From: an uncultured Gammaproteobacteria bacterium
Lineage (GTDB): Bacteria; Patescibacteriota; Patescibacteriia; Magasanikbacterales; JBBTQS01
Length of the DNA stretch: 64,000 bases
NCBI GenBank assembly: GCA_965230935.1
Contig: OZ246400.1
Location: forward strand, 848,864-912,863
Direction: 5' to 3'
Within the stretch, counting starts at the first letter, position 1; each line of letters begins with the position of its first letter. The notes under the pieces were generated by a model. The model saw only the letters and a program-made list of their open reading frames with translations. It did no database searches and was not told the origin of the DNA. The translations under genes were made by a program, and so were the position numbers. This document shows positions 1 through 64,000 of the stretch, piece after piece.

Positions 1-375
1 TATAATCTTAAGTACCCCAAATGGGGCCCAGCAATGGTTGGCGCAGCAGGGCCACTTGCCAATTTATTTCTCGCACTGGTCTTTGGATTGATCATGTTCT
101 TTTTCCCAAGTCCGCAATTGGCTGAACTCTTCTTCATTATTATTTATGCCAATGTGCTGCTCGCAGTATTCAATTTGGTGCCCATCCCACCTCTTGATGG
201 ATCAAAAGTGTTGTTTGCCCTCCTTCCGCCATCGCTCAACCATGTCAAAGTATTCCTGGAGCGCTGGGGCATCTTTCTCGTATTTGTCTTTATCATCTTT
301 CTATTTAGCTGGTTGGCGCCGATTATCACCGGGCTAACCAACTTCTTTATGCAATGGCCAAGGTGGGTGTTTTAA
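1..375 (+). CDS. C-terminal fragment of an M50 site-2 protease (RseP-like), 5' end outside the window
   Basis: Frame 1 is open from base 1. Hydrophobic TM segments and the LVPIPPLDGSKVL motif are typical of M50 metalloproteases. Confidence 0.55.
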   Translation, partial: YNLKYPKWGPAMVGAAGPLANLFLALVFGLIMFFFPSPQLAELFFIIIYANVLLAVFNLVPIPPLDGSKVLFALLPPSLNHVKVFLERWGIFLVFVFIIFLFSWLAPIITGLTNFFMQWPRWVF

Positions 376-477
376 ATGGGGATAGCCTGTGCTCATCACC
401 TCTTGACGTATTTTTAGCGTTTCTGTACAATAGCCGCGTAACAAATTGGTTATTTTTTTGTTCTCAAATAGGCAGGT

Positions 478-897
478 ATGCCAACAATGAACCAACTCAT
501 TCGAAAAGGCCGAAAGCCAAAGCAGAAAAAGTCTGAATCTCCGGCAATGCAGTACGCCTTTAACTCGCTTAAGCGTAAGCGCTCCTATCTTCGTCGTGGT
601 GCGCCATTTAAACGTGGAGTTTGTGTGAAAGTAACCACCAAAACACCGAAAAAGCCTAACTCAGCGCTTCGAAAAATTGCTCGTGTGCGCTTGTCAAACG
701 GTACTGAGGTTTCAGCCTACATTCCTGGTGAAGGGCACAACTTGCAAGAGCACAGTATTGTGCTGATCCGCGGTGGTCGTATTAAAGACCTTCCTGGTGT
801 TCGCTATACTATTGTTCGTGGTGTATATGACACTGCTGGAGTCGAGAATCGAAAGCGTGGTCGTTCACGGTACGGTGCGAAAAAACCAAAATCATAA
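478..897 (+). CDS. rpsL: 30S ribosomal protein S12
   Basis: [14 protein letters not shown]-terminus and the [10 protein letters not shown] motif; it sits at the head of the str operon. Confidence 0.97.
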
Positions 898-900
898 TCT

Positions 901-1371
901 ATGCGCGGTAAACCAGCTCCAAAACGAGAAATTGCTCCAGATCCACGATATGGGAGTATTTTGATTGCCAAGTTCATCAACTATATTATGGAGCGTGGCA
1001 AGAAGAACACCGCTCGCAATATTGTGTACGCTGCATTTGATATTATTTCTGAAAAAACCAAGAAGAATCCAGTAGAAGTGTTTGAAGCAGCGATCAAAGA
1101 AATCACCCCGGCGCTTGAAGTTCGTTCTCGACGTGTTGGTGGTGCCAACTATCAAGTTCCAATGCCAGTTCGTGGTAATCGTCGAAATGCACTTGCGTTT
1201 CGTTGGTTGATCACAGCAGCAAAGAACAAAAAAGGCAAGCCAATGCGTGAGAAACTTGCAGGTGAAATCATGGCAGCATCAACTGGAGAAGGTGATGCGG
1301 TCAAGAAAAAGCAGGATGTTCATCGCATGGCAGAGTCTAACCGTGCATTTGCACACTTTGCCCGTTACTAA
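901..1371 (+). CDS. rpsG: 30S ribosomal protein S7
   Basis: Typical S7 length and sequence; it follows rpsL. Confidence 0.96.
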
Positions 1372-1382
1372 GTCCATTATTT

Positions 1383-3464
1383 ATGCCCCGAGAATATTCT
1401 TTGGATAATACTCGTAATATCGGTATTATCGCCCATATTGACGCCGGAAAAACTACGGTTACCGAGCGTATTTTGTTTTATACCGGCCGTAAGCACAAGA
1501 TTGGTGAGGTGCATGAGGGCGCAGCGGAGATGGACTGGATGGAGCAAGAGCAAGAGCGGGGGATTACGATTACATCAGCAGCAACAACCTGTTTTTGGAA
1601 TGATACTCGTATTAACATTATTGACACTCCAGGACACGTTGACTTTACCGCCGAGGTAGAGCGCAGTTTGCGTGTACTTGATGGTGGAGTTGTTATTTTT
1701 GATGGTGTTGCTGGGGTTGAGCCACAATCAGAGACCGTATGGCACCAAGCAGACAAATATAATGTTCCGCGTATTTGTTTTGTAAACAAACTTGACCGAA
1801 CCGGCGCTGACTTTATCAAAGACATGGAATCAATTCATCAACGATTGACCAAAAAGGCCTATGCCGCACAACTGCCAATTGGTGCAGAAGACAAGTTTCA
1901 AGGGGTGGTTGATTTGCTTACCCGTCGCGCGTTTATTTATAAGGATGACATGGGTAAGGAGATCGAAGAAACTGATGTGCCGGAGGACATGAAAGAACAA
2001 GTAGAGGAATACCGCGCAAAGTTGATCGAAGCCATTGTTGAGCATGATGAGCAACAAATGAATGACTTTTTTGAAGGAAAAGAAATTCCAGTGGAGGAGC
2101 TCAAAAAGACACTGCGCAAAGCCACTATTGCATATGACATTATTCCAGTATTTTGTGGTTCAGCGCTTAAAAATAAAGGCGTGCAAAAGTTGCTTGATGC
2201 CGTAGTTGAATATCTTCCCAGTCCACTTGATGTGCCGGCGGTTGAAGGGATTGATGTAAACGATGAGGAAAAGACCATGACGCGCGAGGCAGAGGATAGT
2301 GGTCCATTTTCTGCATTGGCATTTAAAATCATGACCGATCCTTTTGTTGGTAAGTTGACTTTTTTCCGTGTGTATTCAGGTGTGCTGAAGACTGGTTCTT
2401 ACATTTTCAATCCAACATCAGGCAAGAAAGAGCGCATGGGACGCATCTTGCGCATGCATGCAAACTCTCGAGAAGAGGTTCAAGAAGTGTTTGCTGGAGA
2501 GATTGCAGCCGCAGTTGGACTTAAAGATACGCGCACCGGGGACACGTTGTGTGATGAAAATCACAAGATTATTCTCGAATCTATTACATTCCCAGAGCCG
2601 GTGATTGCAGTTGCGGTTGAACCAAAGACCAAGCAAGACCAAGAAAAGATGGGATTGGCATTGGCAAAACTTTCAGAAGAAGACCCAACATTCCAAGTGC
2701 GTACTGACGAGGAGACCGGACAGACGATTATCTCAGGAATGGGTGAGCTGCACCTCGACATTATTATTGATCGCATGAAGCGTGAGTTTAAGGTAGAGGC
2801 AAATGTTGGTGCCCCACAAGTTGCGTATCGCGAAACTATTCGCACGCAGGCAGAAGCCGAAGGAAAGTTTATCAAGCAATCTGGTGGTCGCGGACAATAC
2901 GGTCATTGTTGGTTGCGGGTTGAGCCACTTGAAGAAGGGAAAGAAGGACTTGAGTTTGGTGATCAAATTAAAGGTGGTGTCATTCCAAAAGAGTACATTC
3001 CAGCAATTGGAAAGGGTGTTAAAGAAGCAATGGATCGCGGTATTATTGCCGGCTACCCACTCATTAACATCAAAGCAACCGTATACGATGGATCATTCCA
3101 CGAAGTTGACTCTTCAGAGGCAGCGTTTAAAATGGCCGGATCAATCGCGTTCCAAGCAGCAGTTAAATTGGCAAAACCAGTATTACTCGAGCCAATGATG
3201 AAAGTCGATGTTACCACTCCTGAGGAGTTTATGGGTGATGTGATTGGAGACATCAACAGTAAACGTGGACAGGTTCAAGAAATGACTGATCAGGGACAGG
3301 CTAAATTAGTGAAGTCTTTGGTACCGCTTTCTGAGATGTTTGGCTACACCACTACTTTGCGTAGCATGACCCAAGGACGAGCAAGTTCAAGCATGGAGTT
3401 TTCTCACTATGCTGAGGTGCCAAAAAATGTTGCACAAGAAGTTGCTGAGGGTAAAAAATCCTAA
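1383..3464 (+). CDS. fusA: Elongation factor G
   Basis: GTPase G1 motif AHIDAGKTT, 693 aa, in the str operon. Confidence 0.97.
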
Positions 3465-3468
3465 CGAT

Positions 3469-3792
3469 ATGATTTCCCCTGCACTTCGTCACATTCTTGA
3501 TCTGACCGCCAAAACAGGCGATCGATGTGTGGTGTTTGATGCACAAACAGAAGAGTCTTTTGTGCTCATGCCAGTGGCTCATTATGAGCAACTTCTGGAC
3601 AAAATGGGGAAAACTTCTGTCATTGCTAGCTCATCTCCGGTTGAACAAGCAAACGAAGATATTGCACTTTGGCGGGAGCAGCAGCGTGGGCAAGAAGTAG
3701 GTCAAGATAAAAATTTGACTGAGTTAAGCGAAAAAGATACGACAGAAACAGTGGCTGAGGACGAAAGATTCTATATCGAGCCGGTGGAGTAG
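3469..3792 (+). CDS. Hypothetical 107-aa protein with a Phd/YefM-antitoxin-like N-terminal half and an acidic tail
   Basis: ATG at 3469 lies right after the fusA stop. The stretch ISPALRHILDL...VVFDAQTEESFVLMPVAHYEQLLD follows the Phd/YefM pattern. No partner toxin is adjacent. Confidence 0.4.
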   Translation: MISPALRHILDLTAKTGDRCVVFDAQTEESFVLMPVAHYEQLLDKMGKTSVIASSSPVEQANEDIALWREQQRGQEVGQDKNLTELSEKDTTETVAEDERFYIEPVE

Positions 3793-3930
3793 GGATACGT
3801 GGGGAAAAGGCATAATCGGTGTTGACAGCCCACAAACCTACATGCTATAATCGCCACGCTTTATTTGCATAAAATAACGTAATTACTATTAATTGTTGTC
3901 AGGACTTGCCCTGGCACGCGAAACAAACTT

Positions 3931-5124
3931 ATGGCAGAAATGTTTGACCGAAGTAAGCCGCACGTGAACGTTGGTACTATTGGCCACGTTGACCACGGTA
4001 AAACTACTCTTACCGCAGCAATCCTTAAGGTATTGGCTGCAGCTGGTAAGATTGCACAAAATAAAGATGTTGACCAAATTGACGCAGCTCCAGAAGAACG
4101 CCAACGTGGTATTACTATTGCGACTGCGCACGTTGAGTATGAAACTGACAAGCGTCACTATGCACACGTTGACTGTCCAGGACACGCTGACTATGTGAAA
4201 AACATGATCACCGGTGCTGCACAGATGGATGGTGCGATTTTGGTTGTAAACGCTGCTGATGGTCCTATGCCACAAACCCGTGAGCACATTTTGCTTGCAC
4301 GTCAGGTTGGTGTGCCATATATCGTGGTATTTTTGAACAAAGTTGACCAAGTTTCAGATCCAGAACTGATTGATCTTGTTGAAGAAGAGGTACGTGACTT
4401 GCTCACCAAGTATGAATTTCCAGGTTCAGAGACCCCAATCATTCGTGGGTCAGCGCTTAAGGCACTTGAAAATCCAGGAGATGAGGCTGCTGCCAAGCCA
4501 ATCATGGATTTGATGGATGCACTTGATTCATACATTCCAGAGCCAGAGCGTGATACTGATAAGGATTTCTTGATGCCAATTGAGGACGTGTTCTCAATCG
4601 AAGGACGCGGTACGGTGGTTACTGGTCGTGTTGAGACCGGAATTGTTAAAGTAGGTGAAGAGATCGAGATCGTTGGTATGGGAGACGAGACTACGAAGAC
4701 AACCGTTACCGGTGTGGAGATGTTTAACAAGTCCTTGGATCAAGGACAAGCAGGAGACAACGCTGGTATTTTGCTTCGTGGTACTAAGAAAGATGAAGTA
4801 CAACGCGGGCAAGTGTTGGCAAAGCCAGGTACTATTACTCCACATACTGAGTTTGAAGCTGAGGTATACGCATTGTCAAAAGAAGAAGGTGGACGTCATA
4901 AGCCATTCTTCAAAGGATACAAGCCGCAGTTTTACATTCGTACCACTGATGTGACTGGTGAAGTTACTTTGCCAGAAGGCACTGAAATGGTAATGCCAGG
5001 AGATACCGTGAATGTAACTATCAAATTGCTTGTACCAGTTGCCCTTGCAGAAAAGCAACGATTTGCGATCCGCGAAGGCGGACGAACCGTTGGTGCTGGA
5101 GTGGTAACGAAGATTTTGAAATAA
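3931..5124 (+). CDS. tuf: Elongation factor Tu
   Basis: [10 protein letters not shown] motif, 397 aa. Confidence 0.97.
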
Positions 5125-5130
5125 AGCTAG

Positions 5131-5165
5131 TCCCGCTCACTTGAGGGCGGGATTATGGTTTCTTT
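5131..5165 (+). terminator. Putative intrinsic terminator or attenuator after tuf
   Basis: Inverted repeat tcccgctca..tgagggcggga followed by a T-rich stretch. Confidence 0.35.
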
Positions 5166-5177
5166 CAAAACCAAACC

Positions 5178-5531
5178 ATGAGCGAAACGACAAAAACAAC
5201 GAAGGCTACGAAAAGCGCGCAAGAAATTACGCAGCGCATTCGTATTAAGATTCGTGCCTATGATAGTACGGTGATTGATGAATCAACCCGTACGATTATG
5301 GATACCGCGACTCGTACTGATGCCAATGTTGTTGGTCCTATCCCACTTCCCACTGAAGTGCGAAAGTACACGGTCAATCGCTCAACGTTTGTGCATAAGA
5401 CCTCACGCGAACAGTATGAGGTGCGCATTCACAAACGACTCATCGACATCATCAACCCGACCCCGAAGACGATTGATGCGTTGATGAATCTCAATCTGCC
5501 ATCCGGGGTAGACATTGAGATGAAGATGTAA
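5178..5531 (+). CDS. rpsJ: 30S ribosomal protein S10
   Basis: IRIKIRAYD...[16 protein letters not shown] is S10-like. Confidence 0.95.
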
Positions 5532-5653
5532 CTTAATACGACTGGTGGTTACAAGGTGATAAGATCCCTCAGCAGGAAAACATCACGGCGAAGCTGACAG
5601 TTAGGAGAAATTCATTACAGATAGTTCACACAACTTCTTCATTGCGAGGAAGG

Positions 5654-5700
5654 CTAGAAATTGTCATAAATTCCTTGATGATAATTTCTAGTCTTTTCGT
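5654..5700 (+). promoter_or_regulatory. Hairpin (9-bp perfect inverted repeat ctagaaatt/aatttctag plus T-tract) in an unusually long rpsJ-rplC spacer
   Basis: The spacer between S10 and L3 is 205 bp. The inverted repeat is followed by tcttttcgttt, so it is a possible attenuator. Confidence 0.3.
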
Positions 5701-5735
5701 TTACCTGGCTCATCAGGAAACCCAAAGTCTATACT

Positions 5736-6506
5736 ATGAAATTCTTACTCGGATCAAAACTCAACATGACCCAAATCTTCCATGAAAGTGGCAAGGTTAT
5801 TCCAGTTACTCGTGTTGCCGCTGGGCCGTGTGTGGTAACCCACGTGAGTGATCGTCCTGATGGATCACGCGCCGTACAAGTTGGGTTTGGTGAGCGTAAG
5901 GCCAAAAAGATGAATAAGGCAATGCAGGGTCATCTTAAGGATTTACCACGTGCAAAATTTTTGCGTCAATTTGTGACCAAGCAAGAGCTCAAGCGCGGCG
6001 ATATGTTACGGGTAACGTCATTTGGAACAGGGGATCGTGTTGCTGTTACTGGTACTTCTAAAGGAAAAGGATTTCAAGGTGTAGTAAAACGTCACGGTTT
6101 TGCTGGATCTCCAGCAACTCATGGACACAAAGATCAGTTACGCATGCCTGGTTCGATTGGTGCTACTGATGCTGCTCGCGTGTTTAAAGGAACTCGCATG
6201 GGAGGACACATGGGTGATGAGCGCGTGACGGTGACGAATCTTGAGGTGGTTGGCGTGGATGAAGAGAAGAACGAGTTATTGATTAAAGGTGCGATTCCTG
6301 GCGCGCGTGGTGGATTGGTTATGATTGCTGCGCAAGGGGAGATGGAAGTTGTGGTACCTGAAGCACCGGCACAGCAGAAGGCTGATGAAGGACTTTCGGC
6401 TGAGCAACCAAAACAAGAAGAAGCTCCAAAAGAAGTAGCACAGGATGAAGCACCTGCCGAGTCAGCACCAGAAAAAGAGCAAGAGAAAGCAGAAGAAACC
6501 ACATAA
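5736..6506 (+). CDS. rplC: 50S ribosomal protein L3, with an acidic/Lys-rich C-terminal extension
   Basis: L3 core sequence plus an EAPAQQKADEG...EKEQEKAEETT tail. Confidence 0.95.
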   Translation: MKFLLGSKLNMTQIFHESGKVIPVTRVAAGPCVVTHVSDRPDGSRAVQVGFGERKAKKMNKAMQGHLKDLPRAKFLRQFVTKQELKRGDMLRVTSFGTGDRVAVTGTSKGKGFQGVVKRHGFAGSPATHGHKDQLRMPGSIGATDAARVFKGTRMGGHMGDERVTVTNLEVVGVDEEKNELLIKGAIPGARGGLVMIAAQGEMEVVVPEAPAQQKADEGLSAEQPKQEEAPKEVAQDEAPAESAPEKEQEKAEETT

Positions 6507-6507
6507 T

Positions 6508-7140
6508 ATGGCACAAGTGAAAGTGTACAACCAAACTGGAAAAGAAGTTGAAACGCTTGAGTTGGCGGACGCAGTATTTGGTGTTGACGTGAATCCGACT
6601 GTGGTGCATGAGGTGGTGGTTGCCGCACAAGCCAATGCACGACAAGTGTTGGCACACACCAAAGGCCGATCAGAAGTTCGTGGTGGTGGGAAAAAGCCAT
6701 GGCGACAAAAAGGAACTGGTCGGGCACGACACGGATCAATTCGGTCACCACTTTGGCGTGGTGGTGGAATTACCTTTGGGCCAACCAAAGAACGTAATTT
6801 TGCTAAGCGTACCAACAAGAAGGTGAAAAAAGCGGCAATGCGCATGGTACTTTCTGATCGTGTGGCACAAGGGAATTTGATTGTGATTGATGAGCTTGCA
6901 TTCGAACAAGTGAAAACTGCTGCATTTGCCAAGATGAAAAATGCATTGCCATGCGGGTATCGCCGCGCAGTGGTGGTAACTGATCAGAAAAGTCCAGAGG
7001 TGTTGCGCATGACTAATAACTTGCAAGATGTTGACACAACCTTTGTGGGTGAGCTTGGTGTGCTTGATGTGGTGAATCACCCGTGTATGATCGTAAGCAA
7101 GAAAGCAGTACAGGCACTTGAAGCCAAGTATACGAAGTAA
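6508..7140 (+). CDS. rplD: 50S ribosomal protein L4
   Basis: The ATG at 6508 directly follows the rplC stop. MAQVKVYNQTGKEV N-terminus. Confidence 0.93.
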   Translation: MAQVKVYNQTGKEVETLELADAVFGVDVNPTVVHEVVVAAQANARQVLAHTKGRSEVRGGGKKPWRQKGTGRARHGSIRSPLWRGGGITFGPTKERNFAKRTNKKVKKAAMRMVLSDRVAQGNLIVIDELAFEQVKTAAFAKMKNALPCGYRRAVVVTDQKSPEVLRMTNNLQDVDTTFVGELGVLDVVNHPCMIVSKKAVQALEAKYTK

Positions 7141-7141
7141 T

Positions 7142-7624
7142 ATGGGAATTTTCTCAAAGTGGAAAAAGAAAAAGACCGATGAACAGCTTGCTGCAGCGAG
7201 TGAGGTTAAGAGTGCGCCAAAAACAACTGCAAAAGCGGCCAAGGTCGTAAAAAAAGATGGTAAGGCGACCGTTGATCAAAAGGCAGTGTCAGAGAAGAGT
7301 GCTAAAACAGCGCCAGCTCCAGCAGTACCACAAACCGGAGGAACATTAGCAAATGTTTTGGTTCGTACCCATATTACAGAAAAAGCAGCAGGTCATGAGG
7401 GCGAGGGGGTCTATACCTTTGAGGTGTCACCTCGTGCAAACAAGTACATGATTGCCCAGGCGGTTCAGAATCGTTTTCATGTTGAGGTAGCAAAAGTGAC
7501 GATTATGAACCGCCGTGGTAAGCGAGTCCGTTTTGGTACTCGTCGCGGTAAGCGCAAAGACCGTAAATTAGCGCGTGTCACCTTGGTAAAAGGACAGACA
7601 CTCAGTGTGCATAAAGGAGTTTAA
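7142..7624 (+). CDS. rplW: 50S ribosomal protein L23, with a Lys/Ala-rich N-terminal extension
   Basis: ATG at 7142. The C-terminal half is L23-like. Confidence 0.9.
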
Positions 7625-7632
7625 TCATTGGT

Positions 7633-8484
7633 ATGCCGATTAAAAAGTACAAACCAACGAATAAAGGACGTCGCAACATGAGTGTTGACACGTTTGCTGA
7701 TATTACCAAAACCAAGCCAGAGAAGAGTTTGATTATCCCACGCAAGAAATTTGCTGGCCGCTCAAAAGGAAAGATCACTGTTCGTCATAAAGGTGGTGGG
7801 AACAAACGCTACATCCGATTGGTGGACTTCAAACAAGATCGATACGATGATCCTGCAACGGTGCTTTCTATTGAATATGATCCAAACCGAAACGCACGAA
7901 TTGCACTTGTTGAATATGCTGATAAAGAAAAGCGATACATTTTGGCTCCTGACGGGCTCAAAGTAGGGGACACGGTAGTGAGTTCACAAAAAGCACTTGA
8001 TGCGAAGTTAGGTACGCGCATGCCACTTGAGTTTATTCCAATTGGTTCGTTTGTGCACAACATCGAGTTTGCTCCACGCAAAGGCGGACAGATTGCTCGC
8101 GGTGCTGGAACACAGGTGCAGCTTATGGGTCTTGAAGGAAAGTACGCGCAGTTGAAGATGCCATCAGGTGAGATTCGAAAGTTTGCCAAAGAATGTAGTG
8201 CGAGTGTTGGCATGGTCAGCAATCCAGATTACCGACTGATTCGATGGGGAAAGGCCGGTCGCATGCGCCATCGTGGCATTCGTCCAACCGTCCGTGGTAA
8301 GGTAATGAACCCATGTGATCACCCCCACGGTGGTGGTGAAGGGCGCCAAAGTATTGGTATGAAAGCGCCAAAGACTCCATGGGGTAAAAAAGCACTTGGA
8401 GTAAAGACCCGAAACCGCAAAAAGGCAAGTAGTAAGTTTATTGTTTCTCGCCGGCCAACCGGTAAGAAACGACGACGTCGATAA
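7633..8484 (+). CDS. rplB: 50S ribosomal protein L2
   Basis: 283 aa with conserved L2 motifs. Confidence 0.97.
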
Positions 8485-8488
8485 TCAT

Positions 8489-8776
8489 ATGTCACGAAGT
8501 TTGAAAAAAGGACCATTTACTGACGAGAAGTTGCTCAAAAAGGTTACAAAGGCCAAGGCGAACAATGATAAAAAGCCAATTAAAACTTGGTCTCGTCGCA
8601 GCACCATTACCCCAGATATGGTTGGGATGTCATTTGGTGTGCATAATGGGAAAGATTTTATTACCGTGGTAGTGGTTGAGGACATGGTGGGACATAAGTT
8701 GGGTGAGTTTTCACCAACCCGTAAATTCATCCGCCATGGTGGTAAGATGCAGAAAAGTTTAGAGCAAAAGAAATAA
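8489..8776 (+). CDS. rpsS: 30S ribosomal protein S19
   Basis: [11 protein letters not shown]-terminus. Confidence 0.95.
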
Positions 8777-8779
8777 TAT

Positions 8780-9253
8780 ATGGAAACCGTCAAAGTACAC
8801 GCCCGACTCCGTTTCATGCGTATCTCAGTTAAGAAGGTGCGGATTGTTTTGCGTGCGATTAGCGGGATGAACGTTGACGAGGCTCAGGCACAGTTGACTA
8901 TGATGAATAAACGATCAACTGGTCCGATTGCAAAATTGTTGGCAAGTGCTGTTGCAAATGCGACCAATAATTTTAACTTGGATAAGAGTAGTTTGCGTAT
9001 CGCGCAGATTATGGCGGACAAAGGGCCAATGCTCAAGCGTTGGCGAGCTCGCGCACGTGGTGTGGCTGCACCAATTCGAAAACACATGAGTCACATTCAT
9101 ATTATTTTGGAAGGTACTCCGGTAGCAACTCCAGAGAAAAAAGGAGCAAAGGCGTCTGAGGCTACGCCAAAAAGTTCAGAAGAAAAGAAAGCAAAAAGTA
9201 CCAAGACCACAAAGGCTCCGGCCAAAGTGAAGAAGGAAGCTAAAACCGCATAA
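8780..9253 (+). CDS. rplV: 50S ribosomal protein L22, with a Lys-rich C-terminal extension
   Basis: L22 core plus a KKAKSTKTTKAPAKVKKEAKTA tail. Confidence 0.95.
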   Translation: METVKVHARLRFMRISVKKVRIVLRAISGMNVDEAQAQLTMMNKRSTGPIAKLLASAVANATNNFNLDKSSLRIAQIMADKGPMLKRWRARARGVAAPIRKHMSHIHIILEGTPVATPEKKGAKASEATPKSSEEKKAKSTKTTKAPAKVKKEAKTA

Positions 9254-9257
9254 TCAT

Positions 9258-9929
9258 ATGGGTCATAAAGTCCATCCAAAAATTTATCGAATCGGCACAT
9301 TGTATCCTTGGGATTCACGCTGGTTTGGACGTAAGAATAAGTACAAGTCATACTTGAAGCTTGAAATTGCGTTGCGAAAGTTTTTGGAAAAAGAGGTTCG
9401 TGAAGCAGGACTTGAGAGTATTTCCGTTGCGCACAATGCACAAGATGTCACCATTAGTTTGCGTGTGGCAAAGCCCGGACTTATCATTGGTCGTGGTGGT
9501 GCTGGAATTGAAGAGCTGAAGAAAAAGATTCAAAATAAGTTTTTCAACAAAAAGAGCAATGTTAAAGTGCAAGTGTTTGAAGTGCGTGACCCATCACGTT
9601 CCGCGAAGATCGTTGCCGGGCAAATGGCGCGAGATATTGAAAAGCGTATGCCGTTTCGTCGTGTGCTCAAGCAAGCGGTCGAGCGTGTAATGAAAGCCAA
9701 GGCAGAAGGAGTAAAGGTAAGTGTAGCTGGACGACTTAATGGTGCTGATATTGCTCGTCGCGAAACCATCTCACAAGGAAAAATCCCACTCACGACGCTT
9801 CGTGCTGATGTTGATTATGCATTAGTAGAAGCGAACACGATTTATGGAGTCATTGGTGTGAAAGTGTGGATTTATCGTGGAGAGCATTTTGGTCGATTGG
9901 ATAAGTTTGCCTCTCAAGAGAGTAAATAA
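9258..9929 (+). CDS. rpsC: 30S ribosomal protein S3
   Basis: KH and S3-C domains; MGHKVHPKIYRIG N-terminus. Confidence 0.97.
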   Translation: MGHKVHPKIYRIGTLYPWDSRWFGRKNKYKSYLKLEIALRKFLEKEVREAGLESISVAHNAQDVTISLRVAKPGLIIGRGGAGIEELKKKIQNKFFNKKSNVKVQVFEVRDPSRSAKIVAGQMARDIEKRMPFRRVLKQAVERVMKAKAEGVKVSVAGRLNGADIARRETISQGKIPLTTLRADVDYALVEANTIYGVIGVKVWIYRGEHFGRLDKFASQESK

Positions 9930-9935
9930 TGCTGT

Positions 9936-10352
9936 ATGTTGTTACCAAAGAAAGTAAAACATCGTAAATGGCATAAAGGCCGCCGTCGAAACAAAGGCGT
10001 TGCAACTCGCAAAGTCAATGTTGATTTTGGTGCGTATGGTCTTAAAGCGATGGAGCATTGTTGGATTACCAGTCGACAGATTGAGTCAGCTCGTCGTGCG
10101 ATGACACGGTATCTTGCTCGTGGTGGTAAAATCTGGATTCGCATTTTCCCACAAAAGCCAGTAACCAAGAAAGGTTCTGAAGTACCGATGGGAAGTGGTA
10201 AAGGTGCCGTTGACCATTATGTTGCGGTAGTAAAGCCGGGGACGATCTTGTTTGAAATGGATGGAGTGGATGAGGAAAAGGCCCGTCGTGCAATGGAGTT
10301 GGCATCACACAAGTTGCCGATTAAGACGCGTTTTGTAACCAAGCATGTATGA
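9936..10352 (+). CDS. rplP: 50S ribosomal protein L16
   Basis: [12 protein letters not shown]-terminus. Confidence 0.97.
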
Positions 10353-10552
10353 AGATGAAAGATTTAGTCAAAAAAGATGCTGCAGAGTTGCAGGACATGA
10401 TCATTGAAGCGGAGAAAGAAAAGGAAACACTTTCGTTTGCTGTATTTGCAGGCGAGGAGCAGGGGGTTCGTAAGTTGCGATCACTGAAAAAGGACATTGC
10501 ACGGATGAAAACTCGATTGGCACAACTTACCTTGACGGATTCGCAAAAATAA
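10349..10552 (+). CDS. rpmC: 50S ribosomal protein L29
   Basis: 67 aa; overlaps rplP by ATGA. Confidence 0.92.
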
Positions 10553-10576
10553 GGCACCATACTGACACTTTACTCT

Positions 10577-10843
10577 ATGGAAAACACAAAAACATCAACA
10601 CAATCATCACGACGCCGCCAGTTGCAAGGGGTTGTGGTTGGTGTTGCCGGAGACAAAACCGTTAGCGTACGTGTTGATCGTCAAAAGTTGAACTCCTTGT
10701 ATCAAAAGCGATATACGGTAAGTAAAAAGTATTTAGTTCATGATTCAGCTAATAGTGTTGCCATTGGAGATAAAGTAACGATTGAAGAGATTCGCCCGAT
10801 GAGTAAGCGTAAGCGATTTCGTATTGTGCCACGCAAAGCATAA
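10577..10843 (+). CDS. rpsQ: 30S ribosomal protein S17
   Basis: [20 protein letters not shown] motif. Confidence 0.95.
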
Positions 10844-10848
10844 GCCCT

Positions 10849-11220
10849 ATGATTCAACATCAATCCATGCTCAACGTCGCGGATAACAGCGGAGCCAAAA
10901 AGCTCATGTGTATTCGTGTACTTGGCGGATATCAAAAACGATATGCGCGGGTTGGTGATATCATTACCTGTACCGTTAAAATGGCAGCGCCACGAGGTGC
11001 CGTGAAAAAGGGTGAGGTGGTACATGCGGTTATCGTACGTCAACAAAAAGAAGTCCGTCGTCCTGATGGTACGTATGTACGTTTTGATGACAACGCGGCT
11101 GTGGTAGTTGATCGAAAGAGTAAAGAACCAAAAGGTACCCGTATTTTTGGACCAGTAGCGCGTGAGTTGCGTATCAAAGGGTTCCAGAAGATTATCTCAC
11201 TTGCTCCAGAAGTATTGTAA
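10849..11220 (+). CDS. rplN: 50S ribosomal protein L14
   Basis: [19 protein letters not shown]-terminus. Confidence 0.97.
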
Positions 11221-11224
11221 TCAT

Positions 11225-11557
11225 ATGAAGCTTAAGATTAAGACAGGTGACAATGTAACTGTGATTGCCGGCAAGGACAAAGGAAAGTCAGGTAAGGTTA
11301 TTCAAGTATTTCCAAAAAAGCAACGCGTTGTCGTTGAAGGGGTAAATATTTTGAAAAAGCATCTGCGATCACGTAAACAAGGTGAGCCAGGACAGCGAAT
11401 TGAGCTGCCAGCGCCACTGCATGTTTCTAATGTGAAAAAGACCGCTGCGCCAGCAAAGAAAAAAGATGAAAAGAAAGGGAGTACCAAGGCAGCAGATAAA
11501 AAAACAGATAAACCAGTAGCAAAGGATAGCAAAAAAACTGATTCCAAGAAGAAATAA
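11225..11557 (+). CDS. rplX: 50S ribosomal protein L24, with a Lys-rich C-terminal extension
   Basis: ATG at 11225; KOW motif in [25 protein letters not shown]. Confidence 0.93.
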
Positions 11558-11559
11558 GT

Positions 11560-12093
11560 ATGTTGCAAGACCATTATCAACAAGCAGTAGTACCAAAGCT
11601 TAAAGAGCGTCTGAATAAGACGAACCTCTTTGCATTGCCAAAGTTGAAAAAAGTGGTCATCAACGTTGGTGTTGGTAAGCACACCAAGGACGAAGCATTT
11701 ATTGAGGCAGTAGAGAAGACATTAGCAGCAATTACTGGACAAAAGCCAGTACGCACCAAAGCACGATTGTCTATTTCAAACTTCAAGCTTCGTGAAGGGA
11801 TGATTGTTGGCGTCAAAGTCACGATTCGAGGAAAGCGCATGTACGACTTCGTTGAGAAGTTGCTTCGCGTGACCTTTCCTCGTGTGCGTGATTTTCGCGG
11901 CATTTCCAAAAAGGGATTTGATCGCCAAGGGAATTATACAATCGGCTTTCGTGAGCAGATTGCTTTTCCTGAGGTATCCCCTGAAGAGGCAACTCATAGT
12001 CATGGGTTAGAAGTGACCGTGGTTACTACTGCACGAAATCAAGAAGAAGCGCAGGTTCTTTTGGAAGAACTTGGCTTCCCATTTAAGCAATAA
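11560..12093 (+). CDS. rplE: 50S ribosomal protein L5
   Basis: 177 aa with conserved L5 motifs. Confidence 0.97.
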
Positions 12094-12100
12094 ACACAAT

Positions 12101-12286
12101 ATGGCATCAAGCGCACACATTGCGAAAGTCAAGAAGCAGCCAAAGTTTAGCTGTCGTCGTTTGAATCGATGTTTCCACTGTGGTCGAAAGAAGGGCTACA
12201 TGCGCGACTTTGATTTGTGCCGTATTTGTTTTCGTGAATTCGCCAACGCCGGGTTGCTTCCTGGTGTTCGTAAGTCAAGCTGGTAA
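12101..12286 (+). CDS. rpsZ: 30S ribosomal protein S14, type Z (zinc-binding, 61 aa)
   Basis: CxxC...CxxC zinc motif ([26 protein letters not shown]). Confidence 0.92.
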
Positions 12287-12287
12287 T

Positions 12288-12677
12288 ATGCATACCGATC
12301 CTATTGCAGACATGTTAACTCGCATTCGAAATGCGGCCCGTGTAAAAAAGGGTGAACTTTTGGTGCCATATTCTCGAATGAAATTTGGTTTGGCGAAGAT
12401 TTTAGAGCGTGAAGGCTATATTCTTTCTGCAGAAAAAGTTGAAGAAGCACGAGCACAGATTCGCATTCGTTTGAAATATCAAGGTGATCGTAGTGTGATC
12501 AGTCAGATTACCCGCATTAGTAAACCTGGTCACCGTAAGTATGCTGGAAAAGATGAGTTGCCAGTGGTGCGTAACAACTATGGTATTACGGTTGTTTCTA
12601 CATCAAAGGGTGTGATGACGAATAAAGAAGCACGAAAGGCAGGAGTTGGTGGTGAGGTGTTATTCATGGTCTATTAA
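12288..12677 (+). CDS. rpsH: 30S ribosomal protein S8
   Basis: MHTDPIADMLTRIRNA N-terminus. Confidence 0.95.
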   Translation: MHTDPIADMLTRIRNAARVKKGELLVPYSRMKFGLAKILEREGYILSAEKVEEARAQIRIRLKYQGDRSVISQITRISKPGHRKYAGKDELPVVRNNYGITVVSTSKGVMTNKEARKAGVGGEVLFMVY

Positions 12678-12678
12678 T

Positions 12679-13224
12679 ATGTCACGTATTGGAAAGCAAC
12701 AATTGAGTATCCCAACAGATGTTACCGTGACGGTGGCCAGTGATGTCATTACGGTAAAAGGACCAAAAGGACAACTGCAGCAAGCGGTACATCCTGCAGT
12801 GACTATTACGGTTGCCGATAATACCGCTCAAGTGAATGTTGCTCATCCTGACAAAAAAGATGAACGATCATTGTGGGGACTTTATGCCAGTTTGCTTAAG
12901 AATATGATCCAAGGGGTAAGTCAGGGATTTGAACGTAAGCTCGAGATCAATGGAGTGGGGTATAAAGTTGCGCAACAAGGCAATGGACTCAAACTTGATT
13001 TGGGATTTTCTCACTCTATTCAGTTTGACTTACCAGAAGGAGTGCAAGCGCAAGTAGAGAAGAATACCATCACCATCTCTGGTATTGATAAACAACAAGT
13101 TGGTCAGGTCGCAGCTGATATTCGTAAATTACGAAAGCCAGAACCCTATAAAGGTAAAGGAATTAAGTATGACGATGAAATTATTCGTCGTAAGGCCGGT
13201 AAAGCAGCTAAGGCTGCTGCCTAA
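12679..13224 (+). CDS. rplF: 50S ribosomal protein L6
   Basis: MSRIGKQQLSIP N-terminus. Confidence 0.95.
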   Translation: MSRIGKQQLSIPTDVTVTVASDVITVKGPKGQLQQAVHPAVTITVADNTAQVNVAHPDKKDERSLWGLYASLLKNMIQGVSQGFERKLEINGVGYKVAQQGNGLKLDLGFSHSIQFDLPEGVQAQVEKNTITISGIDKQQVGQVAADIRKLRKPEPYKGKGIKYDDEIIRRKAGKAAKAAA

Positions 13225-13227
13225 TCA

Positions 13228-13605
13228 ATGTATATGAAAAGCGCTACTGCTCAAAAACAAGAAAAACGCATGCGCCGACACCGTCGTGTCCGGGCGAAGG
13301 TTTCTGGTACTGCTACTCGACCGCGATTGAATGTGTACCGTGGGTTGACTACGGTGTATGTGCAGTTGATTGACGATATTTCTGGCAAAACTATTGCTTC
13401 GGTACATACCAAAAAGATTGCAAAAGCAGATGCTGGGGAACGAACCGGCAAAGTAGCATTGGCATATACTGCAGGAAAGCAAATTGCTGAGCTTGCAAAA
13501 GCGGCAGGAATTACCGAGTGTGTGTTTGATCGCGGAGGATTTCGATATCATGGTCGGGTAAAAGCAGTAGCAGAAGGTGCACGCGAAGGCGGGCTTACAT
13601 TCTAA
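13228..13605 (+). CDS. rplR: 50S ribosomal protein L18
   Basis: Basic N-terminus and a conserved C-terminus. Confidence 0.93.
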
Positions 13606-13610
13606 ATACT

Positions 13611-14255
13611 ATGGAAGAAGAGCAAAAAACAACTCAAACGAAAGACGCGGCAAAGACTCCAGCGACTTCACCATCATCAGCCACAGATGTCGCAAAGAAG
13701 GCGCCGACACAGCGTGCTGGATCATCAAGAGGTGGTGCGCGTGGCGGACAACGTGGTGGTGGACGAGATCGTCGCCCACGTCGGGGTGGTCGTCGTCCAG
13801 AACGAGAAAAGCCTGAATTTGATCAGACTATTGTTGAACTTGCGCGGGTAACGCGTGTGACCAAGGGTGGTAAGCGTTTGCGTTTTCGATGTTGTTTGGT
13901 AATTGGTGATCGTAAAGGTCGTGTAGGATATGGTGTTGCCAAGGGAGCTGATGTGCAGATCGCCGTTGAAAAAGCATATCGTCAGGCCAAGAAAAATATG
14001 ATCACTGTACCACTAGTGAATGGCACTATTCCATTTGATATTACAGCAAAGTCCACTTCAGCTAAAGTCATGTTAAAGCCGGCGCCAAAAGGTTCGGGAG
14101 TGATTGCTGGTGGTGCGTTGCGAACCGTATTTGAATATGCCGGTATCCCAAATATTTCTAGCAAAATCATGGGATCAAAAAACAAAATCAATAATATTAA
14201 AGCGACGTTTGTAGCATTCGAAGAACTTTCCTCAATGCTTAAACATCGCAAATAA
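13611..14255 (+). CDS. rpsE: 30S ribosomal protein S5, with an Arg/Gly-rich N-terminal extension
   Basis: S5 core (RVTKGGKRLRF) preceded by an RGG-rich stretch. Confidence 0.93.
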   Translation: MEEEQKTTQTKDAAKTPATSPSSATDVAKKAPTQRAGSSRGGARGGQRGGGRDRRPRRGGRRPEREKPEFDQTIVELARVTRVTKGGKRLRFRCCLVIGDRKGRVGYGVAKGADVQIAVEKAYRQAKKNMITVPLVNGTIPFDITAKSTSAKVMLKPAPKGSGVIAGGALRTVFEYAGIPNISSKIMGSKNKINNIKATFVAFEELSSMLKHRK

Positions 14256-14260
14256 GGCTT

Positions 14261-14701
14261 ATGAGTACTACTGGCCACACACTTAAAAAGAACACGCAGG
14301 CACGATCATCTCGTCGCCGTCTTGGTCGTGGAAACGCAAGCCATGGAAACTATAGTGGTCGTGGGATGAAAGGACAACGTTCTCGTTCTGGCGGAAAGTC
14401 AGGTTTGGCACGTCGGTCATTTATGCGTAATCTACGCAATATTCCAAAACATGGTGGGTTTACCAGTCCGCATGGGAAAGCAGCAACCGTCACGCTTGGC
14501 ATGATCAATACCCATTTTGCTGATGGTGATGTTGTGGCGCCACACACATTGCTTAAGAAACAAGTCATTGCTACAATCAAGTCAGGTGTTAAAATCGTCA
14601 GCAAGGGTGAATTGAGTAAGAAGGTTACGGTTAAAGGGTGTAAGACGTCGGCTCAAGCAAAGGCAGCCATTGAAAAAGCTGGTGGCACCATTGTCGCATA
14701 A
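14261..14701 (+). CDS. rplO: 50S ribosomal protein L15 (no L30 gene precedes it)
   Basis: L15 sequence. The S5-L15 gap is only 5 bp, so rpmD is absent. Confidence 0.95.
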   Translation: MSTTGHTLKKNTQARSSRRRLGRGNASHGNYSGRGMKGQRSRSGGKSGLARRSFMRNLRNIPKHGGFTSPHGKAATVTLGMINTHFADGDVVAPHTLLKKQVIATIKSGVKIVSKGELSKKVTVKGCKTSAQAKAAIEKAGGTIVA

Positions 14702-14734
14702 GCGCAGTAAGCGTTTGCGCGTATTCAATTTGGT

Positions 14735-16009
14735 ATGGATAAGTTGAAAAAGATTTTTCAAATTAAAGATGTGCGACGAAGCATTCTCTATGTGATTGGG
14801 ATGCTTATTCTTTTTCGATTATTGGCAAATATTCCAGTTCCAGGTGTTGATGTGCAAAACCTCAACGCGTTCTTTAGTAGTAACCAGATTTTCGGTGTGC
14901 TCAATGTATTCTCTGGTGGGACGCTGGAGAGTTTTTCTGTAGTGATGCTTGGTGTTGGTCCGTATATCACCTCTTCAATTATTTTTCAACTTCTCGCGAT
15001 GGTTGTGCCACGACTTGAGGAGTTACAAAAAGAAGGAGAGTACGGGCAGAAAAAGATCAATCAGTACACTCGAATTGTCAGCATTCCGTTGGCTGCTATT
15101 CAAGCATATGGGTTTGTAACGTTGTTGCGACAACAAACCCATTTAAACATCTTTCCGAATCTCACCGGCTTTCAACTTTTGACTATTATTGTGACCGCGA
15201 CCGCCGGAACCACCTTTTTGATGTGGATGGGTGAGCTGATCTCAGAGAAGCGTGTTGGTAATGGTATTTCGTTGTTGATTTTTGCTGCTATTGTGGCGAG
15301 TTTTCCAACTTCAGTCCGAAACGTGATTGCCACATTTGATGCCACACAAATCCCAATGCTTATTGGTATCGCGATTTTGGCAATCGTAACCATTGTGGGA
15401 GTTATCTTTGTCACTGAAGGACAGCGTAATGTGCCGATCTCTTATGCTCGCGCTACCGGTGGTGGTCGGGTAAGTGGCGGGGTACAATCCTCGCTCCCTC
15501 TGCGAGTAAACATGGCCGGAGTCATCCCAATTATTTTTGCCATCTCATTGGTCCTCTTTCCACCACTTATTGCACAGTTTTTTGTACGAGCCAGAACGGA
15601 GTGGATCGCTGATTTTGCCAACTGGGTTATTCAGATTTTCCAAAATCAACTCTTTTACGGCATTGTCTACTTTGTTTTGGTATTTGTCTTCACCTATTTT
15701 TATACTTCAGTAGTAGTGCATCCGGATCGCATGTCAGAAAACCTCCAAAAACAAGGCGCATTTATTCCTGGGATTCGCCCAGGGACACAGACAGAAAAGT
15801 ACTTGCACAAAGTAATCACTCGCATTACATTTGTCGGTGCTACGTTTTTGGCTGCAATCGCGGTGTTACCGCTGGTTGTGCAATTCTTCACCAATACCAA
15901 CACATTGCTTATTGGTGGTATGAGCTTGCTGATCGTCGTGAGTGTTGCCATTGAATCATGGAAACAAATTGATGCGCAGATCACCATGCGTAGTTACGAT
16001 AATGTTTAG
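14735..16009 (+). CDS. secY: Preprotein translocase SecY
   Basis: 424 aa with 10 transmembrane segments and conserved SecY motifs. Confidence 0.95.
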   Translation: MDKLKKIFQIKDVRRSILYVIGMLILFRLLANIPVPGVDVQNLNAFFSSNQIFGVLNVFSGGTLESFSVVMLGVGPYITSSIIFQLLAMVVPRLEELQKEGEYGQKKINQYTRIVSIPLAAIQAYGFVTLLRQQTHLNIFPNLTGFQLLTIIVTATAGTTFLMWMGELISEKRVGNGISLLIFAAIVASFPTSVRNVIATFDATQIPMLIGIAILAIVTIVGVIFVTEGQRNVPISYARATGGGRVSGGVQSSLPLRVNMAGVIPIIFAISLVLFPPLIAQFFVRARTEWIADFANWVIQIFQNQLFYGIVYFVLVFVFTYFYTSVVVHPDRMSENLQKQGAFIPGIRPGTQTEKYLHKVITRITFVGATFLAAIAVLPLVVQFFTNTNTLLIGGMSLLIVVSVAIESWKQIDAQITMRSYDNV

Positions 16010-16011
16010 CT

Positions 16012-16383
16012 ATGGGTATTTTCTTTGATCAGCTGTTAGGTCGATCAACAAACAAACGAGGGAATCAAGAGGGGGATGGTGGCCACCAAGATTTTGAAAA
16101 TTCAGAAAGAGCATACGAAGCTATCGCGCGTATGATCAAGGCTCGATTTGGACCGGGAAAGCCCTTCAAAGCCCTGAATACTACTCGTGAGTGTGAGGCA
16201 TTAGCCAAAGAAGTCGCTGGGGGATTGCTCCGTAATGGTAATATTCATGAGATTCGCCGTAATGAAAAAAATCGTAAAGAATTTTTGAAAGACCTGGCGG
16301 AAAAGTACAACTTTACTCCACGTCATGCAGTGAAGTTTCGAGATGCAGTGCTCGCAGTATTTCCAAATCGTAAAGGAAAGTAA
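16012..16383 (+). CDS. Hypothetical 123-aa basic protein inserted between secY and adk
   Basis: The ORF is translationally coupled (2-bp gap after the secY stop). I recognise no domain. Confidence 0.45.
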   Translation: MGIFFDQLLGRSTNKRGNQEGDGGHQDFENSERAYEAIARMIKARFGPGKPFKALNTTRECEALAKEVAGGLLRNGNIHEIRRNEKNRKEFLKDLAEKYNFTPRHAVKFRDAVLAVFPNRKGK

Positions 16384-16386
16384 GGT

Positions 16387-17013
16387 ATGCATCGTATTGT
16401 GTTGATTGGGCCGCAAGGGAGCGGCAAAGGGACGCAGGGAGAGTTACTCGCTGCGCATTTTTCTATTCCTACCATCTCTCTTGGCTCGTTGTATCGTGCC
16501 CATATTAAAGCGCAGAGTGAGACTGGAAAGAAGATCAAGTCGTATGTTGAGTCAGGAGCACTTGTTCCTGATGACATTGGTAAAGAAGTTATGCGAGAGC
16601 GCGTAGCGCAAGATGATGCAAAACCAGGATTTATTCTTGATGGATACCCGCGCAACGCCAAGCAATGCGCTGATCTTGAGGAGTTTGCTACAATAGATGC
16701 GGTGTTGGTAATCGGTATTTCTGATGAAGAAGCAGTAAAGCGAATTTCTGGCCGTCGACAATGTTCTCAAGGGCATATTTACCATGTGACGTTTAATCCT
16801 CCGCAGCAAGAGGGAGTTTGTGATCATGATGGTGAGCAATTGTACCAGCGCGACGACGACACCAAAGAAGCGGTACAAAAACGTTTGGCAATTTATCATG
16901 CTGAGACCGAACCAATTATTCAACATTATCGTGATCAAGGAATCGTCCACGACATTGATGGTGCGCAATCAGTTCAGGATGTTCAACAGTCTATTGTAGA
17001 TGTATTGCGATGA
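16387..17013 (+). CDS. adk: Adenylate kinase
   Basis: P-loop GPQGSGKGTQ; the LID region has a variant Cys/His/Cys/Asp tetrad. Confidence 0.95.
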   Translation: MHRIVLIGPQGSGKGTQGELLAAHFSIPTISLGSLYRAHIKAQSETGKKIKSYVESGALVPDDIGKEVMRERVAQDDAKPGFILDGYPRNAKQCADLEEFATIDAVLVIGISDEEAVKRISGRRQCSQGHIYHVTFNPPQQEGVCDHDGEQLYQRDDDTKEAVQKRLAIYHAETEPIIQHYRDQGIVHDIDGAQSVQDVQQSIVDVLR

Positions 17014-17057
17014 GTAAGGAAACATGGTAGCATAGAAACAATTAATCATACCTCTTT

Positions 17058-17444
17058 ATGAAAAAGGTCAAGACACAGACAAGTGTGGTGGCAGCAGTGG
17101 CAGTAGCATTGTTGGTAGTTTTTGGAGCTGGTTTAGCAGCGTATGCCGCAGGATTTTTGCCGCAAAGCACCTATGATCGTTTGCGTGAGCGTCGATTAGA
17201 ACAATATAGTCAAGAACATAAACAAAAACAGGAGTGGCTCAAGAAAAAGGCAGAAGCAAAGTATCAATTAGATCGTCGTCGTCGATTGTGGTACGGCCAA
17301 AAAGGTGGCGGTGGAAGCGCGGGATATGATACACCGGGGTACGACACTCCTGGTTACGAAACACCGGGGTACGAGACGCCAGGGTATGACACTCCAGGAT
17401 ATGATACACCCGGTTACGAAACACCGGGGTATCAGTTTCCCTAG
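17058..17444 (+). CDS. Small secreted or membrane-anchored protein with 8 C-terminal TPGY[DE] pentapeptide repeats
   Basis: N-terminal hydrophobic segment, then a coiled/basic stretch, then GYDTPGYDTPGYETPGYETPGYDTPGYDTPGYETPGYQFP. Confidence 0.6.
   Translation: MKKVKTQTSVVAAVAVALLVVFGAGLAAYAAGFLPQSTYDRLRERRLEQYSQEHKQKQEWLKKKAEAKYQLDRRRRLWYGQKGGGGSAGYDTPGYDTPGYETPGYETPGYDTPGYDTPGYETPGYQFP
17322..17441 (+). repeat. Imperfect 15-bp tandem DNA repeats encoding the TPGY[DE] pentapeptides
   Basis: Read directly from the sequence. Confidence 0.6.
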
Positions 17445-17453
17445 TCGCTGATT

Positions 17454-19454
17454 TTGAATTACATAGTTATGACGTGTAAAAAACACTGGGTATTTACCGG
17501 TGTTTTTTCATGGTGCGCGTTGGTGCTGATTTCAAGTATTCTATATATTGTTGCGGGAATCACCATACTCTCCACAATTGTGGTGCTGATTCTTGTGGCA
17601 TGGTTGGTGAGGATATGGTGTAAAAAAATCAGTGGCATACAGAATCGTTTTGTGGGTGAGCCAACGGTCATTCCTTGGATTCCATCATCAACACGTGCGT
17701 TATTTTTTACCGTACTTGTGATTGGACTTGATGGATTACTGGTCGCATTGTTGTATTTATCACGTGAGACCTTTGCATTACACTCCCCGTGGGAAATTGT
17801 CAGCTCATTTCATTTTATTGTGTTTGGTTTCACTACATTTGTACTTCTCCTTTTGAGTTTTAAAACACAAAGTCGATTGCTCTATAGTGCAATTGGTTTT
17901 CATAGTGCCTTGGTATTTGGTACTGCAGTATTTGCGTTTCCCTTTGGGTTTGGATTCGATCCACTGATCCATCAGGCTGCAGAACTTTATATTGCTGAAC
18001 ATGGAAAAATTTTACCTCTCCAGCCATTTTATATCGGTCAATACGCACTTGTTGGTGTAGTGCATGTGCTGAGCCGAGTATCTATCATCGGTATTGATCA
18101 GTGGTTATTACCAGTATTGGCAACTTTCTCAATCCCAGCGGTTGGCATGGTCAGCCTTCGGTATGTTTGGAAATTGCCCCACGCAGTCTCCCAAGCAAGT
18201 ATGGTGGCATTACCATTGCTGTTAGTTATGGGATTAACCTTTACCGTGCCGTTTAATCTTACGTTGGTCTATTTGGTGTGGTGGCTATTTTTGTTGCCGT
18301 TGATACAAGAGTCGGGTTGGCGGGGATCACTTTTGCTTTGGATGATTGTTCTAACAACACTCATTACCCACCCGCTCCTTGGAATGGGGATGCTATTTGC
18401 CACTGGGGGTGCTCAATTGCTTTATCGAATGTCTTCGCGCAAACGCAGTGTACGTTATTCTTGGCTACGTATGATAGCATTTGCGTTGCTTATTGGCATA
18501 GGTACCTTGGCCATGTTTGGTCTATATCGAGTTCTTCAAGGTGAATCGTTTGTACATACATGGATGTTTTGGGAGCACCTCGGTCGTTTTTGGTGGTTGT
18601 TTGGTTTTCCATATGAAGTACATCATGTCTCAGTTGGATATCAACTATTATATTATGCTGGATATGGGTTGTTGTATGGCACAATTATATTTGCGCTAGT
18701 GGCAATGGTGCGGTATACACGTGTGGTTTTATGGGTTCGTCAAACTATCTTAATGCTAGTGCTTGGCACGGTATTGAGTGCAATGTTGCTGAGCACTATG
18801 ATTACGATTCCAGGTGTGATTCATTATGAACAATTCGAATTTGTTGCCCGTTTGCGCAATGCCTTGCATGTCATGGTATTTCCAATGGTGGTTATCCCAA
18901 TCATGTATGCAATGTATAAACTCAAAGAAAAGGGCCAGGGCAGGAGAGTGGTAGCTAGTGTGCTATTGGCCGGAGTGATCACGCTCGGCTACTATTGGAT
19001 GTATCCGCAACACAATGATGTGCAATTTCGGAGTGGCTGGAATGTAGCAGCTCATGATATTGAGACGGTTCAAGTGATTGAACATCACGCACAAGAGCAT
19101 TCATATGCAGTACTCAGCGATCAGCTTATTGCTGCTGTTGGTCTGCGAGAGTTTGGATTTGAAAATACCGTTCCTACTATTGATCATCAACCAGCACACC
19201 GGTATGCAATTTCTCCAAAAGAGGTGTTGCATCCGTTTGCACAGCAAATGCTCTATGCGCGGCTCGCCCAAGACACCCTAGAGCAGGTATTTGCTGCAGT
19301 CGCAATCGATCGGTTGTATGTCGCAATCCATGAGTATTGGTTTCGATTGGATAATATTGCTCAAGAAGCTGTCTTACTTGGCGGCACACAGCTTAAGAGC
19401 CCATATGGAGTACAAGTATTCTATTGGGACATAAACCATGGACAAGAAAAGTAA
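17454..19454 (+). CDS. Large polytopic membrane protein (at least 12 TMS) with a roughly 200-aa C-terminal soluble domain; possibly a GT-C-type glycosyltransferase (speculative)
   Basis: 666 aa and very hydrophobic. It is inserted between adk and map. Confidence 0.55.
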   Translation: MNYIVMTCKKHWVFTGVFSWCALVLISSILYIVAGITILSTIVVLILVAWLVRIWCKKISGIQNRFVGEPTVIPWIPSSTRALFFTVLVIGLDGLLVALLYLSRETFALHSPWEIVSSFHFIVFGFTTFVLLLLSFKTQSRLLYSAIGFHSALVFGTAVFAFPFGFGFDPLIHQAAELYIAEHGKILPLQPFYIGQYALVGVVHVLSRVSIIGIDQWLLPVLATFSIPAVGMVSLRYVWKLPHAVSQASMVALPLLLVMGLTFTVPFNLTLVYLVWWLFLLPLIQESGWRGSLLLWMIVLTTLITHPLLGMGMLFATGGAQLLYRMSSRKRSVRYSWLRMIAFALLIGIGTLAMFGLYRVLQGESFVHTWMFWEHLGRFWWLFGFPYEVHHVSVGYQLLYYAGYGLLYGTIIFALVAMVRYTRVVLWVRQTILMLVLGTVLSAMLLSTMITIPGVIHYEQFEFVARLRNALHVMVFPMVVIPIMYAMYKLKEKGQGRRVVASVLLAGVITLGYYWMYPQHNDVQFRSGWNVAAHDIETVQVIEHHAQEHSYAVLSDQLIAAVGLREFGFENTVPTIDHQPAHRYAISPKEVLHPFAQQMLYARLAQDTLEQVFAAVAIDRLYVAIHEYWFRLDNIAQEAVLLGGTQLKSPYGVQVFYWDINHGQEK

Positions 19455-19474
19455 AATCAGCTAGGGTAGAGTAT

Positions 19475-20272
19475 ATGGTTAAAGATCAAGAAGCAATTAC
19501 ACAGATTAAAGAGAATGGTGCATTGCTTGGCGCCATTGTTGATGAGTTGATCGCTCATGCTCAGCCGGGTATTACCACACAAGAACTCGATGCCTTGGCT
19601 GAGAAACGTATCAAAGAAGTTGGCGGCTTGCCGGCCTTTAAGGGGTACAAACCCACCTGGTCACATAATGGTTTTGCTGGGACAATTTGTGCATCGATCA
19701 ATCAAGAGGTGGTTCATGGTGTGCCATCTTCTCGAGTTCTTAAATCAGGTGATTTACTTGGTATTGATATTGGGATGCAATGGCCGCATACCAAAGCTAA
19801 AAAAGGATACTTCACTGATACCGCAGTTACGTTCGCGGTGGGCAGGGCTGATTCCACTGAGCATCAACAACTCCTTGATCGTACGCAACAGGCACTGCAT
19901 CGTGCAATAAAAGTGGCACGTCCTGGAAACAGTGTTGCTGATATTGGACGAGCGGTAGAGGAATTCATTACTCCATTTGGGTATGGAATTGTTACCTCAT
20001 TGGTTGGTCATGGTGTAGGGTATTCGATTCACGAAGAGCCTAACATCCCAAACGTGTATCGTGAGCAAAATGAGTCAATCAAGTTGGTTCCGGGAATGGT
20101 GGTGGCGCTCGAGCCAATGATCACACTTGGATCAGGAGATGTGGCTACTGCTGAAGATGGTTGGACAATTGAGACTATTGACCATAGTTATGCCGCTCAT
20201 TTTGAGCACACGATTGTGATTGAAGATCGTGGCGAACCACACATTGTAACCAGGCGTCCATCAGAAAAATAA
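19475..20272 (+). CDS. map: Methionine aminopeptidase type I
   Basis: Pita-bread fold metal ligands (D..D..H..E..E). The ATG at 19475 is preferred over the upstream alternative start. Confidence 0.93.
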   Translation: MVKDQEAITQIKENGALLGAIVDELIAHAQPGITTQELDALAEKRIKEVGGLPAFKGYKPTWSHNGFAGTICASINQEVVHGVPSSRVLKSGDLLGIDIGMQWPHTKAKKGYFTDTAVTFAVGRADSTEHQQLLDRTQQALHRAIKVARPGNSVADIGRAVEEFITPFGYGIVTSLVGHGVGYSIHEEPNIPNVYREQNESIKLVPGMVVALEPMITLGSGDVATAEDGWTIETIDHSYAAHFEHTIVIEDRGEPHIVTRRPSEK

Positions 20273-20273
20273 T

Positions 20274-20657
20274 ATGGCAGTTTTGGGTATTGATTATGGT
20301 GATAAGCATGTTGGACTTGCGTATCGCGCAGATGATGTTGATGTTGTAGTGCCGTTTGGTACACTTGAGCGTCATGATGACGCAACACTTGGTCAAGAGA
20401 TTTATCAATTGGTTGCTGCTGAAGATATCACTGCAGTTGTGGTTGGCATGCCGGTACATACGAGTGGTCGCGTGAGTGAACAAAGTCAAAAGACCACTCA
20501 GTTTATCGAGCAGCTCCAACAGATAATTACTATTCCGATCCACACGGTCTCTGAAGTGCTTACCAGTAAGGCGGCAGCAGACATGCCATATCCCCAAGCA
20601 AGTATTCATGAGAAGTCCGCACTGTTGATTTTACAAGAGTGGTTGGCCAATCAATAA
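20274..20657 (+). CDS. ruvX: Holliday-junction resolvase-like YqgF/RuvX (pre-16S rRNA nuclease)
   Basis: LGIDYGDKHVGLA N-terminus. Confidence 0.9.
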   Translation: MAVLGIDYGDKHVGLAYRADDVDVVVPFGTLERHDDATLGQEIYQLVAAEDITAVVVGMPVHTSGRVSEQSQKTTQFIEQLQQIITIPIHTVSEVLTSKAAADMPYPQASIHEKSALLILQEWLANQ

Positions 20658-20659
20658 GT

Positions 20660-21196
20660 ATGTCAACACTCATTACCACTCAGGCCATAATATTGCATGG
20701 TGATTATTTTCGCGAAAAAGACTTTCGCGTGAGTTTTCTAAGTCGTGATGTTGGTCTTCATGACGCCATTGCGATTGGTGCTAAAAAGTCAGTGAGTAAA
20801 CAGCGTGCGCGACTGGAGAGTGGCACAATCACCGAACTTGCGTTTGCCAAAGGAAGACGATTTGATCGCATTACTACTTCAGAACCGTTGGTGGTGCCAA
20901 ATCATATTCGTGTATCATTACCAAAGCTGACCGCGCTTCAATTTTTGAGCGCAAGTATTTTGAATACTACACGACGAGGCGAACCAATGCCGGAGTTGTA
21001 TCTCTTTTGCGCAAAAGCAATATTAGCACTAGAAAAACTTTCAGAAACTGACGTGCCCGGGTGGTGTGATTTGGTAGCAAAAAAAATTATTGAGCATGCT
21101 GGATTTGCACCAACTGCAAATGCACCATTGCGATCCCAAATGGAGTTCTTTTTTGAAAAACCAATGCGTGCTTGGGACGTGTTGCAGGTGGTATAA
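20660..21196 (+). CDS. recO: RecO-like recombination mediator (short form)
   Basis: N-terminal OB-fold pattern AIILHGDYFREKDFRVSFLSRDVGLHDAIAIGAKK resembles RecO. It is only about 179 aa and has no obvious zinc finger. Confidence 0.5.
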   Translation: MSTLITTQAIILHGDYFREKDFRVSFLSRDVGLHDAIAIGAKKSVSKQRARLESGTITELAFAKGRRFDRITTSEPLVVPNHIRVSLPKLTALQFLSASILNTTRRGEPMPELYLFCAKAILALEKLSETDVPGWCDLVAKKIIEHAGFAPTANAPLRSQMEFFFEKPMRAWDVLQVV

Positions 21197-21258
21197 AAAA
21201 GTAGAGAGCCCGACAGCAATGTTTACACATTCACAAACTTTTGGTAGACTGATCTCGT

Positions 21259-22554
21259 ATGAAATCAACAATATTTATCGCTAAGATTAGCGAATATTTA
21301 GACCAGGACGTCACACTTTCTGGATGGATTAGTAATGTCCGATCGTCTGGGAAAATTATGTTTTTGCAACTGCGGGATGGTTCAGGGTTTATTCAAGCAA
21401 TCTTGAGTCAGCCTGATGTTGCCCCAGAGGTATGGGAGAAAGCGCAAACCATTACGCAAGAAAGTGCCGTAACACTCACCGGGACAGTCAGCAAGCACCC
21501 TAAAAAAGAAGCATACGAACTTCAGGTTTCTGATGTGCAAATCTTACAACTTGCTCACGAATATCCTATTGGTAACAAAGAGCACGGCGTCGATTTTTTG
21601 ATGGAAAATCGCCATTTGTGGTTACGTTCCAAAAAGCAGTGGGCAGTGCAGCGGGTTCGTAATACGGTAATCAATGCCATTTATGAATTTTTCAATCAAC
21701 AAGGATTCATTAAAATCGATTCACCGATTTTAACGCCAAATGCATGTGAGGGAACCACAACACTGTTTGAAGTTCCATACTTTGATCAGGGGAGTGCGTA
21801 TCTTTCCCAAAGTGGACAGTTATATCTTGAAGCGGCAATCATGGCACATAGTCGAGTGTTTGACTTTGGACCAGTGTTTCGTGCTGAGAAAAGCAAGACG
21901 CGTCGACATCTCACTGAGTTTTGGATGATGGATGCAGAGATGGCTTTTTGTGATTATGTACAGAACATGGATATTCAGGAGCAGTTGTTTAAACATATTG
22001 CAGCGCGCGTATTGCAAGACAATCAACAAGAGCTTGAAATTCTTGAGCGTGACCAATCCATTTTGCAGGCCATTGTAGAGCAGCCGTTTAAACGCATGGC
22101 TCACCGCGAAGCAGTTGAATATTTACAATCAAAAGGTTCGGATATTACGTATGATGATGATTTGGGAGGAGATGACGAGACCACACTTACTGCTGAGTTT
22201 GGTGTCCCGGTGTTTGTACATACGTGGCCAGCAAAGATCAAATCGTTTTATATGAAGCGAGCAGAGGATGAAACCTATGTTCTTGGAAGTGATTTGATTG
22301 CTACGGATGGGTACGGGGAGATTAGTGGAGGATCAGAGCGTGAAGAGAATTACGACGTATTATTAGGAAGAATTCACGAAGAAGGATTAGATCAAAAGGA
22401 TTTTGAATGGTACCTGGATCTGCGTAAGTATGGTTCAGTTCCGCATAGTGGTTTTGGTCTCGGGCTTGAGCGTACCGTCGCGTGGATGTGTGGGGTCAAG
22501 CATGTTCGTGAGACCATTCCATTTCCACGGACTATTATGCGGTTGCGTCCGTAA
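21259..22554 (+). CDS. asnS: Asparaginyl-tRNA synthetase
   Basis: Class II motifs; FRAEKSKTRRHLTEFWMMDAEMAF is AsnRS-type. Confidence 0.88.
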   Translation: MKSTIFIAKISEYLDQDVTLSGWISNVRSSGKIMFLQLRDGSGFIQAILSQPDVAPEVWEKAQTITQESAVTLTGTVSKHPKKEAYELQVSDVQILQLAHEYPIGNKEHGVDFLMENRHLWLRSKKQWAVQRVRNTVINAIYEFFNQQGFIKIDSPILTPNACEGTTTLFEVPYFDQGSAYLSQSGQLYLEAAIMAHSRVFDFGPVFRAEKSKTRRHLTEFWMMDAEMAFCDYVQNMDIQEQLFKHIAARVLQDNQQELEILERDQSILQAIVEQPFKRMAHREAVEYLQSKGSDITYDDDLGGDDETTLTAEFGVPVFVHTWPAKIKSFYMKRAEDETYVLGSDLIATDGYGEISGGSEREENYDVLLGRIHEEGLDQKDFEWYLDLRKYGSVPHSGFGLGLERTVAWMCGVKHVRETIPFPRTIMRLRP

Positions 22555-22577
22555 TGATATTTGGAGATGTCGCCGAT

Positions 22578-22613
22578 AATACAAAATACCCCTGCGAGGG
22601 GGTATTTTGTATT
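22578..22613. terminator. Bidirectional intrinsic terminator between convergent asnS and the membrane-protein gene
   Basis: Perfect palindrome aatacaaaatacccc-tgcgag-ggggtattttgtatt. Confidence 0.7.
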
Positions 22614-22634
22614 GCAATGAACCAAAAAAGCAGC

Positions 22635-22979
22635 TTATTTTTTGCTGCCCATAAATCCTCCGACCAAGAAAATGATTGCAACTACGATATGGAGGATGGT
22701 GTCATGGGTGTTTACGTTCAACCAGCTATTAAACGCGTCCCATCCCAGGAGGCCAAATAATGCGACCAGCAGATAGATGATACCGAAAAGCTTGAGAAAG
22801 CCTTGTGCTGATGCCTCGCCCTTCATCCCAAAGCCAAGAGCCAAAAGACCGGTAGCTAAGTGGATGATGTTGTGCCACATATTCACACCAAATCCAAGGA
22901 GTTCATCTTCAACAAAGAAGCCGGCAAGCCCCACAATAATGAAGATCACACCAAAGAGTACTGCGATATTTTTTGCCAT
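22635..22979 (-). CDS. Small membrane protein (DUF4383-like, 114 aa)
   Basis: ATG at 22979 with a strong GGGGGTG RBS. MAKNIAVLFGVIFIIVGLAGFF N-terminus; four transmembrane segments. Confidence 0.55.
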   Translation of the reverse strand: MAKNIAVLFGVIFIIVGLAGFFVEDELLGFGVNMWHNIIHLATGLLALGFGMKGEASAQGFLKLFGIIYLLVALFGLLGWDAFNSWLNVNTHDTILHIVVAIIFLVGGFMGSKK

Positions 22980-23128
22980 GTAAATCACCCCCTTTCTGTT
23001 TGGAAGATAGTGTATTCTATGCAAATAGTATACCGAAAATATGTAAAAATGAGTACACATAACCAACTTTACGTCAAGGGAAAGAGTCGGTATACTGGCA
23101 GTACATAATTTCGTTAATTTAGACAGAT

Positions 23129-24538
23129 ATGGCACGTACACTTGCCACAGAGGCCGTTGCACAGGAGGGGAAAGAGATAACAATTAAAGGTTGGGTACAC
23201 GCGCGACGCAATATGGGAAAGATCGTATTTTTAGATATGCGTGATCGTAGTGCTACTGTGCAGGTGGTATGTGTTCCAGCAGAGCTTGACGAAAGCTCAG
23301 CTGAGCGTCTTAATGGAATCCGCCCAGAGTTTGTGCTTGAGATTGTTGGCGTTGTGCAAAAGCGAGGAGAAAAGCAAATAAATCCTGATATGCCAACCGG
23401 AACGATTGAGATTTTGGCAAAATCTTTGACCGTACTTAATGAATCCAAAACACCGCCGTTTGAACTTGATCGTGATACTGCTGGAGTCAGTGAGGAGGTG
23501 CGGATGAAGTATCGATACTTGGATTTACGTACTGAGCGTGTTGCACGCAACATGAAGTTGCGTAGTGAATTTGTGCGTTTGTGTCGCGAATTTTTGCATG
23601 CAAATGATTTTGTAGATATTGAAACACCGCTTCTTACCAAATCTACTCCAGAAGGTTCGCGAGATTTTGTTGTGCCTTCACGGTTACAACCAGGAAAGTT
23701 TTACGCATTACCGCAAAGTCCACAACAATACAAACAGTTATTGATGGTTGCTGGGTTTGAGCGGTACTTTCAATTCTCTCGCGCCATGCGTGACGAGGAT
23801 CCGCGGGCTGATCGAGGTTTTGAACACACTCAGATTGATATTGAGATGAGCTTTGTACAGCGTGATGATGTGATGCAAATGACTGAAGATATGGTTACCC
23901 AAACCGTTGAAAAACTTGGGTATGTGGTTAAAGAAAAACCATGGCCTCGCTTTACCTATGCCCAAGCTATGGAGCAGTTTGGTGCAGACAAATTTGATTT
24001 GCGTACTGAAGAAGAGAAACAGCAGGGGAATGTTCTTGCCTATGCGTGGGTGGTTAATTTTCCGTTTTTTGAAAAGGATGACAAAAGTGGTAACTGGACA
24101 TTTACCCACAATCCATTTTCTCAGCCATTGGCAGAACATCTTGAAGATCATCTTGCTGGCAAGAATACAGCTGATATTCTCACATCACAATACGACATGG
24201 TGTGTAATGGGAGTGAATCTGGCGGGGGCAGTATCCGTGCACATGATCCAGAAGTGCTGCGAGCGACCTATCGCACTATGGGCTACACCGATGAGCAAAT
24301 TGAAGAATCAGTTGGCCACATGCTTGAGGCGTTTTCATATGGTGCACCACCACATGGTGGCATCGCTCTTGGTGTGGATCGCAACATTATGAACTTGACC
24401 GGTGAGGAGTACATTCGTGAAGTTCAGGCATTTCCTATGACCGGCTCGGGGAATACTGCAGCGATGGATGCCCCATCAATACTACCCGCTGATGTGTTGG
24501 CTGAGTACGATTTATACCACAAACCAAAATCGTCCTAA
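23129..24538 (+). CDS. aspS: Aspartyl-tRNA synthetase, bacterial-type motif 2 but lacking the GAD insertion (469 aa)
   Basis: RAMRDEDPRADRGFEHTQIDIEMSF; the region after DKFDLR shows no GAD domain. Confidence 0.88.
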   Translation: MARTLATEAVAQEGKEITIKGWVHARRNMGKIVFLDMRDRSATVQVVCVPAELDESSAERLNGIRPEFVLEIVGVVQKRGEKQINPDMPTGTIEILAKSLTVLNESKTPPFELDRDTAGVSEEVRMKYRYLDLRTERVARNMKLRSEFVRLCREFLHANDFVDIETPLLTKSTPEGSRDFVVPSRLQPGKFYALPQSPQQYKQLLMVAGFERYFQFSRAMRDEDPRADRGFEHTQIDIEMSFVQRDDVMQMTEDMVTQTVEKLGYVVKEKPWPRFTYAQAMEQFGADKFDLRTEEEKQQGNVLAYAWVVNFPFFEKDDKSGNWTFTHNPFSQPLAEHLEDHLAGKNTADILTSQYDMVCNGSESGGGSIRAHDPEVLRATYRTMGYTDEQIEESVGHMLEAFSYGAPPHGGIALGVDRNIMNLTGEEYIREVQAFPMTGSGNTAAMDAPSILPADVLAEYDLYHKPKSS

Positions 24539-24541
24539 CCT

Positions 24542-25243
24542 ATGCCCGGATTTGTTGTTGCGCATGAGACATTTACCGGACCACTTGATTTGTTGTTGCA
24601 TTTAATCTCGCGCGACGAAATGGAAATCACCAACGTATCGCTTCGGTCGGTCACCGATGATTTTTTATCCTACCTTGATGATCATGAGCACATGCCAGAG
24701 TATGAGCTTGCTGATTTCTTAGTGATCGCCTCACGATTGTTGTATCTTAAGTCGCGAGCGATCTTACCGGCAGTGTTCGCTCCTGAGGAGGAGCAGGAGA
24801 TTGATTTGGCAACACAGCTGAAGATGTACAAGGCATTTGTTCAGGCAAGTGAAAAAATCCAGGAGCAGATTAGTAAACAACAATTTAGTTTTGGCCGCGA
24901 TCAAATTGTGGTTGAACATGAGCAAGGATTTTATCCACCAGAACAAGTGCATACAGCAGATCTTCAAGGCGCATTCACTCGGGTAGTGGAACGTCTAAAA
25001 CCATTTTTTAGTTTCCCAGAAGAAACCTTACAGCGGATTACCTCAATTAAAGAAACCATTACCTCGATTCGACGGTTTTTTACTTCGCGCAAGCAGAGTA
25101 CGTTTCGTGAGGTGGTACGTGGGGCACAGACAAAGAGCGAAGTCGTTATGCATTTCCTTGCCTTGCTTGAATTAGTAAAGCAGCATGAGCTATCAGTGGC
25201 GCAATCAGGAACGTTTGATGACATTGAGTTACGACGTATCTAA
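24542..25243 (+). CDS. scpA: Segregation and condensation protein A
   Basis: FTGPLDLLLHLI motif. Confidence 0.88.
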   Translation: MPGFVVAHETFTGPLDLLLHLISRDEMEITNVSLRSVTDDFLSYLDDHEHMPEYELADFLVIASRLLYLKSRAILPAVFAPEEEQEIDLATQLKMYKAFVQASEKIQEQISKQQFSFGRDQIVVEHEQGFYPPEQVHTADLQGAFTRVVERLKPFFSFPEETLQRITSIKETITSIRRFFTSRKQSTFREVVRGAQTKSEVVMHFLALLELVKQHELSVAQSGTFDDIELRRI

Positions 25244-25272
25244 GTTTGAATAAATTACGGTATACTAGTGGT

Positions 25273-25824
25273 ATGGCAACAGTAGCACAACTTGAATCCA
25301 TTTTGTTTGTAAGTAGTGGCCCGCTTTCGCGTGCGAAACTTGCAAAGCTTTTGGCTATTCGTACATCAGAAGTTGGGGAGCTGGTTGACATGCTGAAAGC
25401 AAAATGGCAACAAACGGAATCAGGTATTGTGCTTCTTGAAAATGGTGAGCATGTTCAGTTGATGTCTCATCCTGATAATAGTGAGTTGGTCGCTCAGTTT
25501 TTGAAAGATGAGACAACCGGAGAACTCACCCGTCCATCGCTAGAAACACTTGCGATCATTGCGTACCGTCAACCAATTACCAAACCAGAGCTGGAGCAGA
25601 TTCGTGGAGTCAACTGTAGTTTGATCTTGCGTAATTTATTAATGCGCGGGTTAATCATCGAACAGGAAGATGCAAAGCGCATGCAGTCCGTGTATGCGAT
25701 TACCATGGATTTTTTACGTCTCCTTGGTATTAACTCAGTCAAAGAATTGCCTGACTTTGCAGATTTGCATAACCATCAATATATTACTGATGTGTTGGCA
25801 CAAATTTCAGAGAATCCGTCATGA
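25273..25824 (+). CDS. scpB: Segregation and condensation protein B
   Basis: LESILFVSSGPLS motif; ATG at 25273. Confidence 0.88.
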   Translation: MATVAQLESILFVSSGPLSRAKLAKLLAIRTSEVGELVDMLKAKWQQTESGIVLLENGEHVQLMSHPDNSELVAQFLKDETTGELTRPSLETLAIIAYRQPITKPELEQIRGVNCSLILRNLLMRGLIIEQEDAKRMQSVYAITMDFLRLLGINSVKELPDFADLHNHQYITDVLAQISENPS

Positions 25825-26807
25825 TTATTTTGATTATTCTCATTATTGTCGTTATTGGATTTGCTGCTGGGCCAGTGGATAGTTTTCGTTCTCCAGATGA
25901 TCAGTATAATCCGGCAATCCATTTACAATTATCTCAAGGGCAGCGCCAGCGCGGCACCGAAGGTGGTGACATTAGTCCTGATCGATTTTTAATTTCTCGT
26001 GAACGGTATTTACCACCCCAACGTATTGAGAATCGTGAATTTTCGACACCACTTTCTGCTCAGAGCGCTGTGGTAGTTGATTTGGCCAGCAACGAAATTT
26101 TGTTTGCAAAAAACATTGATGCGCAACGTGCAATTGCAAGTATTACAAAACTCATGAGCGCCATGGTGGTGATTGACACCAGTCCAGACTGGGATGCGCT
26201 TGTAACAATTACCCAAGATGATATGCGTCTTGGACGTGAATATGTTTCAGCAGGAGAACAACTAAGTGTGCGACAACTCTTTTTTGCCTCACTTGTTGGT
26301 TCATCAAACACAGCAACTGTTGCTTTGGCGCGCAGCACTGGTTTACCAGATAAAGAATTTGCTGCCCGGATGAACCAAAAGGCAAAAGTCATGGGGCTGG
26401 TTCAAACCACATTTGTTGAGCCGACAGGTCTTGACGCGCAAAATGTCTCAAGTGCTCGTGAGCTTGCGGTATTATTACGGTACGCGCTGGGGTATCAAGA
26501 TATTGCCTATGCAACCACCCAGCAGAGTTATCGGTTTGCCAATCGAACGGTGTATCAAACAAATTGGTTACTCACCGGACAAGTCACCCGGTTGAGTTCG
26601 GCCAAGTTAATTGGTGGCAAGACGGGGTACATTGATAGTGCTGGATACAATTTTGCAACGCAATATCAACAGAACAATCACATAATCGCCGTGATTGTAT
26701 TAGGGGCTGATGATCATTTTGCTCGTTTTACTGAAGCTGATATGTTAGCGGCCTGGAGTTATGATACCTATGCGTGGATAGGTGACCCTGCGTATGAATA
26801 TCGTTAA
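25821..26807 (+). CDS. D-alanyl-D-alanine carboxypeptidase (S11 peptidase, DacA-like), N-terminal TM anchor
   Basis: SxxK active-site motif ASITKLM. Confidence 0.8.
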   Translation: MIILIILIIVVIGFAAGPVDSFRSPDDQYNPAIHLQLSQGQRQRGTEGGDISPDRFLISRERYLPPQRIENREFSTPLSAQSAVVVDLASNEILFAKNIDAQRAIASITKLMSAMVVIDTSPDWDALVTITQDDMRLGREYVSAGEQLSVRQLFFASLVGSSNTATVALARSTGLPDKEFAARMNQKAKVMGLVQTTFVEPTGLDAQNVSSARELAVLLRYALGYQDIAYATTQQSYRFANRTVYQTNWLLTGQVTRLSSAKLIGGKTGYIDSAGYNFATQYQQNNHIIAVIVLGADDHFARFTEADMLAAWSYDTYAWIGDPAYEYR

Positions 26808-27297
26808 TACCCTTATGCAATTTCTTGGTGGACTGCCGCATGAAGTGGCAGTAATGATTATTGCCATGACGCCAATTGGTGAGTTGCGTGCAAGTATTCC
26901 CATTGCGCTTACGGTATATGATATGTCAGTAGTGGCAGCTGTTGGTTATAGTATTCTTGGGAATATCGTTCCCGCACTCTTGATCTATTGGCTCATTGCC
27001 CCGATTAGTGCTTGGTTGTCAAAAATAAACAAAACGTGTAATCGATTTTTTACTTGGTTGTTTTCCCGAACGCGCAAAAAATTTAGCGCACGAAAATACG
27101 CAGGGTATGAGTTGATTGCTTTAATACTCTTTATTGGTATCCCATTGCCGATGACGGGTGCGTGGACCGGCGCAGTTGCCGCATGGTTGTTTGGTATGAA
27201 GCCGCAATATGCAATTCCTGGATTTGTAATTGGTCTTGTCCTTTCAGCGTCAATTGTTGTATCGGTCACATTTGGTGGAATCGCCGTGTTGCACTAA
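26794..27297 (+). CDS. Small multi-pass membrane protein (COG2426-like putative small export protein)
   Basis: Hydrophobic, 167 aa. Assignment is by weak pattern resemblance only. Confidence 0.4.
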   Translation: MNIVNTLMQFLGGLPHEVAVMIIAMTPIGELRASIPIALTVYDMSVVAAVGYSILGNIVPALLIYWLIAPISAWLSKINKTCNRFFTWLFSRTRKKFSARKYAGYELIALILFIGIPLPMTGAWTGAVAAWLFGMKPQYAIPGFVIGLVLSASIVVSVTFGGIAVLH

Positions 27298-27309
27298 AGA
27301 TGTAATTTC

Positions 27310-28317
27310 TTACGATCTCCACAATTCAATCGCTTTTTCCCACATTTCACGGCGATTGTGGTACTCTTTTAGCCAATACCACCATTCCCCGCCCCATAGA
27401 TAAATATCAGAAAATCCACTCGATCGAGCATACTGAATATTTTCATCAAAAATTTTAGGGTTCATGGTTTTATACATACTCTCAATCGTCTCGAGTGGAA
27501 ATGATTTTCCAGTCCATGGTTCGGCTTGCAGTTCAGAAAGGACAATGGTTTCAACACCCCGTTTATTTACTACATACTGACGCAAGGCATACATAGCAGG
27601 AGATACTGGATAGGTGATCTCCTCAACAATTGGTTTCCAAATTACACGATACAAACTCACGCCGAGCACATCACCCAATTGTCCAGTACCGGTCCAATCC
27701 CCAAACTCACCGCTTGCCGTGACCATAATTGGACGATCATCCAAGCTGCGCACCAAAGCAATTTCTTGTTTTAAGAATTCAAGATCAGGTGCAGGACATT
27801 CGCCAAAAAATGGAAGCAGTGGTTCGTTTTCTACTTGCCAATGCGTGATCACTGGTTCATTTTTGTAATGCGCTATTACTGCGGACAACATATTGAGCAC
27901 TTCTTGTTGTTGTTCTGGTTCTGAAAGTGACTGTGCCCACTGTGGAACATGGCACTCCGGCCAACGAGGTAAGCGTCGACCAATACCCAAGGTAACGGTT
28001 CCGCCTCGTTTTTTCACTTGGTCAATTTGCCAATCGAGATCTTCAAAGTGAAATTCGTTGTTTGGCCACTCAAGGTCATTCCAATAGGCGGAAAGACGAA
28101 AATGACGAATCCCAACCTCATCAAGTAATGCAATAAAGTTCGCTTTCCAATCAAGACCAAGGTGTTGTGCATGACCTTTGCTAAAGGTCATGCCATATCG
28201 CGGCGGCTCTTCAGGAGTGTAATCCAGTGAAAAAGAATACCCATAGATAACACCAATGAGCAGCAGTAGCAGGATAAACCATTTCACATGGTGATGGTTT
28301 GGTTTACGCAAAATCAT
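27310..28317 (-). CDS. Membrane-anchored GH-A clan glycoside hydrolase (GH5/GH42-like)
   Basis: N-terminal TM segment; HWQVENEP catalytic-acid motif typical of clan GH-A. Confidence 0.6.
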   Translation of the reverse strand: MILRKPNHHHVKWFILLLLLIGVIYGYSFSLDYTPEEPPRYGMTFSKGHAQHLGLDWKANFIALLDEVGIRHFRLSAYWNDLEWPNNEFHFEDLDWQIDQVKKRGGTVTLGIGRRLPRWPECHVPQWAQSLSEPEQQQEVLNMLSAVIAHYKNEPVITHWQVENEPLLPFFGECPAPDLEFLKQEIALVRSLDDRPIMVTASGEFGDWTGTGQLGDVLGVSLYRVIWKPIVEEITYPVSPAMYALRQYVVNKRGVETIVLSELQAEPWTGKSFPLETIESMYKTMNPKIFDENIQYARSSGFSDIYLWGGEWWYWLKEYHNRREMWEKAIELWRS

Positions 28318-29630
28318 ACTTCAGGTTCCTCGCGGGCCTCATGACCAATGAACCGTAGCAAATCATGATCAATCGCATTATCTTTGCAAATACGTTGGTA
28401 CACCTTTGCGCTATTACGAACCGTACGTTTTTGTGTTTGGTAGTCTACGCCAATCAAACCAAATCGCGGTTCGAAACCTTTGTTCCATTCGAAGTTATCA
28501 AGTAATGACCAGTAACAATATCCGCGTACGTCAGCGTTTGCTTGAATTGCGTGATACACTTCTTTGACATGTGCGACAATAAATCGACTGCGTCGATGAT
28601 CATTCATGGCAGCCAACCCATTCTCAGTAATATAAATCGGCAAGTCATATTGCTTCATGTTCATGATGGTTTGAAACAAGCCGGTCGGGTACAATTCCCA
28701 ACCAAGATCAGAACCTTCTCGATGTTCTTCTCGCGCGTCTACAGTTTCAATGGTAAAGAATCCACTTTTACGAATACGAGTATGAAAATAATAATTGATG
28801 CCGATAAAATCATGTGTTCCTTTTGAGCGACGTAAAAAATAGTGGTTCCATACATAATTGAGCAGTTTCATTTTGAGAAAGTGTTCGAATTTCCAAAATC
28901 GATAGGACTCAAGAGAAAATGTGTTTTTGGCAATGCCGACTTGTGCGTTTTTTTGTGCGCAGTGAATAATGCGATAGGCACGTTTGTGTGCTTTGACCAT
29001 ATGTCGCAGTACACGCCAGTAGGAGAATGCCGATTTGCGTTGCGGTGGCCAGGTTCCGCGTAGAAAACTATTACTGGTATAGACGTTTGGCTCGTTGATT
29101 GTTACCCAAAGATCAATTACTGATTTGTATTCTTTGACGACGCGCTGCACATACCGTGCAAAATAATATGGTGCATGACGGGATTCCCATCCACCACGCT
29201 GCACAAACCAGATTGGACTGGTAAAGTGATGGAGTGTCACCATGACGGTGAAGCCTTTCTTTTTGAGCGTGCGTAGCACATCATGATAATGGGCAATGGC
29301 TTTACGGTTGAATTTGCCCGGAGTTGGTTCAATACGACTCCATTCAATAGAAAGACGATGGATAGTGTGGCCAAGTTTTTTCGCAAGCGCAAAATCTTTT
29401 TTATAGCGGTGGTATTGGTCAGCTGCATCTCCTGAAATTGATCCATCCAGGATATTTCCTTCGTGTTGTTCCCATTGGGACCAGTCATTCTTATTTCCGC
29501 CTTCGACTTGATGCGCAGCTGTTGCTGCTCCCCACAAAAATCCTTTCGGAAAGCGTAAGGTATCGTGATCATGAATCTTGCACGTTGGGCAAGCTGTGGT
29601 CGCCTGATTATTGGTGTGCCTCCTTTTCAT
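28314..29630 (-). CDS. GH1 family beta-glucosidase/beta-galactosidase
   Basis: FLWGAATAAHQVEG, TINEP and ITENG signatures. Confidence 0.9.
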   Translation of the reverse strand: MKRRHTNNQATTACPTCKIHDHDTLRFPKGFLWGAATAAHQVEGGNKNDWSQWEQHEGNILDGSISGDAADQYHRYKKDFALAKKLGHTIHRLSIEWSRIEPTPGKFNRKAIAHYHDVLRTLKKKGFTVMVTLHHFTSPIWFVQRGGWESRHAPYYFARYVQRVVKEYKSVIDLWVTINEPNVYTSNSFLRGTWPPQRKSAFSYWRVLRHMVKAHKRAYRIIHCAQKNAQVGIAKNTFSLESYRFWKFEHFLKMKLLNYVWNHYFLRRSKGTHDFIGINYYFHTRIRKSGFFTIETVDAREEHREGSDLGWELYPTGLFQTIMNMKQYDLPIYITENGLAAMNDHRRSRFIVAHVKEVYHAIQANADVRGYCYWSLLDNFEWNKGFEPRFGLIGVDYQTQKRTVRNSAKVYQRICKDNAIDHDLLRFIGHEAREEPEV

Positions 29631-29634
29631 AGCA

Positions 29635-30549
29635 TTATACGCCGATAAAGATCAGCCCAGTAATAATGAGTGCAACTGCCAGTGAAGTAGTGAGTAAATT
29701 TTTTCCAAGAAGTTTTTCGCCAATAATCTTTGGGTATTTTTTCCCAAATACCACAACGATTCCAATGAGGAATACATATTGCACCCCTTGGAGTGCGTTA
29801 ACTACTGTCGCATTGGTAAGTGAGATAGCATACAACAACATTACCAATGCAACTGCGCCAAATAACTTGTTGCTCAGGACAAGCCATTCAAGTTTGCTTC
29901 GTCTTTTCTTTGAGGCCAAATGAATATCTTTACGGATTTGTGGGGAGAGGAGTAAGAGTAACGCAACCATGGCTGAGCCAATTCTTGACCAGATCAGCCC
30001 ATTAACAAAACTTACTTCAGTAAAGAGGAGTTTGGTGGTGGCAAAGGAAATTCCAAATAACGCACTCGCGATAACCATGTTTCGAATAGTTTTCACCGAT
30101 AGCTTTTTTGTTGTTGAATCTTCAGTATTAAAACCAATAATAAACGAACCGCTTACGAGCAGTAGAATTGCATATGGTGCGTACATAACATCTTCAGGAA
30201 GTCCTGGGATTCCAATCACATACGATGTAACTAAGGTAAACAATGGAACCAGACCTCCTACGAATGGCGCAACATGCGCTGCTTGGGATTGCTTAAGTGA
30301 TTTAAAGAAAAAGAGCGAGGCAAAAGTGAATGCGCTTCCTGCGATAAAAGCAATACCGTATTGACTCACGCGTTCGAGTGATGAAAAGCCAAATGGTGCA
30401 AAAACAAATGCCGCAAGGCTCAGGACACTGATGTAAAAGGTGTACGCATACTCACTTTTCATTGCCTTTGATACCACAAAACGGTCGGCAATAAATACTG
30501 CTGCATAGATGAAATGGGCGACTAAAACAATAATTAACCAAAGTGGCAT
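29635..30549 (-). CDS. EamA/DMT superfamily transporter (10 TMS)
   Basis: Two-repeat hydrophobic architecture. Start set at MPLWLIIVLV. Confidence 0.65.
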   Translation of the reverse strand: MPLWLIIVLVAHFIYAAVFIADRFVVSKAMKSEYAYTFYISVLSLAAFVFAPFGFSSLERVSQYGIAFIAGSAFTFASLFFFKSLKQSQAAHVAPFVGGLVPLFTLVTSYVIGIPGLPEDVMYAPYAILLLVSGSFIIGFNTEDSTTKKLSVKTIRNMVIASALFGISFATTKLLFTEVSFVNGLIWSRIGSAMVALLLLLSPQIRKDIHLASKKRRSKLEWLVLSNKLFGAVALVMLLYAISLTNATVVNALQGVQYVFLIGIVVVFGKKYPKIIGEKLLGKNLLTTSLAVALIITGLIFIGV

Positions 30550-30598
30550 ATGAAAAAATACGTACGAAAAATCGCACGTACAGTATACCATATCAAGG

Positions 30599-30672
30599 TA
30601 CCAGGGGCGGGGATTGAACCCGCGACCTTAGCGTTATGAGTGCTACGCTCTAACCAACTGAGCTACCCTGGT
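30599..30672 (-). tRNA. tRNA with CAT anticodon (elongator Met or Ile2/lysidine type)
   Basis: I folded the cloverleaf by hand: 7-bp acceptor stem ACCAGGG/CCCTGGT, D-arm GCTC-AGTTGGTTA-GAGC, anticodon loop CTCATAA, T-arm GCGGG-TTCAATC-CCCGC. Confidence 0.85.
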
Positions 30673-30716
30673 GGAGTGAGAAAACAAAAATGCTTGCATT
30701 TTTATTTTTGAACGAA

Positions 30717-30752
30717 GTCAGGGTAGCGACGCAGTTGCTACCCTGGTGGAAG
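30717..30752. repeat. Hairpin (cagggtagc/gctaccctg) whose 3' arm plus flank duplicates the 14 nt gctaccctggtgga at the tRNA 5' end (30662-30675)
   Basis: An exact 14-nt direct repeat and a 9-bp inverted copy, read directly from the sequence. Confidence 0.5.
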
Positions 30753-30788
30753 GGTAGTAGTGCAAAGCGGCTATCTAGACCTCGCTTT

Positions 30789-31778
30789 TTATTGAATTGT
30801 CAACATTACAATTTCTGGTGGAGTAAACAACCGCGCACGAGGTCCTGATTCTCCCAAACCGCTGGTGACATACAATAGCTGCCGATTCCACCATCGAGAT
30901 AATCCACGGTAATGCTCTTTAGGCAACCATGTCTCAGCATCACCGATCGGTCCAATAAATGGCAGGCTGATCTGACCCCCATGCGTGTGTCCTGATACTA
31001 TCAAATCAAAGGTGTTGGGGTCAATACCTTGCTCCTCAGCATAGTTTTGAAAATAAAACATGCTGTCCGGGTTGTGTGCAAGCATGAGTATGGCATCGCC
31101 ATCGCCCGTAACCGAGGCAAAATCTTGCTCCAATGCCCAGGGATCATCAGCACCAAAAATAGTGATTGCTTGTTCATGAATCGGTACGGTAACACTTGTG
31201 TTGTCCAGGTAAATAATCCCAAGCGCACGCATGGCATTCTGTACTCTCTGTGCCGCGCTTCCGCTACGGTACGATTGTACTGGATCAGCAATACCATGTT
31301 CATGGTTGCCATGCACTGCATAAAATGGGTATTGCTGCGCAAGAGTGGCAAGTGGAGTTAACCATTGGGTTTCATCTTCAACTGCAGTTCCGTCATTTTG
31401 TACAAAGTCTCCTGGGTACAAAATAAGGTCCGGGTTCTCTTGCGCAACTTGCTTGACGATGCGTTGTACAAAATTGGTTCTGTGGTATGGGCCAGCTTGA
31501 ATGTCAGAGAATAACGCAATGCGGATCGGATGATTGAGTTCTGCTGGGATGTCAATTGTTTCGTGTCGTGTGATAATAATTTTGGGTTCAATAAAACTTC
31601 CATAGAAAATGATCGCTGCAAACAACAAGAAAAGTGTGGCGATGCCACTACTAATTTGCACATGATGGTGCGCCCAACGACCGGGGGTATTTTTGTCGCG
31701 CAAAATAAAATAAGCCACAAGCAGTGGCACCGTAATCAATCCAATAATAATCACATCAAAAAACGCACTGAAGGTCAT
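30789..31778 (-). CDS. Membrane-anchored metallophosphoesterase (calcineurin-like, YkuE-type)
   Basis: GDFV, GNHE and GHTHGG motifs. Confidence 0.8.
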   Translation of the reverse strand: MTFSAFFDVIIIGLITVPLLVAYFILRDKNTPGRWAHHHVQISSGIATLFLLFAAIIFYGSFIEPKIIITRHETIDIPAELNHPIRIALFSDIQAGPYHRTNFVQRIVKQVAQENPDLILYPGDFVQNDGTAVEDETQWLTPLATLAQQYPFYAVHGNHEHGIADPVQSYRSGSAAQRVQNAMRALGIIYLDNTSVTVPIHEQAITIFGADDPWALEQDFASVTGDGDAILMLAHNPDSMFYFQNYAEEQGIDPNTFDLIVSGHTHGGQISLPFIGPIGDAETWLPKEHYRGLSRWWNRQLLYVTSGLGESGPRARLFTPPEIVMLTIQ

Positions 31779-31786
31779 ATAATTTT

Positions 31787-31872
31787 GGTGCCGTGGGAGA
31801 GAATCGAACTCTCACACTGTTGCCAGTACTGGATTTTGAGTCCAGCGCGTCTACCAATTCCGCCACCACGGC
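31787..31872 (-). tRNA. tRNA-Leu (CAA)
   Basis: Acceptor stem GCCGTGG/CCACGGC, anticodon loop CTCAAAA, long variable arm, encoded CCA. Confidence 0.88.
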
Positions 31873-31924
31873 AGCTACCAACGTGTCCATTTTTCTGCTA
31901 TACTTAGGACACAGTGCCATTAGT

Positions 31925-32689
31925 ATGTCGCAAATCATTGCGGTTGTCAACCAGAAAGGAGGGGTCGGGAAAACCACCACTTCAGTGAACCTTGCTGCAG
32001 CATTTGCCCAGCAAGGCAAGTTTGTTTTGTTGGTCGATTTGGACCCTCAGGCAAATGCCACCAGTGGTGTGGGGATTAATCACCGTGAATTATCCCATGG
32101 GCTCTATGATGCACTGATTGGGCAAAAGCCATTTCATCAGATCATCCAAGATACTGCTCACGAAGGGTATCGAATTGCTCCGGCAACTGCAGGTCTATCA
32201 GGAGCAAACATCGAATTGGTCGAAGTTGAAGATCGAGAGTTTCAGTTGTACAAAGTATTACTCGAAGCGCGTCACGCGTATGATTACATTATTATTGATT
32301 GTCCGCCGTCACTTGGGCTATTGACGATTAATGGTTTGGTGGCAGCAGATACGGTCTTGATCCCGGTGCAAGCAGAGTATTATGCACTTGAAGGATTGGG
32401 TTCGCTGCTCCATACGATTAATTTAGTAAAAGAAAATCTTAAACCAGAATTAACGGTTGGTGGTGCAATCCTCACCATGTTTGATAGTCGTAATCGACTT
32501 TCACAAGATGTATTTGAGGAGCTGTACAAATATTTTCCTGACACTATTTTTCGCAGCATTATTCCGCGTACTGTGCGATTGGCTGAGGCACCAAGTTTTG
32601 GTAAAACCATTTTCCATTATGATCCAAGTAGTAAGGGTGCAAAAGCATATCGCCGGCTAGCCCGAGAAGTACTTGAGACGTTAGAGTAA
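31925..32689 (+). CDS. parA: Chromosome partitioning ATPase ParA/Soj
   Basis: Deviant Walker A motif NQKGGVGKTT. The ATG at 31925 is preferred, because the long ORF-track ORF overlaps the tRNA. Confidence 0.92.
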   Translation: MSQIIAVVNQKGGVGKTTTSVNLAAAFAQQGKFVLLVDLDPQANATSGVGINHRELSHGLYDALIGQKPFHQIIQDTAHEGYRIAPATAGLSGANIELVEVEDREFQLYKVLLEARHAYDYIIIDCPPSLGLLTINGLVAADTVLIPVQAEYYALEGLGSLLHTINLVKENLKPELTVGGAILTMFDSRNRLSQDVFEELYKYFPDTIFRSIIPRTVRLAEAPSFGKTIFHYDPSSKGAKAYRRLAREVLETLE

Positions 32690-32694
32690 CCTTT

Positions 32695-33567
32695 ATGGCA
32701 TTAGGACGAGGATTGGGATCACTGATCCCACAGAAACAAACACGAAATCGCGTGCATCGCAGCACGTCAGCTTCTGGTAAAGAAAAAAAGCCAATTGCAC
32801 TGCACGTTGCAGTTAAAGATATCATGATCAATCCTGAGCAGCCACGAAAGAATTTTACCCGTGAGGCCATGCAAGAGTTGATCGCTTCAATTAAAGAGCA
32901 TGGTATTTTGCAACCACTTTTGGTCAGTGAAAAAACAGATGGTACCTATGAGTTGATTGCTGGTGAGCGACGATTGCGCGCAGCACAGATGATCAATTTA
33001 GTAACCGTGCCAGCAGTATTACGCCAGACAAAAGATGATCAAGAAAAATTAGAACTCGCGCTTATTGAAAATATTCAACGTGCTGATTTGAATATTATTG
33101 AAGAAGCGTGTGCGTACGAGCGATTTGTTACTGAATTTGGATTGAGTCCTGAGCAAATTGGCGCACGAGTAGGGAAGGCACGCACCACGGTGACTAACAT
33201 CATGCGACTGTTAAGCTTACCTGATGAAGTTCAAAAGGCATTGATTGACGGAAAACTTTCTATGGGAAAGGCGCGTGCACTTGCTGGTATTACTGATCCC
33301 AAAGAACAGCTCAAGATGTTTGCTGCTATGATCGGTGAGGGAGTAACCGTGCGTGATGTAGAGCAGGCAGTCCAACGCAGCAAGCGTCGAACCGGCGGGA
33401 AAGGGTTGGTACGTCGCGATCCTAATGTAATGGATGCAGAAGACAAGTTGCGCAAGAGGCTTGGTACCAAAGTACGAATCACCAAGCGAGGGGAGAAGGG
33501 AAAAGTAGAAATTGAGTTTTACTCAGCAGAAGAGTATCGCACCGTACTTAGTTCTCTTCTGTCGTAA
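32695..33567 (+). CDS. parB: Chromosome partitioning protein ParB/Spo0J
   Basis: ParB box GERRLRAA and a helix-turn-helix. Confidence 0.92.
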   Translation: MALGRGLGSLIPQKQTRNRVHRSTSASGKEKKPIALHVAVKDIMINPEQPRKNFTREAMQELIASIKEHGILQPLLVSEKTDGTYELIAGERRLRAAQMINLVTVPAVLRQTKDDQEKLELALIENIQRADLNIIEEACAYERFVTEFGLSPEQIGARVGKARTTVTNIMRLLSLPDEVQKALIDGKLSMGKARALAGITDPKEQLKMFAAMIGEGVTVRDVEQAVQRSKRRTGGKGLVRRDPNVMDAEDKLRKRLGTKVRITKRGEKGKVEIEFYSAEEYRTVLSSLLS

Positions 33568-35032
33568 TCTTGTTGAGTAGCCATGACGCCAAATTTTGTT
33601 TGCTGTGTTGTTTGATACAACTGCGTGCATGGTTGGTCTTCGCAAATTTGATCCAGTCAGGACTTGGTCCCTTTCTTTTTTTATCAGTGGTGATGTCAAC
33701 CAAGTCCCCACTCTTGAGCGGTTGGCTCAGTGGTGTCATCGTGTCATTTACTCGCGCTCCAACGCAGGTATTACCAACATCGGTATGGATGGCATAGGCA
33801 AAATCGATTGGTGTCGCATTTTCCGGTAAATCAATTACGTCTCCTTTAGGTGTAAAGACAAAGATGCGATTTTGAAATACGTCGATCTTGAGATGCTCCA
33901 GATCTTGGAGTCGTTGCATAATATCTTTTTGTACTTCAGCTAGTTCTTTAATCCATTGCAATCGCTTTGAAGGAATTCGCGAACCTTGTTCATCATAATG
34001 CCAATGGGATGCAATACCGTACTCAGCATCATCATGCATTTCTTGTGTTCGGATTTGAAATTCTACAATCTCGCCATTGGTACAAAACACGGTTGTGTGA
34101 AGTGACTGATAGCCATTTGGCTTTGGCTGCGCAATGTAGTCTTTGATCCGTCCTTTGAGGGGGCGCCACACTTTATGAATAATTCCTAGAACGGCATAAC
34201 AGTCTGCGACGCTGGGAACGATAATTCGTAGAGCTACAAGATCGTAAATCTTATCAATATTACGATCATACTTCATCAGTTTTTTATACAGACTGTACAA
34301 TCGTTTTGTTCGCCCATGAATATCAAGTGTTGGAATAGACTCTTTTTCGAGCTCTTTTTTGATCTGCCGTTGAATTTGACGCAGATATTTTTCTTTCTCA
34401 TCAAATTGTTCGCTGATCAGGTTTTTTACCCATTTATATTCTTTCGGATATACATATTTAAATGATTCGTCCTCAAGACGTCCTTTCATATCACCCATCC
34501 CAAGACGGTTGGCAATCGGTGCATAGATCTCCAGGCTTTCTAGTGCAATGCGGTATTGCTTTTTTGGGGGGAGTGAGTCAAGTGTTTGAAGGTTATGTAA
34601 TCGGTCGGCAAATTTTACAATCATCACGCGCACATCATTGGCAACGGCCACAAACATTTTACGAAGGTTTTCAATGTACCGTTCTACACCACGATATTTG
34701 AGCTTTCCTAATTTGGTGATTCCTGAAACAATGGTCTCAATGTCTTTTCCAAAGTTCTTTTCAATATCCTCAAGCGTTACATTGGTATCTTCTGGAACAT
34801 CATGCAGCAATGCCGCCAAGATAATAGATTCATGCATTTCCATCTCAGCCAGCAATGTTGCCGCGGCGAGCGGATGGATAATATATGGTTCTCCGGATTT
34901 TCGACGTTGTCCTTTATGAGCATTATTCGCAAAGTCATAGCAGAGTTTGACCAATTCTAAATCCGCCCCTTTGTTTTTGGCGGAAATAGTCTTCAATAGT
35001 CGATCAATGGTATAAGCCTTTGGTTTTGCCAT
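33548..35032 (-). CDS. rel: Short RelA/SpoT homolog (HD hydrolase, synthetase and TGS domains; no C-terminal regulatory domains)
   Basis: HD motif HDVPEDT and a synthetase domain. It ends shortly after the TGS domain, at 494 aa. Confidence 0.9.
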   Translation of the reverse strand: MAKPKAYTIDRLLKTISAKNKGADLELVKLCYDFANNAHKGQRRKSGEPYIIHPLAAATLLAEMEMHESIILAALLHDVPEDTNVTLEDIEKNFGKDIETIVSGITKLGKLKYRGVERYIENLRKMFVAVANDVRVMIVKFADRLHNLQTLDSLPPKKQYRIALESLEIYAPIANRLGMGDMKGRLEDESFKYVYPKEYKWVKNLISEQFDEKEKYLRQIQRQIKKELEKESIPTLDIHGRTKRLYSLYKKLMKYDRNIDKIYDLVALRIIVPSVADCYAVLGIIHKVWRPLKGRIKDYIAQPKPNGYQSLHTTVFCTNGEIVEFQIRTQEMHDDAEYGIASHWHYDEQGSRIPSKRLQWIKELAEVQKDIMQRLQDLEHLKIDVFQNRIFVFTPKGDVIDLPENATPIDFAYAIHTDVGNTCVGARVNDTMTPLSQPLKSGDLVDITTDKKRKGPSPDWIKFAKTNHARSCIKQHSKQNLASWLLNKITTEEN

Positions 35033-35063
35033 ATGGATATCGCTATATTTAGCGTACTCTTGC

Positions 35064-35092
35064 TTGACAATTTTGTCTATATGTGCTATAGT
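35064..35092 (+). promoter_or_regulatory. Near-consensus sigma70-type promoter TTGACA-N17-TGcTATAGT
   Basis: Exact -35 hexamer, 17-bp spacer and an extended -10 element, read directly from the sequence. Confidence 0.55.
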
Positions 35093-35098
35093 CTGCGC

Positions 35099-35160
35099 AG
35101 GTGATGTTTAGGTATAACCTAAGCCAAGAGGGAAACCGCCAGACTGTTGGCGGTTTTTCT
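35099..35160 (+). ncRNA. Candidate small RNA of about 60 nt (promoter to terminator unit, no ORF)
   Basis: It starts about 7 nt after the -10 element. It contains the ttaggt-ata-acctaa hairpin and ends at a strong terminator. Confidence 0.35.
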
Positions 35161-35165
35161 TTTGT
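35134..35165 (+). terminator. Intrinsic terminator (8-bp stem aaccgcca/tggcggtt followed by TTTTTCTTTTGTTTT)
   Basis: Read directly from the sequence. Confidence 0.7.
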
Positions 35166-35281
35166 TTTAGGCAATTTGCTATTGACCAGAGTATGCAGGA
35201 ATGATACCCTATGCTCGTGGTTCGAGAGGGCCTGAGCATCACCATTGGCACGAGGTTACCTCATTCGAGCCACACAAAGTA

Positions 35282-35309
35282 TCCCAGCATTGCTGGGATT
35301 TTTTGTTTG
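35282..35309 (+). terminator. Intrinsic terminator (cccagca/tgctggg followed by TTTTTTGTTTG)
   Basis: Read directly from the sequence. It follows a 10-bp G.U-containing stem at about 35212-35271 that is more stable in the plus sense. Confidence 0.55.
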
Positions 35310-35310
35310 T

Positions 35311-35364
35311 AAATCAAAACGCCCCCTCCTGCGTTGTGCGCGAAATGCGCTGCAGAAGGGGACG
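35311..35364 (-). terminator. Intrinsic terminator of the high-GC lipoprotein gene (13-bp GC-rich stem followed by TTTTGATTT on the minus strand)
   Basis: Stem cgtccccttctgc/gcaggagggggcg containing two G.U pairs in the minus sense. Confidence 0.5.
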
Positions 35365-35421
35365 CCTCAAGTTGTTGGTGAGTGTGTGGATCAGTTGCGC
35401 TGGTGAGGCGCTACCGAAGCA

Positions 35422-36381
35422 TCACTCGCCAGGACAGGTGACGACCTGGTTGAACGATTCGCTCCCGCACGAGTAGTCGTCGCAAACCGTCAGGGTGATG
35501 GTGAACTCGCCGCACTGCACGAACTCGACCGTGGCGTAGGTCTCGGTGTCGTACTTGATCAGCGGGGACTGCACGTCGGCCTCGACCGCCGTGACCTCCC
35601 ACTGGTAGCTGTCCACCATGCCGAAGTGGTCGGTGCTGGAGCCGGACTTGGTCCCGTCGAGGCTGATGTGCTTGAGCGTGTCGATGGCGATCGACTGCGG
35701 CTCGTTGATCAGGTCGATGGGGTTCCAGCTCTGGCTGTACGCCATGGCCTTGATCCGGGCGGTGGGCGCCGGCGCCTGGGTGGCGTAGCCACCGAGGCTG
35801 AGCTCGTAGGTGTGGTTCTCGATCTCAGCCGCGTGCGCCGTGGCCTCGATCGTGAGCACGCCGTAGCGGTACTCAGTGAAATCCACGTCCAGCTCGAGCT
35901 CCTCGTGCGTCTTGGGCTCGAACACGGTCGGGATGGCGCTCTTGTGGCCGGCCTCGATGGTCTGGAACCGGTTCTTGGTCGCCACATCGAAGTCCGCCTC
36001 GCCGTCGCCGTACACCACCACGTCGATCACCTCGACGTCCACGCTGTACTCGCACCCGTTGTGCACCTGGATCATGCGCTGAGTCGCGCCGCCCAGGTAC
36101 GTATCGGGGAACTCGTACGTCGCAGGGATGGTGATGCACTTGGACAGCGCCGCCGCCTCCACGTCCTGCTCGTTGTCGCTCGTCTCGTCGGACCCAGCCA
36201 GCTCGGCCGGCGGCCCCTCGGGCTCACCGTGCTCGCCGAAGCCGCAGTCGCCCTTGTAGATCTCGGCGACCTCCCAGCCGCGCTCGATCGTGGGGTCGGA
36301 CTCGGCCATGCAGCCGATCTGCGGGGTGGCAGCGATGAAAAGGACGAAGATGAGCGACGCGTTGTTGATAACCCGCTTCAT
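35422..36381 (-). CDS. High-GC secreted lipoprotein of unknown function (319 aa, Asp/Glu-rich, three Cys pairs)
   Basis: Signal peptide with a lipobox (FIAATPQIGC) and a GGAGGC RBS. About 65% GC, in sharp contrast to its flanks. The antisense ORF at 35626-36552 is compositional noise. Confidence 0.7.
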   Translation of the reverse strand: MKRVINNASLIFVLFIAATPQIGCMAESDPTIERGWEVAEIYKGDCGFGEHGEPEGPPAELAGSDETSDNEQDVEAAALSKCITIPATYEFPDTYLGGATQRMIQVHNGCEYSVDVEVIDVVVYGDGEADFDVATKNRFQTIEAGHKSAIPTVFEPKTHEELELDVDFTEYRYGVLTIEATAHAAEIENHTYELSLGGYATQAPAPTARIKAMAYSQSWNPIDLINEPQSIAIDTLKHISLDGTKSGSSTDHFGMVDSYQWEVTAVEADVQSPLIKYDTETYATVEFVQCGEFTITLTVCDDYSCGSESFNQVVTCPGE

Positions 36382-36554
36382 GAGAATGCCTCCGTTGCTT
36401 ACTGTCTCTTACTGTTGCGCTCAAACGCCGGCACCTGCCGACTCGTACTTGGGGTAAACCCGTTCCGTAGGGAATACATTTACTGTTTTTGGAAAATGCC
36501 CTCCTTACGAAGCGTTTTCTTAAACAACGTAAAATCAACTCGAAATAACTGAGA

Positions 36555-36583
36555 AGTATAGCACAAAAAAGCAGTTTTGTCAA
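36555..36583 (-). promoter_or_regulatory. Near-consensus promoter TTGACA-N17-TGcTATACT on the minus strand, about 170 nt upstream of the lipoprotein gene
   Basis: Reverse complement of 36555-36583, read directly from the sequence. Confidence 0.5.
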
Positions 36584-36631
36584 GGTTTGAAGGCTTAAAT
36601 AAGCTAATTTTGCTAAAAGTAGCAATAATAA

Positions 36632-36660
36632 AAATTGCCCAAATTGGGCAATTTTTACTT
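36632..36660. terminator. Bidirectional intrinsic terminator downstream of topA (aaattgccc-aaatt-gggcaattt between A and T tracts)
   Basis: Read directly from the sequence. Confidence 0.65.
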
Positions 36661-36679
36661 TTTTCAATTGTGAAGAAAT

Positions 36680-38911
36680 TTATTCTTGATCCGGTGCAGT
36701 TCCTTTATACTTACACACTTTATCACTACATTTAGTCGTGCCTTTGGCCCCGTATACTAAGAGTGATTTACAATCGGGGCATTTTTCTCCAGTAGGCTTA
36801 CTCCAGAGCGCAAAGTCACAATCAGGATATTGATTACAGCCATAAAAACTTCGACCACGTTTGCTCTTCTTTTCAATAATCTCTCCTTTTTTACACTGAC
36901 TACAATTTACTCCGGTCTTTTTTTCAATCGCTTTAATGGTTTTGCAATCCGGATACCCAGTACACCCAAGGAATGGACCATATCGACCATGTTTGAGTGC
37001 CATTGGTTTACCACATTTTTCACACGGCTGCGCATCTGCTTCAAGGGATGCTTCTTGTTCTCGCTCCTCTTTATCAAATGGTTCGGTATGTCGACAATCA
37101 GGATAGCCGGTGCAGGCATAAAATTTTCCAAAGCGGCCAGTTTTAATCACCATGGCCTTACCACAGTCAGTACAGGTTTGATCTGTAGCTTCTTCGGTGA
37201 GTTCTTTTTTGTCAATTGTTTCTTCTTTTTCCATAACCAATTTATTAAATGGTTCATAAAAATCATGTAAAAGCGTAGTCCACTTCTTTTTGCCGTGTGC
37301 GATAGAATCAAGATCAGTTTCCACCTGTGCAGTAAAATCATAATCCACAATTTGTGGAAAGTGTTTGGTAAGAAGGGTATTCACTACCGTGCCGATATCA
37401 GTTGGTTTAAGTCGTTTGTTTTCAGTCCGTGCAACATAATTGCGTTTCTCAATCGTCGCAATGGTCGGTGCATAGGTTGATGGGCGACCAATCCCATGTT
37501 CTTCCAGTACTTTCACCAGCGTTGCATCAGAATAGCGAGCCGGTGGTTCTGTAAAATGCTGTTTTGCTTCTACCGTTTTGGCAGTGACCACTTGCGCTTC
37601 TTCAAGTTCAGGCAATAAGGTTTCTTTGGTGAGCCCGGGGTACACTTTCAAAAATCCTTCAAACGTAATTGTCGAACCACTTGCACGGAACAGATAGGTT
37701 TTCTTCCCGTCATTTTCCACATCAATTGTGGTTTGGGCAAGTTGGGCATCTGCCATTTGAGTTGCCACGGCACGGTTCCAGATAAGCGCATAGAGCTTTA
37801 ATTGGCGCGGGGTTAGATGCCCCTTCATATCTTGCGGTGTGTAATGAATATGTGTTGGACGAATCGCTTCATGCGCTTCTTGCGCACCTTTTGCCTTTTT
37901 GCCAAATACTCGTGGTTTTGTCAGTTGATATTCTTTTCCAAAATGATCTGCAACAAAGCTATTTGCTTCCCCTAAAAATTTTGATGAAAGATTGACGGAG
38001 TCAGTACGCATATACGTAATCAATCCGACTTGTGAACCATCAATGGCAATACCTTCGTATAATTGTTGCGCAATCATCATGGTTTGTTTTGAAGAAAATC
38101 CAAGTCGATTGTTTGCGTCTTGTTGCAGAGTCGAGGTGCGATACGGTGGTTGCGGTGCTTTTTTCTTGTCTTTACGAACCACCTTCGCAATGTGATAGGC
38201 ACTGTCTTTAAGATCATCAGTAATCGCTTTGGCGGATTTCTCAGATTTGATCGCAAACTTATCAAGTTTTTTTCCACCAATGCTATGGAGCTTGGCTTCG
38301 AATGTTTCTTTTTGTTTTGTTTCAAATACACTTGGAATACTCCAATACTCTTTCGGTACAAATGCGGTAATCTCATTTTCACGCTCAACAATTAAGCGCA
38401 TGGCAACCGATTGTACACGTCCAGCTGATAATCCACGCGCTACCTTTTTCCAAAGAAGGGGAGAGAGACGATATCCAACCAAACGATCAAGTACCCGTCG
38501 TGCTTGTTGCGCATCAACCATCTGCATATCAATGGTACGAGGTTGCTTGAGCGCTTCGTCAATAGCATGTTTGGTAATCTCATGAAACGTAATACGCTTT
38601 GATGTTTTAGGATCAAGCCCAAGCGCATGAGCCAAATGCCAAGAGATAGCTTCACCTTCACGATCTTCGTCAGTGGCAAAGTAGATTTCTTCTGCGCGTT
38701 TTGCGGCTTTTTTTAGTTCAGTAATCAGTTTTTTCTTATCATCAGGAATAACATATTCAGGTGCAAAATTATCTTCAACATCGACACCGATTTTGCTTTT
38801 TGGCAAATCTCGAATATGACCAAAAGAGGATTCAACTTTGTATCCCTTTCCTAAAAATTTTGAAATGGTTTTTGCCTTTGTAGGCGACTCAACGATAACA
38901 AGTGATGACAT
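36680..38911 (-). CDS. topA: DNA topoisomerase I with C-terminal zinc ribbons
   Basis: TOPRIM N-terminus (IVESPTKAK) and multiple C4 zinc ribbons. Confidence 0.95.
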   Translation of the reverse strand: MSSLVIVESPTKAKTISKFLGKGYKVESSFGHIRDLPKSKIGVDVEDNFAPEYVIPDDKKKLITELKKAAKRAEEIYFATDEDREGEAISWHLAHALGLDPKTSKRITFHEITKHAIDEALKQPRTIDMQMVDAQQARRVLDRLVGYRLSPLLWKKVARGLSAGRVQSVAMRLIVERENEITAFVPKEYWSIPSVFETKQKETFEAKLHSIGGKKLDKFAIKSEKSAKAITDDLKDSAYHIAKVVRKDKKKAPQPPYRTSTLQQDANNRLGFSSKQTMMIAQQLYEGIAIDGSQVGLITYMRTDSVNLSSKFLGEANSFVADHFGKEYQLTKPRVFGKKAKGAQEAHEAIRPTHIHYTPQDMKGHLTPRQLKLYALIWNRAVATQMADAQLAQTTIDVENDGKKTYLFRASGSTITFEGFLKVYPGLTKETLLPELEEAQVVTAKTVEAKQHFTEPPARYSDATLVKVLEEHGIGRPSTYAPTIATIEKRNYVARTENKRLKPTDIGTVVNTLLTKHFPQIVDYDFTAQVETDLDSIAHGKKKWTTLLHDFYEPFNKLVMEKEETIDKKELTEEATDQTCTDCGKAMVIKTGRFGKFYACTGYPDCRHTEPFDKEEREQEASLEADAQPCEKCGKPMALKHGRYGPFLGCTGYPDCKTIKAIEKKTGVNCSQCKKGEIIEKKSKRGRSFYGCNQYPDCDFALWSKPTGEKCPDCKSLLVYGAKGTTKCSDKVCKYKGTAPDQE

Positions 38912-38961
38912 ACGAAAAAAATACTAACTGTGCTTGAGCATAAATGAGGCTCTGATGATTG

Positions 38962-40344
38962 TCAAATGGTATACGGATTAGCAGCGCGATTTTCAAGAAT
39001 ATCTTGCTCAGATATCCAGTGGGTACGCAACTCACCAGCAAGGAATACTGAGCCGGTAATAAGGACAATATCTTGTGGGTGCGCCCGGTTACGTGCTCGC
39101 GCAAGTGCTTGTTGTGGTTGCGCGTATTGTTTTACATCAGCGCAATACTGTTTGGCGAGTGTTGCAAGCATATGTGGCTGTGCTGATTTACGATAGGTAT
39201 TTTTCGTGAACCGCGTGGTGTATATTGCAGTAGCATGTGGAGCAATCGTGCGGATGATACGTAGCAAATCTTTGTTTTCAGCAATACCAATCACCAGATG
39301 AACCCGCGTGTCTTTGCGGTGTTTACGAATGGCAACAAGAGCATCGCGGGTTGAGCGCATTTTATCTGGATTGTGCGCGCCATCAACAATCACCAGTGGT
39401 GTGTCATAGATTACCTCAAAACAAGTTGGTCGGCTGACAGTTGCTAGACCTTTTTGAGTAGCTATCTTTGATAGTCGAAGCGCATGTGCTGCCTCAATGG
39501 CAAGTGTGGCATTACTTGCTTGGTGTGCACCGATAATCGGCATGGAGTATTGCTGTCTCTGGTAGGTAAACTCGGTGCCAAGTTCGGACAGTATGATATT
39601 GCTTGGCGCACTGACATAATGTATTGTTTTTGGTTTGTGCTTTTTCATCTCCTTTGCAAACACCGCACGAACTGCTTTGGTTTTCTCAGCACTGATAAAG
39701 TGCGTTCCTGATTTAATGATCCCAGCTTTTTCCCAGGCAATTTTGGTTTTGGTTTTGCCCAGCAAGTCCGTGTGATCAAGTCCAACATTGGTAATGATGG
39801 TGACATCAGGAGTGGGGATGGTATTGCTTGCGCTAAAGCGTCCGCCAAGGCCGACCTCAATGACCGCATACTGAACTTTTTTTTGTGCAAAATGCAAAAC
39901 AGTCATGGCAAACATGACTTCAAAAAATGACACCATCCCAAATGGAGAAATCTTGGCGGCAATCGTAAGTGCACGGCGCATTGTTTTGACTAAGCGCGTA
40001 AAGGCAATCAAGGAAATGAATTTTTTATTCACTCGGATACGCTCGATCGCTGTGGTCGGATGCGGGGAGTAGGTTGACCCAACTGATTTGCCGGCAGCGA
40101 GCAGGATTTCATGTACCATCTGTGTGGTAGAGCCTTTACCACTTGTTCCGGTGATATGAATATAATGAGGGATTGCACGTTCGGGGTTGCCGAGCAAATC
40201 TAAAAACCACTGTGTGCGTTGCAAGAAGATCTCGCACTCTTTGTAATTATTCATGTATTCCTTTTTGGGGAATTGGTTGATAAAATCAATCAGCTCTTTG
40301 AGTGATTGATGATAGTCATTGATTTGGGTTTTGCGATAGCGCAT
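38962..40344 (-). CDS. folC: Folylpolyglutamate synthase / dihydrofolate synthase (Mur ligase family)
   Basis: HITGTSGKGST P-loop and an EVGLGGRF motif. Confidence 0.85.
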   Translation of the reverse strand: MRYRKTQINDYHQSLKELIDFINQFPKKEYMNNYKECEIFLQRTQWFLDLLGNPERAIPHYIHITGTSGKGSTTQMVHEILLAAGKSVGSTYSPHPTTAIERIRVNKKFISLIAFTRLVKTMRRALTIAAKISPFGMVSFFEVMFAMTVLHFAQKKVQYAVIEVGLGGRFSASNTIPTPDVTIITNVGLDHTDLLGKTKTKIAWEKAGIIKSGTHFISAEKTKAVRAVFAKEMKKHKPKTIHYVSAPSNIILSELGTEFTYQRQQYSMPIIGAHQASNATLAIEAAHALRLSKIATQKGLATVSRPTCFEVIYDTPLVIVDGAHNPDKMRSTRDALVAIRKHRKDTRVHLVIGIAENKDLLRIIRTIAPHATAIYTTRFTKNTYRKSAQPHMLATLAKQYCADVKQYAQPQQALARARNRAHPQDIVLITGSVFLAGELRTHWISEQDILENRAANPYTI

Positions 40345-40353
40345 GAAGGTATT

Positions 40354-41427
40354 TTACAAACGAATGTATTGTTGTCCACCGGTGTCTTTTGCAAAGCCGG
40401 CAAGTTCCATTGCCATTATAGTACGGAGAATATCTTTTTGTGGCAAATTACTTTTGGCAATCAGACGGTCAATTGTCTGCGGGGTAGTATTAAGCAATGC
40501 GTATAGCTGGGTAAATTTTTCAGGCACTACTCGTGATGTTTGGGATGACGATGCAACTTCAAGTAGCTGCAAGATCTGGTCAGGATGCGTGATACTATAT
40601 GCTCCTTGTGCGATCAACTCATTTGCCCCGGCACTGGAATGTGAAAAAATGGATCCAGGAATTGCGCCAACAGATCGGTGGTATTCAAGTGCTAATCGTG
40701 CGGTGATCTTCGCTCCGGATTTACTCGCCGCTTCAATGACCAACGTCATAGCACACATTCCGGCAATGATACGATTACGACGTGGATAGGAGTATTTGTG
40801 TGATGGCATTGTTGGCGGAAATTCACTGATGATCGCGCCGTGGTGTTGAATGATATTTCGTGCCAAGCCTAGATGGTGTTTGGGGAAGAGGTGTGCATCA
40901 TTGCATCCTCCTGGCAAAATCGCTGCAGTGTAGCCACCACTAGCAAGGGTGGTTTGGTGCGTGTGACCATCAACACCATAGGCAAGGCCGCTGATGACCC
41001 CTACATTGTGTTGCGTCAGAGGCGGCACAATATGTTCGATCACTTGTCGTCCATATGGAGTGATTTTTCGTGAACCAACAACTGCAACAAGTGGTAGTTG
41101 TGGTGGTGGGAGTTTGCCTCGCACAAATAGTATTGCAGGCGCGTCTGGAATTTGTTTGAGTAGTTTTGGATAGGGGACATCTTGGTAGGTGATCGGGTGA
41201 ATTAACTCATCTACGAGATATTGCCAAAGACGATCAGGGTTGCATTGTTTGCGCCAATCACAAAACTCCTCAATTTTGATTTGCGGTACGTGTGGTGTTT
41301 TGATTTTGGAAGACGACAATGTCCACACCTTTTTGGGGTGATGGTGATGCAACACAGCTCTCAGGTGTTGTGGACGCCACTTGGGATAGGATGCGATTGC
41401 CGTCAAAAACCATGACGGATGCTCCAT
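40354..41427 (-). CDS. dprA: DNA processing protein DprA/Smf
   Basis: Rossmann-like motifs VAVVGSRK and ISGLAYGVD. Confidence 0.88.
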   Translation of the reverse strand: MEHPSWFLTAIASYPKWRPQHLRAVLHHHHPKKVWTLSSSKIKTPHVPQIKIEEFCDWRKQCNPDRLWQYLVDELIHPITYQDVPYPKLLKQIPDAPAILFVRGKLPPPQLPLVAVVGSRKITPYGRQVIEHIVPPLTQHNVGVISGLAYGVDGHTHQTTLASGGYTAAILPGGCNDAHLFPKHHLGLARNIIQHHGAIISEFPPTMPSHKYSYPRRNRIIAGMCAMTLVIEAASKSGAKITARLALEYHRSVGAIPGSIFSHSSAGANELIAQGAYSITHPDQILQLLEVASSSQTSRVVPEKFTQLYALLNTTPQTIDRLIAKSNLPQKDILRTIMAMELAGFAKDTGGQQYIRL

Positions 41428-41430
41428 AGC

Positions 41431-41970
41431 TTAGCGCAAAAATTTTTCCTCAATGAGGATTGGTAATTGATTGAGTATACCACGAAGCTTCATGCGCTCC
41501 AAGAGTGAGAGGTTTCCTAAAACGTATTTTTCTGTTGGAATACGTGGGTGTCGTCCAATGCCAATACGAATTCGCCAAAATGCTTTTGTTCCAATCTCAT
41601 GAATGACTGAAAGCACGCCATTGTGTCCAGCCGCACTTTTATCAAATTGTACGCGAACTTCTCCTGGAGCAATATCCAAGTCATCGTGAATTACCACCAA
41701 ATCTTCTGCAAGCGCATCGTGCCAATGGAGGAGTGCACGAATACTTACTCCGGAGCGGTTCATGTAGGTTTGTGGTTTTGCCAAAACAACTTTGTGTTTT
41801 CCCATCCGTCCATCACACGTGATGGCATTGGTTTTGCGTTGTTCAGTCCAGTTGGAGCAAGACCACTCGCTTTTGTGTCGACGCAGATGATCTACTGCTA
41901 AAAAACCAACATTATGTCGGTTATGTTCGTATTGTTTTCCTGGATTGCCAAGTCCAACAATGAGCACCAT
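41431..41970 (-). CDS. pth: Peptidyl-tRNA hydrolase
   Basis: LIVGLGNPG and HNVGF motifs. Confidence 0.93.
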   Translation of the reverse strand: MVLIVGLGNPGKQYEHNRHNVGFLAVDHLRRHKSEWSCSNWTEQRKTNAITCDGRMGKHKVVLAKPQTYMNRSGVSIRALLHWHDALAEDLVVIHDDLDIAPGEVRVQFDKSAAGHNGVLSVIHEIGTKAFWRIRIGIGRHPRIPTEKYVLGNLSLLERMKLRGILNQLPILIEEKFLR

Positions 41971-41971
41971 A

Positions 41972-43327
41972 TTAACGCTTATACTTTCGAATATACACGG
42001 TTACCGGTGTTCCTTCAAAATCAAAATGTTCACGAAGTTGATTTTCAAGAAAATGGATGTAGGAATCATGTACCGATGTTTTGTATTTAATGACCGCCTC
42101 AAACACCGGCGGTTCAGTGGCAACTTGAGAGAAGGAAAGAACTTTGGGATGTCGTGATCCTTTGCCGCGTGACGGACGATGTTTTTTTGTAACGGTCTTG
42201 AGCCATGTTTCAAGCACGTCCGGTTCAATAATTTTTTTCCGTTGTTGCACCACACGCTCGACTGTTTCAAAAATTTGGTGAACTTTAGTTCCTGATTTGG
42301 CACTCACAAATATAATCGGTGCCCAGGTTAAAAATGGATAATACCCATGAATCATTTTAATAAACAAGCTTCGCGCTTCTTGGCTGTGATCTTCAACCAG
42401 GTCCCATTTGTTGACGATCACAACAATCCCGGCGTGCTTGCCCTCGATGAGGCTCATTAGATGTTTTTCTTGTGACGAGAATGGCTCAGTGGCATCAAGG
42501 ACAAGTAAAGCGACCTGAGCATCATCAAAGGATCGAATACTGTCAGCTACACCAAGTTTCTCTAGTCCTTTTTGTACCCGTGCTTTTTTACGAATTCCGG
42601 CAGTATCAATGAATCGAAAATACTTGTCGTCGTGGAGAATATCCACATCAAATGATTCACGAGTGGTATGTGGAATCTCGCTTACAATGACTTCTCGCGC
42701 TCCGGCTAAGGCGTTTAAGAGTGATGATTTGCCAACATTTGGTTTTCCAATAATCGTAACCCGTGCTGCAATCTCTCGTTCAAGAGCGCAAGAGTGGTCT
42801 TGGCGTAAGGGGAGCAATTGATGTACGGCGTCAAGCATGTCACCAATGCCGCTTCCGTTTGCTGCAGAGACGGGAAGTGGGTCACCAAATCCAAGTGCAC
42901 TCCATTCATGAGAGAATGCATGGGTACGCCAATTATCGGTGTCAGCCTTATTTGCAACAACCACCACCGGTTTGTTTAGTTTACGTAGTCGTTTTGCTAA
43001 TTCTTTTTCTTGTGGCAATGTCCCAATTTGCACATCAACAACAAACACCACAACATCAGCTTCGGCAAGCGCCAGCTCTGATTGCTCAAGTACTTCTCGT
43101 TCAAACAACAGTTCGTTTTCAAAAGTGAGTCCGCCGGTGTCAACTACCATGATTGCCTCACCGCGCCAGTACAAGATTCCGGTGTTGCGCGTGCGTGTGG
43201 TTCCGGAGACATCAGAGACCAGTGCTTTTTGTTTTTCAATGAGTCGATTGAACAATGTTGATTTTCCAACATTTGTTCTCCCTACTAACGCTATCGTTGG
43301 GTACGTTGTTGGTGCTTTGCGTTTCAT
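41972..43327 (-). CDS. der: GTPase Der/EngA (two GTPase domains plus KH domain)
   Basis: Two G-domains (GRTNVGKST and GKPNVGKSS). Confidence 0.93.
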   Translation of the reverse strand: MKRKAPTTYPTIALVGRTNVGKSTLFNRLIEKQKALVSDVSGTTRTRNTGILYWRGEAIMVVDTGGLTFENELLFEREVLEQSELALAEADVVVFVVDVQIGTLPQEKELAKRLRKLNKPVVVVANKADTDNWRTHAFSHEWSALGFGDPLPVSAANGSGIGDMLDAVHQLLPLRQDHSCALEREIAARVTIIGKPNVGKSSLLNALAGAREVIVSEIPHTTRESFDVDILHDDKYFRFIDTAGIRKKARVQKGLEKLGVADSIRSFDDAQVALLVLDATEPFSSQEKHLMSLIEGKHAGIVVIVNKWDLVEDHSQEARSLFIKMIHGYYPFLTWAPIIFVSAKSGTKVHQIFETVERVVQQRKKIIEPDVLETWLKTVTKKHRPSRGKGSRHPKVLSFSQVATEPPVFEAVIKYKTSVHDSYIHFLENQLREHFDFEGTPVTVYIRKYKR

Positions 43328-44787
43328 AGCGATGCTGTGGTGATATCGTCTCCCAAGATAATCAGAATGTCGCTGTCCTCTTGTGCGGTGGTTGGGATTT
43401 CTTGTGCTGGTATTACTTGGGCATCAAGAAGTTCTGCCAATTGTGTTGTTTCATCTTCAAATTCACCATCGCGCAAATCATAGATTACGGTTGAGGTGAA
43501 TGGGCGATTTTCAGCGTTTCCAATACTATGCACGAAATGATCCTGCTCGGTAATGCGTGCTTTGATCTTGGCCGCGAGTCCTACTACCCAGGTACCATTT
43601 TGAATTTCAATACTTGCCGCACCTTCTGGTTTAATAATTTCTTCTTCTTTTTCCGGAACAATCACGACTCGATCAGATAAGGTGGTGGTTCCGTTGATTT
43701 GTCCGCCAAAGATGTCACGAATCGCAATTTGAATTTGGCGAAACGTTCGATCTCGTGGCAAAAGCATGTAAAGATTTTCACCACTGCCATTGGCAAGCAG
43801 GCCGCCCGGTGCGTCAGATAATACTAAGCTGTTGATATTATCAGTGTCTAAGTTTTTTGCAATACGTACCAGTTGCAATGCCGTACTAATATCAGCATTG
43901 GTGACAATATTGTGCGAAAGCGTCTTGCGCAAGCTGTTTAACTTTCCTGGGTTAAGTAGCGTGGAAAGGGAAAGGAGTTTGTTTTTAAAGCCAACAATAA
44001 CTTTTTGTTGACGGCGTGATCGGGCAAAGTCCGAACCCTCGCCATTGCCTCCATGACGCGAGCGAGCATAGTGTAATGCTGTTTCACCATCAAGGTGTTG
44101 TGGTCCGGCTTCAAACTCAACGGTTTGGTATTGATGATTGTCAGTAGGGAATCGGGTATCAATAAAATCTCGATCAACCACTACATCAATACCACCTACT
44201 TCGTTGATGAGTTGTTCGAACCCGGCAAAATCCATGCGAACGTAGTAATGGATTGGCTGTTGGGTGATTTGTTCAATCACGCGGATTGCATGTTCGGCAC
44301 CATTACCAGGCTCTTCAAGTTCACCAAACGCATTTGCATGATTAATTTTACGCCATCCATATCCTGGGATAGGTACGGCAAGATCGCGGGGAATAGACAC
44401 CATGGAAATTTCATCTGTCGATGGTTTGATGCTCGCTAAGATAATGGTATCAGTGAGATAGGCACCATCATGTCCTGCTCCGCCCATTCCCAAAAATACA
44501 ATGTTAATCCGGTCTGCTTTCAGTCCGTCAATTCTTCCTTCATCATTCAAAATCAGATTACGCAGTGTGCCGAAAAAACCAGAATGATGTTCGCCTCGAT
44601 ACCATCCTTCATCGCTGTTAGGTCCATCAGTACCAAAGACTACTCCGCTTACCCATGTGGTAAAGAAGAGTGCCGCAATGATTAAAGAAAAAAACAACCC
44701 AGTGCGGCGAAGGACTCGCATAAACCCGCCTTTGCGGGCTGTTGGGCTTTCTTGGTGTTTGATTTGTTGTAGAAAGTCGTTTTCCAT
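43324..44787 (-). CDS. LytR-CpsA-Psr (LCP) family cell-envelope phosphotransferase
   Basis: N-terminal TM segment and an LCP core (NIVFLGMGG...DTIILASI). Confidence 0.85.
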   Translation of the reverse strand: MENDFLQQIKHQESPTARKGGFMRVLRRTGLFFSLIIAALFFTTWVSGVVFGTDGPNSDEGWYRGEHHSGFFGTLRNLILNDEGRIDGLKADRINIVFLGMGGAGHDGAYLTDTIILASIKPSTDEISMVSIPRDLAVPIPGYGWRKINHANAFGELEEPGNGAEHAIRVIEQITQQPIHYYVRMDFAGFEQLINEVGGIDVVVDRDFIDTRFPTDNHQYQTVEFEAGPQHLDGETALHYARSRHGGNGEGSDFARSRRQQKVIVGFKNKLLSLSTLLNPGKLNSLRKTLSHNIVTNADISTALQLVRIAKNLDTDNINSLVLSDAPGGLLANGSGENLYMLLPRDRTFRQIQIAIRDIFGGQINGTTTLSDRVVIVPEKEEEIIKPEGAASIEIQNGTWVVGLAAKIKARITEQDHFVHSIGNAENRPFTSTVIYDLRDGEFEDETTQLAELLDAQVIPAQEIPTTAQEDSDILIILGDDITTASL

Positions 44788-44951
44788 GCTTATTCAGCGT
44801 CAGTATACTCTAAAAATAGTGAATAGACTAGAGGTGGGTATGCACATGAATCACTGTATTTTTTGCTTAAATTTTGACAAATTTTTTTCTGCAAAAATAA
44901 GCATATATTTTGTTTTTTTCTTAAAATAAGCCAAAAAACTGCATTATAAAC

Positions 44952-44980
44952 TTGACAAAAGCACCAAAATGTGTTATAGT
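44952..44980 (+). promoter_or_regulatory. Near-consensus promoter TTGACA-N17-TGtTATAGT upstream of island 2
   Basis: Read directly from the sequence. Confidence 0.55.
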
Positions 44981-45006
44981 CTTTTGTTCTTTTCATGTGC
45001 TTTTTG

Positions 45007-45097
45007 CGCGAGTTGTGTAGAGGAGGGGTCAGTAGATTGGCTCAAATATTCAAAGGAGGCCTGCAATCTACGACAGCAGTTCTCTGCACAACTCGCG
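45007..45097 (+). ncRNA. 91-nt structured leader element: 16-bp outer stem (one G.U) enclosing an 8-bp inner stem, with the SD-like AAGGAGG exposed in the apical region
   Basis: cgcgagttgtgtagag pairs with ctctgcacaactcgcg; gtagattg pairs with caatctac. Read directly from the sequence. Confidence 0.4.
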
Positions 45098-45144
45098 TAA
45101 GAAGTCTGGTGCTTGGTCTGAAACCCAAACGTTGGAGGAAGAGG

Positions 45145-45303
45145 ATGCCTTTGAACAACCCATTGATGGTCACCTGCGGGAACCGTCGCTGTCGCGCGCA
45201 CGTGGCGCTGCTGTACATGCGCGTGCCGTGTACCTCGGTCCGATTGTATCGCTCATACCTATGGGAGATACTGAGGATGTTATTTACAAATCGTGTAGAA
45301 TAA
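45145..45303 (+). CDS. Possible 52-aa Cys-rich small ORF in the leader
   Basis: Good RBS (GGAGGAAGAGG then ATG). Translation is MPLNNPLMVTCGNRRCRAH...; there is no other support. Confidence 0.2.
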   Translation: MPLNNPLMVTCGNRRCRAHVALLYMRVPCTSVRLYRSYLWEILRMLFTNRVE

Positions 45304-45481
45304 TCAGGTATACCTGTACGAATCAGCTGTCTATCTCTGAGGTGCAACGTCGCATCTTGAGCTCTAAGCAATTGAGCGTGCAGGTATGCACACATCGATG
45401 ACCTTGGAGGGTCCGATGATTTTTTCCGTTTTGACCACTTTGGCCACTATCAGCAACCCCAACGACTCCGAGGAGGGAGCC

Positions 45482-47170
45482 ATGAGCGACGACAAGAAGA
45501 GCAAGAAGAAGTCGCCGCCGGCCCCGGCGGAGGCGAACGAGGGCGATGCGAAGCGCAAGTACGAGCCGGGTGACGGGCCCTACGAGCGCGTTCACGCGGA
45601 CGTCATCGGCTCGATGGAGGCGCAGTACTGCTGCAATCCTTTCGACCAGGCCGACGCGTGTGACTTCACCGGCGGTCCGGACGAGCTGACGTTGCCGAGC
45701 TTCAAGGCGCTCAACAGCAGCATCAGCCGGGTGCACGGGCTCAAGCGCGGGTTCTTCCCGGGTGACGAGGCCATCTACGCCCGTTGCCCGCAACACGCGC
45801 ACGAGGTCCGGTACGGCAACCGGACGATCCGCGAGACCTTCAAGTACACGGCCGATCGTTGGGCCGGTAAGGGTCGGACCCCGAGCACCTGGATGGCGCA
45901 GCCGCTGCCGCACCCCGAGGCCTTCAATAAGCACCCGTACTGCACTCCGTGCAGCGGGAGCTGCGGCGGCCTGTGGCTCGAGACCAACCTGTACGCCCCG
46001 CAGCCCGAGGCGCTCGTGGAGCAGCTGGAGGACGTCGAGTCCACCGGCGCGCTCACGCGGGAGCACTTCGGCGCGCATCTGCTGTGCAAGCGGTGCGTGG
46101 ACGCTGACGCGGTCGAGCAGGGGACCCTCGTCGAGTTCGCCACGATCGTGGCGGCCTTGGGTTGGGAGCCGCGGGAGTACGTGCCCGAGGCGCTCGATCT
46201 CGAGGGGTTCGAGGGGACGCAGGTCACGGTTGAGCACCCGCAGCTCGAGGTCTCGCAGAAGCTCCAGGCCGTGGTTCGTTCGACTCACACGTCGTTCGGG
46301 GTGTTCGCCCGCATCGTGGATGACGGACGTGACGCCCTGTTGCGTTGGGAGGACGTCAACGCGGACTACAACGTGGGTGACGTGATCGACATCTGGATCG
46401 CGCGGCTGCACTGCAAGACGGGTGAGGACGGCGAGTCGGATCGCCTCTTCATCTGGGCGGCGGACACCAAGCCCGTGCTCTTGGCGGACGTCAAGTCCGG
46501 CCAGGAGTTCGATGGCGAGGTGGCCTCCCACGCGCCCTTCGGCATGTTCGTGCGCATCGGTCCGGCTCTGCCGGCTGGTGTCGTGCACAAGAGCGTGCTG
46601 AGCGGCCGTTCGCGCGACGACTTCCCGGTGAACACGTTCGTCCGGGTCATGGTCAGCGACGTGGACCACAAGCGTTCTCGACTCAACCTCGTGTTGGTCG
46701 AAGACGTGGAGGGAAGCAGAGCGGTCCAGGACTGGAAGGCGCAGGCGCCGGGAGCGGAGGACGTGGTCTCGGTCGACCAGGAGGTGGGGAAAGGTAAGAC
46801 CCCCACCAAGGTCGGCCTGACCATGGTTCCGCCCAAGTCCGAGCAGCCCAAGTCCAAGAAGTCCCGGTTCGTCCCCAGGCGCCGCACGACGTACGTGGTG
46901 GGTCCCAAGCCCGCCGCTGCGCAGCAGCGTGAGGAGGTCGAGGCGCAGCTCGCCGATGCCGCCAAGGTGTTCGGTGAGGCCGAGCACATCCAGAAGACCG
47001 GTACCTACGGGGCCGGATCCAAGGACAGCATCGGTCGCTCGCTCGAGGGGCGCAAGGCCGGTAAGGCCAAGCGCTCGAAAGCCGAGGAGATCAAGGATCG
47101 GACGCTCAAGGTGTTCGGCGACCTCTTCAACGTCCGCCAGGGCAAGGGCAAGAAGGGCAAGGGCAACTGA
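45482..47170 (+). CDS. High-GC 562-aa protein: N-terminal Cys/His-rich region, three S1/OB-like RNA-binding domains and a Lys/Arg-rich tail
   Basis: GAGGAGGG RBS 6 nt upstream of the ATG. One canonical S1 motif (GQEFDGEVASHAPFGMFVRIGPALPAGVVHKSVLS) and two degenerate ones. About 66% GC with GC3-rich codons. The antisense 622-aa ORF is noise. Confidence 0.7.
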   Translation: MSDDKKSKKKSPPAPAEANEGDAKRKYEPGDGPYERVHADVIGSMEAQYCCNPFDQADACDFTGGPDELTLPSFKALNSSISRVHGLKRGFFPGDEAIYARCPQHAHEVRYGNRTIRETFKYTADRWAGKGRTPSTWMAQPLPHPEAFNKHPYCTPCSGSCGGLWLETNLYAPQPEALVEQLEDVESTGALTREHFGAHLLCKRCVDADAVEQGTLVEFATIVAALGWEPREYVPEALDLEGFEGTQVTVEHPQLEVSQKLQAVVRSTHTSFGVFARIVDDGRDALLRWEDVNADYNVGDVIDIWIARLHCKTGEDGESDRLFIWAADTKPVLLADVKSGQEFDGEVASHAPFGMFVRIGPALPAGVVHKSVLSGRSRDDFPVNTFVRVMVSDVDHKRSRLNLVLVEDVEGSRAVQDWKAQAPGAEDVVSVDQEVGKGKTPTKVGLTMVPPKSEQPKSKKSRFVPRRRTTYVVGPKPAAAQQREEVEAQLADAAKVFGEAEHIQKTGTYGAGSKDSIGRSLEGRKAGKAKRSKAEEIKDRTLKVFGDLFNVRQGKGKKGKGN

Positions 47171-47258
47171 GACCTGGTAGAGGCCAGGCACTACACGACA
47201 ACAACAACTGGTTTTGGGGCGGCGCGGACAACGGAGTAACTTCCCGCGTTTGCGTCGC

Positions 47259-47308
47259 CCCTGTCCAATAGTGCAGCTCAGTATACTGAGAGATACTATT
47301 GGGCAGGG
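47259..47308 (+). promoter_or_regulatory. 50-bp near-perfect palindrome (14-bp arms flanking the self-complementary CTCAGTATACTGAG), immediately upstream of the RBS of the next gene
   Basis: Read directly from the sequence. Operator-like. Confidence 0.35.
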
Positions 47309-47326
47309 AAGACAAGGAGGGCCATC

Positions 47327-48001
47327 TTGAAGAGTTTTTCCTCTTTTCGTCTGGTTCGGCGAAGAGGGTTTCGATGGTCAGTGCTGCTTGTCATGCTGGT
47401 CATCTTCATCTTGATTTTTGTCCCGTTGGAGGTGGCACCTATGACGACTACGCCGGAACATGTGGTGAGCTGTGATGCGCCCAGCAAGGTCGTCGTCAGT
47501 TTCACTCAGGAGCAGATGCGCCAACAGGTGAGCCGGGTGTTTCCGATCAATTTGCCTGAGGTGGTGCGCATGGTGGACGTGGTGCTGCACGATCCATCGA
47601 TCACCTTGAACCAGATCAGCGCCAGCACAGTCACACTGGAGCTCGGCGCAACGTTGGTGGTGAGCACGCCATTGCCTGGTGTTCCGGAAGGGCGGTATCG
47701 TGCAACGATCAGCGCCACCGGATCGTTGGTGTACGGCAATGTGCACAAGGCCGTGTACATCAGTGAGTTTGCCATCACGCAGCTCACGCTCAGCGGACGT
47801 CTTGCGCATGTTCAGGACTCGACGCGCTTGCGCGCGTATGTCCAGGAGGTGTTGCAACAGCAGGTGCTGAGTAATGTGCCGCTGTACCGGACAAGTGAGG
47901 CTCAACTCGCCACGATCGCACCAAATGCGGCTGTGGTACAGGCTGCACTCACCCCCAGTGGGGAGGTGCACATTGGTCTGAGCTGGGATGAGCACCGCTG
48001 A
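47327..48001 (+). CDS. DUF1439 (YceB-like) family protein with signal peptide; TTG start
   Basis: AAGGAGGG RBS 7 nt upstream of the TTG. Basic-hydrophobic N-terminus. Resemblance to the DUF1439 pattern. About 58-60% GC. Confidence 0.55.
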   Translation: MKSFSSFRLVRRRGFRWSVLLVMLVIFILIFVPLEVAPMTTTPEHVVSCDAPSKVVVSFTQEQMRQQVSRVFPINLPEVVRMVDVVLHDPSITLNQISASTVTLELGATLVVSTPLPGVPEGRYRATISATGSLVYGNVHKAVYISEFAITQLTLSGRLAHVQDSTRLRAYVQEVLQQQVLSNVPLYRTSEAQLATIAPNAAVVQAALTPSGEVHIGLSWDEHR

Positions 48002-48028
48002 TCACTCGACAACTCATACAACCGTTGG

Positions 48029-48065
48029 CCGCGCGAGCAAACTGCACGCGCGGCTTTCGAATTTG
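48029..48065 (+). terminator. GC-rich hairpin terminator ending island 2 (gccgcgcg...cgcgcggc followed by tttcgaattt)
   Basis: Read directly from the sequence. Confidence 0.45.
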
Positions 48066-48091
48066 CAAAAAAACTAAGGAATTTGTATACT
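48063..48091 (+). promoter_or_regulatory. Promoter TTGCAA-N17-TATACT for hup
   Basis: Read directly from the sequence. Confidence 0.5.
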
Positions 48092-48129
48092 TGCGCTGTT
48101 ATTGTTAACTCTTAACGCCTACCAACATT

Positions 48130-48414
48130 ATGGCTAAAGGAATTACTAAGTCTCAACTTATGAATGAGTTGGGTGAAAAGTGGGGTGTCAGCAAAAAAGA
48201 GGCTGCTGAAATGCTTGAAGCATTAGTGCAACTTGCATACCACCACGCAAAGACTGATGGGGAAATGATGATCCCTGGTCTTGGGAAGCTGGTAAAAGCA
48301 CACCGTAAAGCACGTATGGGTCGTAACCCAGCAACCGGTGAGCAAATTCACATCCCTGCTAAGACTGTGGCAAAGTTCCGTTTAGCAAAGGCCGCAAAAG
48401 ACGCAATTCTCTAA
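48130..48414 (+). CDS. hup: HU/IHF family DNA-binding protein
   Basis: 94 aa; GFGKF-like arm (IPGLGKLVKAHRKARMGRNPATGEQI). Confidence 0.9.
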   Translation: MAKGITKSQLMNELGEKWGVSKKEAAEMLEALVQLAYHHAKTDGEMMIPGLGKLVKAHRKARMGRNPATGEQIHIPAKTVAKFRLAKAAKDAIL

Positions 48415-48432
48415 ACGTAGAATTACGAGACA

Positions 48433-48458
48433 AAAAAGCCGCGCAAGCGGCTTTTTTG
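48433..48458. terminator. Bidirectional terminator between the convergent HU genes (aaaaaagccgcgcaagcggctttttt)
   Basis: Read directly from the sequence. Confidence 0.7.
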
Positions 48459-48491
48459 ATGGGTATTCCTTTTTCGGTACCTAGTAAAGAC

Positions 48492-48914
48492 CTACGACGT
48501 TGGTGCTGAATCACCTGTCGAGTCATCTGCCGGAGAAGATGGTTCCGGAGGTGAGGCCGGGGCACTTGGGGTTGGTGTTTCAGTAGCTGGTGTTGAAGGG
48601 GCTGCAGGTGCACTTCCTTCGTGTTGAGATTTCTTGAGTGCATCCTTAAGGTTTTTTCCGGCCTTAAACTTGGCTACTTTAGTAGGATTGATGGTAATTT
48701 TTTCACTTGGATTTTGTGGGTTCACCCCAATACGACCTGCACGAACACGTGCGGAGAACGTACCAAATCCAGCAAGAACCACCTCACCGTTCATTTTAAG
48801 GGTATCAGTGGTGATACTCATAAAGGCCTCAACCATATCTTCGGCCTCTTTTTTGCTCACACCAACTTTGGCGCTAATTGCATCGGCTAATTCTGCTTTA
48901 TTCATGTTCGTCAC
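48492..48914 (-). CDS. HU family DNA-binding protein with a Pro/Ala/Ser/Thr-rich acidic C-terminal tail
   Basis: HU core (GFGTFSARVRAGRIGVNPQNPSEKI) plus a roughly 45-aa PAST-rich tail. Confidence 0.85.
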   Translation of the reverse strand: MTNMNKAELADAISAKVGVSKKEAEDMVEAFMSITTDTLKMNGEVVLAGFGTFSARVRAGRIGVNPQNPSEKITINPTKVAKFKAGKNLKDALKKSQHEGSAPAAPSTPATETPTPSAPASPPEPSSPADDSTGDSAPTS

Positions 48915-48968
48915 CTCCCTCTAGGAGTAGGTTATTTTACACAATCAGTGTACCAGAAGTATGCAAAT

Positions 48969-50492
48969 TTAGCGAGCGTATTCAATAACTCGTGTCTCGC
49001 GGATCACTGTGACCTTTACTTCACCAGGATATTTGATTTCTGACTCAATATTGCGAGCAATATTCTTGGCCAAGCCAAATGCACCGTAATCGTCCAGATT
49101 TTTAGGGTTCACAAACACGCGAATTTCACGTCCTGCCTGAATCGCATAGGCTTTTTCAACTCCAGGATGGCTATTAGCTATGTTTTCAAGTTCTTCAAGC
49201 TTTTGGATATACAGCTCATGAGAGTCTCGTCGGGCTCCTGGACGTGCCCCAGAAAGCGCATCTGCTACTTTGGAAATCGAACCAAGCAATGTCTTTGGTG
49301 CGTCCTCATGATGGGCAACACAACAATAGGCAATCTCTTCCGGCATGTTGAATTTTTTCATGATGGCATAGCCAATTTCTGGATGTCCTCCTTGAGTTTC
49401 GTGATCTACCGCTTTTCCAATATCATGGAACAATCCTGCTTTTTTGGCAGCAACCGGGTCAGCGCCTAACTCTTTTGCAAGCATTTCAGAGAAATATGCC
49501 ACTTCTTTTGAATGTTTGAGTTGGTTTTGGCCAAAGCTGGTGCGGTATTTCAATCGTCCTAAAATAGACACAAGCTTTGGATCAATGCCGGTAATACCAA
49601 GTTCATACAGCACTTCTTCACCGGCGCGTTTAATATCAAGTGCTAACTCCTTTTTGGCCTCTTCAACAAAGTTTTCAATACGCGCCGGATGGATCCGACC
49701 ATCTTTAAGCAGTTTCTCTAATGTGATTCGTGCCACTTGACGACGAATCGGCGCAAAACTTGAGATAGTAACCACACCAGGGGTCTCATCGATAATAAAG
49801 TCACAGCCGGTGAGGCGCTCAAGCATGCGGATGTTGCGCCCCTCTTTTCCAATAATGCGTCCCTTCATTTCTTCATTAGGGATTTCTACCACGCTGGTTG
49901 CATTTTCTGAGACTGTTGAAGCCGCATACCGTTCCATAATGACCGAGAGTTTGCGATTGGCAATGCGCTCAAGTTCTTCTTCGTCTTCTCGTTGGAGTTT
50001 TTGGATGCGACTTGCAAGCTCTTCTTTTGATTGCTCTTCTACTTTTTCGAGCAACTGTGTTTTGGCGTCTTCCACTGATAATTTTGCCACTCCTTCAAGC
50101 TTGGTAATTTCTTGATTGCGGATGTCCTCAATCTCAGTTGCCTTATTTTTGACTAATTCGATCTGCTCTTTGAGCTTTTCTTGTCGATCCTGAAACTCCA
50201 TGAGCTTTTGATCAAACATGTTTTCTCGTTTTTCAAGTCGATCTTGTGTTTGTTTGAGCTCATTGCGTCGGGTTTGTTCTTCTTTTTTGGCTTCATCTAA
50301 TACATGCAATGCCTTCTCCTTGGCCTCAAGCATGATCTGTTGCTGTTTGGCTTTGGTCTCGGTGAGCATTTTGTCAGCTCGTGCTTCAATAGAGTTGGCA
50401 TTGGCAGCAGCAAGTTGCTTGCGCAACACGTACCCAATAGCAAAACCGACAATGGCAGTACCCAGTGCAATAAGAATGGTAGTGGTAGTCAT
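48969..50492 (-). CDS. rny: Ribonuclease Y
   Basis: N-terminal TM segment, coiled coil, KH domain (IGKEGRNIR) and HD domain (GLFHDIGK). Confidence 0.93.
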   Translation of the reverse strand: MTTTTILIALGTAIVGFAIGYVLRKQLAAANANSIEARADKMLTETKAKQQQIMLEAKEKALHVLDEAKKEEQTRRNELKQTQDRLEKRENMFDQKLMEFQDRQEKLKEQIELVKNKATEIEDIRNQEITKLEGVAKLSVEDAKTQLLEKVEEQSKEELASRIQKLQREDEEELERIANRKLSVIMERYAASTVSENATSVVEIPNEEMKGRIIGKEGRNIRMLERLTGCDFIIDETPGVVTISSFAPIRRQVARITLEKLLKDGRIHPARIENFVEEAKKELALDIKRAGEEVLYELGITGIDPKLVSILGRLKYRTSFGQNQLKHSKEVAYFSEMLAKELGADPVAAKKAGLFHDIGKAVDHETQGGHPEIGYAIMKKFNMPEEIAYCCVAHHEDAPKTLLGSISKVADALSGARPGARRDSHELYIQKLEELENIANSHPGVEKAYAIQAGREIRVFVNPKNLDDYGAFGLAKNIARNIESEIKYPGEVKVTVIRETRVIEYAR

Positions 50493-50683
50493 ATGATTTT
50501 GGTGGTGCCAAAATCAAAAGAGAAGATCACACGAAGTTATTCTCGTGTGAGAGTCAGTGTGTGGGTGAGATAAGTAAAACGTGTGTACATAAGTGACTCA
50601 ACCAGATGCTGTCTGACGATCTTCGCTTCAATTTCAGCAATTACCTTACAAAATTAAATTTCTGTACCGCTAGTGTAGCGTAT

Positions 50684-51364
50684 TTATGCTTGATTGGCAA
50701 GTGTTAGTGACTGCCAGTTTTCAGTGGTGATTTGGGTAATTTCATGGCATTGATCAAGGGAATATTGACCAATTCGTGTGCGAGTAAGTGCACTGGCATA
50801 GGCGCCGCAGCCAAGTGTTTGACCGATGTCATGGATAAGCGTCCGGATGTAGGTTCCAGGACCACATACAATACGCAATTGTGCTTGTTGATTTTGGGTA
50901 TCAACGTGGAGCAGTTCAATAGATGAGATGCTAATGGTTGTTGGTTGGCGGGCAATAGTTTTTCCAGCACGCGCCAATTCATACAGTTTTTTTCCTTGAA
51001 TTTTTTTGGCACTATACATTGGTGGTATTTGTGAGATGTTGCCAATAAATTTGGGGAGAACTTGTTGAAGAGTCTCTTGGGTGATTGTTGCAGGATGAGG
51101 ATGTGGTGTAATGATGCCGTCACTATCTTGAGTGTCGCTGACGGCACCAAATTGTGCAGTGGCAATATATTCTTTTTCAAGCGCTTTAAATTGATCAATA
51201 GATTTGGTGCTTTCGCGAGTAATGGCGACAATAAGTACCCCGGTAGCAAAAGGGTCAAGTGTGCCAGCGTGGCCGATTTTTTTCTCACCAGTAATACTGC
51301 GTAATTTAGCGACAATATCGTGAGAAGTCCATTCTTTTGGTTTATTGATGCACACAAATGGCAT
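50684..51364 (-). CDS. truB: tRNA pseudouridine-55 synthase TruB
   Basis: GHAGTLDPFATGVL motif. Confidence 0.92.
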   Translation of the reverse strand: MPFVCINKPKEWTSHDIVAKLRSITGEKKIGHAGTLDPFATGVLIVAITRESTKSIDQFKALEKEYIATAQFGAVSDTQDSDGIITPHPHPATITQETLQQVLPKFIGNISQIPPMYSAKKIQGKKLYELARAGKTIARQPTTISISSIELLHVDTQNQQAQLRIVCGPGTYIRTLIHDIGQTLGCGAYASALTRTRIGQYSLDQCHEITQITTENWQSLTLANQA

Positions 51365-51513
51365 ATACTGAGTTTTAGGATTGATAATATGTTCAAACTA
51401 TACTAGTATCATCAATACTACTCAAGACAAGTCATGACGGATGGTGCGTGTCCTATATTTAGGGTAGGCATGGTCCGTTATACAGCCACGGGTTGGTTGG
51501 AGGAGTACCTCAG

Positions 51514-52416
51514 ATGATAATTGAAGTCGGCCCAGACGGGGGGAGCGTAAAGCATCCTCCTCCTGCTGGCAGCAGCGAAGACCGGCGGCGTCGTGGCCGT
51601 AGCAGAGGTCGACGCGGTGGTCGGCGAGGAAAAGGAACAGGAGGTTCAAAACTCGATTCGTCAAATAGGGCCTCGGGTGGTGCAGACCCTCCTAGGCTAG
51701 TCGTAAGGGGGAAAGAACCACCATCGGATAGTCCTCCCGACGAGTCAGTGTTACTGGCCGCACAGTTGATGGAGCTTGTAGAGGGCTCTTTAGACTCGAG
51801 CGGGTTGCCAGGCTTGCGGGAATTTGATCCTGAGTTGAGCTCAGAGGATCGCGAGGAGTTGCGTCAACGGTTTCGAGAGGTCGTGGCCAAGTTGTGCGCG
51901 CACGTGGATCAGTTGCAGCTTCACCAGCTGGCGCTCCAGCCAGATGTCGGTGGACCGCTTCGCGAGGTGCGTCTATGCTTGCTCGGCTGGATGGATCTTG
52001 CGAGTGCTCGACGCAAAGCGGTGTATGCGGCGCTTGATCGCGCAATACTCGCCTTGATCGCGCAAGAGGAGAGCGACCCAAAGGAGTCACTTGGACGTAC
52101 CCAGCGTCGGCGGCGTGAGCGACGTTCACGGATTGCACGTCAAGTGCGACAGCTTCGCTTGCGCCTGGAATCTATCCATCCCGGCAAGGATGGTATGAGT
52201 TTTCAGGAGTACGATCTTGTGCGTCCGGCCCTTGAAGGGCAAATTCGTCGATTGGCTGAAGTTCGAGATTTGAGACGCAACAGACGGGCACAGACCCTCT
52301 TTGCTCATCTGCTCGAGACTCTGCCTATGTGGCGCGGGCTTCCAAGAGCAGAACGACGAGTAGTGCTCTATGAGCTCAGACGGCTTGAGAGGCTGTTCAC
52401 GGACTCAGACTCGTAG
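51514..52416 (+). CDS. High-GC hypothetical protein (300 aa; Arg/Gly-rich N-terminus, Arg/Leu-rich helical remainder)
   Basis: GGAGGAG RBS 7 nt upstream of the ATG at 51514. About 60% GC; the antisense ORF is noise. No recognisable domain. Confidence 0.55.
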   Translation: MIIEVGPDGGSVKHPPPAGSSEDRRRRGRSRGRRGGRRGKGTGGSKLDSSNRASGGADPPRLVVRGKEPPSDSPPDESVLLAAQLMELVEGSLDSSGLPGLREFDPELSSEDREELRQRFREVVAKLCAHVDQLQLHQLALQPDVGGPLREVRLCLLGWMDLASARRKAVYAALDRAILALIAQEESDPKESLGRTQRRRRERRSRIARQVRQLRLRLESIHPGKDGMSFQEYDLVRPALEGQIRRLAEVRDLRRNRRAQTLFAHLLETLPMWRGLPRAERRVVLYELRRLERLFTDSDS

Positions 52417-52443
52417 TCCATACCATCCAACAAACAACACGAT

Positions 52444-52471
52444 GCAGCGTCAACGGCGCTGCTTTGGTTTT
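52444..52471 (+). terminator. Hairpin terminator (gcagcg-tcaacgg-cgctgc followed by TTTGGTTTT) ending island 3
   Basis: Read directly from the sequence. Confidence 0.45.
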
Positions 52472-52491
52472 GGGCTGATATGTCCTGAATC

Positions 52492-52519
52492 TTGCATTTT
52501 TTCTCGATTTTGCTATACT
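52492..52519 (+). promoter_or_regulatory. Promoter TTGCAT-N16-TGcTATACT for infB
   Basis: Read directly from the sequence. Confidence 0.5.
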
Positions 52520-52537
52520 CCCAGCACATTTCATCCT

Positions 52538-54580
52538 ATGAACGTCACTGAACTTGCACGGCGCATGCGCATGAACACCGCAACGCTCCTGGAAATTCTC
52601 CCGGAGTTTGGTTTTGATATTGGGAAACGCGCGATTAAAGTAGATGATCGGATTGCGCAGAAGATTTTGCGGCAAAGTAAATACATTAAAGAGGCGCTTG
52701 AGAAGCGTAAAGAAGAAGAGGCAAAAAAGCGCAAAGAGTTGGAACGTCAGATGCGTCAGGAAAAAGGGGAGAGTGTTGTGATTCCTGATCGTATTACCGT
52801 ACGCGAATTTGCTGATCGGCTTGGGTTGCCGGTAACAACAATTATTGCGGAGTTGATGAAGAATGGTATTTTGGCAAACTTAAATGAAAATATTGATCGG
52901 GATACCGCAACTGTGTTAGCCGAAGACCTTGGTTTTATTGTACAGCAGCAAGATCAAGATGCTCAGGAAGTTGAAAGTGAGCAGGTGGTTGATTCTCTTG
53001 AGACGGCACTTGGTCAACAAGATAGCGAGGCATTTGTTGCTCGTCCACCGGTTGTGGTGGTGATGGGACATGTAGATCATGGAAAAACAAGCTTGCTTGA
53101 TGCGGTGCGTAAGACCAATGTAATTGCCGGTGAATCCGGTGGAATTACCCAACACATTGGTGCCTATCAGGTTGATCACACCATGAAAGAGGGTGGTGAA
53201 TCTCGTAAAGTGACTTTTGTTGATACTCCAGGACATGAGGCGTTTACGGTTATGCGATCACGTGGTGCGCGAGTTGCTGATATTGCGATTTTAGTGGTGG
53301 CTGCTGATGATGGGGTCATGCCACAGACTGTTGAAGCAATTGATATTATCAATGCGGCAAAGTTGCCCATGGTTGTGGCAATCAACAAGATGGACAAAGA
53401 AGGTGCAAATCCTGAAAAAGTAAAAACAGAACTTTCACAGCGTAATATTGTTCCAGAAGAGTGGGGAGGAAAAGTACCGATGGTGCAGATTTCTGCCAAA
53501 GAAGGGACAAACATCGACGCCTTGCTTGAAACGGTATTGCTGATGGCTGATGTTCACGAAGAGGCAATTGTAGCAGATCCTGACCATTCTGCTGTTGGAA
53601 CCGTGGTTGAGTCCCATGTTGATAAAGGTGAGGGGCCAGTTGCTACGATTTTGGTCCAAGCTGGCACCCTTCGTCGTGGTGATGTTTTGGCAGTGAATGG
53701 ACAGATCTATGGAACGGTTCGGGCAATGAAAGATTTTCGTGCAGATGATGTTAAAGAGGCTGGTCCGTCAATGCCGGTCAAGATTTTGGGATTCAAAGCT
53801 GCTCCGTCAGTTGGTGATATTTTAGATGTGGCTGCAGCAAAAGATGCCACAAAGATTAAGAAAACCAAGACAACTAGTAAGCCAGCTACCGTGGTTGCGC
53901 CGGTATCCTCATCTGATGAAGATGAAGAAGACGAAGGCAAGAAAAAGATGTTGTACGTAGTGCTGAAAGCCGATGTGCTTGGTTCGCTTGAGGCAATTTT
54001 GGCGTCAATTGAAAAGTTTGTGCATGATGAAGTCGGGGTGAAGGTTGTGGGTAAAGGTCTTGGCAATATCACCGAGGCTGAGATTGATCGCGCAACATCC
54101 ACTGGTGCGCAAGTATTTGCGTTTCATGTAGCGGTTCCACCATCAGTAAAAGACTTGGCAAAAGATAAAGAAGTGGTGGTGCAGCGTTTTGAAGTGATTT
54201 ATAAGTTGCTTGAGTATATTGAAGCAGAGTTGCAAAAGCTTTTGCCGTCAGAGCGCATTGTGCATGAATTGGGTCATGCAACCGTGAAGGCGATTTTCCG
54301 TAAAGATAAAAGTGCTATGACGGTTGGATCGTTGTTGGAGGATGGTAAGTTTACCTTGGAGGCGCGCGTGCGCATCAAGCGCGGTGGTGAGGTGATTGGA
54401 GATGGTAAGATTGAGAGTTTGCAGATTGGTGCCTCAAAAGAAAAAGAGATTCCCGCAGGAACTGAGTTTGGTATGCGGGTAGTAAGCAAGACAGGAATTG
54501 AAGAGGGTGATATACTGGAAGCCTACACCGAAGAGGTGAAGCAGCGAAAAATTGAATTTAAACACGTTACTCAAGAGTAA
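52538..54580 (+). CDS. infB: Translation initiation factor IF-2
   Basis: IF2-N domain (MNVTELARRMRM), G-domain ([12 protein letters not shown]) and a C-terminal beta-barrel. The start is set at 52538 rather than the long ORF-track start. Confidence 0.93.
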   Translation: MNVTELARRMRMNTATLLEILPEFGFDIGKRAIKVDDRIAQKILRQSKYIKEALEKRKEEEAKKRKELERQMRQEKGESVVIPDRITVREFADRLGLPVTTIIAELMKNGILANLNENIDRDTATVLAEDLGFIVQQQDQDAQEVESEQVVDSLETALGQQDSEAFVARPPVVVVMGHVDHGKTSLLDAVRKTNVIAGESGGITQHIGAYQVDHTMKEGGESRKVTFVDTPGHEAFTVMRSRGARVADIAILVVAADDGVMPQTVEAIDIINAAKLPMVVAINKMDKEGANPEKVKTELSQRNIVPEEWGGKVPMVQISAKEGTNIDALLETVLLMADVHEEAIVADPDHSAVGTVVESHVDKGEGPVATILVQAGTLRRGDVLAVNGQIYGTVRAMKDFRADDVKEAGPSMPVKILGFKAAPSVGDILDVAAAKDATKIKKTKTTSKPATVVAPVSSSDEDEEDEGKKKMLYVVLKADVLGSLEAILASIEKFVHDEVGVKVVGKGLGNITEAEIDRATSTGAQVFAFHVAVPPSVKDLAKDKEVVVQRFEVIYKLLEYIEAELQKLLPSERIVHELGHATVKAIFRKDKSAMTVGSLLEDGKFTLEARVRIKRGGEVIGDGKIESLQIGASKEKEIPAGTEFGMRVVSKTGIEEGDILEAYTEEVKQRKIEFKHVTQE

Positions 54581-54592
54581 ATTTGAATCATT

Positions 54593-54910
54593 ATGGATAT
54601 CACAGATGCAAATTTTGAAACCGAAGTTTTGAAGAGTGAAGTGCCAGTACTGGTTGATTTTTGGGCACCGTGGTGTGGACCATGCCAAATGATGAAGCCG
54701 CTGGTTGAAGAGATGGAGCAGGAATTAAATGGCAAAGGTGAGTACAAAGTAGTAAAAATGAATGTGGATGAGAATTCAGCAACTCCTGGTAAATATGGGG
54801 TGATGAGTATCCCAGCGTTTAAGGTGTTTAAAGGTGGTGAGGTGGTTGGACAGGCTGTTGGTGGGCAGACCAAGGAGCAATTGATGGAGCTGTTGGGTCA
54901 GGCAAAGTAA
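54593..54910 (+). CDS. trxA: Thioredoxin
   Basis: WCGPC active site. Confidence 0.93.
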   Translation: MDITDANFETEVLKSEVPVLVDFWAPWCGPCQMMKPLVEEMEQELNGKGEYKVVKMNVDENSATPGKYGVMSIPAFKVFKGGEVVGQAVGGQTKEQLMELLGQAK

Positions 54911-54933
54911 ATTAGTAAAAAATGATTTTTATT

Positions 54934-54958
54934 AAGCGCCCTTCGGGCGCTTTTTTGT
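54934..54958 (+). terminator. Intrinsic terminator after trxA (aagcgccc-ttcg-ggcgctttttt)
   Basis: Read directly from the sequence. Confidence 0.7.
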
Positions 54959-55005
54959 GCCGTTGACTTTTCCTTCACTTTTCGCGAGAATAAAGACACT
55001 GTCTT

Positions 55006-57978
55006 ATGAAAGAATACGATTTTCAATCTATTGAGCCTAAATGGCAGAAATACTGGGAAAAGCACGGCACGTTTCGTGCGCATGATTTTTCAGCTGACAA
55101 GCCCAAGTACTATCCATTAGTTGAGTTTCCGTATCCATCGGGTGCTGGTTTGCATGTTGGTCATCCACGTCCATACACTGCGCTTGATATTGTGGCGCGC
55201 AAACGTCGCATGGAAGGCTACAATGTGCTTTATCCCATTGGGTGGGATGCATTTGGGTTGCCGACGGAAAACTACGCCATTAAGACCGGTCGTCCGCCGG
55301 CTGAAGTTACTGCCGAGAATATCGAGACATTTACGCAGCAGATCAAGTCTTTGGGTATTTCATTTGATTGGTCACGCGAGGTAAATACCACTGACCCATC
55401 ATATTATAAGTGGACACAATGGATTTTTTTGAAATTATTTGAACATGGCTTGGCTTATAAAGCGAATATTCCAATCAACTGGTGTTTGTCATGCAAGATT
55501 GGATTGGCTAACGAAGAAGTGGTGGAAGGGAAGTGTGAGCGGTGTGGTGGTGAAGTAGAGAAGCGTGACAAAGAACAATGGATGCTGGCGATCACCAAAT
55601 ATGCTGATCGACTGCTTGCAGATTTGGACACCATTGATTACATCGAGCGTGCGAAGGTGCAGCAACGCAATTGGATTGGGCGAAGTGAAGGGGTGCGCTG
55701 GGTTCAGAAGATCAAAGATTTTGATATTGAGATCAAAGCATTTGATTCAGTACCACAAACCTACATGGCGCAAACATTTGCCGTGATTGCTGCGGATCAT
55801 CCATTGCTTAAGACGTTGGTTGAAGGTACTGAGCATGAGGGGCCAGTCATGAAAAAAGCTAAAGAGATTTTGGCGGCTAAGATGAGTGACAAATATGACG
55901 AAGATAAGCAGATGGAGGGCATTTTTACCGGTCGCTACATTGAGGATCCGTTTGGCACAGGGGATTTACCGATTTGGGTTGCATCATTTGCTATTGCTGA
56001 TTATGGATCTGGGATTGTGAATTGTAGTGCCCATGATGAGCGAGATTTTGCGTTTGCCAAAAAGTTTGATATTCCGTTGCGGCCAGTGATGTTCCCAGAA
56101 GATAAGGACGAGGCGCAAAAGGTTCGCGATTTGGAGTATTGTTATCATCACGATGAGAATGCCGTGCTTGCCGCTCCTGAGCAATTTGCTGGGCGTAAAT
56201 GGGGTGAGGCGCGCGAGGATATTATTGCGCATGTTGAAAGCCTTGGTATTGGCGAGCGAGCAGTACAATATAAATTGCGTGATTGGGTATTTTCTCGTCA
56301 GCGCTATTGGGGAGAGCCGATTCCTTTGGTTAAATGCGAGCCATGTGGTGGATGGATACCAATTCCGATTGAGCAACTTCCACTTACGTTGCCCGAAGTT
56401 AAAAAATACGAACCAACTGATACCGGGGAGTCACCGCTGGCAGCAATGGAGGATTGGGTAAACACCACGTGTCCAAAATGTGGTGGGCCGGCTAAGCGTG
56501 AGACCGATACCATGCCAAACTGGGCCGGGAGTAGTTGGTACTTTTTGCGCTATTGTAGCCCGGATGATCCAGAGTTTTTCACGCATGAGAAAAAATGGAA
56601 GCGCGACGCAATCGAGCCAAATGATCATGACAAGGCGGTGTGGCAAACGTTTATGTTATTGCGTGATGCGTTTTCCAGTGCTGGTGTGCGATTTTGGGTG
56701 TGTGGAAGCCTGCTGATTAATGCACTTAACCGCGCAATCTGGAAACACATGGACGATTTAGACATTCATGTGCACAGCCGGGATTATGAGCAGGCAATTG
56801 CACTGTTGGAGTCATTAGGTATGACTATGAATCAACGACGAGAGGGAAGTTGTCAGATGACCCATGGTGAAGTGGATATTGAGTTGATCGCAATTGATGA
56901 AGCAAATGGCCACCAATATTCCTATTATGCCAATGGTCAGCGTATTGTTTTGGCGCGTAATGACTGGGAGTTGGTAGAGCGTGGCGAGCTGTTTGGTGAG
57001 AGCTTCAGTACAGTGTCTCCTTGGCATGCGTTGTGGCAGTATACGTATTTGCAAAAATATTTCGAACGAGAAAAAGAAGGTGATGAAGATAAGAAAGCTT
57101 TCTTGAAAGAATATCTGGAGGATCCGGTAAATTATTGGATGGGTGTTGATTGGTATAACGGTGGTATGGAACATACCGTATTGCATTTGTTGTATTCACG
57201 GTTCTGGAACAAGTTTTTGTTTGACATTGGTGCTGTGCCAGTGAGCGAGCCGTACAATAAACGCACCAGCCATGGATTGATCTTGGCTGAAGGTGGAGAG
57301 AAGATGAGTAAATCTCGGGGGAATGTTATTAATCCAAATGAGATTGTGGAGCAGTTTGGCGCGGACACATTGCGCACATATGAAATGTTTATTGGACCAT
57401 TTGATCAGCATGCGGCATGGTCTACCAAAGGATTGGTTGGGGTACATCGATTTTTAGAAAGGATCTGGAAGGTTCAGGAAAAGGTTGATCAGGTGGCTGA
57501 TGATCAGGTTGATTCGGCATTGATGCAAAAGATGCATTACACCATTGCCAAGGTTGATGCTGATATTGAAGCGATGCGGTTTAACACGGCGATTGCCGCA
57601 CTCATGGAATTAAACAATGTATTGATGAAAGAGGAGGTGGTACCGCTTTCGGTGTATCGAACGTTGGTGCAATTATTAAGTCCTTTTGCGCCGCATCTGT
57701 GTGAAGAGCTTTGGCAAACATTTGGTGATTCTGATGTTTCGATTTCAAAAGCCCAGTGGCCAGTTGTTGATCCTACTTGGTTAGTACATGAAGAAGTTAC
57801 CATTGTGGTGCAAGTAAACGGAAAGGTTCGTGCGCAAGTAGATGTGAGTGTAGATATTCCTGAAGATGAGCTTAAAGCATTGGCATTAGCTGAGCCAAAA
57901 GTCGCTAAATGGCTTGATGGGAAAACGCCGCAAAAGATAATTGTGGTTGCAGGAAAGTTGGTGAGCATTGTGGTCTAA
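55006..57978 (+). CDS. leuS: Leucyl-tRNA synthetase carrying an extra roughly 175-aa insertion
   Basis: HVGH and KMSKS motifs, a CP1 region and zinc knuckles. At 990 aa it is well above the typical bacterial length. Confidence 0.93.
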   Translation: MKEYDFQSIEPKWQKYWEKHGTFRAHDFSADKPKYYPLVEFPYPSGAGLHVGHPRPYTALDIVARKRRMEGYNVLYPIGWDAFGLPTENYAIKTGRPPAEVTAENIETFTQQIKSLGISFDWSREVNTTDPSYYKWTQWIFLKLFEHGLAYKANIPINWCLSCKIGLANEEVVEGKCERCGGEVEKRDKEQWMLAITKYADRLLADLDTIDYIERAKVQQRNWIGRSEGVRWVQKIKDFDIEIKAFDSVPQTYMAQTFAVIAADHPLLKTLVEGTEHEGPVMKKAKEILAAKMSDKYDEDKQMEGIFTGRYIEDPFGTGDLPIWVASFAIADYGSGIVNCSAHDERDFAFAKKFDIPLRPVMFPEDKDEAQKVRDLEYCYHHDENAVLAAPEQFAGRKWGEAREDIIAHVESLGIGERAVQYKLRDWVFSRQRYWGEPIPLVKCEPCGGWIPIPIEQLPLTLPEVKKYEPTDTGESPLAAMEDWVNTTCPKCGGPAKRETDTMPNWAGSSWYFLRYCSPDDPEFFTHEKKWKRDAIEPNDHDKAVWQTFMLLRDAFSSAGVRFWVCGSLLINALNRAIWKHMDDLDIHVHSRDYEQAIALLESLGMTMNQRREGSCQMTHGEVDIELIAIDEANGHQYSYYANGQRIVLARNDWELVERGELFGESFSTVSPWHALWQYTYLQKYFEREKEGDEDKKAFLKEYLEDPVNYWMGVDWYNGGMEHTVLHLLYSRFWNKFLFDIGAVPVSEPYNKRTSHGLILAEGGEKMSKSRGNVINPNEIVEQFGADTLRTYEMFIGPFDQHAAWSTKGLVGVHRFLERIWKVQEKVDQVADDQVDSALMQKMHYTIAKVDADIEAMRFNTAIAALMELNNVLMKEEVVPLSVYRTLVQLLSPFAPHLCEELWQTFGDSDVSISKAQWPVVDPTWLVHEEVTIVVQVNGKVRAQVDVSVDIPEDELKALALAEPKVAKWLDGKTPQKIIVVAGKLVSIVV
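56600..57125 (+). other. Inserted domain within LeuS resembling the Lnu/ANT(2'') nucleotidyltransferase fold (PF10706-like), likely degenerate
   Basis: RFWVCGSLLINAL...KHMDDLDIHVHSRDYEQAIALLESLG...EVDIELIAI parallels YWLDGGWGVDVL...REHRDIDIDFDAQHTQKVIQKLEDIG...YLDIHPINL of Lnu(A) and the ANT(2'')-Ia pattern. The insert lies between YFLRY and the GGMEH motif. Confidence 0.45.
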
Positions 57979-57994
57979 TCGTGGATATAGTGGG

Positions 57995-58023
57995 GAGCCT
58001 GGCATGTTGCCAGGCTCTTTTTA
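57995..58023 (+). terminator. Intrinsic terminator after leuS (gagcctggca-tgt-tgccaggctc followed by TTTTT)
   Basis: Read directly from the sequence. Confidence 0.75.
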
Positions 58024-58056
58024 ATTAGATATACTGATCTAATTTTCATCTCGGTC

Positions 58057-59376
58057 ATGTGGCAATTTCTATGGCGATCTCCCTCAAAACGATTTATCAT
58101 CATTGGCGTAGTGCTATTGGTGGTGATTGGTGTGGGTAGTATTGTTGGTGAGTATCAATTGGCCAGACAGGTTCATCATGATGAGTGGGTGGAGTTTGTT
58201 GGCATTATTGATCGTGAAGTAGTGAGCCGGTCATATTATCAAGAGGTGGTAGTGATGGAGCCGCGGTGGGGGATGATTCAGCTTCGGGTGCCAAGATTTC
58301 CTCAGTATCGCTACGGCGATGAAGTGTTGGTGAGTTGTGATATCAAACATCCGGATGCTGATCATGTACAAGGTGATTTTAACTACGGGCGGTATTTGCG
58401 CATACAGGGAATTGATTGGGTTTGTGAAGATGTGCATATCCAGCGGTTGAGGTATCGTCGAAGATACACCTGGCGAGCCGGTATTATTTGGCTTCGTCAA
58501 CAAGTGGGAGAAGTGGTTTCTGCAATTTGGCCGGAGCCACATGCCTCACTCATTGCCGGGATTTTGTATGGAGCACGAGTTGGTTTGCCAGACGACATCA
58601 AGGAACAATTTTCGCATGTTGGTCTTACGCATATCATGGCGGTGTCAGGATACAATGTCACCATTGTGGCAAGTGTGGTCATGGCGCTGTTGCGCGGAGT
58701 TGGGATTGGACGTAAGCAGGCATTTGGATTTGTGGGAGTTGGTGTTGGAGTGTTTGTGCTTTTTGTTGGTGCAAGTGCATCAGCAGTACGCGCTGGAATC
58801 ATGGGGGTGGTCGCACTTCTTGGGAAAACCCTTGGTCGGGGGAGTGCTGCAGCGCCGGTGTTAGTAATAAGTGCGCTGTTGATGAGTCTGCATACCCCAT
58901 TGGTGTTGATGTATGATGTTGGGTTTCATTTGTCAATGGTGGCAACTATTGGATTGATTTATGGATCACCAATTATCGAAGGATATCTTGGATGGATGAC
59001 TTCTCGTTTTGGATTGCGCGAGATCGTCTCTACCAGTGTGAGCGCAATTATATTTACTGCGCCAATTATCGCGTTTGTATTTGGTTCGCTTTCATTGGTC
59101 TCGTTGTTGGCGAATATTATCGTGTTGCCGGTGATCCCCATTTTGATGATGAGCGCAGCAGTGAGTGCTGGCATTGGATTGATTTGGCAATTGGGTGGTG
59201 TGATAAGTGGGATGATTGCCTGGGCAATCAGTGGATATGTATTGATGGTGGTACGTTGGTTTTCTCAATTGTCTTGGGTGCAAATTCATGTGCAGATATC
59301 ACTCGTAGGGGTGTGTATTGCATATAGCATATTACTGGTATGGGTATATTGGCATCGAAAAAAGTCACTAATCTAA
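58057..59376 (+). CDS. comEC: ComEC/Rec2 N-terminal module (DUF4131 plus competence membrane domain)
   Basis: Multi-TM protein with ILYGARVGLPDDIKEQFSHVGLTHIMAVSGYNV. Confidence 0.8.
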   Translation: MWQFLWRSPSKRFIIIGVVLLVVIGVGSIVGEYQLARQVHHDEWVEFVGIIDREVVSRSYYQEVVVMEPRWGMIQLRVPRFPQYRYGDEVLVSCDIKHPDADHVQGDFNYGRYLRIQGIDWVCEDVHIQRLRYRRRYTWRAGIIWLRQQVGEVVSAIWPEPHASLIAGILYGARVGLPDDIKEQFSHVGLTHIMAVSGYNVTIVASVVMALLRGVGIGRKQAFGFVGVGVGVFVLFVGASASAVRAGIMGVVALLGKTLGRGSAAAPVLVISALLMSLHTPLVLMYDVGFHLSMVATIGLIYGSPIIEGYLGWMTSRFGLREIVSTSVSAIIFTAPIIAFVFGSLSLVSLLANIIVLPVIPILMMSAAVSAGIGLIWQLGGVISGMIAWAISGYVLMVVRWFSQLSWVQIHVQISLVGVCIAYSILLVWVYWHRKKSLI

Positions 59377-60200
59377 TTGTTGCAGTGCTGTTGGTGGTCG
59401 TTGTGGGTGGAGCGTGGTATTGGCAACGGTTTTTGCGTTATGCCACGATTCATTTTTTAGATGTTGGCCAAGGTGATGCGACATTAATTCATGTGCCACC
59501 AAACACACAAATGTTGATTGATTGTGGTCGTGATGCGCAAGGACTTGCTGCGCTCGCACGCACGCAACCATATTTTGATCGTACGATCGAGTATCTTGTG
59601 CTTACCCATGCTGACGCTGATCATTATGCCGGGTGTATTGATATTCTTACGCGCTATACTGTTGAACAATTTGTATTTACCGGTTTGGGCAAACGGGATC
59701 ATGCATTATGGAATGCATTTATGAGTCATGTTCAACAAGGAGGGAGTGAGATTGTTCAGCTTGTAGATACGCATACGTGGTATTTGGATCATGTAACAAT
59801 TACCAGTCTTTTCCCAGATCAAAACATTGTTACCCATCCGCTTCGTTTTGGTTCACAGGTAAGTCAGGGAAACAACGCATCAGTGGTGTTGCGTATTGAT
59901 GCGTCACACACATCGTATTTACTCATGGGTGATGCCGAAAAACAACAGGAACAATATCTCGTGCAACAATATGGTAGCGCACTTCAGTCTGATGTGCTCA
60001 AAGTTGGCCATCATGGAAGTGCCACGTCTTCAACTGAAGAATTTTTACAACACGTCGGTGCTGGCACTGGTGTTATTTCTTCAGGAAAAGAGAATCGGTA
60101 TGGGCATCCTGCTGCGCGAGTTGTTGCAAGACTCAAACGCCATGACATACAGGTTCGTCGTACTGACCTAGAGGGAGATGTTCAATTTATGCTATACTAG
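59340..60200 (+). CDS. comEC: ComEC C-terminal metallo-beta-lactamase domain as a separate ORF (overlaps the previous ORF by 37 nt in another frame)
   Basis: HxHxDH (LTHADADH) and GHHGS motifs with an N-terminal TM segment. Confidence 0.75.
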   Translation: MGILASKKVTNLIVAVLLVVVVGGAWYWQRFLRYATIHFLDVGQGDATLIHVPPNTQMLIDCGRDAQGLAALARTQPYFDRTIEYLVLTHADADHYAGCIDILTRYTVEQFVFTGLGKRDHALWNAFMSHVQQGGSEIVQLVDTHTWYLDHVTITSLFPDQNIVTHPLRFGSQVSQGNNASVVLRIDASHTSYLLMGDAEKQQEQYLVQQYGSALQSDVLKVGHHGSATSSTEEFLQHVGAGTGVISSGKENRYGHPAARVVARLKRHDIQVRRTDLEGDVQFMLY

Positions 60201-60217
60201 GGCAAAATAGTTGTACT

Positions 60218-61705
60218 ATGAAATATTTTTATACCAGATTTCTTGTAGGGGTTTGTTGTGCGCTCATGATGGTTTTTGCTATCCCATCAGCGCATGCGCA
60301 AGGTGTGGGGTTTGTGCCGAGTAGTGGCGTGTGGTTTTCAGAAGAAGTATTTTTTGAAGGTGACACCGTAAAACTCTACACCGTGGTGGTGAATAATACT
60401 TACAATATCTTGTCTGGTGTTCTTGGGTTTTATGATAATGATTCATTAATTGGAGAAGTGGTGTTTTCAAATATTACCTTTGAATCAGCAAAACAAGTTT
60501 CAATTAATTGGACACCAACCACTGGAGATCATAACTTGAGTGCGCGTTTTATCACGATTACTGGAGAAAAAATTGGCGGAGGAAGTGAAACACTTGATGA
60601 AGCAGAATTTAATGGAGGAAATACCGTGGTGAACACTGCCCAATTTGTTGACTTAGATACTGACGGTGACAATGTTGGAAATGAAGTTGATGATGATGAC
60701 GACAATGATGGACTGAGCGATGACGAAGAGGCACAAGTTGGTTCTGATCCGCTGGTAGGGGATACCGACGGCGATGGGATTAGTGATCAGAAAGAAGTTC
60801 GCAATGGCACCAGTCCAATTAAGAGCGACACTGACGGGGATGGTGTAGATGATAGTAGTGATATATTTCCAACTGATGGGAGTGAGTCAGCTGATGTTGA
60901 TGGCGATGGTATAGGGGACAATGCAGACATTGATGATGACAATGACGGACTATCTGATAGTGACGAACGCAATTTGGGTTCTGATCCACTGGTAAGCGAC
61001 ACTGATGGCGATGGGTTGAGTGATAAGCAAGAAGCCGATGCCGGATCAAGTCCAATTAAGAGCGACACCGACGGCGATGGGCTTTCTGATGCGCAAGAGG
61101 TGGAGTTTGGAACTGACGCTACCAATGCCGACACTGATGGCGATGGGCTTTCTGACGCACAAGAAAAAGAAAAAGAAACTGATGCTACCAACGCGGACAC
61201 TGATGGTGATGGATTGTCTGATGGCGATGAGGTCAGCGTTGGGACAAGCCCGTTGTTTCAAGATTCAGACGGCGATGGAGTCAACGATGATACTGATCCG
61301 TTCCCTATGAATGATCAGGAGTCACAAGACACTGATGGCGATGGTGTAGGGGACAATGCCGATGAAGATGATGATAATGATGGGCTCTCTGATGAGCGCG
61401 AAGTCGAGCTCGGGTTAAATCCACTGTCGGCCGATTCTGATGAGGATGGCTTGGATGATAATCATGAAATTGATGTGCTGGGTACTGATCCAACATTAGC
61501 TGACTCTGATGGTGATGGTGCTGTGGATGGTGATGAAGTGCAAGCTGGTACTGATCCGTCATCAGCAGATTCAACTCCTGAAGTCGTGCGCAAAGAAGAA
61601 GGCGGCATGTCTGTACGTTCTATTTTGTTGAGCTTGGCTGTGCTCTCGACATTAGGTCTGTTGGTGTTTGGTACTCTATATGTTCGCAAAAGACACGAGT
61701 TATAG
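60218..61705 (+). CDS. Secreted, C-terminally membrane-anchored surface protein with about 15 thrombospondin type-3-like calcium-binding repeats
   Basis: Signal peptide, a roughly 120-aa N-terminal domain, DTDGDG[LI]SD repeats and a C-terminal TM plus RKRHEL. Confidence 0.75.
   Translation: MKYFYTRFLVGVCCALMMVFAIPSAHAQGVGFVPSSGVWFSEEVFFEGDTVKLYTVVVNNTYNILSGVLGFYDNDSLIGEVVFSNITFESAKQVSINWTPTTGDHNLSARFITITGEKIGGGSETLDEAEFNGGNTVVNTAQFVDLDTDGDNVGNEVDDDDDNDGLSDDEEAQVGSDPLVGDTDGDGISDQKEVRNGTSPIKSDTDGDGVDDSSDIFPTDGSESADVDGDGIGDNADIDDDNDGLSDSDERNLGSDPLVSDTDGDGLSDKQEADAGSSPIKSDTDGDGLSDAQEVEFGTDATNADTDGDGLSDAQEKEKETDATNADTDGDGLSDGDEVSVGTSPLFQDSDGDGVNDDTDPFPMNDQESQDTDGDGVGDNADEDDDNDGLSDEREVELGLNPLSADSDEDGLDDNHEIDVLGTDPTLADSDGDGAVDGDEVQAGTDPSSADSTPEVVRKEEGGMSVRSILLSLAVLSTLGLLVFGTLYVRKRHEL
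60640..61560 (+). repeat. Tandem TSP3-type (DxDxDGxxDxxE) coding repeats
   Basis: Read directly from the translated sequence. Confidence 0.6.
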
Positions 61706-62459
61706 CGTTGCGATTGGTTTGGCATTGCTATTGACATTTTGGACTCCACTCACTGCGATGGGAGTCCCTTTAGAATATATTGTTGCAAATCAGGATGCTG
61801 ATGGCGATGGAATACCTAATGGTGACGAGCGCCAGCGGTATTATACTGATCCTCATGTGGCAGATACTGATGGTGATGGGTATACTGATGGGTTGGAAAT
61901 TGCAAACGGGTATTCCCCACATGCGGCTGATACCACATTGAGTGGGCATGATTATGATGGTGATGGCATGAATGATTTTTTGGAGCTCGCGTTTAAAACA
62001 GATATGGGAAACCCAGATACTGATGGTGATGGGTATGTCGATGGATTGGAAATTAGAGCAAAGTATGATCCGCGTACTGCTGAACCAGTGAGGCTACGCA
62101 AGCGTATCCATGTTGATATCAGTGAACAGTATTTGAATTTCTTTTTGGGTGATGTGAAAATGGGTGGGTTTTTAGTTTCAACCGGTCGTGCTGGTCTTGA
62201 TACGCCGATTGGGACATTTGCGGTGCGGGATAAAATTCCAGTACATGAATATCGCGGAGCAAACTATTATTATCCTGGCACTAAATGGAATTTACGTTTT
62301 CATGGCGTTCCACCAAAGTCGTTTTTAATCCATGGTGCGTATTGGCATGATAATTGGGGAACCCCGATGAGTGGGGGATGTGTCAATGTGAGCTATGAGC
62401 ACATGGAGGGACTATATCATTGGGCTGATGTTGGCACTGAGGTTGCGATTGTGCCATAG
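61680..62459 (+). CDS. L,D-transpeptidase (YkuD domain) with N-terminal TSP3-like repeats
   Basis: Catalytic HG...SGGC motif (LIHGAYWHDNWGTPMSGGCVNV). The start is set at the ATG at 61680. Confidence 0.8.
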   Translation: MFAKDTSYSVAIGLALLLTFWTPLTAMGVPLEYIVANQDADGDGIPNGDERQRYYTDPHVADTDGDGYTDGLEIANGYSPHAADTTLSGHDYDGDGMNDFLELAFKTDMGNPDTDGDGYVDGLEIRAKYDPRTAEPVRLRKRIHVDISEQYLNFFLGDVKMGGFLVSTGRAGLDTPIGTFAVRDKIPVHEYRGANYYYPGTKWNLRFHGVPPKSFLIHGAYWHDNWGTPMSGGCVNVSYEHMEGLYHWADVGTEVAIVP

Positions 62460-62477
62460 CAGACTGCTGGTGGAACC

Positions 62478-63395
62478 ATGGTTATGGCACGAAAAAATCT
62501 TAGACACTTTGTTCAAAAAATGCTCCGTTGGTTTGCAAAACATCAGCGGAGTTTGCCTTGGCGCAAGACACGTAATTCGTATCGCGTGTGGGTGAGTGAA
62601 GTGATGGCACAACAAACGCAGATTGAACGAGTGCTACCAAAGTATCGGGCGTTTATTCGTCAATTTCCAACGGTGCAGGATTTGGCTCATGCGCGTCAGA
62701 CCGATGTGGTTAAGTCATGGAGTGGATTAGGATATAATCGTCGGGCGGTGTTGATGCACCGTGCAGCGCAAATGGTAGTGCAGAAGTGGGATGGGAAGTT
62801 TCCTCAAACGCTTGATGAGTTAAAGCAACTTCCAGGAGTAGGGGAATACATTGCGCGGGCAATACTATCTTTTGCATATCATCAACCGGTGATGTTGATT
62901 GATACTAACCATCGTCGGGTAATGCAACGGATTTTTTTCGGTCAGCCAAAACATGCGGATCGTGAGTCAATTCAGAAGATGGATACCCGTGTGATGAAAC
63001 AGTTGGACAAGGTTTCTGAAGAGTTATCTTCTAAAGAAGACGGGCATTGGCGATTCAATCAAGCGCTCATGGATTTTGGTGCGATGCAATGTACATCAGC
63101 ATCACCAAAATGTTCGAGCTGTCCCATGCGCACTATCTGTGTTGCTGGTCCTCAATTGTTAGCTGGCACGCGAGAGACACGCAACGTGGTCAAAAGTAGT
63201 CAAGGAACGTTTGTTGGTTCGAACCGGTGGTATCGTGGGAAAGTGGTGCGGTTGTTACAAGGACAACAGCGGATGATGATTTCTCGAATTGCCAAAGAGT
63301 TGGATTTGGATGAGCAAAAGACCCATGGTATTATTGAATCGCTGGTTCGTGATGGATTGCTCACGAAGAGTAAACACTATTGTTCACTGAAATAA
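62478..63395 (+). CDS. mutY: HhH-GPD family DNA glycosylase, MutY-like (A/G-specific adenine glycosylase)
   Basis: HhH-GPD motif (LPGVGEYIARAIL) and a 4Fe-4S cluster loop (CTSASPKCSSCPMRTIC). Confidence 0.75.
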   Translation: MVMARKNLRHFVQKMLRWFAKHQRSLPWRKTRNSYRVWVSEVMAQQTQIERVLPKYRAFIRQFPTVQDLAHARQTDVVKSWSGLGYNRRAVLMHRAAQMVVQKWDGKFPQTLDELKQLPGVGEYIARAILSFAYHQPVMLIDTNHRRVMQRIFFGQPKHADRESIQKMDTRVMKQLDKVSEELSSKEDGHWRFNQALMDFGAMQCTSASPKCSSCPMRTICVAGPQLLAGTRETRNVVKSSQGTFVGSNRWYRGKVVRLLQGQQRMMISRIAKELDLDEQKTHGIIESLVRDGLLTKSKHYCSLK

Positions 63396-63398
63396 GTA

Positions 63399-63479
63399 TG
63401 ATGAGTACATTGTTAAAAGTATTGGTGATCATCACCATTGTGGGTGCAGTTGGGCTTTTGGTAGCATCGGCATTTTAGG
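63399..63479 (+). CDS. Possible 26-aa hydrophobic micropeptide
   Basis: MMSTLLKVLVIITIVGAVGLLVASAF lies between mutY and pyrH. There is no other support. Confidence 0.2.
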
Positions 63480-63480
63480 T

Positions 63481-64000
63481 ATGAAAAAAACCATTGTCAT
63501 GTCAGTGGGCGGCTCGATGGTCGCGCCATATGAAGGTGATGGTAGCCGTTTTATTAAACGGCTCCGGTCGCTTTTTTTGAAGTATAGTAAAAAGGGATTT
63601 CGATTTATTATTATTGTTGGTGGAGGATCTACCTGTCGCATATATCAAAATTGGTTACGTAAGTGTGGAGTAACTGATGATTTTTCTGTTGATAGTATTG
63701 GGATTAAGTCCACACATCTTAATGCTCATTTTGTGGCGCGTGCATTAGGCAAGCTTGCACATGATGAGATTATTACGACACCTAAAAAGATCACGCGATT
63801 TTTGCGACCAGTAGTGATTGCTGGTGGGAGTAAGCCTGGTTCGTCCACTGATCTTGGAGCGGTAAAGTTAGCGCAAAAAAATAACGCACACATGGTGGTG
63901 AACTTGAGCAATATAGATTATGTGTACACCGCCGATCCACGAAAGAACAAAAACGCCAAACGGTTGGTAGCACTTAATTGGAAACAGATGCAAAAGATTG
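63481..64000 (+). CDS. pyrH: Uridylate (UMP) kinase, 3' end outside the window
   Basis: Amino-acid kinase family motifs VMSVGGS and IIVGGGS. Frame 1 is open to the end of the window. It is absent from the ORF track because no stop falls in the window. Confidence 0.8.
   Translation, partial: MKKTIVMSVGGSMVAPYEGDGSRFIKRLRSLFLKYSKKGFRFIIIVGGGSTCRIYQNWLRKCGVTDDFSVDSIGIKSTHLNAHFVARALGKLAHDEIITTPKKITRFLRPVVIAGGSKPGSSTDLGAVKLAQKNNAHMVVNLSNIDYVYTADPRKNKNAKRLVALNWKQMQKI

Follow-up and report, generated by a model that had tools for sequence, protein, structure and literature searches.

Organization of the truB-infB spacer

The DNA analysed here (hereafter the window, 64,000 nucleotides at its full length) is a stretch of a Patescibacteria (Magasanikbacteria-like) genome with a background GC content of ~45%. 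Its TruB protein shares 49-68% identity with those of MAGs that are Magasanikbacteria-like or otherwise assigned to the 'Patescibacteria group'. The truB and infB genes of the window are divergent, and the 1173-bp spacer that separates them contains a 300-codon open reading frame, termed ORF300. The features of this locus are listed below.

50684..51364, minus strand: truB (tRNA pseudouridine-55 synthase; Pfam TruB_N and TruB_C_2), the left core-gene flank, which reads away from the insert
51365..51513, no strand: 5′ spacer of 149 bp, left side AT-rich, with promoter-like sites in both directions (promoter scan)
51381-51409, plus strand: promoter-like sequence TTGATA-17-TAGTAT directed toward ORF300 (promoter scan)
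51425-51397 and 51412-51384, minus strand: promoter-like sites directed toward truB (promoter scan)
51499..51505, plus strand: Shine-Dalgarno sequence GGAGGAG, 8 nt 5′ of the ATG at 51514 (read from the sequence)
51514..52416, plus strand: ORF300, 300 codons from ATG 51514 plus the stop codon TAG (52414-52416); the only open frame
51583..51636, plus strand: Arg/Gly-rich tract RRRRGRSRGRRGGRRGKG, residues 24-41 of ORF300 (direct translation)
52444..52471, plus strand: intrinsic-terminator-like hairpin GCAGCGTC-AAC-GGCGCTGC followed by TTTGGTTTT (terminator scan)
52492..52519, plus strand: infB promoter with a -35 element TTGCAT (52492-52497), a 16-nt spacer and an extended -10 element TGcTATACT ending at 52519 (sequence and relatives)
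52538..54580, plus strand: infB (IF-2; Pfam IF2_N, GTP_EFTU and IF-2), the right core-gene flank, starting at ATG 52538

A preliminary description of this DNA had assigned to the ORF a GGAGGAG ribosome-binding site and a hairpin terminator adjoining the infB promoter, and all three elements were found where it had placed them. The 149-bp spacer on the truB side carries four promoter-like sites, compared with 0.6 expected from shuffled sequences. At the other end, the hairpin consists of an 8-bp stem with six G-C pairs closed by a 3-nt loop (predicted fold of -18 kcal/mol, z = -2.3). Located after the stop codon, this G+C-rich stem-loop with its trailing run of T residues is predicted to be a Rho-independent terminator.

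The infB promoter lies 18 nt 5′ of the infB start codon, and the insert is located entirely upstream of the conserved -35 element. A mechanical reading of the infB frame starts at 52370, overlapping ORF300, and is ruled out by the N-terminal sequence MNVTELAR, which is common to all relatives and is encoded from the ATG at 52538. For annotation purposes, the start of infB is thus fixed at 52538 and ORF300 is a separate transcription unit.

Origin of the GC excess

The GC content of ORF300 is 58.0%, against a mean of 44.6% (sd 1.7) for 47 host ORFs in the window (z = 8), in good agreement with the value of about 60% originally claimed. In 100-nt segments the GC fraction climbs from.33-.45 to.53-.64 between ~51450 and 52450 and then returns to.43-.50. 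Values for the three codon positions (GC1/2/3) are.71/.50/.53, compared with about.55/.40/.39 for host genes. The third-position value is atypical for the recipient (.53 versus.39 ±.04, z = 3.5).

Most of the excess is explained by the protein that is encoded. ORF300 is rich in Arg (16.7%), Leu (13.7%), Gly, Ala and Glu and poor in Ile, Lys, Asn, Thr, Phe and Tyr, and recoding it with host synonymous preferences still yields 53.6% GC, compared with 58.1% in the actual sequence. Amino-acid composition accounts for ~9 of the 13.5 points of excess (about two thirds) and synonymous choice for the remaining ~4.5. A GC excess of some 13 points may therefore be mostly amino-acid driven, which is a caution for compositional island calling: GC3 and synonymous usage should be examined before recent transfer is inferred.

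ORF300 had been described as the third compositional island within 17 kb. Three high-GC islands are indeed present over this distance, at 35.4-36.5 kb (island 1), 45.3-48.0 kb (island 2) and 51.5-52.4 kb (island 3, ORF300), but the third is of another kind. The GC3 values of islands 1 and 2a are.94 and.89, and with host usage their expected GC would be 45.5% and 48.7%, whereas 65-66% is observed. In a log-likelihood ratio comparing host synonymous usage with that of islands 1 and 2a, ORF300 reaches +0.58 per codon; host genes lie at +1.1 to +1.4, and the high-GC3 island ORFs fall below zero. Because its GC excess is mostly amino-acid driven and its synonymous usage is intermediate, island 3 is compositionally unlike islands 1 and 2. 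ORF300 can be regarded as foreign sequence that is partly ameliorated at most, with about one third of its GC excess representing residual foreign synonymous bias.

The island ORFs do share a putative translation signal. We looked for GGAGG before the candidate start in a rough selection of ORFs from the window, all 150 aa or longer. The motif precedes the start by 5-9 nt in all four island ORFs (islands 1, 2a and 2b, and ORF300) and in none of the host genes of this set, only a handful of which carry even a 4-mer Shine-Dalgarno sequence; HU2, added by eye, is the sole host gene with a GGAGG site. The sites of the other island ORFs identified in this survey are as follows.

36389-36393: GGAGG of island 1
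45406-45410: GGAGG of island 2a, pointing to ATG 45416 as the likely start
47316-47320: GGAGG of island 2b

According to published work, just 48% of the 16S genes of Parcubacteria have a detectable anti-Shine-Dalgarno motif (PMC9297842).

An insertion site with varied cargo

The gene order leuS-trx-infB<>truB-rny-HU is kept across the relatives recovered. Comparison of the truB-infB spacer among them is in accord with the insertion initially proposed between these two divergent genes: in nine loci from five distinct relatives (L098-L106; TruB identity 60-64%), the two start codons are only 56-74 bp apart. In L098 and L103-L106, whose spacers measure 56 bp, the infB promoter, TTGyAT-N16/17-TTTGCTATACT, lies 9 nt 5′ of the infB ATG. 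Its form in the short spacers is TTGTAT-N16-TTTGCTATACT, and the promoter, which all relatives have kept, is also present in the closest of them, L097 (see below). Two more distant loci, L004 and L005, have spacers of 138 and 243 bp that lack an ORF. The 149-bp 5′ spacer of the window resembles neither the 56-bp spacers of relatives nor the 5′ spacer of L097.

In other relatives the same slot is filled with different genes. These include a purF-like gene in L003, a tkt-like (transketolase) gene together with a methyltransferase in L006/L049, a methyltransferase, an NhaA-like gene of 57% GC and a pyrophosphatase (PPase) in L010, and a Cys-rich 192-aa ORF in L047. Because the slot is empty in five relatives and holds unrelated cargo in others, the comparison indicates that the spacer was ancestrally short and that the slot is a recurrent insertion hotspot. 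The acceptance of unrelated cargo also means that adjacency to truB, rny and infB is uninformative about the function of ORF300.

The insert consists of a single ORF that lacks a recombinase domain, and it is flanked by no repeats beyond chance 9-12-mers. No tRNA gene lies beside it, the only tRNAs of the window being located at 30.6 and 31.8 kb. Homologues that could reveal a donor lineage were absent from protein, phage, plasmid and viral-contig searches. An integron-cassette reading was set aside by inspection, as the hairpin spans just 19 nt and the segment encodes no recombinase.

A positional counterpart in the closest relative

The closest relative, represented by locus L097, was obtained from another study. 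The TruB, RNase Y, HU and LytR proteins of L097 are 68%, 80%, 82-97% and 69% identical, respectively, to those of the window, and its truB-infB slot is occupied by the following ORF.

ENA ERZ23496502, ROBB21-1 scaffold_1832, 371-934, minus strand: orf187 (protein P0122), 187 aa, in the truB-infB slot of L097 and in the orientation of ORF300

The likeness between the two units extends well beyond slot and orientation. Like ORF300, orf187 has a strong Shine-Dalgarno sequence (AGGAGG, 7 nt before the start), an RG-rich N-terminus (MARGRGRPRRRGQRSGW) and an Arg/Leu-rich helical body, and AF2 models of both proteins, which are of low confidence (pLDDT 42 for ORF300 and 54 for orf187), consist of a disordered tail followed by helices. 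Its GC content is also high, at.59 (GC1/2/3 of.65/.50/.61) against a background of.42-.45. At a place equivalent to that of the ORF300 hairpin, its 3′ end carries a hairpin with a T-run (-18.4 kcal/mol, z = -4.1), after which the conserved infB promoter follows. Both proteins are orphans: a word-index search of 5.8 billion clustered proteins with orf187 returned only itself, making it a singleton. The two units differ in protein length (187 versus 300 aa), in the 5′ spacer (56 versus 149 bp) and in having only marginal sequence similarity.

This marginal similarity was evaluated in several ways. BLASTP of ORF300 against orf187 finds nothing, and at the DNA level neither the ORFs nor their 5′ spacers are similar. 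In a Smith-Waterman comparison, the proteins align collinearly with a score of 69 against 37 ± 6 for shuffled sequences (0/1000 shuffles reach it; z ~5), and p is 0.008 when the comparison is restricted to the helical bodies. Control comparisons of ORF300 with unrelated small Arg-rich proteins of relatives give p = 0.09-0.85. A profile alignment by hhalign yields a pairwise P of 0.0065 with a probability of just 2.5%. Finally, the 3′UTR motif CAAA(C)CAACACGA is found directly after the stop codons of both ORFs (p = 0.009).

Common ancestry of ORF300 and orf187, followed by extreme divergence, is suggested by these comparisons as probable but unproven. Since L097 has an ORF of the same architecture in the same slot and orientation, the insertion of ORF300 appears to be older than the split from L097 and not recent. 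A recent acquisition is not supported, given this counterpart of the same layout and similarly high GC. The preliminary description had stated that an ORF conserved at this position with host-like GC in relatives would speak against an inserted island. L097 does have an ORF there, yet one without recognisable conservation of sequence and with a GC content unlike that of the host. The two ORFs thus form a positional pair diverged past recognition between neighbours that are 68-97% identical, and they provide a small test case for the persistence of orphan genes in streamlined genomes.

The resemblance could instead have arisen from two independent insertions at the hotspot, ORF300 and orf187 being unrelated cargo and ORF300 a comparatively recent arrival from a Shine-Dalgarno-using donor of moderate to high GC. 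We regard this alternative as unlikely, although it accommodates several observations: four other loci or locus pairs (L003, L006/L049, L010 and L047) hold unrelated cargo in the slot, the BLASTP and DNA comparisons of the ORFs and 5′ spacers are empty, and the HU-lytR slot is likewise filled by unrelated high-GC3 ORFs in both the window and L097. However, independent arrivals would not be expected to agree in orientation, Shine-Dalgarno sequence, RG-rich N-terminus, helical body and terminator, nor to share the motif after the stop codon and a weak collinear similarity that is missing in the Arg-rich controls. In addition, synonymous usage is intermediate in both ORFs, which is more in keeping with an old acquisition than with a recent one.

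Properties of the ORF300 protein

ORF300 encodes a protein of 33.9 kDa with a pI of 10.6, in which three parts can be distinguished. Residues 1-76 form a tail rich in RG, Pro and Ser (46% Gly/Pro/Ser; pI 11.5) that has no secondary structure in the low-confidence AF2 model. Residues 77-190 are acidic (pI 4.8) and residues 191-300 basic (pI 11.7), and both of these parts are helical in the same model, a single-sequence prediction with about nine helices after residue 77 (pLDDT 42). The RG-rich N-terminus noticed earlier corresponds to RRRRGRSRGRRGGRRGKG at residues 24-41, which has the character of an RGG or Arg-rich motif, that is, a disordered Arg/Gly tract, with the disorder taken from the low-confidence model. 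Likewise, an Arg/Leu-rich helical body is recovered, as judged from the Arg and Leu contents given above and from the helices of this model. No hydrophobic segment is present, so the protein lacks a signal peptide or membrane span.

The absence of a recognisable domain, as first reported, was upheld by every collection searched. ORF300 has no significant match in Pfam, PHROGs, PADLOC, NCBIfam or PDB sequences; the best E values against the curated families (Pfam, NCBIfam, PHROGs and PADLOC) are 0.04-0.98, far below curated cut-offs, and no recognised RNA- or DNA-binding domain was found in Pfam, NCBIfam or PDB. Foldseek searches of PDB with the low-confidence AF2 models of ORF300 and orf187 gave no match below E = 0.3 and are uninformative. 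Only self-hits were returned by a word-index search of 5.8 billion clustered proteins and by exhaustive phmmer against 1.84 billion representatives, and nothing was found by tblastn in phage and plasmid sequences or by scanning viral contigs. The window contains no paralogues of ORF300, and neither ORF300 nor orf187 is similar to a family of small Arg-rich ORFs located between truB and rny in relatives.

Judging from charge and composition, the basic ORF300 protein would probably bind RNA or DNA electrostatically by means of its disordered Arg/Gly tail and basic helical C-terminal part. Its evolution appears to be very fast, because ORF300 and orf187 have diverged almost past recognition. Overall, the best reading is that of a real, fast-evolving, lineage-restricted basic protein.

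Evidence on whether ORF300 is a functional gene

The stop-free run that contains ORF300 is 317 codons long; when the segment is shuffled at the mononucleotide level, ~1 in 10,000 sequences reaches this length (p ~1e-4). Its codon-position composition is strongly periodic, and each of the other five frames holds 5-13 stops. Searches of these five frames against Pfam and of the segment against Rfam revealed no protein match and no RNA family. We infer that ORF300 is a real gene that is expressed and maintained, because the frame length is improbable, the codons are periodic and an equivalent open frame is found in L097 even though the DNAs of the two ORFs cannot be aligned.

Alternatively, the frame might have arisen de novo or belong to foreign DNA in decay. 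Not functional or not yet functional, it would remain open through the scarcity of stop codons in GC-rich sequence and yield no useful protein. Such an origin would be compatible with the strict orphan status of ORF300, its empty domain searches, the low confidence of the AF2 model and frequencies of Gly, Ser, Ala and Pro that are near our own estimate for random sequence of 58% GC. We nevertheless consider it improbable. The stop-free length is exceptional even at the GC content of ORF300, and the other frames are well supplied with stops. GC1 is far above the values at the other two codon positions, and the protein contains little Thr, Cys, Asn and Ile, unlike a random translation. Moreover, the frame is equipped with a Shine-Dalgarno sequence at ideal spacing and a terminator, and an open frame of the same layout is kept in L097, where the flanking proteins are 68-97% identical and the ORF DNAs unalignable.

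Origin and possible role of the insertion

The reading that we favour, with moderate confidence, is that ORF300 is a real lineage-restricted orphan gene with a presumed nucleic-acid-binding role, carried as an autonomous unit on an old insertion of ~1.1 kb upstream of the conserved infB promoter. According to this proposal, a segment of about this size would have entered the short ancestral truB<>infB spacer just 5′ of the infB promoter, before the lineages of the window and L097 split, and its protein would then have diverged very fast. Transcription of ORF300 may be driven by the sigma-70-like candidate promoter in the AT-rich left spacer, and translation of the 300-codon frame by a putative strong Shine-Dalgarno sequence at optimal spacing, of a kind that host genes rarely have. 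The predicted intrinsic terminator is placed such that it could shield the nearly leaderless infB promoter from read-through. The Arg/Gly tail and basic helices of the product may then bind RNA or DNA.

A broader but quite doubtful possibility is that the lineage keeps importing GC-rich genes bearing Shine-Dalgarno sequences from a high-GC partner, possibly the host of an episymbiont, into a handful of fixed spacers (truB<>infB, truB-rny and HU-lytR). ORF300 and orf187 would then be older imports, partly ameliorated and still translated, whereas recent imports would be represented by islands 1 and 2 (GC3.89-.94) and by the HU-lytR ORFs of L097 (GC3.84-.89). The sole observation that points in this direction is that corresponding slots are filled in both the window and L097; a tblastn search of plasmids with the island 2 proteins gave no match. 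If such importing does take place, the islands would record the identity of the host and represent a set of fast-evolving basic interaction proteins.

An assembly chimera, in which a contig from a high-GC organism was joined to a Patescibacteria contig, might be suspected from the abrupt change in composition and the metagenomic source, but it is excluded for practical purposes by the concordant placement of ORF300 between truB and infB in the ENA assemblies of runs ERR2281800 and ERR2281801 and in the Logan assembly of ERR2281801, by two aligned loci (L001 and L002) that are 100% identical to the window and span both junctions, by the record of the same TruB on a 931-kb contig, by the syntenic core genes on both flanks and by an ORF300 GC3 of merely.53.

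Comparison with known systems

It is well established that intervals between conserved core genes can act as chromosomal hotspots of horizontal transfer (Oliveira et al. 2017, PMC5635113), and in Patescibacteria as much as 13% of genome length consists of genomic islands and genes transferred individually (PMC12455944). The truB-infB slot resembles these systems in having syntenic core flanks, in being empty in many relatives and in holding varied cargo elsewhere, and ORF300 resembles their cargo in its atypical composition and foreign expression signals. However, ORF300 is a single gene on ~1.1 kb that lacks an integrase, a tRNA, flanking repeats and a traceable donor, and its anomaly resides mostly in amino-acid content rather than in the mutational bias of a donor. 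For Patescibacteria biology, the locus provides one concrete insertion hotspot whose cargo keeps a canonical Shine-Dalgarno sequence in a genome that hardly uses one.

As a product restricted to one lineage, evolving very fast and of short to medium length, ORF300 is also similar to bacterial orphan genes. These ORFans were reportedly characterized by Daubin and Ochman in 2004 as typically short, A+T-rich and fast-evolving. ORF300 departs from the usual pattern in being GC-rich relative to its genome and in carrying a canonical strong Shine-Dalgarno sequence that is missing from the host's own genes.

A third comparison concerns basic tails of RNA-binding proteins. The C-terminal half of RNase E has arginine-rich segments, and DEAD-box helicases have basic C-terminal extensions. 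ORF300 shares with RGG-type and Arg-rich RNA-binding tails a disordered Arg/Gly tract of high pI joined to a folded part, a likeness that is compositional only. It differs from RGG-type proteins in lacking a recognised RNA-binding or catalytic domain and sequence homology. Taken together, these comparisons assign ORF300 to a known kind of element: a single gene, inserted long ago at a hotspot, whose product is a basic orphan protein that evolves fast.

Islands and translation signals in the window

Island 3, the high-GC segment carrying ORF300 (an Arg-rich orphan ORF between the divergent truB and infB genes), is of a different kind from islands 1 and 2, the other two high-GC segments of the window.

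ORFs of islands 1 and 2 (window coordinates)
35422-36381, minus strand: island 1 ORF
45416-47170, plus strand: island 2, S1-domain protein ORF
47327-48001, plus strand: island 2, DUF1439 protein ORF

The island 1 product is acidic (pI 4.2) with a hydrophobic N-terminus, its gene has a GC3 of.94, and a PKD-like match to the protein falls below threshold. The first protein of island 2 (584 aa, GC3.89) has a single S1 RNA-binding domain and likely starts at the ATG at 45416 rather than at 45386; the second is a DUF1439 protein (GC3.69). A plasmid search with the island 2 proteins gave no match.

Throughout the window, Shine-Dalgarno sites are nearly absent from host core genes, and GGAGG occurs at start-codon distance solely upstream of the four high-GC island ORFs and HU2. 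The 16S rRNA gene lies outside the window.

GGAGG sites (window coordinates)
36389-36393, 45406-45410, 47316-47320, 51499-51503: island ORFs
48914-48918: HU2

The infB promoter motif TTGyAT-N16/17-TTTGCTATACT is kept across the window and its relatives.

infB promoter regions with the conserved motif
52492-52540: window
7945-8000: L098, a relative's locus
5945-6000: L103-L106, loci of further relatives

In the relatives whose truB-infB spacer is 56 bp, the infB ATG lies merely 9 nt past the promoter end and lacks a Shine-Dalgarno site; in this lineage the infB mRNA thus probably has little or no leader.

Neighboring genes

The window encodes two adjacent, convergent HU paralogues, 38% identical to each other, one with a C-terminal extension rich in Pro, Ser, Thr and Ala. 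Relatives keep both.

HU paralogues and leuS (window coordinates)
48130-48414, plus strand: HU paralogue
48492-48914, minus strand: HU paralogue
55006-57978: leuS, with the insert at about 56659-56901

In the 990-aa LeuS, the insert at residues 552-632 is a nucleotidyltransferase-like domain; it scores 25.7 bits against Pfam PF10706 Aminoglyc_resit, above the cut-off of 21, with E = 1.4e-5. LeuS of L098 and L105 (946 aa) is without this insert, and that of L103, L104 and L106 (1086-1119 aa) has a NUDIX domain.

Cargo of shared slots

The truB-rny spacer of some relatives holds a conserved, GC-rich and very basic family of 75-87 aa (about 14-27% Arg, pI about 12, C-terminal end ...RRRDRxNVRGRGR), which has no Pfam match and to which ORF300 is unrelated.

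Small Arg-rich ORFs between truB and rny (all minus strand)
8766-9005: L098
6738-7001: L103 and L104
6739-6966: L106

A similar Arg-rich 69-aa ORF in this slot of another relative (L101 4134-4343) shows no alignment to the family members. No small Arg-rich ORF of this type occurs in the window.

High-GC slot ORFs of L097, the closest relative, and of L010, another relative
5477-7155 and 2064-2375: L097
3678-4922: L010, membrane-protein gene (NhaA-like by eye), truB-infB slot

Between the truB and rny genes of L097 lies a GC-rich ORF of 103 aa. The HU-lytR slot of this relative, occupied by island 2 in the window, holds three small basic ORFs (GC3.84-.89), two of them with Cys-x-x-Cys pairs, and none is related to the window proteins. 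Thus high-GC cargo fills the same slots in the window and in L097, but the cargo differs between the two. The L010 gene, with 57% GC in a 42% GC genome, is a second case of high-GC cargo at the truB-infB hotspot.
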